A program made the position numbers and the translations under genes. From positions 4,154,001 through 4,218,000 of the forward strand of contig CATOCA020000001.1 in NCBI GenBank assembly GCA_951406725.2: DNA of 64,000 bases, written 5' to 3'. The notes beneath the pieces are model-generated. The model searched no databases, had not been told where the DNA came from, and worked only from the letters and a program-made list of their open reading frames with translations. Positions 1-64,000 of the stretch are shown piece by piece (position 1 is the first letter of the stretch; each line of letters starts with the position of its first letter). Source of the DNA: Octopus vulgaris. Lineage: Eukaryota.

Positions 1-550
1 ACTGAACTTAGAGAGAAGAAAAAATGAATTCAGTATTTATTAAGGATTTGTTAAATATTTTATTTTAGGATATTCACAATTATGCATAAAAGGCAAAATA
101 ATAATTTTCAGTCAGTGATGCACAGCACCTCAGAAGCAATATACATATGTGCATATATGAATATGGGTGAAAAATATGTGTGAATATCCCTTTCTCTCTA
201 TCTTTAAACTACTTGGTCAGGGTGCAGTACAAATAAAAGACCACTGAAACAAAAATATATCAATTTATTTGAAAGCTAGAAAAAGCAAAATGCTGTAAAT
301 AAGATGTTGGTAGAGGAGGAGTGTGAGAAAATAAATACAGAATGAAAGGAAGAAGATTAATTTAAGCCACAGCACAGGAAGTTATGACATGACAGCCATG
401 GAAACAGCTTTATGGTGGTGACATCGAGCGGATAAATGGGTGCGTAGCAATGGGATTTGGGAAATAATCCCAGGCACTCATTTATAACTTTCATGGGTTG
501 TTAAGGAAAGTATGAACCCACTCTCATATAAGTATGTACGTTTGCGAGTG

Positions 551-626
<76 letters not shown>

Positions 627-805
627 GAAATATGTAATGTGTGAATATAGAGGTGTGCATGTGCACATATCTTTGTGTGTATATACACTTATGTTGAAAT
701 ATATGTTTCTGCGCGCGTCTCGATGTGTACCAAAACTAAGAACGGACTTGAATATATCATCGTATCTGTCTCTCTATACATATGCATACATTGCTTTTAA
801 TTGCG

Positions 806-1066
806 TTAATCATTTGACTGTGACCAGACTGGAGCAACACTTTCAAGGTTTGACTGGAGCAAATCAATGTAACTACTTATTTTTAATCCTGGTTCTTATC
901 CCCACGGTTCTGTTTTTACTAAACAGATCGGTACGGGGACGTAAACAAACTAACGTCGATGGCCAAGCAGTGGTGGAGGACAATGACACCTCCACATATA
1001 CAAAAGAGAGTCTACTTTCAGATGCTGTCAACCAAATTCCTCTGAAGTCAATAGCTCGGATCCATA
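806..1066 (-). mobile_element. Old, diverged tRNA-derived SINE (family A), 3' part; interrupted by younger SINEs
   Basis: CATTTGACTG..CTGGAGCA and ACGGGGACGTAAACA are the reverse complement of the family A body at 1560-1750. The alignment resumes at 1780. Confidence 0.7.
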
Positions 1067-1779
<713 letters not shown>

Positions 1780-1784
<5 letters not shown>

Positions 1785-1872
1785 AGACCCTTGACCAAGT
1801 TATAACACCGAGGAACCGAACCTGGAATCATGTGGTTGTAAACGAGACCGTCCACTTCACTGCAGTTGTGCT
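1780..1872 (-). mobile_element. Old SINE family A, 5' head (continuation of 806-1066)
   Basis: GTAGAAGACCCTTGACCAAG..GAACCTGGAATCATGTGGTTG matches the reverse complement of the family A head. Confidence 0.7.
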
Positions 1873-1953
1873 ACGCTTGGATGTCACCGATCGTAGTAGA
1901 ACACAGCTCCTTATCAAGTGTCTCTCTCTTTAATGATACTTTGATATATATGT

Positions 1954-2002
<49 letters not shown>

Positions 2003-2154
2003 ATGGCTGTGTGGTAAGTAACTTGCGTACCAACCACATGGTGCCGGGTTCAGTCCCACTGCGTGGCAGCTTGGGAAGTGTCCACTACTATAGCCTCGGG
2101 CCGACCAAAACCTTATGACTGTATTTGGTAGACGGAAACTGAAAGAATCCTGTC

Positions 2155-2156
<2 letters not shown>
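2003..2156 (+). mobile_element. SINE family A, 5' half
   Basis: Same head sequence as 1067-1237, embedded in (TA)n. Confidence 0.85.
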
Positions 2157-2214
<58 letters not shown>

Positions 2215-2280
2215 GACAGGATTCTTATATATATATATATATATATATACGAGAGGATTCTTTATATACATATTCACACC

Positions 2281-2312
<32 letters not shown>

Positions 2313-2344
2313 ATTATACATACATATATGTATGCATGTATATA

Positions 2345-3200
2345 GTTCAGACTCCTGCCTATAGAAGCCACTTGAACAATCCTCGGGCATCAGTTTTCGC
2401 AATTGGCGTCATTCCGGCATCATCGTACAATGTCGTTCTGCGTCGACTTCGATCGCTGTGCATCAGCACTCACTTTCTCTCGGTGCTTCCACAAATATAT
2501 GAGTAGACCAAAGGCAATGATCTGGGTTAGATATTTAGTTCTAAATGTGCCCCTGACGTCGACTTTTGACTCCACAATGTATCGGTCGTTTCTGCAATTC
2601 ACAACGGCGTCCACTTTGAAGATCTCATCAGAGAAATAACCCTAACCCTAACTTGTTCTTCTTGAGGCATGTGAAAATGTTTTTGCACCTTTCAAGTCTC
2701 CCGGGTTTCATAAGTTCTGTCCACATATTCCTCGGTTTTCTGGTGTAAGACTTGTGGCCCAAGTTATCATTCACAGTTATTCTGATGGTCTCGCGGTCCA
2801 CATCAATTGCAGAAGCCAGCTTCCTCATGGTTGTGGTTGGGTCCGTTGAAATTTTGGACTGAAGGGTTTTGATGAAGTCTTGAGTACGCTTCATGTTGGC
2901 CCCACCGCTGCCAGACTTCCTCTCACTCTGGTTGCCTACGTGCCTTATCTTCTTGACGTTATAAAGCGTGCGTAAGGATACCCTATGTTTGTGATCCTCT
3001 TAGATCCGCCTTGAGCACGGACCAAATCACATACTCATTGGCCTTCGTCTTCCTGCGCAGGTATCATCTCCAATATTTCTGCAAAAAAATTCGCTTATTA
3101 TTAGCTAACACTGTATTGTTTGTTCTTCATTAGCTTTCATATCATTTGGTGTTGTGGTTGTTGTGAAATATTAGCAATTTCTGCTTCCTCACATGATTTC
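2345..3200 (-). mobile_element. Decayed Tc1/mariner DNA transposon (DD37D/maT-like transposase fragment)
   Basis: Broken frames read ..RKSGSGG..KRTQDFIKTLQSKISTDPTTTMRKLA..RLERCK..FSDEIFKVDAVVNCRNDRY.., i.e. HTH plus the first catalytic Asp motif. Stops and frameshifts; C-terminal half missing. Subfamily call is from memory. Confidence 0.75.
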
Positions 3201-3210
3201 AAGCTGTGAA

Positions 3211-3542
3211 GGCGCGTGGCTCAGTGGTTAGAGCGTCGAGCTTACGATCGTGAGGTTGTGAGCTCGAATCCCGGACCGGGCTGCGTGTTGTGTTCTTGAG
3301 CAAGACACTTTATTTCACGTTGCTCCAGTTCACTCAGCTGTAGAAATGAGTTGCGACGTCACAGGTGCCAAGCTGTATCGACCTTTGCCTTTCCCTTGGA
3401 TAACACTGGTGGCGTGCAGAGGGGGGGCGGTATGCATGGGCGACTGCTGGTCTTCCATGAAACAACCTTGCCCAGACTTGTGCCTCAGAGAGTAACTCTC
3501 TAGGTGCAAACCCATGGTCAGTGTCTGACCGAAGGGGGTCAC
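3211..3542 (+). mobile_element. tRNA-derived SINE family B
   Basis: GGCGCGTGGCTCAGTGGTTAGAGCG (A box) and CTCGAATCCC (B box), followed by the non-tRNA body TTGTGTTCTTGAGCAAGACACT typical of SINE central domains. Confidence 0.8.
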
Positions 3543-3908
3543 TATGTCACTATTCCTATGATTCCAAGCTATGATATTTGGTAATATATAAATATAAAAG
3601 GTATAACTTAAACTGGACCGGTTTTATGAAGATTCGTTTTGGGATGAAATAAAATCACTTGACAGAATTTAGAGACAATAAAAAATGATTTGAAAATTAC
3701 GGGATTTATTTTTGATTTGTTAAATATTTTACTTTACAATATTCACCATTATTCGTAGAGGACAAAATAATAATTTCCAATCATCTGATGGACAGCACTC
3801 CAGAAGTCGGAGGGCTAGCAAAACTCACCAAGAAAAGCTTCAATCTCAAGGAAAAAGCGAAAGGAGGTTGGTGTCTCAAGCCAATAGAAAAGGCAACGTA
3901 TATATAGT

Positions 3909-3961
<53 letters not shown>

Positions 3962-3963
<2 letters not shown>

Positions 3964-4538
3964 CGCAGGAGTGGCTGTGTGGTAAGTAGCTAGCTAACCA
4001 ACCACATGGTTCCGGGTTCAGTCCCACTGCGTGGCATCTTGGGTAAGTGTCTTTCGCTATAGCCCCGGGCCGACCAATGCCTTGTGAGTGGATTTGATAG
4101 ACGGAAACTGAAAGAAGACCGTCGTATATATGTATGTATATATATATATATATATATAATATAATTCGAGACAAAACCACTATTTTAAAACCAAACAAGG
4201 AAAGACTTAATCAATACATAAACTTTTAATATAAATAAACAAATGTTTCATGTCTGCTCCAATCTTCAGGTGGATTTTCGATCTTCTAATCAGTATCAAA
4301 TTTATATATATATGTGTGTGTGTGTATGTTTGTGTGTCTATGTTTGTCCCCCTAGCATTGCTTGACAACCGATGCTTGTGTGCTTACGTCCCCGTCTCTT
4401 AGCAGTTCGGCAGAAGAGACCGATAGAATAAGTACTGGGCTTACAAAGAATAAGTCGCGGGGTCGATTTGCTCGTCTAAAGGCGGTGCTCCGGCATGGCC
4501 GCAGTCAAATGACTGAAACAAGTAATAGAGTAAAGAGT
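3962..4538 (+). mobile_element. SINE family A, full length, with a ~150-bp insertion in its internal (TA)n
   Basis: Head 3962-4140 and body 4310-4538 match 1350-1752; foreign sequence at 4160-4300. Confidence 0.85.
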
Positions 4539-4549
4539 ATATATATCAT

Positions 4550-4700
4550 ATATAATCAAAATAAGGAACAAGGATATCCAGAGGTAATGCAGTACGATCG
4601 TTTCATGCGACTCCATTTAATTGAACAAAGTATGTACTACATCAGTTTTAAAATGTACGGTAATCTTCAGGTGCATACAAATATAGAATTTAGTTAAATT
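4550..4700 (-). mobile_element. Possible Penelope-like terminal-repeat fragment with degenerate hammerhead-like motif
   Basis: Minus strand reads ATGCAC-CTGAAGA-(~60 nt)-GAAA-CGATCG-TA-CTGCAT. Confidence 0.35.
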
Positions 4701-5456
4701 TAAAAGATTCATTTTTATAGTCATTCCATTAACCGAAATCACAAAGAGGGTAAGTAGGTAGACAGAGAGACAAGTTTCATCAACAAAAAACATAGTAGTA
4801 ACTAATACTATGTTTTTGTTGATGAAACTTGTTTCGAACCCATTTTCCGCGCTTAAATTACAAATTCGCTTCCACTTTATCATGTTGAAAATTTGATTGA
4901 AATCCGGCAAAATGTGTCCAATCTAGACCCACCAGTGTCCCCCCCAAATCAATAAAATCCCAGTTTTTACAGCAAAGCAACCACTGTAGCGCCCCAAAAC
5001 GTCTCCCAATCAATTTCTCCCTTCAAGTTACCCCCTACTGTAAATACTAATCCCCTTCCAGCCCCATTTAAACTCCTTTTTACATAAAAATCCAGTTTGT
5101 ATCAACGTTCGCCTTTTTCATTTTGCCTCATCCCGCCTTCTATGCCTGTGCCAATTTTCAGCTCGATCCGACCACTGGTCTGGCCCCCGACCTCTGACGT
5201 AGCCAAATGTGTGCACAATTTTGAGCCAAAGCCTCTTTTGTATATATCGACAAGAGGAGAGACCACTCAGTGGATCCCTTATATGCTAAAAATAATATTA
5301 ATTTCTACTCCTTTTATCTTTTATCATGCTTTGCTACCTTTCATACCTTCAGGTTTGGTGAAATTAGTTTTAAAATTATTAATTGCTTTTTTACTACCTT
5401 TTTGATTTCTTTATGTTCGATTGAATTAACAGATAAATCTCGCGCTCGTATGCACG

Positions 5457-5488
<32 letters not shown>

Positions 5489-5502
5489 TGCACACACTCA
5501 CG

Positions 5503-5538
<36 letters not shown>

Positions 5539-5944
5539 GGCACACACGCATGCGCACGCACATATTATTTCGCAACAGATAAGTAATCTTGATATTTATG
5601 TTTAGTCGTTACTTGTAAATGAAATCATTGAAACTACTGAGTTGTTCCCCTTGCAACGTATCTATTTCTGAATGCTGAAATACTAAAAAAACATCACCCT
5701 TTTTGCCATAACAACCACGTCTTTATAGCTTGCGAATTTTAACCATCACGGGTCTCATCCTCACCACGCATTTAGTATCCCTGCCTATTTTCAGCTGGGT
5801 CCTAGCTTCGGTTTGGCCGCCATTAAACGTCAAAGCAAAATGTACATACGATTTTCGTCCAAGGACAGTTTTATAGATATCGATTATAGTCCATTGTTGT
5901 TATTATAGTATATTGCTGTGCCAATATATATATATATGGGGGCG

Positions 5945-6213
5945 GGGGCATATGACATAGTGGTTAGAGCAGGGGACTCGTGCGGAAGAGGGATCGCGGG
6001 CTCGAATCTCAGACCGGGCGATGTGTGTGTTTATGAGCGAAGCACCTAAACCCCACGTGGCTCCGGCAGAAGGTGATGGCGAACTTCTGCTGACTCTTTC
6101 GCCACAACGTTCTCTCACTCTTTCCTCCTGCATCTAGCAACTCACCAGGTGGGGAACCTATTCGCCAATGAAACCGGAAACCGGCCCTTATCAAATGGAA
6201 CAAACAATAACAA
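5945..6213 (+). mobile_element. tRNA-derived SINE family C
   Basis: GGGGCATATGACATAGTGGTTAGAGC (A box) and GGCTCGAATCT (B box), unrelated body, (ACA)-rich tail. Confidence 0.7.
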
Positions 6214-6240
6214 GAGCATTTATATATATATATATATAAA

Positions 6241-6271
<31 letters not shown>

Positions 6272-6304
6272 ATATATATGTATATGTGAATATATATATA
6301 TATA

Positions 6305-6650
6305 TTCTTTTACCTGTTTCAGTCATTTGACTGCGGCCATGCAGGAGCACCGCCTTTAGCCGAACAAATCTTCCCCAGGACTTAGTTGTAAGTCTGATAC
6401 TTATTCTATCGGTCTCCCTTGCCGTACCACTAAGTTACGGGGACGTAAACACACCAAGCGACACAAACACTCAGACACACACGCACACATTTGTATATAT
6501 TTCGGTTTCCGTCTACCCAATCCATTCACAAGGCGTTGGTCGGATCGAGGCTATAGTAGAAGACACTTTCCCAAACTGCCATGCAGAGGGACTGAAGCCT
6601 CAGCCACGTGGTTGGTAAGCAAGGTACTTACCACACAGCTACTCCTGCAT
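6305..6650 (-). mobile_element. SINE family A, near full length
   Basis: Reverse complement of 1350-1752 (TGTTTCAGTCATTTGACTGCGGCCATG..CTTACCACACAGC). Confidence 0.85.
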
Positions 6651-6817
6651 ATATACACAAACGTGTGTGTCAATGCACTCATACACACACACATGCGCCT
6701 ACACACACACACATGTGCATGTTTGTATGTGTATATACTTACATTATATAGGAACGGACTTGAATGTGTGTGTGTGTGTGTGTGTATATACTTACATTAA
6801 ATAGGAAATCGTTGCAT

Positions 6818-7147
6818 GTACTTATTCTTAAAGCTGGCCCTTATCCTATGGGTCCCTGTATTCTGAACATTTACATTATGAGGACGTAAACATAAGATCA
6901 TCGGTTGTCATTCTGTTGTGGATGACTAAGACACACACACACACACACACACACGCAAGCGCACCTAAACACACTCACAGACGACAGACGACTTTCAGTC
7001 ATTTTCTATCGAATTCACTCATAAGTCATTAGTCCGTGACTATAGTAGAAGGCCCCCGTTCAAGTTACCACACTGTGGGATTGAACCTCGAACCATGTGC
7101 TTGTAAAGCAAACTTATTTTCACGTTTCCACACCATCACCTGCCTAT
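6818..7147 (-). mobile_element. Old SINE family A copy
   Basis: Diverged match: GGACGTAAACA, CTATAGTAGAAG, GAACCATGTG. Confidence 0.65.
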
Positions 7148-7149
7148 TT

Positions 7150-7372
<223 letters not shown>

Positions 7373-8588
7373 TGGTGTGGTCGCCAACAGTGGACAGTTG
7401 TGGTCGCCGTTTGTGAGGCACGCTTTCCCGCAACTCCTGTCCATGACCGAACTGCAGTCGTGGATCAAAAAGAGGCCGAGGAAGGGCGATGGCACCGCGG
7501 GTGTCGCGTTGCTCTCAAGCAACTCTGCCGTCCCGGGTCGACCTTGAGTGACTCCAACACGACCCAAGCATTCTATAAAGGATTAGTGGAGGGGAGGTAC
7601 GACGACGAGCTCGGGGCGAACCTGGACGTCGACGAGGAATACCTGACCCGCCTATTTAGGACGATTTTCGGGCCAGGGCCCATGGACAACTTCCAGAGAT
7701 CCCTGGCCTAGCAGTGCTACCGGGAAGCGCTACCCATTCGGGATAAGCTCTACAGACACGGCTCGAGAAACACGGGGCCGACCTGCCCGAGATGCGGTCA
7801 GAGCGACAAAACCGTTCTGCACGCACTCGTGCAGTGTCCAACAATTTCCTACCTGTGGGCTTATGTCGAACAACTGCTGTCACGTGTGGGACGAGTCGGT
7901 TTATCAGCTGAGTCTATCGTCAATATTGTCACGCCTCCTTCCTTCAAACGAGAAGGAAGAGCTATTTTCATCATCCTTGTGGCTATGGCGAAAGAATGTA
8001 TCTGGTTCACGCGTCTGAAAGGATTGGAGACAAACACTTTCCTCTCTGGTCAATCTCTCATCAACTTTTTCAAATATCACTTGAAATGGAAAGTGAGAGT
8101 AGAGAGGTAAGTTTTGTCTAGCGAACGTTTTAAAAAAGAGATGGGTGACTTTAGCAAGGATGGCACGTATGAATGACCAAGCCACCTTGAGCATAATCCT
8201 ATGAACCCAGAAATTGAAAACAGAGGATTACCCACTTGCAAACAAATGTGGTAACATATAACAATATTGACCGAGGTTACCGTTGTATTTTCCTAGGCTT
8301 TTCTTCCCACGGATAAACCTTATCTGCCTACCCCTTTACACCGTACATCATGATACTGTGATACACGATCCCTATTGATTGTTTATTTTCCTCTTCCCCT
8401 TTTTCCTCTTTTCTCTTCTTTTTTCATTCCTTTTGTTTCTTTTCCTTTTTTTATCTTTTTCCTTTTCTCCCTTTTACGATCCCTTTTGATCGAAAACCTA
8501 CGCCACTTTTTTTTCTTCCCCCAAAAGAAAAGCTCTGCCTTGTAATTTGTCCCATCTGTGTGCAGCCCTGTGTGGCTAATAAAGAAAC
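7373..8588 (+). mobile_element. 5'-truncated Tx1/L1-type non-LTR retrotransposon (ORF2 C-terminus and 3'UTR)
   Basis: One frame reads ..NFQRSLA*QCYREALPIRDKL..TCPRCGQSDKTVLHALVQCP..LW.., the zf-RVT CCHC knuckle. In-frame stops, T-rich 3'UTR, AATAAAGAAA end. Confidence 0.85.
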
Positions 8589-8732
8589 TTATCTATCTAT
8601 CTACCTATCTACCTATCTATTGATGTCAATCTCTCTACGTCTCAGTTACTCTCTCTCCCTCTCCCTCTCTCTCTCTCTCTGTCTCTCTTTTTTCCCTTAT
8701 TATATATATATATCGCTATATAACTCCGGCTT

Positions 8733-8964
8733 AATTGTTTATTGCCTACAAGGGGCTAAACATAGAGGGGACGAACAAGGACAGACAAACGGATTAAGTC
8801 GATTTCATCGACCCCAGTGCGTAACTGGTACTTATTTAATCGACCCCGAAATGATGAAAGGCGAAGTCCACTTCGGCGGAATTTGAACTCAGAACGTAAC
8901 GGTGGACGAAATGCCACAAAGCATTTGGTCCGGCGTGCTAACGTTTCTGCCAGCTCGCCGCCTT
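8733..8964 (-). mobile_element. tRNA-derived SINE with Nin-like central domain (family D)
   Basis: Minus strand GGCGGCGAGCTGGCAGAAACGTTAGC..GAGTTCAAATTCC..GCCTTTCATCATTTCGGGGTCGATTAAATAAGTACCAG. The Nin-domain match is from memory. Confidence 0.75.
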
Positions 8965-8969
8965 CTTAT

Positions 8970-11027
8970 TGATTCTCTTACCTCACACACTGTTTTCCTC
9001 ACATCCGCTTTCTCCTCTCTCTCTCTCTCTCTCTTTCCTACCCTCTCTCCCTCTCTCTCTCTCTCTCTATTCCTCGCATCTACATCATATATTCGAGTTA
9101 TCCCTCTTTCTCTCCTTTCTCTCACCATCTCGTTACACATTCATTTCAATCTCTCCACCTCCCTTGCTACATCACTTACCTTATCCTCTCCCTCACTTGC
9201 CGCAACTCTATGTCTCATGCTCACCCCCTCTCTTTCTCTGTTACCCCCATGCATTAACCTATCACATCCCGCCCTCTCCCTTCCCCCCCCCCCACCGCAT
9301 TATACATTACCCTTTCCCTCTTCCTTTAATTTTATTTCTCAGACGCTTCTGTCCTAATAAATTATATTTTCAGATTTGCCTTAAAATTGTTTTCTTGTTT
9401 ACGTTGATTACTAACTAATTAATTATTTAATTAATTTAATGAAAATAGTTCAGTCATTGAAGGACAATTTAAGAAACCTTTATTAAAAGAACTGTTTTAT
9501 AGAGGACTTCACATCATGCTAGAAATAACTGTCAAGTGCACAGAAATGTGTGTTCTTTTTCATAGAGAACTGAAAGGTCTTAAAGAATCATAAATCTGCC
9601 CCCGTCAAAGTGGTCAGTATTGATGCTGAAAACACAAACCAAGGGACTTCAAATTCACTTTGTTTATCCTTTTTTATGTATGTAAGTGAAGGATAACTTC
9701 AGAAAACTTTATGAAGCAATCTGACCCCTATATTGTCTCGCATCATTCAAGAAAGACCAACGATGCTTCGTATTGTTCTACAGGTGGTCCGGTATCTTGC
9801 TAGAAATAATAGCTCATTGTATTATTTTCATGCACGACTGAAGGATACTTTAAAAAGCATCTGGAGAAATATTGTCCTTCTGCTGGTCTTACGTGATGCT
9901 AGAAATAACAGCCGCGTACGTTAAAATTTTGTATTGTTTTCCTATAAGAAGTAAGGACACTTAAAAAACCCTCTACACACACACACATATCCTTCGCTGT
10001 GCTTCTCCAATTCTTTCACTCCCTCTCTCAACCGATACACTCCCTCTCCCATCGTTGTCTCAGAAGAGACCCCCCCTCTCTCTCTCACTCTCTCCCTCTT
10101 TACCACCTCATATATCATAATATCCCTCTACTTCTTTTGCTTTCTCGCCCACGTCAATCCCTCCTCCCTCAATTTCCAAACCTCTCTCTCTCCCCCCACC
10201 TCATTATATAATGCTCTATGACCACGCCTTCTTTGCTTTTATCTCTTACCTCATACTTTCCCTCTTTTGCTAAGCTTATATATCCCTCTTTACTCCCTTT
10301 CTATCTCTCTCTCTATCAATCTCTCTCTCTCTATCACTCTCTTACTCTCTATCACTCTCTATCTCTCTCTCTCTGTCGCTTTGTCTGTCTCATTATTTGC
10401 CTCTCTCCTTCTCACTCTCTTTTCTTACTCTCTCTCTCTCTCTCTCTCTATCTTCCAACCCCTGTCACTGTCACTCCCCCTCTCTCTCTCTCTTACCTCA
10501 TTATATATTAACTCTCCGCCTATTTTCTCCTTGTCTCTCAACTCCTACTCTCCCTCTCTATCAATTATGTTTTGTTCTAATCCTCTCTCTCTCTCCTTCT
10601 TACTCTCCATCTTTCTCCCTGTCTTTCCGTCTCACGCTTTTTCTCCCACTCACTCTCCCTCCTCCTCTCTTCAAAGAACGAAAGAATCACTTCGACTTTC
10701 TTTCTTTCTTTCTTTCTTTCCTTTCTTTCTTTTTTTCTTTCTTTCTTTCCTTTCCTTTCCTTCTTTCTTTCTTCCTTTCATTCTTTCCTCCTTTCTTTCT
10801 TTCTTTCTTTCTTTTTTTCTTTCTTTCTTTCTTCTTGTTTCTTTATCTTTTTTAGCCTTTGTTTCTTTTTTTTTCCTTTACATATTTTTCTTTCCTTGTT
10901 TTCTTGTTCTTTCTTTCTTTCCTCTTTCGTTTTATCCTTCTTTCTTTCTCTCTTTCCTTTTTCTATTTGTCTCTAGCCTTGTTTCCTTCTTTCATTCATT
11001 CTTTCTCTCTTACTATCTTCTATTCTC

Positions 11028-11066
<39 letters not shown>

Positions 11067-11820
11067 ATTTGTCTCTAGCCTTGTTTCCTTCTTTCATTCA
11101 TTCTTTCTCTCTTACTATCTTCTATTCTCTCTCTCTCTCTCTCTCTTTCTTTCTCTCTTTCTTTCTTTCTATTTGTCTCTAGCCTTGTTTCCTTCTTTCA
11201 TTCATTCTTTCTCTCTTACTATCTTCTATTCTCTCTCTCTCTCTCTTTCTCTCTTTCTCTCTTTCCTTCTTTCTTTCTTTCTTTCTATTTGTCTCTAGCC
11301 TTGTTTCCTTCTTTCATTCATTCTTTCTCTCTTACTGTCTTCTATTCTCTCTCTCTCTCCTTCCCTTCTTTCTCTCTCTCATTCTCATCTCAGAATCACT
11401 TCACGTTTTTTTGTTTCTTTCCATCTTTCTTCCTCACTTTCTTGTTCTGTTTCTTTTTTCTTCCTTCGTTTCATTATTCCTTCCTTCCATCTTTTCTTTC
11501 TTTCTTTTTTCCTCCCATCCTTCCCTTCTTTCTTCTTTTCTCTCTTGATTTCCTTCTTTCTCGTTGTCTCTTCCTCCCTCTCTCCTCTCCCTTTCTCTTT
11601 TGTCATCTCTGTAACCCCATCTCTCTCTCTCTCTCTCTCTCTCCTTCAAACTCATCTCTTTGTCTCCCTCTTCTTCTCTCTCTTTAACTCTGACCCTTCC
11701 TGTATCTGACTGTCTGTCTGTCTACCTGTGTGTCTCTCTCTCCTTTTCTCTGCTTCTCTCTCTCTCTCTCTCTCACCTCATTATTGATTACTCTACCATT
11801 CTGCCTCTCTTCCCATTTAC
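8970..11820 (+). repeat. CT-rich composite low-complexity block with AT-rich TGCTAGAAATAAC modules
   Basis: Pyrimidine-rich + strand; inverted homology to 16060-20500. Confidence 0.7.
10960..11360. repeat. Tandem repeat, ~4 copies of ~100-120 bp
   Basis: TTTCTATTTGTCTCTAGCCTTGTTTCCTTCTTTCATTCATTC recurs near 10962, 11064, 11167 and 11283. Confidence 0.85.
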
Positions 11821-11829
11821 AAGTCTGAA

Positions 11830-13635
11830 ACCTATTTAGGGGTAATTTGGGGTCACTAAGTTTTAAAATTGCAATATTTTTCTTTTCTATCACATCACGT
11901 GATTTTTCCCTACGGACTGGTCCATATTAACCCACCCATAGCTCCATCTTTCAGAAATTTCTCGATGTGTTTTTGGTAGAGTAGCTTAGCAGTAAGAATC
12001 TCAGAGTCAGTTGAGCATTCAGTGAGTGAGGTTGTGACGCTCTGTTGGCCTCGTATACATACATGTATAGAAGTGTGTTTCCTAATATCTCTGTGCTTCA
12101 ACGCTCGGTCGTCTCAATCTGCTTTGTTAATCTCTTCTTACTATCAACAAATGTACAAAAGACATCATCGTTAAACATTTCTGTTGAATATTTATTTTAT
12201 CTAAGTATTTCGACATCTATTTAGACAAACCTAGATACATAAATATGCTCTTTGTTTTTTCTCTCTTTTCACATTTATCTCCTGAAATAATGCAGAGGTT
12301 CAGTAGCATGGTGTCATTGCGAAGGAAATGATTGAAATTCCCTGACACCTGTGGGTGTTTTACAGTATCAAGTCCAAGAATGAACATTGCTCAATTGACT
12401 TACCTGAAGATTAAAGTTGGAAATCGGTATAAATCATGGGTCCCGCTCAATATATGTAAACCCGGTGCCGAAAAACCTATGCCAATCGACAAAGGACTCA
12501 AACAAACAACTAACTTTTGGCATCCCTATGGCATGGTAAGAACCGAAGAACCATATTAAAGATTGCTACTTTTGTCTCACAAATTCTTCTGGTTATAGCA
12601 AGAGATTGCGACAGAACAAATCTGGATTCATCAAATCGTCCAATGTTTCACCCAGAACCCAGTTTCAAGGATCTACCGTCATTGCAAGATAAAACTGGTA
12701 TATGTGAAGTAGATGTAAAACATGAAGATGACAGTGATACAGACTTTGTAGTAACATCGACCAAAGAACGTGAAAACCAGGCAGAACTCAAGTATTTCGT
12801 TAGAGACCTAGGACTGTCACAAGAGTTATCGGAACTTATCTTCTAGGCTTAAAGAGAAGAATGTGTTGCAGAAACGTGACTTTTTATCAGAACAAAGAAA
12901 AAGTCCTCTTAGCATTCATTACAATTGAAAATTATTTTGTTTACTGTTGTGACGTGGCGGGACAGTTAAATGCGATGGGTGGTGGATACTATGACCGTAG
13001 TGAGTTTATAGATAGCTGAAAGAAGTGTCTAAAATGTTTGTTAGTCCATAATTGAAACTTGTTTGCTGCGCTTCCTATTGGTCACTCTGTGAACTTAAAA
13101 GAGAATTATGATCACATAAAAGTTGAATTAGATTTACCCAAATCTGATGAACACAAATGGGTCATATGTGTGGATCTAAAAATGCTCAACTTTTTACTTG
13201 GTCAACAAAGAGTTTACACAAAACATCCGTCTTTCCTGGGTTTATGCGATAACCAAACGAGAGACAATCATAGGGAGCCGGAAACTCTGGCAAGTAAGGA
13301 AAAGTTTGACTTCTGGAGAGAAGAATATCATACACGAAACACTTGTTGAGCGAGAGAAAATCATCTTCTCAACCCTTCATTTTAAACTAAGACTAATGAA
13401 GTAATATATCGAAGCTCTTAATGTGGAGAGTAGCTGTTTCAAATTCATATGTTTAGCATTTCCTGTGTTATGATAAAATAATGGATGGTGTTTTTTGATG
13501 GGTCACAAATCCGAAAGTTAATGAAATGCCAGACATTCTCGTGCTCGATGACTGACGTAGAAAAAAGAGCATGGGGTTCATTTGTGGCTGTTGTGAAAGG
13601 ATTCGTAGCGAGTGAAAAGGCTGAGAACTACAATA
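11830..13635 (+). mobile_element. Decayed DNA transposon, probably Chapaev3-like (CMC superfamily); transposase pseudogene
   Basis: Fragments KSWVP..IC, FGIPMAW*EPKNHIKDCYFC, FIDS, LPIGHSVNLKENY, WVICVDLKMLNFLLGQQ..YTKHP, TLHFKLRLMK, FDGSQIRKLM, EKRAWGSF. Many stops; truncated by a Penelope insertion. Superfamily call is from memory. Confidence 0.7.
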
Positions 13636-14736
13636 AGGATTCATTATTTATTTGTCCTCATTTTGTTTGTTGTTCTCATTCCTAAGGTATTTTTCGATGT
13701 TATTCTTATTATTATTAGGGTCATTGCCTGGATTCGAACTCGGAATCTTGGGGTTAGTAGCCCGTGGGCAATTATGGAGTGAATTTTATGGGTTATAAAC
13801 CTAATATTTCCCTATCCTTCCTTAATACCGGTTCCCATAGGCTATTCATATCTGCACTCGGTCTACTTAGGAGGATGTTGTGTCCTTGCATATGTGCTGC
13901 TTCTTTTAGTTTTCGTATTTTCCAGTGGTGTTCTCTGTCTATTATTTTAACTTCATCCCACCCGGATGAGGTGGTCTCCATTTTTCCATACATGATCACC
14001 TATACCCGTTTTATCAATATCTCCTCGTGTCACAGCTTTGCGATGTGCGTCTACCCTTATTTTGAGTGGGAGGCATCTTTCGCCTTTGTATAACCTACCA
14101 CAGCTGCATGGGATGGAGTACACGAAGTCTTTGGTCATATTCTCTTCTATTGGTGGTTTTACTCGAAGGAAATATTTGCGAAGTGTTGTATTACTCTTGA
14201 ATGCTGTCCTGATGTCATATGGGCCGCATATCTTTTGTATCTTTTCGGAGAAGCCTTTCACATAGGGGCAGACAGACTGTGGACAGTTTATTGGTTTCAT
14301 CCTCTCTTTTCTTCATAATTAGAGTGGATTGTATATTTTGGGGTAGTTGTTACTTAATAGATTGTTACTTAGCTTGATCATTTCTTCGTTGTGGGTATCA
14401 CAATCGCTACTTATATTCTTTACTCGATGTTTTAGGCACTGAGCAATCCCTCTCTTTACACTGTATGGATTGTAGGAATTGAAGTTGAGGTATCGTCCGG
14501 TGAAGGTCGGCTTGTAGTATACGGATGTCCTGAATCCATACTTGGTGCATGTTACTAATACGTCCAGGAATGCCAGCTGATTGTATTTCTCCTTTTCCAT
14601 TGTGAACTGTATGGATGGCTTTTTTGAGTTCACATGATATAACAGCACTTGGCCATATTCCTTGTGGGGCCAGACTATAAACGTGTCATCAACATATCGC
14701 AGCCATAGGGTTGGTTTTAGTGGTGTTGATACTAAG
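13636..14736 (-). mobile_element. 5'-truncated Penelope-like retroelement (RT thumb plus C-terminal GIY-YIG endonuclease)
   Basis: WLRYVDDTF, IQFTMEKE..LAFLDV..TSVYYKPTFTGRYLNFNS, PYVKGFSEKI, VYSIPCSCGRLYKGE..RVDAH, RKLKEA. Frameshifted. Confidence 0.9.
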
Positions 14737-14836
14737 ATTCACTCCATAATTGCACACGGGCATATGACGCAGTGGTTAAGAGCGCGGGCTACTAACCCTA
14801 AGATTCCGAGTTCGATTCTCGATTCCAGACAGGGAT

Positions 14837-14900
<64 letters not shown>

Positions 14901-14908
14901 TGGAAAAT
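14737..14908 (+). repeat. Inverted copy of the Penelope 3' terminal repeat, containing a tRNA-like Pol III cassette and (AAT)n
   Basis: ATTCACTCCATAATTGC..CGGGCTACTAACCC.AAGATTCCGAGTTCGA..AATAAT..ACAT.GAAAA is the reverse complement of 13690-13785. Confidence 0.8.
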
Positions 14909-14914
14909 ATGTAG

Positions 14915-15330
14915 TACTCCTTGGAGTAGTCCGTCCGCTTTGGTCCTCCCGTGACTCCCACCTCTCACCTGTGGTTCATCAATGCCCTCTGCATGCAACA
15001 GTATCCACACCAAGGCTCACGGCTTCCACAGGCTGGCTAAACCATGGTAATGGTAGCAAACGGCCTTTAACCATTGGTGGACTAGGGCTTGTCTATCTAA
15101 GGATGTGAACCGGTTGAGTGTGCTGAGGAAACCACTAGACAGGCTCAACGGACCCGCAAACTTTGTAGAGGGCCAACTGCAACCTGTCTGTAGTTTTCTT
15201 GACTTCATCCTTCCACTGGAATCACAGAGGAAGGGACGAGAGAGTGAGTCAGATGCTATTGTGCAACCTTCCCTCACTTTAATCCATGTCACGCTCAATT
15301 CAAGATATCACACCATCCCAGGGTCAAGTA
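14915..15330 (+). mobile_element. RTE-clade LINE-related non-coding segment (5'UTR-like)
   Basis: CCACTGGAA..GAGAGAGTGAG..TTGTGCAAC..CCTCACTTTAATCCA..CACGC.CAA.TCAAGA.ATCAC resembles RTE-derived repeats as I recall them; not verified. Confidence 0.45.
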
Positions 15331-15334
15331 AAGA

Positions 15335-15576
15335 ATCGGGTTGGTGCATAATTATTTGCAGCTATTTTTCAACAAATATTATTCGACAAAAACAATAAAA
15401 CTATTTATCAAAAACATCTTTACATGATCGTCTATCAAGCGAATGGGAAGCGGTTATTGAAGTAGATGGTGAATGTGCTCCGGAATAATCATTTAAAGAT
15501 GTTTTTGTTACATGTTATTGTTTTTGTTGAATAAACTTTGTTGAAAAAGCCGCAATGATTATGCACCAACCCAATA
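15335..15576 (+). mobile_element. Mariner MITE / internally deleted mariner
   Basis: Imperfect TIRs GGGTTGGTGCATAAT..ATTATGCACCAACCC extending ~60 bp. The interior encodes a mariner C-terminus remnant, RLSSEWEAVIEVDGE. Confidence 0.85.
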
Positions 15577-15579
15577 TAT

Positions 15580-15620
<41 letters not shown>

Positions 15621-16593
15621 CGCACAAGTCGGACGACGGATGGAACAACGGTTTGCCTATTGATGAGAGAATCGGATGTGAGGACATCTGGATGGAACTC
15701 CGCTTCAGAGAGCATCGTGCGGTGTGTGGAGGGAGAGAAAGGGACGGAGCGACGGCGAGTGATGCCTATTATTAAAAAGAGTGAGAATAATATAAAATAG
15801 TGTTTATAACACATTATCGATAAAGATCGAACATTGATCAATGGAATTAGTACAGATTGCGACTCCACGTCACTGATTCGTTTTTTATTTCGCTTTTTCA
15901 CATTTCCAATTCTTTACTTTTCCTTTCACTCTGCCTGCAATCATCACACAGTTTGCATGGTCGCTGGAGTGAAGTGGCTTAGAGGTTAGGGGCATTCGGG
16001 TTAGATTTGGGGTGATATATTAATACATGCTGAGGTGGGAGAGAGAGGATTTTCTAAGTTCCCTTAATTTTTATATGAGTGACAACACAAAACTTTTATA
16101 TACCTGGCTGTTATTTCTAGCATCACGTAGGACCACCAATTGTGTATTATTCCTCCGGATGCTTCTTAAAGTCTCCTTCAATCTTTCATGAAAAACAATG
16201 CAGAATATAGTGTACTGAACTGTTATTTCTAGCATATTACCCGACCACCTGTAGGACAATATATTTGATAGACACTTCGTCAAGTGTCCTGCTTTTATAA
16301 AACAAAAACTTTAGGAATGTCAAGGTGTTTGCTTGCTGTTTCACGAATGATGCGAGACAATAGAGAGGTGAGATTCTTTTATAAAAGTCGAAATGGTTTT
16401 GGGAGGGAAACAATGAGATTAAGGGAAAGAAAGAGAGTGAGAGAGAGAGAGAGAGAGAGTAAAAAGAAGGAAAGAATGAAAGAGAGTGAGAGAGAGAGAG
16501 AAAGGAAGAAAAAAGAAAAAAAGAAGGAATGAAAGAAAAGAGAAAGGAAGGAATAAAGTAACGTGATTCCGTAATAATGCATGAAATGAGAAC

Positions 16594-16626
<33 letters not shown>

Positions 16627-17333
16627 GAAGGAAGGAAGGAAGAGAGGAAGGAAGGAAGGAAGGAAGGAAAGAAAGAAGGAATGAAGGAAATAATGAAGGA
16701 AAGAAGGAAGGAAAGAAAGGCAGTAAGGAAAGAAAGAAGGAAAGAAAGGCAGAAAGAAAGAAAGAAAGAAAGTAAAAAGGAAAGAAAGAAAGAAAGAAAG
16801 AAAGAAAGTAAAAAGGAAAGAAAGAAAGAAAGAACGAAAGAACGAAAGAAAGAAAGGGAGTAAGTAAGAAAGAAAGGGAAAAAGAAAAGAAAGAAAGACA
16901 GAAGGAAAAAGAGGGAAAGATAGAAAGAATGAAGGGAAATAAAGAAAAAAGAAAGGAAGAAAAAGGAAAGAAAGAAAAAAGAAGGAAATGAAAAACTGAA
17001 ACAAAAATAAAGAAATAACGAAAATGAAAGAAGGAAAGAAAGAAAGAATGAGAGAAATGAAAGAAAGAAAGACAGGAAGAAAGAAAGAAAGGAAGAAAGA
17101 AAGTAATGAAGAAAGAAAAAAGAAAGAATGTAAGAAAGAAATCAGGAAAGAAAGAAAGAAGAAAGAAAGACTGAAAGGATGAAAGAAAGCAAGAAAGAAA
17201 GGAAAAGGAAAGAAAGAAAGAAAGAAAAAAGGATATAAGTAAACGGAAACAAAAAGAAAGAAAGAAAGAGAGAGAGAAAAAAGAAGGAAAGAAAGAATGT
17301 GAGAAATGAAGGACGAAAGAAAGACAGAAAGGA

Positions 17334-17373
<40 letters not shown>

Positions 17374-18329
17374 ATGAGAGAGAGATAGAGAGGAAGGCGA
17401 CGTAATTCTGAAAAAATGATGAGAAGAAAGAGGAGAGAGGGAGAGAGAGAGAGGGGGAGGAAGGAGGAGGGATTAGAGAAATAAATGTTAAGAAGAGAGG
17501 TGGAGTATGAGATGAGAGAGAAAGAGTAAAAAGGCGGAGCATTAATATATAATAAGGTAATAGAGAGAGGGAGAGGGAGAGAGAGGGAGAAAGAGAGAGA
17601 CAGACAAACAGAGACACGGAGACAGAGAGAGAGACATAAGAAGCGAGAGGGAGAAAGAGAGAGACTGAAATAGAGAAATCAGGAGAGCAAAGAGAGAGAA
17701 AGACAGACATAGAGAAAGAGAGGGAGAGGGAAAGGGAGGAGAAAGGGAGGGAAAGAATGAGGTAAGAGAATGAGAGAATATTATATAAGGAGGTGGAGGG
17801 AGAGAGAGAATGATACATAGGTTTAGAAAGAGAGGGAGAGTGTGACGTGGGGCGGAGCGCAAAAGAGGTAGAGGGAGAGTATGAGATATGAGGTGGTAAA
17901 GAGGGAGGGAGAGAGAGACAAAAAGTGAGGGAGGGGGAAGGAAACAGAGATGATGTATGAGATATATGCTTTGTGAGGGAGGGAGAGTAAGAGTTGAGAG
18001 AAAACGAGGGATGAGGGAGGCTTAAACAATAACATAAGTAAGTGACAGAGGGGGAGGGAGAGGAGTAGAGAAGGAGAGGGAATGATGTGTGTGATAAGAG
18101 AGGGAGAAGATCATGTATTAGAGAAAAGAAGAGGGGAAGGATGAGGTATTAATACAGAATGAGGAAAGAGAGAGTTTCGAAGTGTCCTTCATTTTCATAT
18201 GAAACACAAAACCAAACTTTAACATACTTGGCTGTTATTTCTAGCATCACATTTGGTCCTCAATTGGACTATATTTCACCAGATGCTTCTTAAAGTGTCC
18301 TTCATGATAACGATGTAAAGTATAGCGTA

Positions 18330-19668
18330 ATGGGCTGTTATTTCTAGCAAGATAACAGACCACCAATACGTTTTATAGACGCTTCTTCACTTGGTTTCTC
18401 CTTCGAGGAAGAAGTCTGACCAGATCCGGGAAAAAGTTTTATAAATGCTTCTTAAATTGTCTTTCAATTTCGTATGAAAAACAAAGCAAGTTTGAGGGTA
18501 GTGGGCTGTTATTTCTAGCAAGATGCCAGACCACCAATGCGTTTTATAGACGCTTCTTCACTTGGTTTCTCATTCGAGGAAGAAGTCTGACCAGATCCGG
18601 GAAAACGTTTTATAAATGCTTCTTAAATTGTCTTTCAATTTCGTATGAAAAACAAAGCAACATTGAGAGTAGTGGGCTGTTATTTCTAGCAATATACCAG
18701 ACCACCAATACGTTTTATAGACGCTTCTTCACTTGGTTTCTCATTCGAGGAAGAAGTCTGACCAGATCCGGGAAAAAGTTTTATAAATGCTTCTTAAATT
18801 GTCTTTCAATTTCGTATGAAAAACAAAGCAACTTTGAGTGTGGTGGGCTGTTATTTCTAGCAAGATAACAGACCACCAATACGTTTTATAGACGCTTCTT
18901 CACTTGGTTTCTCATTCGAGGAAGAAGTCTGACCAGATCCGGGAAAAAGTTTTATAAATGCTTCTTAAATTGTCTTTCAATTTCGTATGAAAAACAAAGC
19001 AACTTTGAGTGTGTGGGCTGTTATTTCTAGCAAGATCCAGACCACCAATCCGTTTTATAGACGCTTCTTCACTTGGTTTCTCATTCGAGGAAGAAGTCTG
19101 ACCAGATCCGGGAAAAAGTTTTATAAATGCTTCTTAAATTGTCTTTCAATTTCGTATGAAAAACAAAGCAACTTTGAGTGTTGTGGGCTGTTCTTTCTAG
19201 CAAGATACCAGACCACAAATACGTTTATAGACGCTTCTTGACTTGGTTTCTCCTTCGAGGAAGAAGTCTGACCAGATCCGGGCAAAAGTTTTATAAATGC
19301 TTCTTAAATTGTCTTTCAATTTCGTATGAAAAACAAAGCAACTTTGAGTGTTGTGGGCTGTTCTTTCTAGCAAGATACCAGACCACAAATACGTTTATAG
19401 ACGCTTCTTGACTTGGTTTCTCCTTCGAGGAAGAAGTCTGACCAGATCCGGGCAAAAGTTTTATAAATGCTTCTTAAATTGTCTTTCAATTTCGTATGAA
19501 AAACAAAGCAACTTTGAGTGTTGTGGGCTGTTCTTTCTAGCAAGATACCAGACCACAAATACGTTTATAGACGCTTCTTGACTTGGTTTCTCCTTCGAGG
19601 AAGAAGTCTGACCAGATCCGGGAAAAAGTTTTATAAATGCTTCTTAAATTGTCTTTCAATTTCGTATG
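18330..19668. repeat. 170-171 bp tandem repeat, ~8 copies
   Basis: GACCAC(C)AATACG recurs at ~18358, 18529, 18700, 18871, 19040, 19211, 19381 and 19551. Identical ORFs are 170 bp apart. Confidence 0.95.
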
Positions 19669-19699
19669 AGGGTAAGATATAAGGAGGTGGGAGAGATAG

Positions 19700-20120
19700 A
19701 GAGAGAAAGAAAGGAAGAAAGAGTGAGAGAGAGAAAGCCTAGGGAAGGGGAGGGATATATTAATGTATGAGGAAGCAGAGAGTGGGAGTGAGAGTGGGAG
19801 AGAGAGAGAGAGAGAGACAGAATGCGTGAGAGAGAGAGAGAGAAAGAAAGGAAGAAAGAGTGAGAGAGAGAAAGCCTAGGGAAGGGGAGGGATATATTAA
19901 TGTATGAGGAAGCAGAGAGGGGGAGTGAGAGTGGGAGAGAGAGAGAGACAGAATGCGTGAGAGAGAGAGAGAGAGAAAGAAAGGAAGAAAGAGTGAGAGA
20001 GAGAAAGTCTAGGGAAGGGGAGGGATATATTAATGTATGAGGAAGCAGAGAAAGAATGAGAGTGGGAGAGAGAGACAGAATGCGTGAGAGAGAGGGAGAG
20101 AGAGAGAGAGACAGAATGCA
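19700..20120. repeat. ~135-bp GA-rich tandem repeat, 3 copies
   Basis: CTAGGGAAGGGGAGGGATATATTAATGTATGAGGAAGCAGAG occurs three times. Confidence 0.85.
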
Positions 20121-20152
<32 letters not shown>

Positions 20153-21659
20153 TGAGACAGATATACAGTTAGTGAGGGAGAGGAAGAGGTGAACGCTTTT
20201 GCAAGGGAGGTGGGCGGTGATTAAAATGAATATATAATGAGGTTCTGAGAGAAAGGAGACAAAGAGGGAGAAGTGGGAGGATATGTTTTGTAGGGGAGGG
20301 AGAAAGAGTATGAAAATGCATTAAGGGTTCAGTGAGGTACAGACAGAGGGAATTAAGAGTAAAAGCAAGGAGGGGGAAGCATTGGGTAATATATGAGGAC
20401 GTGGGAGAGGGAGGCGAAGAGAAAGAGACAAAGAGGGAGAGCGCGCTTATTGGACGATATATATTTAGTAATAGGGGAAGGGTATGAGTTAATAAAGAAA
20501 GCAAAATGGGCGGAGTCAGTCTACATTATGCAAAGTGGTGGGAGGAGTCAACGTTGAAAGGGTAAGAACAATAACTCTTATTGAATCCCTTTTCGCTTTA
20601 AATTCTATTTTTTTCTTTCGCAGAATTTGAAGATTTCCAAAAATGATTTAATGTAAATAATAGATCGAAGGGTTTAATATTGCAATTCTTAGCCCTTAAT
20701 TTCCTCCTCGTAATCTTCACACTGCACCCTGCACCTATTGTGGATGCAGCTGCTAGAAATAGCAGCCAAACATCGCATACTAAATGAAACCTCTGATTTC
20801 TTTAATTGCTTCAAAATTTATTTATTTAGTTGAGGAAAAAGTTCGTGCGTTTGGTCTTTATTTTGAAGAATATTTGTTGCTTTTGAATAAATTCTTGCAT
20901 AAAACAATCATTATTTTAACACGACGCACAGACATTTCCCTCAATCTAATAGTTTCTATTTTATAATTGGCATTTGGTCAGATAACTGCAAAGATTAGCC
21001 ATTGACTGTCCACTACAAAGAGAAGGGAGCAAGAATATGCAATGAAAGTGCAGTTTAGTGCAGCCGTGCACTGGTTGTCGTCCTATTTTAAGCTGCAAAA
21101 ATGTGAAAGTAAACTTCGAGAAGGAAAGAGATCAGACCGGAAGTGATGAGAATAGAACAGGAAACAACTGAATGCCATCTAACGGAGAACAATTCAGCTC
21201 AAAGTGACGACGCCTCTACCACCGAAACATCTCGACACACTGTTTTACTCATCGCAGGCCGGTCTCATGGATGTGTGACGGAGCTGTGTTGCGGGGAAAC
21301 AGCTACGAGAACGGAAATCGACGGAAATTGACGCATCTCGACGGTTATGAAGGAGTTCAGTGTGAAGATATTAAATGCCTTTCGGTATTGCTTCAGATGT
21401 TTGACACCCGAATTTCCTGTCCCAGAGCTTCCAGAAAATGGAGATTTTAAATTATATTTTCTAAAACTGAGCATCTGATGTTGTAAATTGCGATTAGATG
21501 GGAATATTTGATGAAAACATTTTTCCTACTTCGATGTGAGGAGTTTTGGAAAATTCACACAAGGCGTCTGGCTTTTTTCACAAATTTCAGAAAATTAGTA
21601 AATTTTTAATGGAATTTTCGATAAATGCCGTTCAGAGTGTGTCGATTACAATTATAAAA

Positions 21660-21910
21660 TAATAATAATAATGAAATTATTGTATACAGTGCTCAGGTGC
21701 ACCACAACTTGTCAGAAAGTGCGTATAAGGTGTATGCTGTAATGTACAAATGTCTGGAAAGCGAACAATGTATGAGTCAGATACTTGCTTGCGTGTGTAT
21801 GGAGGGGAGAAGATCAGGTGTAGTGTTCGTGAATCTCAGGAAGCATGGACGTTTTGAAGGATGCAGTGCTCAGACAACTAACAACTGATGCCGGCAGTTT
21901 GTTCCATGCT
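21660..21910 (-). mobile_element. 3' end of a CR1/L2-group LINE (ORF2 stop, 3'UTR, (ATT)n tail)
   Basis: Minus strand reads AWNKLPASVVSCLSTASFKTSMLPEIHEHYT* (the CR1 ORF2 terminal WNxLP..VV..S..FK motif), then a unique 3'UTR ending ..TATACAATAATTTCATTATTATTATT. Confidence 0.8.
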
Positions 21911-24900
21911 TGGGTGTGTATGGAGGGGAGAAAATCAGGTGTAGTGTTGGCGAATCTCAGGAAGCATGGAAGTTTTGAAGGATGCAGTGCTCCGACAACT
22001 AACAACTGATGCTCGCAGGTTGTTCCATGCTTGTGTGTGTATGGAGGGGAGAAAATCAGGTGTAGTGTTGGCGAATCTCAGTATGCATGAAAGTTTTGAA
22101 GGATGCAGTGCTCAGACAATTAACAACTGATGCCGGCAGTTTGTTCCATGCTTGTGTGTGTATGGAGGGGAGGAAATCAGGTGTAGTGTTGGCGAATCTC
22201 AGGAAGCATGGAAGTTATGAAGGATGCAGTGTTCCGAACTCTAACAACTGATGCCGGCAGGTTGTTCCATGCTTGTGTGTGTATGGAGGGGAGAAAATCA
22301 GGTGTAGTGTTGGCGAATCTCAGAATGCATGAAAGTTTTGAAGGATGCAGTGCTCAGACAATTAACAACTGATGCCGGCAGTTTGTTCCATGCTTGTGTG
22401 TGTATGGAGGGGAGGAAATCAGGTGTAGTGTTGGCGAATCTCAGGAAGCATGAAAGTTTTGAAGGATGCAGTGCTCAGACAATTAACAACTGATGCCGGC
22501 AGTTTGTTCCATGCTTGTGTGTGTATGGAGGGGAGGAAATCAGGTGTAGTGTTTGCGAATCTCAGGAAGCATGGAAGTTTTGAAGGATGCAGTGTTCCGA
22601 CAACTAACAACTGATGCCGGCAGGTTGTTCCATGCTTGTGTGTGTATGGAGGGGAGAAAATCAGGTGTAGTGTTGGTGAATCTCAGAATGCATGAAAGTT
22701 TTGAAGGATGCAGTGCTCAGACAATTAACAACTGATGCTGGCAGTTTGTTTCATGCTTGTGTGTGTATGGAGGGGAGGAAATCAGGTGTAGTGTTGGCGA
22801 ATCTCAGGAAGCATGGAAGTTTTGAAGGATGCAGTGCTCAGATAATTAACAACTGATGCCGGCAATTTGTTCCATGCTTTTGTGTGTATGGAGGGGAGGA
22901 AATCAGGTGTAGTGTTGGCGAATCTCAGAAAGCATGGAAGTTTTGAAGGATGCAGTGCTCAGACAATTAACAACTGATGCCGGCAGTTTGTTCCATGCTT
23001 GTGTGTGTATGGAGGGGAGGAAATCAGGTGTAGTGTTGGCGAATCTCAGAAAGCATGGAAGTTTTGAAGGATGCAGTGCTCAGACAATTAACAACTGATG
23101 CCGGCAGTTTGTTCCATGCTTGTGTGTGTATGGAGGGGAGGAAATCAGGTGTAGTGTTGGCGAATCTCAGAAAGCATGGAAGATTTGAAGGATGCAGTGC
23201 TCAGACAATTAACAACTGATGCCGGCAGTTTGTTCCATGCTTGTGTGTGTATGGAGGGGAGGAAATCATGTGTAGTGTTGGCGAATCTCAGAAAGCATGG
23301 AAGTTTTAAAGGATGCAGTGCTCAGACGATTAACAACTGATGCCGGCAGTTTGTTCCATGCTTGTGTGTGTATGGAGGAGAGGAAATCAGGTGTAGTTTT
23401 GGCGAATCTCAGGAAGCATGGAAGTTTTGAAGGATGCAGTGCTCCGACAATTAACAACTGATGCCGGCAGTTTGTTCCATGCTTGTGTGTGTATGGAGGG
23501 GAGAAAATCAGGTGTAGTGTTGGCGAATCTCAGAATGCATGAAAGTTTTGAAGGATGCAGTGCTCAGACAATTAACAACTGATGCCGGCAGTTTGTTCCA
23601 TGCTTGTGTGTGTATGGAGGGGAGAAAATCAGGTGTAGTGTTGGCGAATCTCAGAATGCATGAAAGTTTTGAAGGATGCAGGGCTCAGACAATTAACAAC
23701 TGATGCCGGCAGTTTGTTCCATGCTTGTGTGTGTATGGAGGGGAGAAAATCAGGTGTAGTGTTGGCGAATCTCAGGAAGCATGGAAGTTTTGAAGGATGC
23801 AGTGCTCAGACAATTAACAACTGATGCCGGCAGGTTGTTCCATGCTTGTGTGTGTATGGAGGGGAGAAAATCAGGTGTAGTGTTGGCGAATCTCAGGAAG
23901 CATGAAAGTTTTGAAGGATGCAGTGCTCAGACAATTAACAACTGATGCCGGCAGTTTGTTCCATGCTTGTGTGTGTATGGAGGGGAGAAAATCAGGTGTA
24001 GTGTTGGCGAATCTCAGAATGCATGAAAGTTTTGAAGGATGCAGTGCTCAGACAATTAACAACTGATGCCGGCAGTTTGTTCCATGCTTGTGTGTGTATG
24101 GAGGGGAGAAAATCAGGTGTAGTGTTGGCGAATCTCAGAAAGCATGGAAGTTTTGAAGGATGCAGTGCTCAGACAATTAACAACTGATGCCGGCAGTTTG
24201 TTCCATGCTTGTGTGTGTATGGAGGGGAGGAAATCAGGTGTAGTGTTGGCGAATCTCAGGAAGCATGGAAGTTTTGAAGGATGCAGTGCTCAGACAATTA
24301 ACAACTGATGCCGGCAGTTTGTTCCATGCTTGTGTGTGTATGGAGGGGAGAAAATCAGGTGTAGTGTTGGCGAATCTCAGAAAGCATGGAAGTTTTGAAG
24401 GATGCAGTGCTCAGACAATTAACAACTGATGCCGGCAGTTTGTTCCATGCTTGTGTGTGTATGGAGGGGAGAAAATCAGGTGTAGTGTTGGCGAATCTCA
24501 GAAGCATGGAAGTTTTGAAGGATGCAGTGCTCAGACAATTAACAACTGATGCCGGCAGTTTGTTCCATGCTTGTGTGTGTATGGAGGGGAGAAAATCAGG
24601 TGTAGTGTTGGCGAATCTCAGAAAGCATGGAAGTTTTGAAGGATGCAGTGCTCCGACAATTAACAACTGATGCCGGCAGTTTGTTCCATGCTTGTGTGTG
24701 TATGGAGGGGAGAAAATCAGGTGTAGTGTTGGCGAATCTCAGAAGCATGGAAGTTTTGAAGGATGCAGTGCTCAGACAATTAACAACTGATGCCGGCAGT
24801 TTGTTCCATGCTTGTGTGTGTATGGAGGGGAGAAAATCAGGTGTAGTGTTGGCGAATCTCAGAAAGCATGAAAGTTTTGAAGGATGCAGTGCTCAGACAA

Positions 24901-27900
24901 TTAACAACTGATGCCGGCAGTTTGTTCCATGCTTGTGTGTGTATGGAGGGGAGGAAATCAGGTGTAGTGTTGGCGAATCTCAGAAAGCATGGAAGTTTTG
25001 AAGGATGCAGTGCTCAGACAATTAACAACTGATGCCGGCAGTTTGTTCCATGCTTGTGTGTTTATGGAGGGGAGGAAATCAGGTGTAGTGTTGGCGAATC
25101 TCAGAAAGCATGGAAGTTTTGAAGGATGCAGTGCTCAGACAATTAACAACTGATGCCGGCAGTTTGTTCCATGCTTGTGTGTGTATGGAGGGGAGGAAAT
25201 CAGGTGTAGTGTTGGCGAATCTCAGGAAGCATGGAAGTTTTGAAGGATGCAGTGCTCAGACAATTAACAACTGATGCCGGCAGTTTGTTCCATGCTTGTG
25301 TGTGTATGGAGGGGAGAAAATCAGGTGTAGTGTTGGCGAATCTCAGAAAGCATGGAAGTTTTGAAGGATGCAGTGCTCAGACAATTAACAACTGATGCCG
25401 GCAGTTTGTTCCATGCTTGTGTGTATGGAGGGGAGGAAATCAGGTGTAGTGTTGGCGAATCTCAGAAAGCATGGAAGTTTTGAAGGATGCAGTGCTCAGA
25501 CAATTAACAACTGATGCCGGCAGTTTGTTCCATGCTTGTGTGTGTATGGAGGGGAGGAAATCAGGTGTAGTGTTGGCGAATCTCAGAAAGCATGGAAGTT
25601 TTGAAGGATGCAGTGCTCAGACAATTAACAACTGATGCCGGCAGTTTGTTCCATGCTTGTGTGTGTATGGAGGGGAGGAAATCAGGTGTAGTGTTGGCGA
25701 ATCTCAGAAAGCATGGAAGTTTTGAAGGATGCAGTGCTCAGACAATTAACAACTGATGCCGGCAGTTTGTTCCATGCTTGTGTGTGTATGGAGGGGAGGA
25801 AATCAGGTGTAGTGTTGGCGAATCTCAGAAAGCATGGAAGTTTTGAAGGATGCAGTGCTCAGACAATTAACAACTGATGCCGGCAGTTTGTTCCATGCTT
25901 GTGTGTGTATGGAGGGGAGGAAATCAGGTGTAGTGTTGGCGAATCTCAGGAAGCATGGAAGTTTTGAAGGATGCAGTGCTCAGACAATTAACAACTGATG
26001 CCGGCAGTTTGTTCCATGCTTGTGTGTGTATGGAGGGGAGGAAATCAGGTGTAGTGTTGGCGAATCTCAGGAAGCATGGAAGTTTTGAAGGATGCAGTGC
26101 TCAGACAATTAACAACTGATGCCGGCAGGTTGTTCCATGCTTGTGTGTGTATGGAGGGGAGAAAATCAGGTGTAGTGTTGGTGAATCTCAGAATGCATGA
26201 AAGTTTTGAAGGATGCAGTGCTCAGACAATTAACAACTGATGCTGGCAGTTTGTTTCATGCTTGTGTGTATGGAGGGGAGGAAATCAGGTGTAGTGTTGG
26301 CGAATCTCAGGAAGCATGGAAGTTTTGAAGGATGCAGTGCTCAGACAATTAACAACTGATGCCGGCAGTTTGTTCCATGCTTTTGTGTGTATGGAGGGGA
26401 GGAAATCAGGTGTAGTGTTGGCGAATCTCAGAAAGCATGGAAGTTTTGAAGGATGCAGTGCTCAGACAAGTTTCAACTGATGCCGGCAGTTTGTTCCATG
26501 CTTGTGTGTGTATGGAGGAGAGGAAATCAGGTGTAGTGTTGGCGAATCTCAGAATGCATGGAAGTTTTGAAGGATGCAGTGCTCAGACAATTAACAACTG
26601 ATGCCGGCAGTTTGTTCCATGCTTGTGTGTGTATGGAGGGGAGGAAATCAGGTGTAGTGTTGGCGAATCTCAGAAAGCATGGAGGTATTGAAGGATGCAG
26701 TGCTCAGACAATTAACAACTGATGCCGGCAAGTTTTTTCCATGCTTGTGTGTGTATGGAGGGGAGGAAATCAGGTGTAGTGTTGGCGAATCTCAGGAAGC
26801 ATGGAAGTTTTGAAGGATGCAGTGCTCCGACAACTAACAACTGATGCCGGCAGTTTGTTCCATGCTTTTGTGTGTATGGAGGGGAGAAAATCAGGTGTAG
26901 TGTTGGCGAATCTCAGGAAGCATGGAAGTTTTGAAGGATGCAGTGCTCCGACAATTAACAACTGATGCCGCAGGTTCTTCCATGCTTGTGTGTGTATGGA
27001 GGGGAGAAAATCAGGTGTAGTGTTGGCGAATCTCAGGAAGCATGGAAATATTTGAAGGATGCATTGCTCAGACAATTAACAACTGATGCCGCCAGTTTGT
27101 TCCATGCTTGTGTGTGTATGGAGGGGAGGAAATCAGGTAGTGTCGGCGAATCTCATAAAGAATGGAAGTTTTGAATGATGCAGTGCTCCGACAACTAACA
27201 ACTGATTCCGGCAGTTTGTTCCATGCTTGTGTGTGTATGGAGTGGAGGAAATCAGGTGTAGTGTTGGCGAATCTCAGAATGCATGAAAGTTTTGAAGGAT
27301 GCAGTGCTCAGACTATTAACAACTGATGCCGGCAGTTTGTTCCATGCTTGTGTGTGTATGGAGGGGAGAAAATCATGTGTAGTGTTGGCGAATCTCAGAA
27401 TGCATGAAAGTTTTGAAGGATGCAGTGCTCAGACAATTAACAACTGATGCCGGCAGTTTGTTCCATGCTTGTGTGTGTATGGAGGGGAGAAAATCAGGTG
27501 TAGTGTTGGCGAATCTCAGAAGCATGAAAGTTTTGAAGGATGCAGTGCTCAGACAATTAACAACTGATGCCGGCAGTTTGTTCCATGCTTGTGTGTGTAT
27601 GGAGGGGAGGAAATCAGGTGTAGTGTTGGCGAATCTCAGAAATGCATGAAAGTTTTGAAGGATGCAGTGCTCAGACAAATAACAACTGATGCCGGCATTT
27701 TGTTCCATGCTTGTGTGTGTATGGATGGGAGGAAATCAGGTGTAGTGTTGGCGAATCTCAGAAAGCATGGAAGTTTTGAAGGATGCAGTGCTCAGACAAT
27801 TAACACCTGATGCCGGCAGTTTGTTCCATGCTTGTGTGTGTATGGAGGGGAGGAAATCAGGTGTAGTGTTGGCGAATCTCAGAAAGCATGGAGGTTTTGA

Positions 27901-30900
27901 AGGATGCAGTGCTCAGACAATTAACAACTGATGCCGGCAGTTTGTTCCATGCTTGTGTGTGTATGGAGGGGAGGAAATCAGGTGTAGTGTTGGCGAATCT
28001 CAGGAAGCATGGAAGTTTTGAAGGATGCAGTGCTCCGACAACTAACAACTGATGCCGGCAGTTTGTTCCATGCTTGTGTGTGTATGGAGGGGAGGAAATC
28101 AGGTGTAGTGTTGGCGAATCTCAGAATGCATGGAAGTTTTGAAGGATGCAGTGCTCAGACAATTAACAACTGATGCCGGCAGTTTGTTCCATGCTTGTGT
28201 GTGTATGGAGGGGAGAAAATCAGGTGTAGTGTTGGCGAATCTCAGGAAGCATGGAAGTTTTGAAGGATGCAGTGCTCAGACAACTAACAACTGATGCCGG
28301 CAGTTTGTTCCATGCTTGTGTGTGTATGGAGGGGAGAAAATCAGGTGTAGTGTTGGCGAATCTCAGGAAGCATGGAAGTTTTGAAGGATGCAGTGCTCAG
28401 ACAATTAACAACTGATGCCGGCAGTTTGTTCCATGCTTGTGTGTGTATGGAGGGGAGGAAAATCAGGTGTAGTGTTGGCGAATCTCAGGAAGCATGGAAG
28501 TTTTGAAGGATGCAGTGCTCAGACAATTAACAACTGATGCCGGCAGTTTGTTCCATGCTTGTGTGTGTATGGAGGGGAGGAAATCAGGTGTAGTGTTGGC
28601 GAATCTCATAAAGAATGGAAGTTTTGAAGGATGCAGTGCTCCGACAACTAACAACTGATGCCGGCAGTTTGTTCCATGCTTGTGTGTGTATGGAGGGGAG
28701 GAAATCAGGTGTAGTGTTGGCGAATCTCAGAAAGCATGGAAGTTTTGAAGGATGCAGTGCTCAGACAATTAACAACTGATGCCGGCAGTTTGTTCCATGC
28801 TTGTGTGTGTATGGAGGGGAGAAAATCAGGTGTAGTGTTGGCGAATCTCAGAAAGCATGGAAGTTTTGAAGGATGCAGTGCTCAGACAATTAACAACTGA
28901 TGCCGGCAGTTTGTTCCATGCTTGTGTGTGTATGGAGGGGAGAAAATCAGGTGTAGTGTTGTCGAATCTCAGAAAGCATGGAAATTTTTGAAGGATGCAT
29001 TGCTCAGACAATTCACAACTTATGCCGGCAGTTTGTTCCATGCTTGTGTGTGTATGGAGGGGAGAAAATCAGGTGTAGTGTTGGCGAATCTCAGAAAGCA
29101 TGAAAGTTTTGAAGGATGCAGTGCTCAGACAATTAACAACTGATGCCGGCAGTTTGTTCCATGCTTGTGTGTGTATGGAGGGGAGAAATCAGGTGTAGTG
29201 TTGGCGAATCTCAGAAAGCATGGAAAGTTTTGAAGGATGCAGTGCTCAGACAATTAACAACTGATGCCGGCAGTTTGTTCCATGCTTGTGTGTGTATGGA
29301 GGGGAGAAAATCAGGTGTAGTGTTGGCGAATCTCAGAATGCATGAAAGTTTTGAAGGATGCAGTGCTAAGACAATTAACAACTGATGCCGGCAGTTTGTT
29401 CCATGCTTGTGTGTGTATGGAGGGGAGAAAATCAGGTGTAGTGTTGGCGAATCTCAGGAAGCATGGAAGTTTTGAAGGATGCAGTGCTCAGACAATTAAC
29501 AACTGATGCCGGCAGTTTCTTCCATGCTTGTGTGTGTATGGAGGGGAGAAAATCAGGTGTAGTGTTGGCGAATCTCAGGAAGCATGGAAGTTTTGAAGGA
29601 TGCAGTGCTCAGACAATTAACAACTGATGCCGGCAGTTTGTTCCATGCTTGTGTGTGTATGGAGGGGAGGAAATCAGGTGTAGTGTTGGCGAATCTCAGA
29701 AAGCATGGAAGTTTTGAAGGATGCAGTGCTCAGACAATTAACAACTGATGCCGGCAGTTTGTTCCATGCTTGTGTGTGTATGGAGGGGAGGAAATCAGGT
29801 GTAGTGTTGGCGAATCTCAGAAAGCATGGAAGTTTTGAAGGATGCAGTGCTCAGACAATTAACATCTGATGCCGGCAGTTTGTTCCATGCTTGTGTGTGT
29901 ATGGAGGGGAGGAAATCAGGTGTAGTGTTGGCGAATCTCAGGAAGCATGGAAGTTTTGAAGGATGCAGTGCTCAGACAATTAACAACTGATGCCGGCAGT
30001 TTGTTCCATGCTTGTGTGTGTATGGAGGGGAGGAAATCAGGTGTAGTGTTGGCGAATCTCAGGAAGCATGGAAGTTTTGAAGGATGCAGTGCTCCGACAA
30101 CTAACAACTGATGCCGGCAGTTTGTTCCATGCTTGTGTGTGTATGGAGGGGAGGGAAATCAGGTGTAGTGTTGGCGAATCTCAGAATGCATGAAAGTTTT
30201 GAAGGATGCAGTGCTCAGACAATTAACAACTGATGCCGGCAGTTTGTTCCATGCTTGTGTGTGTATGGAGGGGAGAAAATCAGGTGTAGTGTTGGCGAAT
30301 CTCAGGAAGCATGGAAGTTTTGAAGGATGCAGTGCTCCGACAACTAACAACTGATGCCGGCAGTTTGTTCCACGCTTGTGTGTGTATGGAGGGGAGAAAA
30401 TCAGGTGTAGTGTGGGCGAATCTCAGGAAGCATGGAAGTTTTGAAGGATGCAGTGCTCCGACAATTAACAACTGATGCCGGCAGTTTGTTCCATGCTTGT
30501 GTGTATGGAGGGGAGGAAATCAGGTGTAGTGTTGGCGAATCTCAGGAAGCATGGAAGTTTTGAAGGATGCAGTGCTCAGACAATTAACAACTGATGCCGG
30601 CAGTTTGTTCCATGCTTGTGTGTGTATGGAGGGGAGGAAATCAGGTGTAGTGTTGGCGAATCTCAGAAAGAATGGAAGTTTTGAAGGATGCAGTGCTCAG
30701 ACAATTAACAACTGATTTCGGCAGTTTGTTCCATGCTTGTGTGTGTATGGAGTGGAGGAAATCAGGTGTAGTGTTGGCGAATCTCAGGAAGCATGGAAGT
30801 TTTGAAGGATGCAGTGCTCAGACAATTAACAACTGATGCCGGCAGTTTGTTCCATGCTTGTGTGTGTATGGAGGGGAGAAAATCATGTGTAGTGTTGGCG

Positions 30901-33900
30901 AATCTCAGGAAGCATGGAAGTTTTGAAGGATGCAGTGCTCAGACAATTAACAACTGATGCCGGCAGTTTGTTCCATGCTTGTGTGTGTATGGAGGGGAGA
31001 AAATCAGGTGTAGTGTTGGCGAATCTCAGAATGCATGGAAGTTTTGAAGGATGCAGTGCTCAGACAATTAACAACTGATGCCGGCAGTTTGTTCCATGCT
31101 TGTGTGTGTATGGAGGGAGGAAATCAGGTGTAGTGTTGGCGAATCTCAGGAAGCATGGAAGTTTTGAAGGATGCAGTGCTCAGACAATTAACAACTGATG
31201 CCGGCAGTTTGTTCCATGCTTGTGTGTGTATGGAGGGGAGGAAAATCAGGTGTAGTGTTGGCGAATCTCAGAATGCATGAAAGTTTTGAAGGATGCAGTG
31301 CTCAGACAATTAACAACTGATGCCGGCAGTTTGTTCCATGCTTGTGTGTGTATGGAGGATAGGAAATCAGGTGTAGTGTTGGCGAATCTCAGAATGCATG
31401 AAAGTTTTGAAGGATGCAGTGCTCAGACAATTAACAACTGATGCCGGCAGTTTGTTCCATGCTTGTGTGTGTATGGAGGGGAGGAAATCAGGTGTAGTGT
31501 TGGCGAATCTCAGGAAGCATGGAAGTTTTGAAGGATGCAGTGCTCCGACAACTAACAACTGATGCCGGCAGTTTGTTCCATGCTTGTGTGTGTATGGAGG
31601 GGAGGAAATCAGGTGTAGTGTTGGTGAATCTCAGAATGCATGAAGTTTTGAAGGATGCAGTGCTCAGACAATTAACAACTGATGCCGGCAGTTTGTTCCA
31701 TGCTTGTGTGTGTATGGAGGTGAGGAAATCAGGTGTAGTGTTGGCGAATCTCAGAAAGCATGGAAGTTTTGAAGGATGCAGTGCTCAGACAATTAACAAC
31801 TGATGCCGGCAGTTTGTTCCATGCTTTTGTGTGTATGGAGGGGAGGAAATCAGGTGTAGTGTTGGCGAATCTCAGAAAGCATGGAAGTTTTGAAGGATGC
31901 AGTGCTCAGACAATAACAACTGATGCCGGCAGTTTGTTCCATGCTTGTGTGTGTATGGAGGGAGGAAATCAGGTGTAGTGTTGGCGAATCTCAGAAAGCA
32001 TGGAAGTTTTGAAGGATGCAGTGCTCAGACAATTAACAACTGATGCCGGCAGTTTGTTCCATGCTTGTGTGTGTATGGAGGGGAGGAAATCAGGTGTAGT
32101 GTTGGCGAATCTCAGAAAGCATGGAAGTTTTGAAGGATGCAGTGCTCAGACAATTAACAACTGATGCCGGCAGTTTGTTCCATGCTTGTGTGTGTATGGA
32201 GGGGAGGAAATCAGGTGTAGTGTTGGCGAATCTCAGGAAGCATGGAAGTTTTGAAGGATGCAGTGCTCAGACAATTAACAACTGATGCCGGCAGTTTGTT
32301 CCATGCTTGTGTGTGTATGGAGGGGAGAAAATCAGGTGTAGTGTTGGCGAATCTCAGAATGCATGGAAAGTTTTGAAGGATGCAGTGCTCAGACAATTAA
32401 CAACTGATGCCGGCAGTTTGTTCCATGCTTGTGTGTGTATGGAGGGGAGAAAATCAGGTGTAGTGTTGGCGAATCTCAGAAAGCATGGAAGTTTTGAAGG
32501 ATGCAGTGCTCAGACAATTAACAACTGATGCCGGCAGTTTGTTCCATGCTTGTGTGTGTATGGAGGGGAGAAAATCAGGTGTAGTGTTGGCGAATCTCAG
32601 AAAGCATGGAAGTTTTGAAGGATGCAGTGCTCAGACAATTAACAACTGATGCCGGCAGTTTGTTCCATGCTTGTGTGTGTATGGAGGGGAGGAAATCAGG
32701 TGTAGTGTTGGCGAATCTCAGAAGCATGGAAGTTTTGAAGGATGCAGTGCTCAGACAATTAACAACTGATGCCGGCAGTTTGTTCCATGCTTGTGTGTGT
32801 ATGGAGGGGAGAAAATCAGGTGTAGTGTTGGCGAATCTCAGGAAGCATGGAAGTTTTGAAGGATGCAGTGCTCCGACAATTAACAACTGATGCCGGCAGT
32901 TTGTTCCATGCTTGTGTGTGTATGGAGGGGAGAAAATCAGGTGTAGTGTTGGCGAATCTCAGAAGCATGGAAATTTTGAAGGATGCAGTGCTCAGACAAT
33001 TAACAACTGATGCCGGCAGTTTGTTCCCTGCTTGTGTGTGTATGGTGTGGAGGAAATCAGGTGTAGTGTTGGCGAATCTCAGGAAGAATGGAAGTTTTGA
33101 AGGATGCAGTGCTGCAACCACTAACAACTGATGCCGGCAGTTTGTTCCATGCTTGTGTGTGTATGGAGGGGAGGAAATCAGGTGTAGTGTTGGCGAATCT
33201 CAGAATGCATGAAAGTTTTGAAGGATGCAGTGCTCAGACAATTAACAACTGATGCCGGCAGTTTGTTCCATGCTTGTGTGTGTATGGAGGGGAGAAATCA
33301 GGTGTAGTGTTGGCGAATCTCAGGAAGCATGGAAGTTTTGAAGGATGCAGTGCTCAGACAACTAACAACTGATGCCGGCAGTTTGTTCCATGCTTGTGTG
33401 TGTATGGAGGGGAGAAAATCAGGTGTAGTGTTGGCGAATCTCAGAAAGCATGAAAGTTTTGAAGGATGCAGTGCTCAGACAATTAACAACTGATGCCGGC
33501 AGTTTGTTCCATGCTTGTGTGTGTATGGAGGGGAGAAAATCAGGTGTAGTGTTGGCGAATCTCAGAAAGCATGGAAAGTTTTGAAGGATGCAGTGCTCCG
33601 ACAATTAACAACTGATGCCGGCAGTTTGTTCCATGCTTGTGTGTGTATGGAGGGGAGAAAATCAGGTGTAGTGTTGGCGAATCTCAGAATGCATGAAAGT
33701 TTTGAAGGATGCAGTGCTCAGACAATTAACAACTGATGCCGGCAGTTTGTTCCATGCTTGAGTGTGTATGGAGGGGAGAAAATCAGGTGTAGTGTTGGCG
33801 AATCTCAGGAATGCATGAAAGTTTTGAAGGATGCAGTGCTCAGACAATTAACAACTGATGCCGGCAGTTTGTTCCATGCTTGTGTGTGTATGGAGGGGAG

Positions 33901-36900
33901 AAAATCAGGTGTAGTGTTGGCGAATCTCAGAAAGCATGGAAGTTTTGAAGGATGCAGTGCTCAGACAATTAACAACTGATGCCGGCAGTTTGTTCCATGC
34001 TTGTGTGTGTATGGAGGGGAGAAAATCAGGTGTAGTGTTGGCGAATCTCAGAAGCATGGAAGTTTTGAAGGATGCAGTGCTCAGACAATTAACAACTGAT
34101 GCCGGCAGTTTGTTCCATGCTTGTGTGTGTATGGAGGGGAGGAAATCAGGTGTAGTGTTGGCGAATCTCAGAAAGCATGGAAGTTTTGAAGGATGCAGTG
34201 CTCAGACAATTAACAACTGATGCCGGCAGTTTGTTCCATGCTTGTGTGTGTATGGAGGGGAGGAAATCAGGTGTAGTGTTGGCGAATCTCAGAAAGCATG
34301 GAAGTTTTGAAGGATGCAGTGCTCAGACAATTAACAACTGATGCCGGCAGTTTGTTCCATGCTTGTGTGTGTATGGAGGGGAGGAAATCAGGTGTAGTGT
34401 TGGCGAATCTCAGAAAGAATGGAGGTTTTGAAGGATGCAGTGCTCAGACAATTAACAACTGATGCCGGCAGTTTGTTCCATGCTTGTGTGTGTATGGAGG
34501 GGAGAAAATCAGGTGTAGTGTTGGCGAATCTCAGGAAGCATGGAAGTTTTGAAGGATGCAGTGCTCAGACACTTAACAACTGATGCCGGCAGTTTGTTCC
34601 ATGCTTGTGTGTGTATGGAGGGGAGAAAATCAGGTGTAGTGTTGGCGAATCTCAGGAAGCATGGAAGTTTTGAAGGATGCAGTGCTCAGACAATTAACAA
34701 CTGATGCCGGCAGTTTGTTCCATGCTTGTGTGTGTATGGAGGGAGAAAATCAGGTGTAGTGTTGGCGAATCTCAGGAAGCATGGAAGTTTTGAAGGATGC
34801 AGTGCTCAGACAACTAACAACTGATGCCGGCAGTTTGTTCCATGCTTGTGTGTGTATGGAGGGGAGGAAATCAGGTGTAGTGTTGGCGAATCTCAGGAAG
34901 CATGGAAGTTTTGAAGGATGCAGTGCTCAGACAATTAACAACTGATGCCGGCAGTTTGTTCCATGCTTGTGTGTGTATGGAGGGGAGGAAAATCTGGTGT
35001 AGTGTTGGCGAATCTCAGGAAGCATGGAAGTTTTGAAGGATGCAGTGCTCAGACAATTAACAACTGATGCCGGCAGTTTGTTCCATGCTTGTGTGTGTAT
35101 GGAGGGGAGGAAATCAGGTAGTGTTGGCGAATCTCAGAAAGCATGGAAGTTTTGAAGGATGCAGTGCTCAGACAATTAACAACTGATGCCGGCAGTTTGT
35201 TCCATGCTTGTGTGTGTATGGAGGGGAGGAAATCAGGTGTAGTGTTGGCGAATCTCAGAAGCATGGAAGTTTTGAAGGATGCAGTGCTCAGACAATTAAC
35301 AACTGATGCCGGCAGTTTGTTCCATGCTTGTGTGTGTATGGAGGGGAGAAAATCAGGTGTAGTGTTGGCGAATCTCAGAAAGCATGGAAGTTTTGAAGGA
35401 TGCAGTGCTCAGACAATTAACAACTGATGCCGGCAGTTTGTTCCATGCTTGTGTGTGTATGGAGGGGAGAAAATCAGGTGTAGTGTTGGCGAATCTCAGA
35501 AAGCATGAAAGTTTTGAAGGATGCAGTGCTCAGACAATTAACAACTGATGCCGGCAGTTTGTTCCATGCTTGTGTGTGTATGGAGGGGAAAATCAGGTGT
35601 AGTGTTGGCGAATCTCAGAAAGCATGGAAGTTTTGAAGGATGCAGTGCTCAGACAATTAACAACTGATGCCGGCAGTTTGTTCCATGCTTGTGTGTGTAT
35701 GGAGGGGAGAAAATCAGGTGTAGTGTTGGCGAATCTCAGAATGCATGAAAGTTTTGAAGGATGCAGTGCTCAGACAATTAACAACTGATGCCGGCAGTTT
35801 GTTCCATGCTTGTGTGTGTATGGAGGGGAGAAAATCAGGTGTAGTGTTGGCGAATCTCAGGAAGCATGGAAGTTTTGAAGGATGCAGGGCTCAGACAATT
35901 AACAACTGATGCCGGCAGTTTGTTCCATGCTTGTGTGTGTATGGAGGGGAGGAAATCAGGTGTAGTGTTGGCGAATCTCAGGAAGCATGGAAGTTTTGAA
36001 GGATGCAGTGCTCCGACAACTAACAACTGATGCCGGCAGTTTGTTCCATGCTTGTGTGTGTATGGAGGGGAGAAAATCAGGTGTAGTGTTGGCGAATCTC
36101 AGAATGCATGGAAATTTTTGAAGGATGCATTGCTCAGACAATTAACAACTGATGCCGGCAGTTTGTTCCATGCTTGTGTGTGTATGGAGGGGAGGAAATC
36201 AGGTGTAGTGTTGGCGAATCTCAGAAAGCATGGAAGTTTTGAAGGATGCAGTGCTCAGACAATTAACAACTGATGCCGGCAGTTTGTTCCATGCTTGTAT
36301 GTATGGAGGGGAGGAAATCAGGTGTAGTGTTGGCGAATCTCAGAAGCATGGAAGTTTTGAAGGATGCAGTGCTCAGACAATTAACAACTGATGCCGGCAG
36401 TTTGTTCCATGCTTGTGTGTGTATGGAGGGGAGGAAATCAGGTGTAGTGTTGGCGAATCTCAGGAAGCATGGAAGTTTTAAAGGATGCAGTGCTCAGACG
36501 ATTAACAACTGATGCCGGCAGTTTGTTCCATTCTTGTGTGTGTATGGAGGGGAGAAAATCAGGTGTAGTGTTGGCGAATCTCAGAAAGCATGGAAGTTTT
36601 GAAGGATGCAGTGCTCAGACAATTAACAACTGATGCCGGCAGTTTGTTCCATGCTTGTGTGTGTATGGAGGGGAGGAAATCAGGTGTAGTGTTGGCGAAT
36701 CTCAGGAAGCATGGAAGTTTTGAAGGATGCAGTGCTCAGACAATTAACAACTGATGCCGGCAGTTTGTTCCATGCTTGTGTGTGTATGGAGAGGAGGAAA
36801 TCAGGTGTAGTGTTGGCGAATCTCAGGAAGCATGGAAGTTTTGAAGGATGCAGTGCTCAGACAATTAACAACTGATGCCGGCAGTTTGTTCCATGCTTGT

Positions 36901-39900
36901 GTGTGTATGGAGGGAGGAAATCAGGTGTAGTGTTGGCGAATCTCAGAATGCATGAAACTTTTGAAGGATGCAGTGCTCAGACAATTAACAACTGATGCCG
37001 GCAGTTTGTTCCATGCTTGTGTGTGTATGGAGGGGAGAAAATCAGGTGTAGTGTTGGCGAATCTCAGGAAGCATGGAAGTTTTGAAGGATGCAGTGCTCA
37101 GACAATTAACAACTGATGCCGGCAGTTTGTTCCATGCTTGTGTGTGTATGGAGGGGAGGAAATCAGGTGTAGTGTTGGCGAATCTCAGGAAGCATGGAAG
37201 TTTTGAAGGATGCAGTGCTCAGACAATTAACAACTGATGCCGGCAGTTTGTTCCATGCTTGTGTGTGTATGGAGGGGAGAAAATCAGGTGTAGTGTTGGC
37301 GAATCTCAGAAGCATGGAAGTTTTGAAGGATGCAGTGCTCAGACAATTAACAACTGATGCCGGCAGTTTGTTCCATGCTTGTGTGTGTATGGAGGGGAGG
37401 AAATCAGGTGTAGTGTTGGCGAATCTCAGGAAGCATGGAAGTTTTGAAGGATGCAGTGCTCCGACAATTAACAACTGATGCCGGCAGTTTGTTCCATGCT
37501 TGTGTGTGTATGGAGGGGAGAAAATCAGGTGTAGTGTTGGCGAATCTCAGGAAGCATGGAAGTTTTGAAGGATGCAGTGCTCAGACAATTAACAACTGAT
37601 GCCGGCAGTTTGTTCCATGCTTGCGTGTGTATGGAGGGGAGGAAATCAGGGGTAGTGTTGGCGAATCTCAGGAAGAATGGAAGTTTTGAAGGATGCAGTG
37701 CTCAGACAATTAACAACTGATGCCGGCAGTTTGTTCCATGCTTGTGTGTGTATGGAGGGGAGGAAATCAGGTGTAGTGTTGGCGAATCTCAGAATGCATG
37801 AAAGTTTTGAAGGATGCAGTGCTCAGACAATTAACAACTGATGCCGGCAGTTTGTTCCATGCTTGTGTGTGTATGGAGGGGAGAAAATCAGGTGTAGTGT
37901 TGGCGAATCTCAGAATGCATGAAAGTTTTGAAGGATGCAGTGCTCAGACAATTAACAACTGATGCCGGCAGTTTGTTCCATGCTTGTGTGTGTATGGAGG
38001 GGAGAAAATCAGGTGTAGTGTTGGCGAATCTCAGAAGCATGGAAGTTTTGAAGGATGCAGTGCTCAGACAATTAACAACTGATGCCGGCAGTTTGTTCCA
38101 TGCTTGCGTGTGTATGGAGGGGAGGAAATCAGGTGTAGTGTTGGCGAATCTCAGAATGCATGGAAATTTTTGAAGGATGCAGTGCTCAGACAATTAACAA
38201 CTGATGCCGGCAGTTTGTTCCATGCTTGTGTGTATGGAGGGGAGGAAATCAGGTGTAGTGTTGGCGAATCTCAGGAAGCATGGAAGTTTTGAAGGATGCA
38301 GTGCTCAGACAATTAACAACTGATGCCGGCAGTTTGTTCCATGCTTGTGTGTGTATGGAGGGGAGAAAATCAGGTGTAGTGTTGGCGAATCTCAGAAGCA
38401 TGGAAGTTTTGAAGGATGCAGTGCTCAGACAATTAACAACTGATGCCGGCAGTTTGTTCCATGCTTGTGTGTGTATGGAGGGAGAAAATCAGGTGTAGTG
38501 TTGGCGAATCTCAGGAAGCATGGAAGTTTTGAAGGATGCAGTGCTCCGACAATTAACAACTGATGCCGGCAGTTTGTTCCATGCTTGTGTGTGTATGGAG
38601 GGGAGAAAATCAGGTGTAGTGTTGGCGAATCTCAGGAAGCATGGAAGTTTTGAAGGATGCAGTGCCCAGACAATTAACAACTGATGCCGGCAGGTTGTTC
38701 CATGCTTGTGTGTGTATGGAGGGGAGGAAAATCAGGTGTAGTGTTGGCGAATCTCAGAAAGCATGGAAGTTTTGAAGGATGCAGTGCTCAGACAATTAAC
38801 AACTGATGCCGGCAGTTTGTTCCATGCTTGTGTGTGTATGGAGGGGAGGAAATCAGGTGTAGTGTTGGCGAATCTCAGAAGCATGGAAGTTTTGAAGGAT
38901 GCAGTGCTCAGACAATTAACAACTGATGCCGGCAGTTTGTTCCATGCTTGTGTGTGTATGGAGGGGAGGAAATCAGGTGTAGTGTTGGCGAATCTCAGAA
39001 AGCATGGAAGTTTTGAAGGATGCAGTGCTCAGACAATTAACAACTGATGCCGGCAGTTTGTTCCATGCTTGTGTGTGTATGGAGGAGGAAATCAGGTGTA
39101 GTGTTGGCGAATCTCAGGAAGCATGGAAGTTTTGAAGGATGCAGTGCTCAGACAACTAACAACTGATGCCGGCAGTTTGTTCCATGCTTGTGTGTGTATG
39201 GAGGGGAGAAAATCAGGTGTAGTGTTGGCGAATCTCAGAATGCATGAAAGTTTTGAAGGATGCAGTGCTCAGGCAATTAACAACTGATGCCGGCAGTTTG
39301 TTCCATGCTTGTGTGTGTATGGAGGGGAGAAAATCAGGTGTAGTGTTGGCGAATCTCAGGAAGCATGGAAGTTTTGAAGGATGCAGTGCTCAGACAACTA
39401 ACAACTGATGCCGGCAGTTTGTTCCATGCTTGTGTGTGTATGGAGGGGAGAAAATCAGGTGTAGTGTTGGCGAATCTCAGAAAGCATGGAAGTTTTGAAG
39501 GATGCAGTGCTCAGACAATTAACAACTGATGCCGGCAGTTTGTTCCATGCTTGTGTGTGTATGGAGGGGAGAAAATCAGGTGTAGTGTTGGCGAATCTCA
39601 GGAAGCATGGAAGTTTTGAAGGATGCAGTGCTCAGACAATTAACAACTGATGCCGGCAGTTTGTTCCATGCTTGTGTGTGTATGGAGGGGAGGAAATCAG
39701 GTGTAGTGTTGGCGAATCTCAGAAAGCATGGAAGTTTTGAAGGATGCAGTGCTCCGACAACTAACAACTGATGCCGGCAGTTTGTTCCATGCTTGTGTGT
39801 GTATGGAGGGAGGAAATCAGGTGTAGTGTTGGCGAATCTCAGGAAGCATGGAAGTTTTGAAGGATGCAGTGCTCCGACAATTAACAACTGATGCCGGCAG

Positions 39901-42900
39901 TTTGTTCCATGCTTGTGTGTGTATGGAGGGGAGAAAATCAGGTGTAGTGTTGGCGAATCTCAGAAGCATGGAAGTTTTGAAGGATGCAGTGCTCAGACAA
40001 TTAACAACTGATGCCGGCAGTTTGTTCCATGCTTGTGTGTGTATGGAGGGGAGAAAATCAGGTGTAGTGTTGGCGAATCTCAGAAGCATGGAAGTTTTGA
40101 AGGATGCAGTGCTCAGACAATTAACAACTGATGCCGGCAGTTTGTTCCATGCTTGTGTGTGTATGGAGGGGAGAAAATCAGGTGTAGTGTTGGCGAATCT
40201 CAGAAGCATGGAAGTTTTGAAGGATGCAGTGCTCAGACAATTAACAACTGATGCCGGCAGTTTGTTCCATGCTTGTGTGTGTATGGAGGGGAGAAAATCA
40301 GGTGTAGTGTTGGCGAATCTCAGAATGCATGGAAAGTTTTGAAGGATGCAGTGCTCAGACAATTAACAACTTATGCCGGCAGTTTGTTCCATGCTTGTGT
40401 GTGTATGGAGGGGAGAAAATCAGGTGTAGTGTTGGCGAATCTCAGAATGCATGAAAGTTTTGAAGGATGCAGTGCTCAGACAATTAACAACTGATGCCGG
40501 CAGTTTGTTCCATGCTTGTGTGTATGGAGGGGAGAAAATCAGGTGTAGTGTTGGCGAATCTCAGGAAGCATGGAAGTTTTGAAGGATGCAGTGCTCCGAC
40601 AATTAACAACTGATGCCGGCAGTTTGTTCCATGCTTGTGTGTGTATGGAGGGGAGAAAATCAGGTGTAGTGTTGGCGAATCTCAGGAAGCATGGAAACTT
40701 GTGAAGGATGCATTGCTCAGACAATTAACAACTGATGCCGGCAGTTTGTTCCATGCTTGTGTGTGTATGGAAGGGAGGAAATCAGGTGTAGTGTTGGCGA
40801 ATCTCAGGAAGCATGGAAGTTTTGAAGGATGCAGTGCTCCGACAACTAACAACTGATGCCGGCAGTTTGTTCCATGCTTGTGTGTTTATGGAGGGGAGAA
40901 AATCAGGTGTAATGTTGGCGAATCTCAGGAAAGCATGGAAGTTTTGAAGGATGCAGTGCTCAGACAACTAACAACTGATGCCGGCAGTTTGTTCCATGCT
41001 TGTGTGTGTATGGAGGGGAGGAAATCAGGTGTAGTGTTGGCGAATCTCAGGAAGCATGGAAGTTTTGAAGGATGCAGTGCTCAGACAACTAACAACTGAT
41101 GCCGGCAGTTTGTTCCATGCTTGTGTGTGTATGGAGGGAGAAAATCAGGTGTAGTGTTGGCGAATCTCAGAAAGCATGGAAGTTTTGAAGGATGCAGTGC
41201 TCAGACAATTAACAACTGATGCCGGCAGTTTGTTCCATGCTTGTGTGTGTATGGAGGGAGGAAATCAGGTGTAGTGTTGGCGAATCTCAGAAAGCATGGA
41301 AGTTTTGAAGGATGCAGTGCTCAGACAATTAACAACTGATGCCGGCAGTTTGTTCCATGCTTGTGTGTGTATGGAGGGGAGGAAATCAGGTGTAGTGTTG
41401 GTGAATCTCAGGAAGCATGGAAGTTTTGAAGGATGCAGTGCTCAGACAATTAACAACTGATGCCGGCAGTTTGTTCCATGCTTGTGTGTGTATGGAGGGG
41501 AGGAAATCAGGTGTAGTGTTGGCGAATCTCAGAAAGCATGGAAGTTTTGAAGGATGCAGTGCTCAGACAATTAACAACTGATGCCGGCAGTTTGTTCCAT
41601 GCTTGTGTGTGTATGGAGGGGAGGAAAATCAGGTGTAGTGTTGGTGAATCTCAGAAAGCATGAAAGTTTTGAAGGATGCAGTGCTCAGACAATTAACAAC
41701 TGATGCCGGCAGTTTGTTCCATGCTTGTGTGTGTATGGAGGGGAGGAAATCAGGTGTAGTGTTGGCGAATCTCAGGAAGCATGGAAGTTTTGAAGGATGC
41801 AGTGCTCAGACAATTAACAACTGATGCCGGCAGTTTGTTCCATGCTTTGTGTGTGTATGGAGGGGAGGAAATCAGGTGTAGTGTTGGCGAATCTCAGAAA
41901 GCATGGAAGTTTTGAAGGATGCAGTGCTCAGACAAGTTTCAACTGATGCCGGCAGTTTGTTCCATGCTTGTGTGTGTATGGAGGGGAGGAAATCAGGTGT
42001 AGTGTTGGCGAATCTCAGAAAGCATGGAAGTTTTGAAGGATGCAGTGCTCAGACAATTAACAACTGATGCCGGCAGTTTGTTCCATGCTTGTGTGTGTAT
42101 GGAGGGGAGGAAATCAGGTGTAGTGTTGGTGAATCTCAGAAAGCATGGAAGTTTTGAAGGATGCAGTGCTGAAACAATTAACAACTGATGCCTGCAGTTT
42201 GTTCCATGCTTGTGTGTGTATAGAGTGGAGGAAATCAGGTGTAGTGTTGGCGAATCTCAGGAAGCATGGAAGTTTTGAAGGATGCAGTGCTCCGACAACT
42301 AACAACTGATGCCGGCAGTTTGTTCCATGCTTGTGTGTGTATGTAGGGAGAAAATCAGGTGTAGTGTTGGCGAATCTCAGAATGCATGAAAGTTTTGAAG
42401 GATGCAGTGCTCAGACAATTAACAACTGATGCCGGCAGTTTGTTCCATGCTTGCGTGTGTATGGAGGGGAGAAAATCAGGTGTAGTGTTGGCGAATCTCA
42501 GGAAGCATGGAAGTTTTGAAGGATGCAGTGCTCCGACAACTAACAACTGATGCCGGCAGTTTGTTCCATGCTTGTGTGTGTATGGAGGGGAGAAAATCAG
42601 GTGTAGTGTTGGCGAATCTCAGGAAGCATGGAAGTTTTGAAGGATGCAGTGCTCCGACAATTAACAACTGATGCCGCAGGTTCTTCCATGCTTGTGTGTG
42701 TATGGAGGGGAGAAAATCAGGTGTAGTGTTGTCGAATCTCAGATGCATGGAAATTTTTGAAGGATGCATTGCTCAGACAATTAACAACTGATGCCGGCAG
42801 TTTGTTCCATGCTAGTGTGTGTATGGAGGGGAGGAAATCAGGTAGTGTTGGCGAATCTCATAAAGAATGGAAGTTTTGAATGATGCAGTGCTCCGACAAC

Positions 42901-45455
42901 TAACAACTGATTCCGGCAGTTTGTTCCATGCTTGTGTGTGTATGGAGTGGAGGAAATCAGGTGTAGTGTTGGCGAATCTCAGAATGCATGAAAGTTTTGA
43001 AGGATGCAGTGCTCAGACTATTAACAACTGATGCCGGCAGTTTGTTCCATGCTTGTGTGTGTATGGAGGGGAGAAAATCATGTGTAGTGTTGGCGAATCT
43101 CAGAATGCATGAAAGTTTTGAAGGATGCAGTTCTCAGACAATTAACAACTGATGCCGGCAGTTTGTTCCATGCTTGTGTGTGTATGGAGGGGAGAAAATC
43201 AGGTGTAGTGTTGGCGAATCTCAGAATGCATGAAAGTTTTGAAGGATGCAGTGCTCAGACAATTAACAACTGATGCCGGCAGTTTCTTCCATGCTTGTGT
43301 GTGTATGGAGGGGAGAAAATCAGGTGTAGTGTTGGCGAATCTCAGAATGCATGAAAGTTTTGAAGGATGCAGGGTTCAGACAATTAACAACTGATGCCGG
43401 CAGTTTGTTCCATGCTTGTGTGTGTATGGAGGGGAGAAAATCAGGTGTAGTGTTGGCGAATCTCAGAATGCATGAAAGTTTTGAAGGATGCAGGGCTCAG
43501 ACAATTAACAACTGATGCCGGCAGTTTGTTCCATGCTTGTGTGTGTATGGAGGGGAGGAAATCAGGTGTAGTGTTGGCGAATCTCAGAAAGCATGGAAGT
43601 TTTGAAGGATGCAGTGCTCAGACAACTAACTACTGATGCCGGCAGTTTGTTCCATGCTTGTGTGTGTATGGAGGGAGAAAATCAGGTGTAGTGTTGGCGA
43701 ATCTCAGGAAGCATGGAAGTTTTTGAAGGATGCAGTGCTCAGACAATTAACAACTGATGCCGGCAGTTTGTTCCATGCTTGTGTGTGTATGGAGGGGAGA
43801 AAATCAGGTGTAGTGTTGGCGAATCTCAGGAAGCATGGAAATATTTGAAGGATGCATTGCTCAGACAATTAACAACTGATGCCGGCAGTTTGTTCCATGC
43901 TTGTGTGTGTATGGAGGGGAGGAAATCAGGTAGTGTTGGCGAATCTCATAAAGAATGGAAGTTTTGAATGATGCAGTGCTCCGACAACTAACAACTGATT
44001 CCGGCAGTTTGTTCCATGCTTGTGTGTGTATGGAGGGAGGAAATCAGGTGTAGTGTTGGCGAATCTCAGAATGCATGAAAGTTTTGAAGGATGCAGTGCT
44101 CAGACAATTAACAACTGATGCCGGCAGTTTGTTCCATGCTTGTGTGTGTATGGAGGGGAGAAAATCATGTGTAGTGTTGGCGAATCTCAGAAAGCATGGA
44201 AGTTTTGAAGGATGCAGTGCTCAGACAATTAACAACTGATGCCGGCAGTTTGTTCCATGCTTGTGTGTGTATGGAGGGGAGAAAATCAGGTGTAGTGTTG
44301 GCGAATCTCAGAATGCATGGAAGTTTTGAAGGATGCAGTGCTCAGACAATTAACAACTGATGCCGGCAGTTTGTTCCATGCTTGTGTGTGTATGGAGGGG
44401 AGAAAATCAGGTGTAGTGTTGGCGAATCTCAGAATGCATGGAAGTTTTGAAGGATGCAGTGCTCAGACAATTAACAACTGATGCCGGCAGTTTGTTCCAT
44501 GCTTGTGTGTGTATGGAGGGGAGAAAATCAGGTGTAGTGTTGGCGAATCTCAGAATGCATGAAAGTTTTGAAGGATGCAGTGCTCAGACAATTAACAACT
44601 GATGCCGGCAGTTTGTTCCATGCTTGTGTGTGTATGGAGGGGAGAAAATCAGGTGTAGTGTTGGCGAATCTCAGAATGCATGAAAGTTTTGAAGGATGCA
44701 GGGCTAAGACAATTAACAACTGATGCCGGCAGTTTGTTCCATGCTTGTGTGTGTATGGAGGGGAGAAAATCAGGTGTAGTGTTGGCGAATCTCAGGAAGC
44801 ATGGAAGTTTTGAAGGATGCAGTGCTCCGACAATTAACAACTGATGCCGGCAGTTTCTTCCATGCTTGTGTGTGTATGGAGGGGAGAAAATCAGGTGTAG
44901 TGTTGGCGAATCTCAGAATGCATGAAAGTTTTGAAGGATGCAGTGCTCAGACAATTAAGAACTGATGCCGGCAGTTTGTTCCATGCTTGTGTGTGTATGG
45001 AGGGGAGGAAATCAGGTGTAGTGTTGGCGAATCTCAGAAAGCATGGAAGTTTTGAAGGATGCAGTGCTCAGACAATTAACAACTGATGCCGGCAGTTTGT
45101 TCCATGCTTGTGTGTGTATGGAGGGGAGGAAATCAGGTGTAGTGTTGGCGAATCTCAGAAAGCATGGAAGTTTTGAAGGATGCAGTGCTCAGACAATTAA
45201 CTACTGATGCCGGCAGTTTGTTCCATGCTTGTGTGTGTATGGAGGGGAGGAAATCAGGTGTAGTGTTGGCGAATCTCAGAAAGCATGGAGGTTTTGAAGG
45301 ATGCAGTGCTCAGACAATTAACAACTGATGCCGGCAATTTTTTCCATGCTTGTGTGTGTATGGAGGGGAGGAAATCAGGTGTAGTGTTGGCGAATCTCAG
45401 GAAGCATGGAAGTTTTGAAGGATGCAGTGCTCCGACAACTGACAACTGATGCCGG
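21787..45455. repeat. 121-bp satellite array, ~195 copies, LINE-derived
   Basis: Unit TCAGGTGTAGTGTTGGCGAATCTCAGAAAGCATGGAAGTTTTGAAGGATGCAGTGCTCAGACAATTAACAACTGATGCCGGCAGTTTGTTCCATGCTTGTGTGTGTATGGAGGGGAGGAAA (121 nt, counted). Highly homogeneous and cut off by the gap. Confidence 0.98.
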
Positions 45456-45555
45456 NNNNNNNNNNNNNNNNNNNNNNNNNNNNNNNNNNNNNNNNNNNNN
45501 NNNNNNNNNNNNNNNNNNNNNNNNNNNNNNNNNNNNNNNNNNNNNNNNNNNNNNN
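45456..45555. other. Assembly gap (100 N)
   Basis: Run of n characters. Confidence 1.
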
Positions 45556-46085
45556 CCTATAAATTGACTTTACAATTTGAACACTTCAGAAGACAATGAA
45601 AAACAAGGATAGCTCATCAAACTTTATTGGAAATCATTGGCAAACAAATATCAGAAGCATTAGAACACTTCGACGTGGATTTAATTGTTACCAATTCTAC
45701 GTCGCTAAAAGCCACACTTCTTTTTTCTTGGTTGATTTTTATAACGGGATTTTTACTAAAAGAGTCTTCCCCATGAAGACATTCTTTTAAATTTTATTAA
45801 TCTACACATTTCCTTTGGAAATAACTGAGATATTTTGATTGAAAGTCACTTTTTTGCCTTACGCTGCCATTCTTTACCTCGAAAACTTTGAAATAAATAT
45901 TTTAAAGAATCAATTTCCAATTATTTCAGCTCCAAATGTAGCTTACATCTCGATCATCATTGCCAAAACAATGCAATCAATTAGGTTGAGAACTGAATTA
46001 CTAATTAAATCATGTAATAGGAGTGGAAGTGCTGCACTCTGTTGTTCACAGTCTCTAAGTGAAGTTCAGTAACAAGGACGGGGAG

Positions 46086-46320
46086 TCAAATGTTGGGGTG
46101 CCGGGTGGGATAATCTATAGTCACCTTGATACTTTGGTGGATGGAGTTGGCTACTTGCTGGATGCTCTCCATTAGGTTCCTCTCTGTTTCCACATTACCG
46201 TTACTAGAGCTGGTCTTAACTGTGACATTAATGCCATCTATATACCTACAGTAAAGTAGAAGAGTTGTGGATTGTTTTGCCAAGGATTGCTTAGGTTTTC
46301 TGATCCACCAGGTCATGAAG
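46086..46320 (-). mobile_element. Penelope-like RT fragment (downstream part)
   Basis: LLYCRYIDGINV..MESIQQVANSIHQSIKVTIDYPTRH, a degenerate YxDD region in PLE style. Confidence 0.6.
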
Positions 46321-46339
46321 AGGCCGGCAATATCTCCAG

Positions 46340-46806
46340 ATACACCGACACAAATGGCTGCACCTTGAACTTACATGTATAGTTTCAAGCATTTGTCTTA
46401 TGAAGGAAGGCCGAAGACGCACGACCTTTGTTCTCTCGAAAAACGACGACGCCGTGGTGATCTCATTCTTGCTCACTACATCATAAGCGGAAAGTGTATC
46501 CTCTCGAAAGAGCTGTTCTTCACTCCTGCTCCAGAGCGTCGGCTGCAGGGTCACTCCGAAAAGCTCTATCTACGACGATTTCATCTCAATCGAAGGAGAG
46601 GGGCTATCTCCGTCCGGGTTGCGGATCCGTGGAATAAGATGCCGGACGAGATAGTGAAGATGCCGACGACCGCTCGGTTCAAAGTCTCTCTTGACCAGAA
46701 ATAGCCTGAACTCTTTGTATGACCACCCTCCCTGTACATAACGCCCTATCCCCCTACATGGCCTTGCTTTTGCTTTTTGAGACAAAAAATTAAACTAAAC
46801 TAAACT
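46340..46806 (+). mobile_element. 5'-truncated CR1 LINE (ORF2 C-terminus, 3'UTR, (TAAAC)n tail)
   Basis: HLSYEGR..SLEKRRRRGDLI..GHSEKL..SVRVADPWNKMPDEIV..RFKVSLD; tail TAAACTAAACTAAACTA. Confidence 0.9.
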
Positions 46807-47180
46807 AGTGATACTTTAGTCTGTGGTTCTTCAAGGTGGTTCTTACGCTAGCTCCTACTGCCTGTGCAATCATTCCTTTCTCCTAATTGTTGTTCTCAGG
46901 GAGTTGGGTGGGTAGGGTCAAGCCACACCAGCGCTCAGTGGTGCATTTATTTACTGCTGAAGTGATGGTGGGTGGTCTAAGAATCTGTGATCTGGAGGGG
47001 TAGAATATATAGTCTAAGAACGAGACACGGATCACGCGTGTTGACCTCACTTCATATTTCACAGACAATCTCATTACGTTATACTCCAGCAAAATCGATG
47101 TCGATAGATGGGTAGAGGGAATCAAGTCCTTAGTGTCCACTACACAACATGTGAAGAACATGGAGTGACCAAAAATACTC
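46807..47180 (-). mobile_element. Penelope-like RT fragment (upstream part)
   Basis: DTKDLIPS (a DVxxLYPS-like motif), RPPTITS..ERW, MIAQAV..LKNH. Collinear with 46086-46320. Confidence 0.45.
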
Positions 47181-47254
47181 ATTTTATTGAGGATGTCCTC
47201 AGTGCTAACATAGAAGAAGAAGAAGAAGAAGAAGAAGAAGAAGAAGAAGAAGAA

Positions 47255-47285
<31 letters not shown>

Positions 47286-49398
47286 AAGAAGAAAAAGAAG
47301 AAGAAGAATAAGAAGAAGAAGAAGAAGAAGAAAAAGAGGAAGGAGAAGAAGAAGAAGAAGAAGAAGAAGAAGAAGAAAAAAAGAAGAAGAAGAAGAAGAA
47401 GAAGAAGAAGAAGAAGAAGAAGAAAAAGAAGAAGAAGAAGAAGAAGAAGAAGAAGAAGAAGAAGAAAAAAGAAGAAGAAGAAGAAGAAGAAGAAGAAGAA
47501 GAAGAAGAAGAAGAAGGAGAAGAAGAAGAAGAAGAAGAAGAAGAAAAAGAAGAAGAAGAAGAAGAAGAAGAAGAAGAAGAAGAAGAAGAAGAAGAAGAAG
47601 AAGAAGGAGAAGAAGAAGAAGGAGAAGAAGAAGAAATTAATCTAACGGCAATGCGGATAAATAACTGCCAGTCGTTGTCATGTCCAGGCACATTCAAAGA
47701 GATATATCATGAATAGAGTCCAGTAGTTGCTTCGTCGATATATTAAGGAAATGCGAAAAAATGTCATCGTTCAGAAGATATATGAAGCAGGAAGAAACGT
47801 TGCTTAGTTTCACATCGTATGTAATTGCGACGAAATATTGAATAATGTTCATTATGTAAAGAAAGAATTTATATGGAAATATAACGAATAAGGGAAGAAG
47901 AAGAAGAAGAAGAAGAAGAAGAAGAAGAAGAAGAAGAAGAAGAAGAAGAAGAAGAAGAAGAAGAAGAAGAAGAAGAAGAAGAAGAAGAAGAAGAAGAAGA
48001 AGAAGGAAACAAGAAGAGGAAGTAGAGGAGAAGAAAAAGAAGAAGAAGAAGGAGAAGAAGAAGAAGTAGAAGAAGAAGAAGAAAGAGAAGAAGAAGAAGA
48101 AGAAGAAGAAGAAGAAGGACAAGGAGGAGGAGCAGGAGGAATGGTGGAGGAAGAAGAAGAAGAAGAAGAAGAAGAAGAAGAGGAAGTAGAAGAGGAAGTA
48201 GAAGAAAAAGAAGGACGAGGAGGAGGAGCAGGAGGAATGGCGGAAGAAGGAGAAGAAGAAGAAGAAGAAGAAGAAGAAGAAGAAGAAGATGAAGAAGAAG
48301 ATGAGGAAGAAGAAGAAGAAGAAGAAAAAGAATGACGAGGAGGAGGAGCAGGAGGAATGGTGGAGGAAGAAGAAGAAGAAGAAGAAGAAGAAGAAGAAGA
48401 AGAAGAAGAAGAAGAAGAAGAAGAAGAAGAAGAAGAAGAAATGAAGAGGAAATGAAGAGGAGAAGAATATGAAGAGATAGATCGATAAATCTTGGGCGAG
48501 AAACATGGCTGAAAAATCAGGGAATATACGGAATCAGAAATCAACATATTCAAATGCACTCATACACATTCTTATATTCATAGTATCAACGACGGAATGC
48601 GGTATGCACACTCACATCACACATATTCCCACTCACCCTTGGGGAAATATGGTGAGAGAGATTATTTATTTCATATCGCTTCATTGTCACAAGAATATTA
48701 GAAAAAACACGCTTACAAGAAATATATCAGCAGTTTAATTGTATCAGGTGAAATATTCCAGCTTACAAGTACAGTAAGTATTTCAGGTTTACAGATAGAA
48801 TGTATGTGACTATATTATTCGAATATATATTTTCCGCTTCCACTTCAGTTGCTCTCTTACATAAATAACGTGAAGTGAATGACAAAATTCGAAGTTGAAT
48901 GATAATATCGAAACACGAAGAAGAATATTGAAATAAGAAATGGAGGAGGATGCAAAATATAAAATAAAGGAATAATATAGTCACATTTCGCACAGAACTA
49001 CACTTATATATGAACATACACATATACTTCAGCTTAAAATATTTGATGCAAACATGTAAACTCACAAACGTTACCATTTCTAATACAAATTCATATCAAA
49101 ATCATTGAAATTTGGGGAACAAAAATGAGTTATCGAGATGCGAATTGAAACAAAGCAACTACAATAAAGGAACATTATATTTTTCCTATTATTTCACTTT
49201 CTCTCTAAAATGCTCTCTCTTTCTTTCACATTGTCTCGCTCTCTCCTATTCTCTTTGTATCTTCCTAAATCTTGTTCATTCTACAAATTCGAATTGATTT
49301 TGTTTGGTGGAGTCTGAAATTTTATACATTTGTGAGCTTATATATCAGCATCAATTATTACTTTCTGAAAATAGTATCAAGAAATTAAACGAACTTAC

Positions 49399-49470
49399 AG
49401 TTCTTTTAAATTGGAAAGCCCCGTGAATGTACCTTCTTTGATGGTTGAAATGTTGTTCTCGTACAGATAT
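49399..49470 (-). CDS. LRR exon A1 (72 nt): YLYENNISTIKEGTFTGLSNLKEL
   Basis: Acceptor TTTTACTCTTTCTTTACTGCTATAG, donor GTAAGT, phase 2-2. Confidence 0.9.
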
Positions 49471-50607
49471 CTATAGCAGTAAAGAAAGAGTAAAATAGAT
49501 TATATGTAAAATATTTGTGATACGACATCAAACACTTTGACTTCAGAATGAAAGGAAGAAAAAGAAGAAAGATAACGAAGAAGAAGAAGAACTAGAAAGG
49601 AGAAGGAGAAGGAGAAGAAGAAGAAGAAGAAGAAGAAGAAGAAGAAGGAGAATAGACGAGGAGGTGGAGGAGGTGGAAGGGGAGGTGGAGGAGGTGGAAG
49701 GGGAGGTGGAGAGGCGGGGATGTTAGATGGACGACAAAGGAAGGGATGACTGAGCAGGGGGCCGCTGGGGGTAGCATCAGAAGGAGCAGGAAGAGCTGGA
49801 GACTGAGAATAAGAGGAAGAATTGGCAGAGAATGAAAAAGAGGGAGACCAGTGACGAAGCAGAAAGTACAGAGAAGAAAAAGAAGAAGAAGAAGAAGAAG
49901 AAGAAGAAGAAGAAGAAGAAGAAGAAGAAGCAGAAGAAGAAGCAGAAGAAGAAGAACCAGAAGAACAAGAAAATGAAGATTAAGACGAAGAAGAAGACAA
50001 AGAAAAGGAAGAAGTAGAAGAAGAGGAACATGAAGAAGATGAAGAAGGAAAGAAGAAAAAGACGAAGAAGATGAAGAAGAAGAAGAATAGAAGAGAACGA
50101 AGAAATTGAAGAAAAAGGAGGATGAGTAGGACGAAGAGGGGAGGTTGAAGAGGAGAATTGCAATAAGAAGAAGAAGAAGAAGAAAAAGGAAGAGAAGGAG
50201 GTGGAGGAGGAGAGGAATAGGAGAATTACAAGAAGAAGAACAAAACAACAACAACAATAGCAAAAAATTCATTTCGGTGGAAGTATGGATAAATAGCGAA
50301 ACGGCAGCACAGAATCAAGAGAACAATGTGTAAGAAAATAGTAGCTAAACCTTATATTAATAGTGCAGATACATACATACATATGAACATACACATATAT
50401 ATTTTCAGGAATAACATTTTTATGCAGACAATTATCAACTGACAGTCATTGACATGTTCAGACTCAATCAAATAAATATAACACGAATATGAGAACTGAA
50501 TATGATTTACAGTAATAGAGAGTGAGAAAACATGGAAATAAGGGGATATTAAATTTATAGACGGAGTATATTCCACATGTATAAACGACAACATTGAAAG
50601 AACTTAC

Positions 50608-50679
50608 AATTCCTCTAAGTTTTGAAGGCCTTGAAACATCTCTTTTTCAATCCTAGAAATTTTATTGTTGTCAAGAAAT
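50608..50679 (-). CDS. LRR exon B1 (72 nt): FLDNNKISRIEKEMFQGLQNLEEL
   Basis: Acceptor CCTGCTTCAG, donor GTAAGT, phase 2-2. Confidence 0.88.
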
Positions 50680-51602
50680 CTGAAGCAGGAAACAATATTG
50701 GTTAGATTGACATAGTGTGAATTGCGATAACATATTCAATATTGTTCTTTATGAAAAGGGACAAAATTATAGGAAAATAATACGAAATGAAGAAGAAAAG
50801 GAGGAGACGGAGAAGAAGAAGAAGAAGAAAGAAGAAGAAGAAGGAGAAAAAGAAGAAGGAGAAGATGATGAAGGAGGAGGAGGAGGAGAGGAGGAGGAGG
50901 AGGAGAATAACAAAAAGGAGAAGATAGGAAGAAGAAGAAGGAGGAGGAGTAGGAGTAGAAGAAGTAGAAAGTGGAAGAAGAAGAAGAAGAAAAGGAATAG
51001 AAGAAGAAGAAGAAGAAGAAGAAGAAAAAGAAGGAGAAGAAAAAGGAGAAGCATGAGGATGGGGGAGGGAGAATTACAAGAAGAAGAAGAAGAAGAAGAA
51101 GAAGAAGAAGAAGAAGAAGAAGAAGGAAAAGGAGGTGGGGGAGTGGGAGGGGGAGAATTACAAGAAGAAGAAGAAGAAGGAGAAGGAGGAAGTGGATGCA
51201 CAAGTAAAAGGAAGAGAATGAAGGGGGAGGAGAAGAAGTAGAAGAGAGAGATGAAGAAGAAAACGAATAAGAAGGAGGAAGACGAGGAGGAAAAAGTAGA
51301 AGAAGAAGATAAAAAGAAGCAGGATCGGTGAGGGGGAGGGGTGGAAGAGAATTACAAGATGAAGAAGGAGGAGGAGCGGGAGGGAGAGGAGGAGGAAGAG
51401 AATTACAAGAAGAAAATGAAGAAGGAGCAGAGGGAAAAAAGTAGAAGAAGAAGGAGGGAGGAGGAGAAGAAGAACAAAAGAAGAAGAAGAAGAAGAAGAA
51501 GAAGAGAAGAAAAAGGAGGATCGGGAGGAGAGGAGGAGGAAGAAGAAGAAGAAGGTGAAGAAAAAAGAAGGAGGAGGAGGAATAGCAGGAGAAGAAGAAG
51601 AA

Positions 51603-51634
<32 letters not shown>

Positions 51635-52700
51635 AGAAGTAGAAGAAAAAGAAGAAGGAGAAGAAGAAGAAGAAGAAGAAGTAGAAGAAGAAGGAGATAA
51701 AAAATAAAGACACATTGAAAATCATGGTGTTCAAGAAGACGAAACTGAAATTGTTCTTAAAATATCAGGAAATAATTCAAGGATAGAGCGAAAAATTTTG
51801 GCGAGGAGACATGGCTGAAAAATCAGGGAATATACGGAATCAGAAATCAACATATTCGAATGCACTCATTCGCATTCTTATATTCATAGTATCAACGACG
51901 GAATGCGCTATGCACACTCACATCACACATATTCCCACTCACCCTTGGGGAAATATGGTGAGAGAGATTATTTATTTCATATCGCTTCATTGTCACAAGA
52001 ATATTAGAAAAAACACGCTTACAAGAAATATATCAGCAGTTTAATTGTATCAGGCCAAATATTCCAGCTTACAAGTACAGTAAGTATTTCAGGTTTACAA
52101 ATAGAATGTATGTGACTATATTATTCGAATATATATTTTCCGCTTCCACTTCAGTTGCTCTATTACATAAATAACGTGAAGTGAATGACAAAATTCGAAG
52201 TTGAATGATATCGAAACACGAAGGAGAATATTGAAATAAGAAATGGAGGAGGATGTAAAATATAAAATAAAGGAATAATATAGTCACATTTCACACAGAA
52301 CTACACTTATATATGAACATACACACTTACTTCAGCTAAAAATATTTGATACACACATGTAAACTCACAAACGTTCCCATTTCTAATACAAATTCATATC
52401 AAAATCATTGAAATTTGGGGAACAAAAATGAGTTATTGAGATGCGAATTGAAACAAAGCAACTACAATAAAGGAACATTATATTTTTCCTATTATTTCAC
52501 TTTCTCTCTCAAATGCTCTCTCTTTCTTTCACATTGTCTCGCTCTCTCCTATTCTCTTTGTATCTTCCTAAATCTTGTTCATTCTACAATTTCGAATTGA
52601 TTTTGTTTGGTGGAGTCTGAAATTTTATACATTTGTGAGCTTATATATCAGCATCAATTATTACTTTCGGAAATAGTCTCAAGAAAATGAACGAACTTAA

Positions 52701-52772
52701 AATTCTTTTAAATTCGAAAGCCTCGTGAATGCACCTTCTTTGATGGTTGAAATGTTGTTCTCGTACAGAGCT
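52701..52772 (-). pseudogene. LRR exon A2 (72 nt), donor mutated: ALYENNISTIKEGAFTRLSNLKE
   Basis: Intact acceptor ..GCTATAG and open frame, but the donor reads TTAAGT instead of GTAAGT. Confidence 0.75.
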
Positions 52773-53326
52773 CTATAGCAGTAAAGAAAGAGTAAAATAG
52801 ATTATATGGAAAATATTTGTGATACGACTTCAAACACTGTGACTTCAGAATGAAAGGAAGAAAAAGTAGAAAGATAACAAAGAAGAAGAAGGAGGAGGAG
52901 AAGTAGGAGAAGAAGTAGAAGAAGAAGAAGAAGAAGAAGAAGAAGAAGAAGAAGAAGAAGAAGAAGAAGAAGAAGAAGAAGAAGAAGAGCGAAAGTTACA
53001 ACATCAACAACCACAATAACAAAAATTTATTTCGGTGGAAGTGTGGATAAATAGCCACACAGCACCACAGAATCAAGAGAACAATGTGTAACAAAATAGT
53101 AGCTAAAACTTGTATTAATAGTGCCGATACATACATACATATGAACATACACATATATATTTTCAGGAATAACATTTTTATGCAGACAATTATCAACTGA
53201 CAGTCATTGATATGTTCAAACTCAATCAAATAAATATAACACGAATATGAGAACTGAATATGATTTACTGTATTAGAGAGTGAGAAAACATGGAAATAAG
53301 GGGATATTAAATTTAAAGACATAGTA

Positions 53327-54585
53327 CGAGGAGCGTTCAATAAGTAATGCCCCTGACCCACTTGCTCTTGTTTGATCTAGCTGAAATTTTGCATGTACAC
53401 TTACTTATACCTGTATAGATGAGATGGTGAATTTCAGTTCTGAACTAATTGTGGTTTCTGATTTACAGGTGTTTGAACCGAGTCAAGTGTGAAATGGAGC
53501 CTGTTGAGTGTCGAGCAGTGATCTGGTTTTTGTATTTGAAAGGACGCACACCACGGGAGACTTTTGATGAAATGAAAGTAACTTATGGTGATGATGTCCC
53601 ATCATATGACGCTGGCATTGTGAATTCAAACATAGTCGGAACTATGTTGAAACAGCTCCCAGATCTGGTCGCTCCCTTCTGCCGTTGATGAGACGCCTGT
53701 CCGTCAAGTTGAGGCTGCCATTTTGGAAGGTCAACGCATAACTATTCGCCAAATAGCCCATAAGGTCAAGATTAGTACCGGGTCTGTGGAAAATATCATT
53801 CATGACCATTTGCATATGCAAAAGGTGTCTGCCAGATGGATTTCCAGGTTGCTCACACCTTTCCAGAAGCAAGAACGCGTTGAGTGCTCGAGGATGAATT
53901 TGGAGATGTGCCAAGAAGATGAGTCAAAATTTTTCAAAAGACTGATCACACAGGATAAAACCTGGGTCCATCACTATGATCCATAGACCAAAGCCCAGTC
54001 AATGAAGCGAAAGCACCGTGACTCACCTCCTCCAAAGAAGGCAAGGGTGCAGCCCTCCGCTGACAAGGTTATGCTCACAGTCTTCTGGGACCAGGACGGA
54101 GTAGTGATGACAGATTTCCTGGCAAAGTGTACCACAATTACAGCAGCCTATTATGCTTCAATTTTGAGGAAATTAAGAGAGCTATCAAAATCAAGAGGCG
54201 GAGCAATATCAGCAAATGCATCCTCCTCCTGCAGGACAACGCTCCTGTCCACAACTCGCGTGCCGCCAGATCAGAAGCACAGGCGTGCAGCTATGAACTC
54301 CTCCCCTTGCACCCTCTGATTTTCACCTGTTCCCAGCCATGAAGTTGATTTTGAAAGGAAAGCGTTTCCCAGATGATGCAGCCTTGATTTCTGAAGTCAC
54401 GTCGTGGTTGGAGGACCAAGCTGGGGTCTTCTACAAAAACGGTCTCCGGAGCTGTATCAAACGATGGGAGAAATGCATAACTCTGGGTAGTTCCTATGTA
54501 GGAAACGACTAATAACTGTGCCAAGTGTCGTTGCTCTACTGCTATGGGAAGTGGGTCAGGGGCATTACTTATTGGACGCCCCTCG
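53327..54585 (+). mobile_element. Full-length but inactivated mariner (DD34D, irritans-like) in an LRR intron
   Basis: TIRs CGAGGAGCGTTCAATAAGTAATGCCCCTGACCCACTT / AAGTGGGTCAGGGGCATTACTTATTGGACGCCCCTCG with a TA duplication. Transposase fragments RAVIWFLYLKG, ARWISRLLT, ITQDKTWVHHYDP, LLLQDNAPVH; frameshifts and a stop. Confidence 0.95.
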
Positions 54586-54626
54586 TATATTCCTCATGTA
54601 TAAACGACAACATTGAAAGAACTTAC

Positions 54627-54698
54627 AACATCTCTAAGTTTTGAAGGCCTTGAAACATCTCTTTTTCAATCCTTGAAATTTTATTGTTGCCAAGACCT
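54627..54698 (-). CDS. LRR exon B2 (72 nt): GLGNNKISRIEKEMFQGLQNLEML
   Basis: Acceptor CCTGCTTCAG, donor GTAAGT, phase 2-2. Confidence 0.88.
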
Positions 54699-55534
54699 CT
54701 GAAGCAGGAAACAATATTGGTTAGATTAACATAGTGTGAATTGCGATAACATATTGAATATTGTTCTTTATGAAAAGGGACAAAATTATAGGAAAATAAT
54801 ACAAGAGGGACAGGAAAGAAATTGAGGAGAAGATGAAGAAGAAGAAGGAGAGGAGAGGAAGGGGAAAAGAAGATGACAAGAAGAAAGAGGAGGGGGAGAA
54901 GATGTAGAAGGAGGAGGTGGAGGAGGGGAGGAGAAGAAGTAGGATGAGGACGTTGGAGTACAAGGAGATGTAGGAGGGAGAGGAAAATGGGAGGAGGAGG
55001 AGGAGCAGTGGGTAGAGTAGAAGAAGAAGTTGTAGAAGATTAAAAAGAGGATGAGGAGAGTGAGGATACGAAGAAGAAGGGGAAGAAAAAGAAGGAGAAG
55101 AAAACGGAGAAGAAGAAGTGAAGAAAGAAGAAAAGTGGAAAAAGAAGAAGTAGAAGCAGGAAAAAGAAGAAGGAGATGAAGAAGGAGGAGGAGGAGGGGA
55201 AGGAGAAAGAGAATAACAAAAAAAGAAGATAATAATAATAAGGTGGATGAGGTGAAGTAGGAGAAGAAGAAGACGTAAAAGAAGATGAAAAAGAATGAGG
55301 ATGTGGATGGGGAGAGGGGGAGGAAGAATTGCAAGAAGAAGAGAAGGAAAAGAAGTAGAAAAAAAAGGAGAAGGAGAATAGGTAGAAGTTGAAGAAAAAG
55401 AAAGAGAAGAAAAAGAAGACGAAAAAGAAGATGAAGGAAGCGGAGGTAATATAAGGAGGAGGATGAATGGGAACAAGAAGAAAAAGAAGAAGAAGGATGT
55501 GGAAGAGAAGTAGATGAAAAGTAGAAAGTTGAAG

Positions 55535-55565
<31 letters not shown>

Positions 55566-57089
55566 TGAGGAAGAAAAAGAAGGAGGAAGACGAGGAGGAG
55601 TAGAAGAGAAAGAAGAAGAAGGAGGAGGAGGAGGAGGAGGAGATGAAGAAGAAGATGTAGAAGAATAATAATAAGAAGAAGAGGTAGAAGAAGAAGGAGG
55701 AGAAAAAGAAGGAGAAGAAGAAAAAGGAACAGGATGGGAAGGGGGGAGGCATGAGAATTACAAGAAGAAAAAGGAGCAGGAGGGGAAGAAGAGGAGGAGG
55801 AAGAGAATTACAAGAAGAAAATGAAGAAGAAAAAGGAAGAGAAAAAACTTAGAAGAAAAGTAGGAGGAGGAGGAGAAGAAGAAGAATAGAAGAAAAGAAG
55901 AAGAAGAAGAAGATAAAGAAGAAGAAAAAGAAGAAGTGAAGAAAATGAAGGAGGAGAGGCGGAGGAAGAAGAAGGAAGAAGAAGAGGAGGAGGAAGTAGA
56001 AGGAGACGAGGAAGTAGAAAAAGTAGAAGAAGAAGAAGAAGAAGAAGAAGAAGAAGAAGAAGAAGAAGAAGAAGAAGAAGAAGAAGAAGAAGAAGAAGAA
56101 GAAAATAACACATTGAAAATCATGGTATTGAAGACGAATCTGGAAATGTTCTCAAGATATCAGGAAATAATTCAAGGATAGATCGATAAATTTTGGGCGA
56201 GAAAAATCAGGGAGTATACGGAATCAGAAATCAACATATTCAAATGCACTCATACGCATTCTTATATTCATAGTGTCAACGACGGAATGCGCTATGCACA
56301 CTCACATCACACATATTCCCACTCACCCGTCTGGAAATATGGTGAGAGAAATTATTTATTTCATATCGCTTCATTGTCACAAGAATATTAGAAAACACAA
56401 GCTTACAAGAAATATATCAGCAGTTTAATTGTATCAGGCGAAATATTGCAGCTTACAAGTACAGTAAGTATTTCAGGTTTACAGATAGAATATATGTGAC
56501 TATATAATTCGAATATATATTTTCCGCTTCCACTTCAGTTGCTCTATTACATAAATAACGTGAAGTGAATGACAAAATTCGAAGTTGAATGATAATATCG
56601 AAACACGAAGGAGAATATTGAAATAAGAAATGGAGGAGGATGTAAAATATAAAATAAAGGAATAATATAGTCACATTTCACACAGAACTACACTTAGATA
56701 TGAACATACACATATACTTCAGCTAAAAATATTTGATGCAAACATGTAAACTCACAAACGTTACCATTTCTAATACAAATTCATATCAAAATCATTGAAA
56801 TTTGGGGAACCGAAATGAGTTATTGAGATGCGAATTGAAACAAAGCAACTACAATAAAGGAACAATATATTTTTCCTATTATTTCACTTTCTCTCTCAAT
56901 TTCTCCCTCTTTCTCTCACTATTGTTTCGCTCTCTTACTCCATCTTTGTATCTTCCAAACACCTGTTCGGTCCCAAAATTTGAATTGATCTTGTTTAGTA
57001 CAGTTTGACACATTATATGGTTATGAATGTATATATCAGCATCAAATATTACTTTCTGAAAATAGTATCAAGAAATTGAACAAACTTAC

Positions 57090-57161
57090 AATGTCTTTAA
57101 ATTCGAAAGCCCCGTGAATGCTCCTTCTTTGATGGTTGCAATGTTGTTGCCCCCAAGATCT
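57090..57161 (-). CDS. LRR exon A3 (72 nt): DLGGNNIATIKEGAFTGLSNLKTL
   Basis: Acceptor CTTTCTTTACGGCTATAG, donor GTAAGT, phase 2-2. Confidence 0.9.
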
Positions 57162-59751
57162 CTATAGCCGTAAAGAAAGAGTAAAATAGATTATATGGAA
57201 AATATTTGTGAGAAAACACCAAACACTGTGACTTCAGAATGAAAGGAAGAAAAAGAAGAAAGATAACGAAGAAGAAGAAGAAGAAAAACAAGAAGAAGGA
57301 GAAGAAGGTGGAGGAGGAGGCGAAGAAGAAGAAAAAGAAGAAAAAGAAGAAGAAGAAGGAGGAGGAGGTGGAGGAGGAAAATAACAAAAAGAAGATGAGA
57401 AGAAAAAAGAGGAAGCGGAAGAGGAGAAGTAGGTGAAGAAGTAGAAAGAAGAAGAAAAAGAAAACGAAGGAGGATGAGGAGGTGGAGGGGAAAAAGAAGA
57501 ATTGCAAGAAGAAGAAGAAGAAGGAGGAGGAGGAGGAGAAGAAGAATAAGAAGAAGTAGAAGAAGGAGAAGAAGAAAAAGGAGAAGAAAAGAAGAAGAAG
57601 ACGAAAGAAGAGGAAAAAGGAGAAGAATGAAGGGGAAGAATAAGTAGAAGAAGAAGAAAAAGAAGAAGATGAAGGAGAAGGAGGAGAAGGAGGAGGAAAA
57701 TAATAAAAAGAAGATAAGAAGAAGAAAAAAGGAGGAGGGGAAGTAGATAAAGAAATAGAAAGTAGTAGAAGTAGAAAAAGAAAAAAAGGAAGTAGAAGAA
57801 AGAGATGAAGAAGAAAAAAGAAAACGGAAAACGAGGAGGAGAAGTAGAAGAAGATGGGGGAGGAAAAGAAGAAGAAGAAGAAGAATTAAAAGAAGAAGCA
57901 GAAGAAGAAGAAGAATAGAAAGAAGTAGAAAAAGGAGAGGAAAAAAGGAATTGAAGAAGAAGAAGGAAGAGGAAAAAGGAGGAGGAGGAGGATGTAGTGG
58001 AAGGAGTAGTAGAAGAAAAACAAAAAGGGGAAGAAGAAGAAGAAGGAGAAGTAGAAGAAGAAAAAAATGAATAAGAAGGAATACGAGGAGGAGAGGTAGA
58101 AGACGAAGGAAGAGAATAAGAATAGGAAGAAGAAGAAGAAGAAGAAAGAGAAGGAGCAGCAGGAGAGGACGAAGAATAAGAAGATAATGAAGAAGGAGAA
58201 GAAGGGTGATGAGGAGGTGGAGTGGAAGAAGAAAAATTGCAAGAAGAAGAAGAAGGAGAAGAAGAAGAAGAAGCAGAAGAAGAAGACGTAGAAGAAGAAG
58301 AGGAAGAATAGGAAGAAGAAGAAGAAGAAGAAGAAGAAAAAGGAGCAGGAGGAGAGAGGGAGAAGGAGAATTACAAGAAGAAAAAGTTGGAGGAGGGGCG
58401 GAGAGGAGGTGGAAGAGAATTAAAAGAAGAAAATGAAGAAGAAGAAGAAAAAAATAGAAGAGGAAGAAGGACGAGGAGGACGAGGAGGAGGGGAGAAGAA
58501 GTAGAAGAAGAAGAAGAAGAAGAAGAAGAAGAAGAAGAAGAAGAAGAAGAAGAAGAAGAAGAAGAAGAAGAAGAAGAAGAAGAAGAAGAAGAAGAAGAAG
58601 AAGAAGGAGGAGAAGGAGCAGCAGGAGGAGAGGAAGAGGAGGAAAAAGAAGAAGAAGAAGAAGAAGAAGAAGAAGAAGAAGAAGAAGAAGAAGAAGAAGA
58701 AGAAGAAGAAGAAGAAGAAGAAGAAGAAGAAGAAGAAGAAGAAGAAGAAGAAGAAGAAGAAGAAGAAGGAGAAGACGAAGAGGACACATTGAAAATGATG
58801 GTGTTCAAGACGAGACTGAAATTGTTCTCAAAACATCAGGAAATAATTCAAGGATAGAGCGAAAAATTTGGGGCGAGAAGACATGGCTGAAAAATCAGGG
58901 AATATACGGAATCAGAAATCAACATATTCAAATGCACTCATACACATTCTTATATTCATAGTGTCAACGACGGAATGCGGTATGCACACTCACATCACAC
59001 ATATTCCCACTCACCCGTCTGGAAATATGGTGAGAGAGATTATTTCATATCGTTTCATTGTCACAAGAATATTAGAAAACAAGCGCTCACAAGAAATATA
59101 TCAGCAGTTTAATTGTGTCAGGCCAAATATTCCAGCTTACAAGTACAGTAAGTATTTCAGGTTTACAAATAGAATGTATGTGACTACATCATTCTAATAT
59201 ATATTTTCCGCTTCTACTTCAGTTGCTCTATTACATAAATAACGTGAAGTGAATGACAAAATTCGAAGTTGAATGATAATATCGAAACACGAAGGAGAAT
59301 ATTGAAATAAGAAATGGAGGAGGATGCAAAATATAAAATAAAAGAATAATATAGTCACATTTCACACAGAACTACACTTATATATGAACATACACATATA
59401 CTTCAGCTAAAAATATTTGATGCAAACATGTAAACTCACAAACGTTACCATTTCTAATACAAATTCATATCAAAATCATTGAAATTTGGGGAACAAAAAT
59501 GAGTTATCGAGATGCGAATTGAAACAAAGCAACTACAATAAAGGAACATTATATTTTTCCTATTATTTCACTTTCTCTCTAAAATTCTCTCTCTTTCTTT
59601 CACATTGTCTCGCTCTCTCCTATTCTCTTTGTATCTTCCTAAATTTTGTTCATTCTACAAATTTGAATTGATTTTGTTCGGTCCAGTCTGAAATATTATA
59701 CATTTGTGAGCATCAATTATTACTTTCTATCAAGAAATTAAACGAACTTAC

Positions 59752-59823
59752 AAGCCCTTTAAATTCGAAAGCCCCGTTAATGTACCTTCATTGATGGTTG
59801 AAATGCTGTTGCCCCAAAGAGCT
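59752..59823 (-). CDS. LRR exon A4 (72 nt): ALWGNSISTINEGTLTGLSNLKGL
   Basis: Acceptor CTTTCTTTACTACCACAG, donor GTAAGT, phase 2-2. Confidence 0.88.
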
Positions 59824-62577
59824 CTGTGGTAGTAAAGAAAGAGTAAAATAGATTATATTGAAAATATTTGTGATACGACATCAAACGCTGTGACTTCAGA
59901 ATGAAAGGAAGAAAAGGCAGAAAGATAACGAAGAAGAAAAGGAAGAAGAAGAAGGAGGAGGAGGTGAAGAAGAAGAAGAAAAAGAAGAAGAAGAAGAATT
60001 AGTAGAAGAAGAAAGGAGAAGAAGAAGAAGAAGAAAAAGAAGAAGAAGAAAAAGAAGAGGAAGAAGGAATAGGAGGAAAAAGGAGGAGGAGGATGGTAAA
60101 AGGGAAGAAGTAGTAGAGGAAAAAGTAAAAGAAGAAGAAGGAGGAGGAGGATGACAAGTAGATGAAGAAGAAGAAAGAAGAAGAAGAAGAAGAAGAAGAA
60201 GAAGAAAAAGAAGAAGAAGAAGAAAATGAAGGAGGATGAGGAGGGGGAGAGGAAGAAGTAGAATTGCAAGAAGAAGAAGGATGAGAAGAACAAGAAGAAG
60301 ACGTAGAAGTAGAAGCAGGAAAAAGGAAAAGAAGATGAAGAAGAAGGAGGAGGAGGAGGAGGAGAAGAAGAAGTAGAAAGAAGGAGAGGAAGAAAAAGAA
60401 GAAGAAGAAGAAGAAGAAGAAGAAGGAAGAGGAGGAAAAAGGAGGAGGAGAATGATGGGGAAGAATAAGTAGGACAAGCTGAAAAAGAAGAAGAAGATGA
60501 AGGAGGAGGAGGATGAGAATAACAAAAAGAAGAATATAAGAAGAAGAAAGAGGAGTAGGAGGAGAAGTAGATGATGAAGTAGAAAGTAGTAGAAGAAGAA
60601 GAAGAAGAATAAGAAGAAGAAGAAAAAAGAAGTAGAAAAATGAGAAGAAGAAAAGAAAAAGAAGGAGGAGGAGGAGAAGAAGAAGAAGAATTAGAAGAAG
60701 ACGCAGAAGAAGAAGAAAAAGAAGCGGGAGAGGAGGGGGAGGAGGAGAAATACAAGAAAAAAAGGAGGAGGAGGGGCGGAGAGGATTGGGAAGAAAGAAA
60801 GAAGAGGAATAAAGAAGTAGAAGAAGGAGGAGGAAGCAATGAAGGGGAAAAGTAGGAGTAGAAGAAAAAGAAGAAGAATAAGAAGAAGGAGGAGGAGGAG
60901 GAGGAGGAGGAGTAGTTGAAAAAGTTGAAAGTAGAAGAGGATGTAGGAGAAGAAGAAGAAGAAATAAGTAGAAGCGAGAGAAGAAGAAAAAGAATAAGGA
61001 GGACGGGAAGAAGAAGAAGAAGAAGAAGAAGAAGAAGAAGAAGAAGAAGAAGAAGAAGAAGAAGAAGAAGAAGAAGAAGAAGAAGAAGAAGAAGAAGAAG
61101 AAGAAGAAGAAGACGGAGAAGAAGAAGAAGAAGAAGAAGAAGAAGAAGAAGAAGAACGAGCAGGAGAGGAGGGGAGGAGGAGAATTACAAGAAGAAAAAT
61201 GAGGAGGAGGAGCGGAGTGGAGGGGGAGAGAATTTAAAGAAGAAAATGAAGAATGAGAAGAAGAAAGAAATTAGAAGAGGAAGAAGGAGTAGGAGGAGTA
61301 GAAGAAGAAAAAAAAAGAGGAGAAGAAGAAGAAGGAAAAGAAGAAAAAGAAGAGAAGAATAAGAAGGAGGAGAAGGAGCAGCAGGAGGAGAGGAAGAGGA
61401 AGAAGAAGAAGAAGAAGAAGAAGAAGAAGAAGAAGAAGAAGAAGAAGAAGAAGAAGAAGAAGAAGAAGAAGAAGAAGAAGAAGAAGAAGAAGAAGAAGAA
61501 GAAGAAGAAGAAGAAGAAGAAGAAGAAGAAGAAGAAGAAGAAGAAGAAGAAGAAGAAGAAGAAGAAGAAGATACATTGAAAATTATGGCGTTCAAGATGA
61601 AACTGAAAATGTTCTTAAAATATCAGGAAATAATTCAGGGATAGAGCGAAAAATTTTGGGCGAGAAGACATGGCTGAAAAATCAGGGAATATACGGAATC
61701 AGAAATCAACATATTCAAATGCAATCATTCGCATTCTTATATTCATAGTGTCAACGACGGAATGCGGTATGCACACTCAAATCACACATATTCCCACTCA
61801 CCGTTGTGGAAACATGGTGAGAGAGATTATTTATTTAATATCGCTTCATTGTCACAAGAATATTAGAAAACACACGCTTACAAGAAATATATCAGCAGTT
61901 TAATTGTATCAGGCCAAATATTCCAGCTTACAAGTACAGTAAGTATTTCAGGTTTTCAGATAGAATGTATGTGACTATATTATTCGAATATATATTTTCC
62001 GCTTCCACTTCAGTTGCTCTATTACATAAATAACGTGAAGTGAATGACAAAATTGGAAGTTGAATGATAATATTGAAATAAGAAATGGAGGAATTTGCAA
62101 AATATAAAATAAAGGAATAATATATTCACATTTCACACAGAACTACACTTATATATGAACATACACATATACTTCAGCTAAAAATATTTGATACACACAT
62201 GTAAACTCACAAACGTTCCCATTTCTAATACAAATTCATATCAAAATCATTGAAATTTGGGGAACCAAAATGAGTTATTGAGATGCGAATTGAAACAACG
62301 CAACTACAATAAAGGAATATTATATTTTTCCTATTATTTCATTTTCTCTCTAAAATGCTCTCTCTTTCTTTCACATTCTCCCGCTCTCACCTATTCTCTT
62401 TGTATCTTCCTAAATCTTGTTCATTCTACAAGTTTGAATTGATTTTGTTCGGTGCAGGAGAATATTGGAATAAGAAATGGAGTAGGATGCAAAATATAAA
62501 TTATACATTTGTGAGCTTATATATCAGCATCAATTATTACTTTCGGAAAATAGTATCAAGAAATTAAACGAACTTAC

Positions 62578-62649
62578 AAGTAGTTTAAATTCGAAAGCCC
62601 TGTGAATGTACCTTCTTTGATGGTTGCAATGTTGTTGGAACCAAGATAT
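62578..62649 (-). CDS. LRR exon A5 (72 nt): YLGSNNIATIKEGTFTGLSNLNYL
   Basis: Acceptor TTTTACTCTTTCTTTACTGCTATAG, donor GTAAGT, phase 2-2. Confidence 0.9.
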
Positions 62650-63169
62650 CTATAGCAGTAAAGAAAGAGTAAAATAGATTAGATGGAACAAATTTGTGAT
62701 GCGACATCAAACACTGTGACTTCAGAATGAAAGGAAGAAAAAGAAGAAAGATAACGAAGAAGAAGAAGGAGGAGGAGGATGTGGACAAGAAGAAGAAGAA
62801 GAAGAAGAAGAAGTAGAAGAAGAACGGAGAAGAGAAGAAGAAGAAGAAGAGGAAGAAGAATTGACGAGGAGGTGGAGGAGGCGGAGGAGGTGGAGGAGGC
62901 GGAGGAGGTGGAGAGGTGGGGAGGTTAGGAGGAGGACAAAGGAAAGGATGACTGAGCAGGGGGCCGTTGGGGGTAGCAGCAGAAGGAGCAAGAAGAGCAG
63001 GAGAATGAAAATAAGAGGAGGAATTGGCAGAGAATGGAAAAGAGGGAGACAAGTGACGGAGCAGAAAGTATAGAGAAGAAAAAGAAGAAAAAAAGAAGGC
63101 AAAGAAGAAGACAAAGAAGAAGTAGAACACGGAGAAAAGTAACAAGAAGAAGAAGATGAAGTGAAGAAG

Positions 63170-63201
<32 letters not shown>

Positions 63202-63817
63202 GAAGAAGAAGAAGACAAAGAAAAGGAAGAAGTAGAAGAAGAGGAACATGAAGAAGATGAAGAAGGAAAGAAGAAAAAGACGAAGAAGATGAAGAAGAAG
63301 AAAAATAGAAGAGAAAGAAGAAATTGAAGAAAAAGGAGGATGAGTAGGACAAAGAGGGTAGGTTGAGGAGGAGAATTGCTATAAGAAGAAGAAGAAAAAG
63401 GAGGAGAAGGAGGTGAAGGAGGAGGGGGAATAGGAGAATTACAAGAAGAACAAAACAACAACAACAATAGCAAAAAATTTATTTCGGTGGAAGTGTGAAT
63501 AAATAACCACACGGTAGCACAGAATCAAGAGAACAATGTGTAAGAAAACAGTAGCTAAAACTTATATTAATAGTGCAGATACATACATACATATGAACAT
63601 ACACATATATATTTTCAGGAATAACATTTTTATGCAGACAATTATCAACTGACAGTCATTGACATGTTCACACTCAATCAAATAAATATAACACGAATAT
63701 GAGAACTGAATATGATTTACAGTAATAGAGAGTGAGAAAACATGGAAATAAGGGGATATTAAATTTATAGACGGAGTATATTCCACATGTATAAACGACA
63801 ACATTGAAAGAACTTAC

Positions 63818-63889
63818 AATTCCTCTAAGTTTTGAAGGCCTTGAAACATCTCTTTTTCAATCCTAGAAATTTTATTGTTGCGAAGACCT
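63818..63889 (-). CDS. LRR exon B3 (72 nt): GLRNNKISRIEKEMFQGLQNLEEL
   Basis: Acceptor CCTGCTTCAG, donor GTAAGT, phase 2-2; fits the xLxxNxIxxIxxxxFxGLxxLxxL consensus. Confidence 0.88.
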
Positions 63890-64000
63890 CTGAAGCAGGA
63901 AACAATATTGGTTAGATTGACATAATGTGAATTGCGAAAACATATTCAATATTGTTCTTTATTTAAAGGGACAAAATTATAGGAAAATAATACGAGAAGA

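Follow-up and report, generated by a model that had tools for sequence, protein, structure and literature searches.

Adhesion GPCRs are usually regarded as conserved. In octopus, a group of class-B adhesion GPCRs with GPS and 7TM domains in tandem clusters (group 3) was described by Ritschard et al. 2019 (PMC6408891), with LRRs in 5 of the 22 sequences, positive selection at branch level and expression that covers the axial nerve cord, suckers, skin and gills. A neural role is favoured there, and no individual site came out as positively selected. The family described here is like group 3 in its adhesion-GPCR build, a likeness by description and not by a shared tree; however, it has exon cassettes and conversion, which do not appear in those passages. 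A literature search, mostly of non-subscription texts and without the supplements of PMC6408891, retrieved the expansion and neither cassettes nor selected sites.

LRR cassettes are known from other systems. According to the available passages on the Ectocarpus ROCO genes (Zambounis et al., PMC3341825), each 72-nt exon encodes one LRR, exons are shuffled between loci, some are inactivated, and positive selection acts on concave-face residues. All of this is found in octopus (the concave face being predicted), including 72-nt symmetric one-LRR exons varying in number and order between paralogs. However, the ROCO proteins are intracellular Roc-COR GTPases of brown algae, whereas the octopus genes encode a signal peptide and, in paralogs, an adhesion-GPCR part, with no Pfam match to a Roc-COR domain among five family proteins; the two cases of exon shuffling would have an independent origin. 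In plant NLRs, one example in the parts of PMC8226289 available has its high-entropy positions at 3, 5, 7 and 8, as in the octopus cassettes, although that variation is among alleles of NB-ARC proteins and the octopus variation lies between paralogous cassettes of extracellular receptors. Lamprey and hagfish VLRs, as presented in the passages of PMC13428168, likewise have 24-residue LRR cassettes, a variable concave face and conversion-like exchange, but their germline genes are incomplete and are assembled somatically with AID/APOBEC deaminases, whereas the octopus genes are spliced germline exon arrays. The VLR comparison made in the original prediction holds for the variation pattern (hypervariable positions 3, 5, 7 and 8, assigned to the concave face by register) and not for somatic assembly: an incomplete germline gene, cassettes without splice function and somatic joining were not found, with AG/GT ends in 12 of the 13 exons of the octopus gene, which lie in gene order. 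The crab VLR2 is likewise an invertebrate LRR protein with isoforms differing in repeat number; its abstract (PMC10045472) presents a single gene with ten splice forms and tested bacterial binding, and, unlike octopus, no large cassette family or GPCR part.

The window (the whole stretch of 64,000 nt of Octopus vulgaris DNA analysed) has eight 72-nt phase-2 exons, all on the minus strand and each encoding one LRR. They are part of a 13-LRR gene (8 A and 5 B exons) of the octopus LRR-adhesion-GPCR family, with five further LRR exons and then the signal-peptide/LRRNT exon past the window end, upstream of B3. No intact cassette exon contains a stop codon. A2 is probably skipped in splicing with the reading frame preserved, judging from its donor and from the NCBI model P0001, which skips it too. 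The mariner-type element has 39-nt inverted repeats, a broken frame and a Transposase_1 match (E=5e-18), and an Rfam search of 44000-64000 gave no match.

Table 1. Features of the window gene and its surroundings
Feature	Coordinates	Strand	Remarks
LRR exon A1 (YLYEN...LKE)	49399..49470	-	AG/GT ends, frame open over 72 nt; part of NCBI model P0001
LRR exon B1 (FLDNN...LEE)	50608..50679	-	x5 codon 50676-50678, x7 codon 50670-50672
LRR exon A2 (ALYEN...LKE)	52701..52772	-	TT where GT donor expected; omitted from P0001
LRR exon B2 (GLGNN...LEM)	54627..54698	-	72-nt phase-2 exon
LRR exon A3 (DLGGN...LKT)	57090..57161	-	unique among 85 A exons
LRR exon A4 (ALWGN...LKG)	59752..59823	-	rare acceptor variant, common to three other ALW exons
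LRR exon A5 (YLGSN...LNY)	62578..62649	-	72-nt phase-2 exon
LRR exon B3 (GLRNN...LEE)	63818..63889	-	junction to upstream exon in run X16 (by eye)
Signal-peptide/LRRNT exon of window gene	G000:C31:4232111-4232347		beyond window end
Degenerate mariner-type DNA transposon	53325..54587	+	in intron just 3' of B2
Intron 3' of A1	45556..49398	-	in paralogs leads to terminal LRR exon and LRRCT
Assembly gap	45456-45555		truncates window gene at 3' end

A1 is the final LRR exon ahead of the gap, and positions 45556-47218 of its 3' intron have 97% identity to the same intron in two paralogs. The LRRCT, GPS and 7TM exons of the window gene were not found within 145 kb left of the gap, and the ankyrin tail of P0001 is built from intron sequence and from a gene on the far side of the gap. 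At family level, the adhesion-GPCR build is given by the paralog P0013, with GPS (E 1e-10) and 7tm_2 (E 7e-34) matches in Pfam, whose GPS/7TM exons lie behind the LRR array at C31:2.88-2.95 Mb. The best matches of the 7TM region are Octopus proteins (48-96%), followed by gastropod and bivalve LRR-aGPCRs (41-45%); a search of the ESM Atlas with the Cys-rich and following region of P0013 gave no usable hit. Two candidates for the missing 3' half were rejected: the orphan at C14:1-60000 carries a separate copy of the last intron, with four different A exons, and is therefore another gene, and the piece at C30:18.87-18.88 Mb belongs to a more diverged subfamily. The number of variable exons per locus goes from 2 to at least 16, and the order of A and B exons differs between loci.

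The cassette set consists of 85 A and 21 B exons from 14 loci, alongside 11 terminal C exons; these are paralogs in one assembly and not alleles, and about 13 cassettes with indels or truncations were excluded. Variation is concentrated in four codons in both the A and the B cassettes, corresponding to positions 3, 5, 7 and 8 of LxxLxLxxN (x3, x5, x7 and x8). These 12 of 72 bases hold 181 of the 329 pairwise differences among the 8 A exons of the window gene and 40 of the 56 among its 5 B exons. Nucleotide diversity at the first and second positions of x5, x7, x8 and x3 is 0.50-0.74 (85 A) and 0.34-0.73 (21 B), compared with intron means of 0.03-0.11. Entropy at these positions is 2.6-3.1 bits in A and 2.0-2.8 bits in B, Tyr and Trp being frequent, whereas the framework L, N, I and F residues are nearly fixed; the terminal C exons also vary at x7, x8, x2 and x3. 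Third bases are conserved, with T at x5 (82/85 A cassettes, 21/21 B cassettes), and C at x7 (20/21) and x8 (21/21) in B. The four residues are predicted to line the concave binding face, based on the register with solved 24-residue LRRs and on the available part of PMC8226289. This face had also been named in the original prediction; its assignment here is by register.

The counts of the original prediction were reproduced in the sequence. B1 and B3 differ at 4 nt, confined to two codons (F>G, D>R); intron 50341-50607 differs from 63551-63817 at 2 of 267 positions; A1 and A5 have 14 differences, 9 of them within codons x7, x8, x2 and x3; and the A exons start with YLYEN, ALYEN, DLGGN, ALWGN and YLGSN and end with LKEL, LKE, LKTL, LKGL and LNYL. 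The proposed hypervariability stands for x3, x5, x7 and x8 and not for x2, which is mostly a K/N or E/Q toggle. The adjacent intron, although counted correctly, serves poorly as a baseline: synonymous sites in the exon have about four times (3.8-fold) the diversity, and because introns are homogenised, the exon-intron contrast overstates the effect. On the opposite side of B1/B3, 6 of 111 intron bases differ, so that 2/267 is the more favourable flank.

In pairwise counts, dividing the pN of the four codons by the pS of the whole exon gives 2.9 (A) and 8.5 (B), while the other codons give 0.30 and 0.79, respectively. The ratio is 2.65 (p=2e-5, A) and 6.9 (p=5e-6, B) with each codon state counted once, and 2.1 (A) and 6.1 (B) for six positions fixed beforehand (x2, x3, x5, x7, x8, x10). 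Site models M1a/M2a, run with our own code, gave 2dL of 66.5 and omega of 3.4 for 79 A cassettes, and 2dL of 32.1 and omega of 10.3 for 19 B cassettes, with posteriors >= 0.99 only at x3, x5, x7 and x8. Under neutral gene conversion, the null 2dL reached a maximum of 22.2 in 10 runs (A) and 11.0 in 40 (B), with 0 of 50 attaining the observed values, and the observed pN was matched in 0/100 (A) and 0/480 (B) simulations (0/580 overall). The pN/pS ratio alone was matched by 6/100 (A) and 37/480 (B) neutral runs, because pS is noisy across 72 nt. Thus, dN/dS exceeds 1 at x3, x5, x7 and x8, robustly to recombination, as it had been expected to do in a larger cassette set. In the A cassettes, synonymous diversity is also raised inside the four codons (pS 0.30 vs 0.19; once per state, N/site 5.1 vs S/site 3.7), which leaves a degree of local mutation excess possible. 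The intron tree was discarded as a neutral genealogy because recombination affects introns as well (Rm 13 of 23 sites), together with the omega of 21.7 for B obtained from it.

Exposed LRR positions are generally tolerant, and they could have drifted neutrally, with conversion inflating the apparent rate. Recombination does inflate site tests (one null run had a 2dL of 22), and several cassettes are broken. However, first- and second-position diversity is about 3x (A) and 8x (B) the exon synonymous level, hardly any variation is seen at other non-consensus positions of the convex side, and neutral simulations never reached the observed diversity; relaxed constraint is very improbable and already largely refuted.

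The exons contain linked blocks (L6-x7-x8, x17-x18 and x2-x3; z 8-18) with little linkage between blocks, and linked codon blocks of 6-9 nt reappear on unrelated backgrounds. The four-gamete pattern occurs in 79-100% of exon site pairs, and one cassette pair has 0/460 intron differences yet 8 different codons. All carriers of the rare acceptor variant (4/4) have identical first three codons and diverge further 3', so that exchange tracts cross the splice site. Diversifying selection and short-tract conversion, originally given as alternatives, are both supported, by dN/dS > 1 and by recurrent linked blocks; since short blocks recur on unrelated backgrounds and neutral nulls never reach the observed diversity or likelihood ratios, they likely act jointly. 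Toy models combining the two reproduce the site diversity, but fall short of the 3.8-fold synonymous excess and of complete exon-intron uncoupling, which is 0.84 vs 0.16-0.51 in the data and about 0.7 vs 0.6 in the best simulation.

This shortfall of the toy models would fit a targeted mechanism, such as a local mutator or a conversion that is exon-focused or cDNA-templated, that rewrites the exon and spares the introns. In the same direction, pairs with near-identical flanks keep their exon differences at the ratio of 0.84, compared with 0.16-0.51 in nine equal-length intron windows, and diversity exceeds 0.4 at 3/9 fourfold exon sites vs 7/461 intron sites (p=5e-4). However, the gap shrinks after frequency matching (minor allele >= 0.25; 0.82-0.90 intron vs 0.92-1.02 exon), the contrast is absent in B, conserved third codon positions argue against a regional mutator, and single steps connect all A codon states; we consider such a mechanism improbable. 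A cDNA donor and cDNA-templated replacement are disfavoured, as intronic acceptor variants move with the 5' exon block. A multi-nucleotide mutator was rejected, as the codon states form single-step networks (extra steps: 0 at the four sites in A, 3 in total in B), although large state sets reach such connectivity by chance not infrequently (P 0.07-0.30 in A). The whole-codon swaps pointed out earlier (TAC>GGT, GAG>TCC) are real, but need no special mutator, almost all states being connected by single steps. The fixed third bases were also considered as a diversity-generating-retroelement-like feature, a reading that was dropped: adenine-rich N9 and x10 are nearly fixed, and the changes are not adenine-specific.

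Errors or in-silico chimeras among collapsed repeats were considered, given the long GAA tracts, the gaps adjoining several arrays, the approximately 13 cassettes with 1-2-nt indels or truncation and an inverted duplicate block on C5. However, in independent runs, one contig of X14 contains all 72 nt of A3 without a difference, joined to another A exon, and X16 has the first codons of B3 joined to the upstream exon through a junction unique to the window gene (by eye), which makes assembly error unlikely. For B1, contigs from three runs pile up and extend into other LRR exons, the RNA label of these runs being a guess (no run is recorded as RNA, and contigs carry no expression level). Three DNA or unlabelled runs have alternative letters at the same codons, models of O. 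sinensis proteins vary at the same sites, and intact exons are all stop-free. The variants, whose reality the original prediction had made its proviso, are thus present in independent runs, and an assembly or polishing artefact is hardly credible. In O. sinensis A repeats, the x7-x8 pair is in common with the O. vulgaris genome in 13/19, and all four residues in only 4/19.

Somatic, VLR-like assembly of cassettes in individual cells could be suggested by variable positions like those of VLR-type receptors, and by 6 of 8 LRR-to-LRR junctions within single contigs that match no adjacent pair in the loci fetched (by eye). Those junctions, however, stem from other animals and could represent alleles or paralogs outside the loci fetched; the cassettes, each with splice sites of its own, stand in order between LRRNT and LRRCT, spliced neighbours are seen, and the germline alone already offers 71 different four-residue signatures among 85 A cassettes. 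Somatic assembly is accordingly most implausible.

Here it is proposed, with good confidence, that four codons per repeat, predicted to lie on the concave face, have an excess of amino-acid change and are likely reshuffled among more than 100 near-identical cassettes by ordinary germline conversion and unequal crossover. Cassette structure, family, site pattern, dN/dS > 1, block mosaicism and spliced contigs are the established part. New residues would arise by stepwise point mutation and be retained since rare surfaces are favoured; exchange at the DNA level would carry short blocks between cassettes and homogenise introns, and repeat number and order would shift between genes. Whether the receptors meet a fast-changing ligand of foreign or non-self origin at body surfaces, or instead a partner in neural wiring, seems to us evenly poised. 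A further reading, rather unlikely in our view, is a germline combinatorial recognition system on adhesion GPCRs, in which binding-face micro-blocks of more than 100 one-repeat cassettes would be exchanged rapidly enough for each animal's arrays to differ from those of others, perhaps with exon skipping or cell-specific choice, giving a repertoire for pathogens or self/non-self in skin, gills and suckers.

The evolutionary mechanism itself is already known elsewhere: the evolution of the octopus ectodomain resembles that of plant resistance genes or brown-algal ROCO genes, with four diversified residues per repeat recombined among cassettes. Selection at named sites contrasts with the available passages of PMC6408891, where no selected site was detected. 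The cassettes amount to a natural collection of LRR surfaces built on one fixed scaffold, and a receptor recognising fast-changing targets would fit such hypervariable faces. Residues and genes are now named for the study of cephalopod recognition of diverse microbes or of non-self.

On the minus strand of the region, eight exons (A1-A5 and B1-B3) of 72 nt each encode one 24-residue LRR apiece and are split within a leucine codon; outside the window the gene has five further LRR exons, 13 in all, and a signal-peptide/LRRNT exon. The original prediction placed the variation of these exons in a few ligand-facing codons of the LxxLxLxxN repeat, and its counts proved exact: B1 and B3 have 4 differences, confined to two codons, with 2 of 267 positions differing in the 3' intron, and 9 of the 14 differences between A1 and A5 fall within the four codons x2, x3, x7 and x8. 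In the 5' intron, B1 and B3 differ at 6 of 111 bases. That this codon-concentrated variation is genuine is well supported.

The signal-peptide/LRRNT exon matches, without a difference, a protein that carries the label Octopus vulgaris. The 22 protein matches to this first exon were all from O. vulgaris or O. sinensis, many of them named adhesion GPCR G6-like, and 15 of its 40 scored matches were at least 95% identical. Limpet, oyster and whelk also have LRR-bearing relatives, whose membrane region matches at 41-45%. Downstream of the LRR array, paralogs have a terminal LRR exon, an LRRCT and a Cys-rich domain, some also GPS and 7tm_2; the window copy ends at an assembly gap, and no 3' half was found in the 145 kb to its left. 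The ankyrin tail of P0001, the NCBI model covering this gene, was rejected as part of it, being joined via intron sequence to a different gene. The omission of six LRR exons from P0001 is possibly exon skipping; isoform numbers on family models reach X13. The Cys-rich domain of the paralog protein P0013, with its CCxxxxCN ending, is presumably Ly6/uPAR-like; it had no match in Pfam or Atlas, and the domain is present in duplicate in the family protein P0021. Another family member, lacking its head, sits right where a large scaffold begins. Neither a GPS nor a 7TM exon was found in 80 kb of that scaffold; it may have been misplaced in the assembly, or it may be a form that lacks the membrane part.

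Coordinates of features in the window and on contigs C31, C14 and C5 of genome G000 (L-numbers are exon or segment handles)
Feature	Location	Description
~171-bp tandem array	window 18283-19669	one unit serves as an exon in P0001
121-bp tandem array	window 21786-45455	~23.7 kb, ~96% identical, runs to assembly gap
Assembly gap	window 45456-45555	end of window gene copy
Exon A2	window 52701-52772	TT where GT donor expected; donor lost
Intact exon similar to A2	C31:5046714	1 nt apart
Mariner-type transposon	window 53325-54587	degenerate, 39-nt inverted repeats, intron adjoining B2
P0001 splice	L002 to window 62649	LRRNT exon straight to A5, skipping six intact LRR exons
Ankyrin exons	C31:4.138-4.144 Mb	linked to LRR gene by P0001
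Inverted repeat of four LRR exons	C5:141880859-141891849 (L059-L060)	beside main array; exons identical; segment contains N gap
Headless family member	C14:1-80000 (L091-L098)	
Cys-rich domain	P0013 residues 224-315 (L020)	after LRRCT; ends in CCxxxxCN

Evidence from independent sequencing runs consisted of contigs, their RNA labels being guesses, and its single-exon confirmation covers A3 and the first codons of B3, not the F and D codons of B1. In run X14, A3 was present on one contig with 0 differences over its 72 nt and with a second A exon directly adjoining it; the A3 sequence occurs once among 85 A cassettes. A loose end in run X16, read by eye, joins the end of the upstream exon to the first codons of B3, both features being unique within the cassette set. 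DNA-type runs have alternative letters at the same codons. Adjacent exons of the assembly account for two of eight single-contig LRR junctions; the other six lack such a match, which hints at arrays that vary from animal to animal. The distinct repeats in ten O. sinensis models numbered 19 (A) and 12 (B), of which 13 and 5, respectively, share an x7-x8 pair with the O. vulgaris genome, and 4 and 1 share all four residues.

The 21 genome segments yielded 173 exons (87 A, 21 B, 14 terminal C and 51 more diverged); about 13 cassettes that had indels, were truncated or had lost their acceptor were excluded. A core set covering 14 loci was formed by dropping four A and three C exons of diverged loci and adding two borderline A exons; it comprises 85 A (79 of them distinct), 21 B (19 of them distinct) and 11 C. 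Tree-based steps excluded a further 6 A and 2 B, whose flanks were non-homologous. Each of x5, x7, x8 and x3 takes 12-13 different residues among A cassettes (2.6-3.1 bits) and 5-9 among B cassettes (2.0-2.8 bits), L6, N9, I11, F19, L22 and L1 are close to invariant, and x2, x10, x12 and x18 alternate between few states. In C exons the variable positions are x7, x8, x2 and x3. Solved LRR proteins with 24-residue repeats, among them ALS (E 2e-101) and LGR4, align in register with a member of the family. LRR positions of this kind line the concave sheet, and on this established knowledge x3, x5, x7 and x8 are predicted to lie there. Positions 3, 5, 7 and 8 are reported for one highly variable plant NLR in the available text of PMC8226289.

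Pairwise pN at the four codons was 0.61 (A) and 0.54 (B), with 0.06 and 0.05 outside them and a whole-exon pS of 0.21 and 0.064. When every codon state entered the count a single time, with ties scored as synonymous steps and the four sites picked post hoc from the data, the ratio was 2.65 (A, p=2e-5) and 6.9 (B, p=5e-6); six positions set beforehand gave 2.1 and 6.1. M1a/M2a comparisons (own code, exon trees) selected x3, x5, x7 and x8 in both types (A, 2dL 66.5, omega 3.4; B, 2dL 32.1, omega 10.3). Because recombination inflates site tests, neutral x codons were simulated under gene conversion: the observed pN appeared in 0 of 100 (A) and 0 of 480 (B) runs, and 2dL peaked at 22.2 in 10 runs (A) and 11.0 in 40 runs (B), while the noisy pN/pS ratio alone was matched by 6 of 100 and 37 of 480. 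A regional mutator or conversion tract cannot explain the x5 third base, T in 103 of 106 cassettes, beside first two bases near saturation. Synonymous diversity inside the four codons is also elevated in A, and the B signal is therefore cleaner. The predicted diversifying selection is upheld in the larger cassette set, with ratios above 1 and with pN and 2dL beyond the neutral-conversion nulls.

Short-tract conversion, proposed alongside selection, is likewise supported by recurring linked blocks with differing partners. The blocks are L6-x7-x8, x17-x18 and x2-x3, and they are weakly linked to one another; a particular L6-x7-x8 block was seen 9 times, and its partners comprise four x5 variants and five x2-x3 variants. 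Among site pairs within A exons, 79-100% have all four gametes, and introns also show recombination. All 4 of the cassettes with a rare acceptor variant have the same first three codons, as expected for DNA-level tracts, and the whole-codon swaps are end points of single-step networks present in the cassette pool. Same-gene cassettes are barely closer (intron difference 0.047 within versus 0.051 between genes), and one pair differs at 8 codons with 0 of 460 intron differences. The counts behind the exon-intron contrast stand, but the intron is a poor baseline for it: fourfold exon sites have a diversity of 0.196 versus 0.051 in introns, which are therefore homogenised and younger. Uncoupling from the flanks was 0.84 for the exon versus 0.16-0.51 for intron windows; toy models of selection with untargeted conversion reproduced its direction but not its size, and allele-frequency matching closed most of the gap (0.82-0.90 for the intron versus 0.92-1.02 for the exon).

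Here it is proposed that new residues most probably arise by stepwise mutation under diversifying selection at the four surface codons, and that germline conversion and unequal crossover would reshuffle the blocks and homogenise the introns. In this the family would resemble plant variable NLRs and, as far as the available text of PMC3341825 describes it, Ectocarpus ROCO exon shuffling. VLR identity is ruled out, the octopus germline gene being a spliced exon array. The available portion of Ritschard et al. (PMC6408891) reports the expansion, in which 5 of 22 members have LRRs, and finds no selected site. The LRR cassette system is a variant on a known mechanism, and a literature search found no paper describing the cassettes themselves. 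The pattern suggests an immune or non-self role of these receptors, and a neural role is possible.
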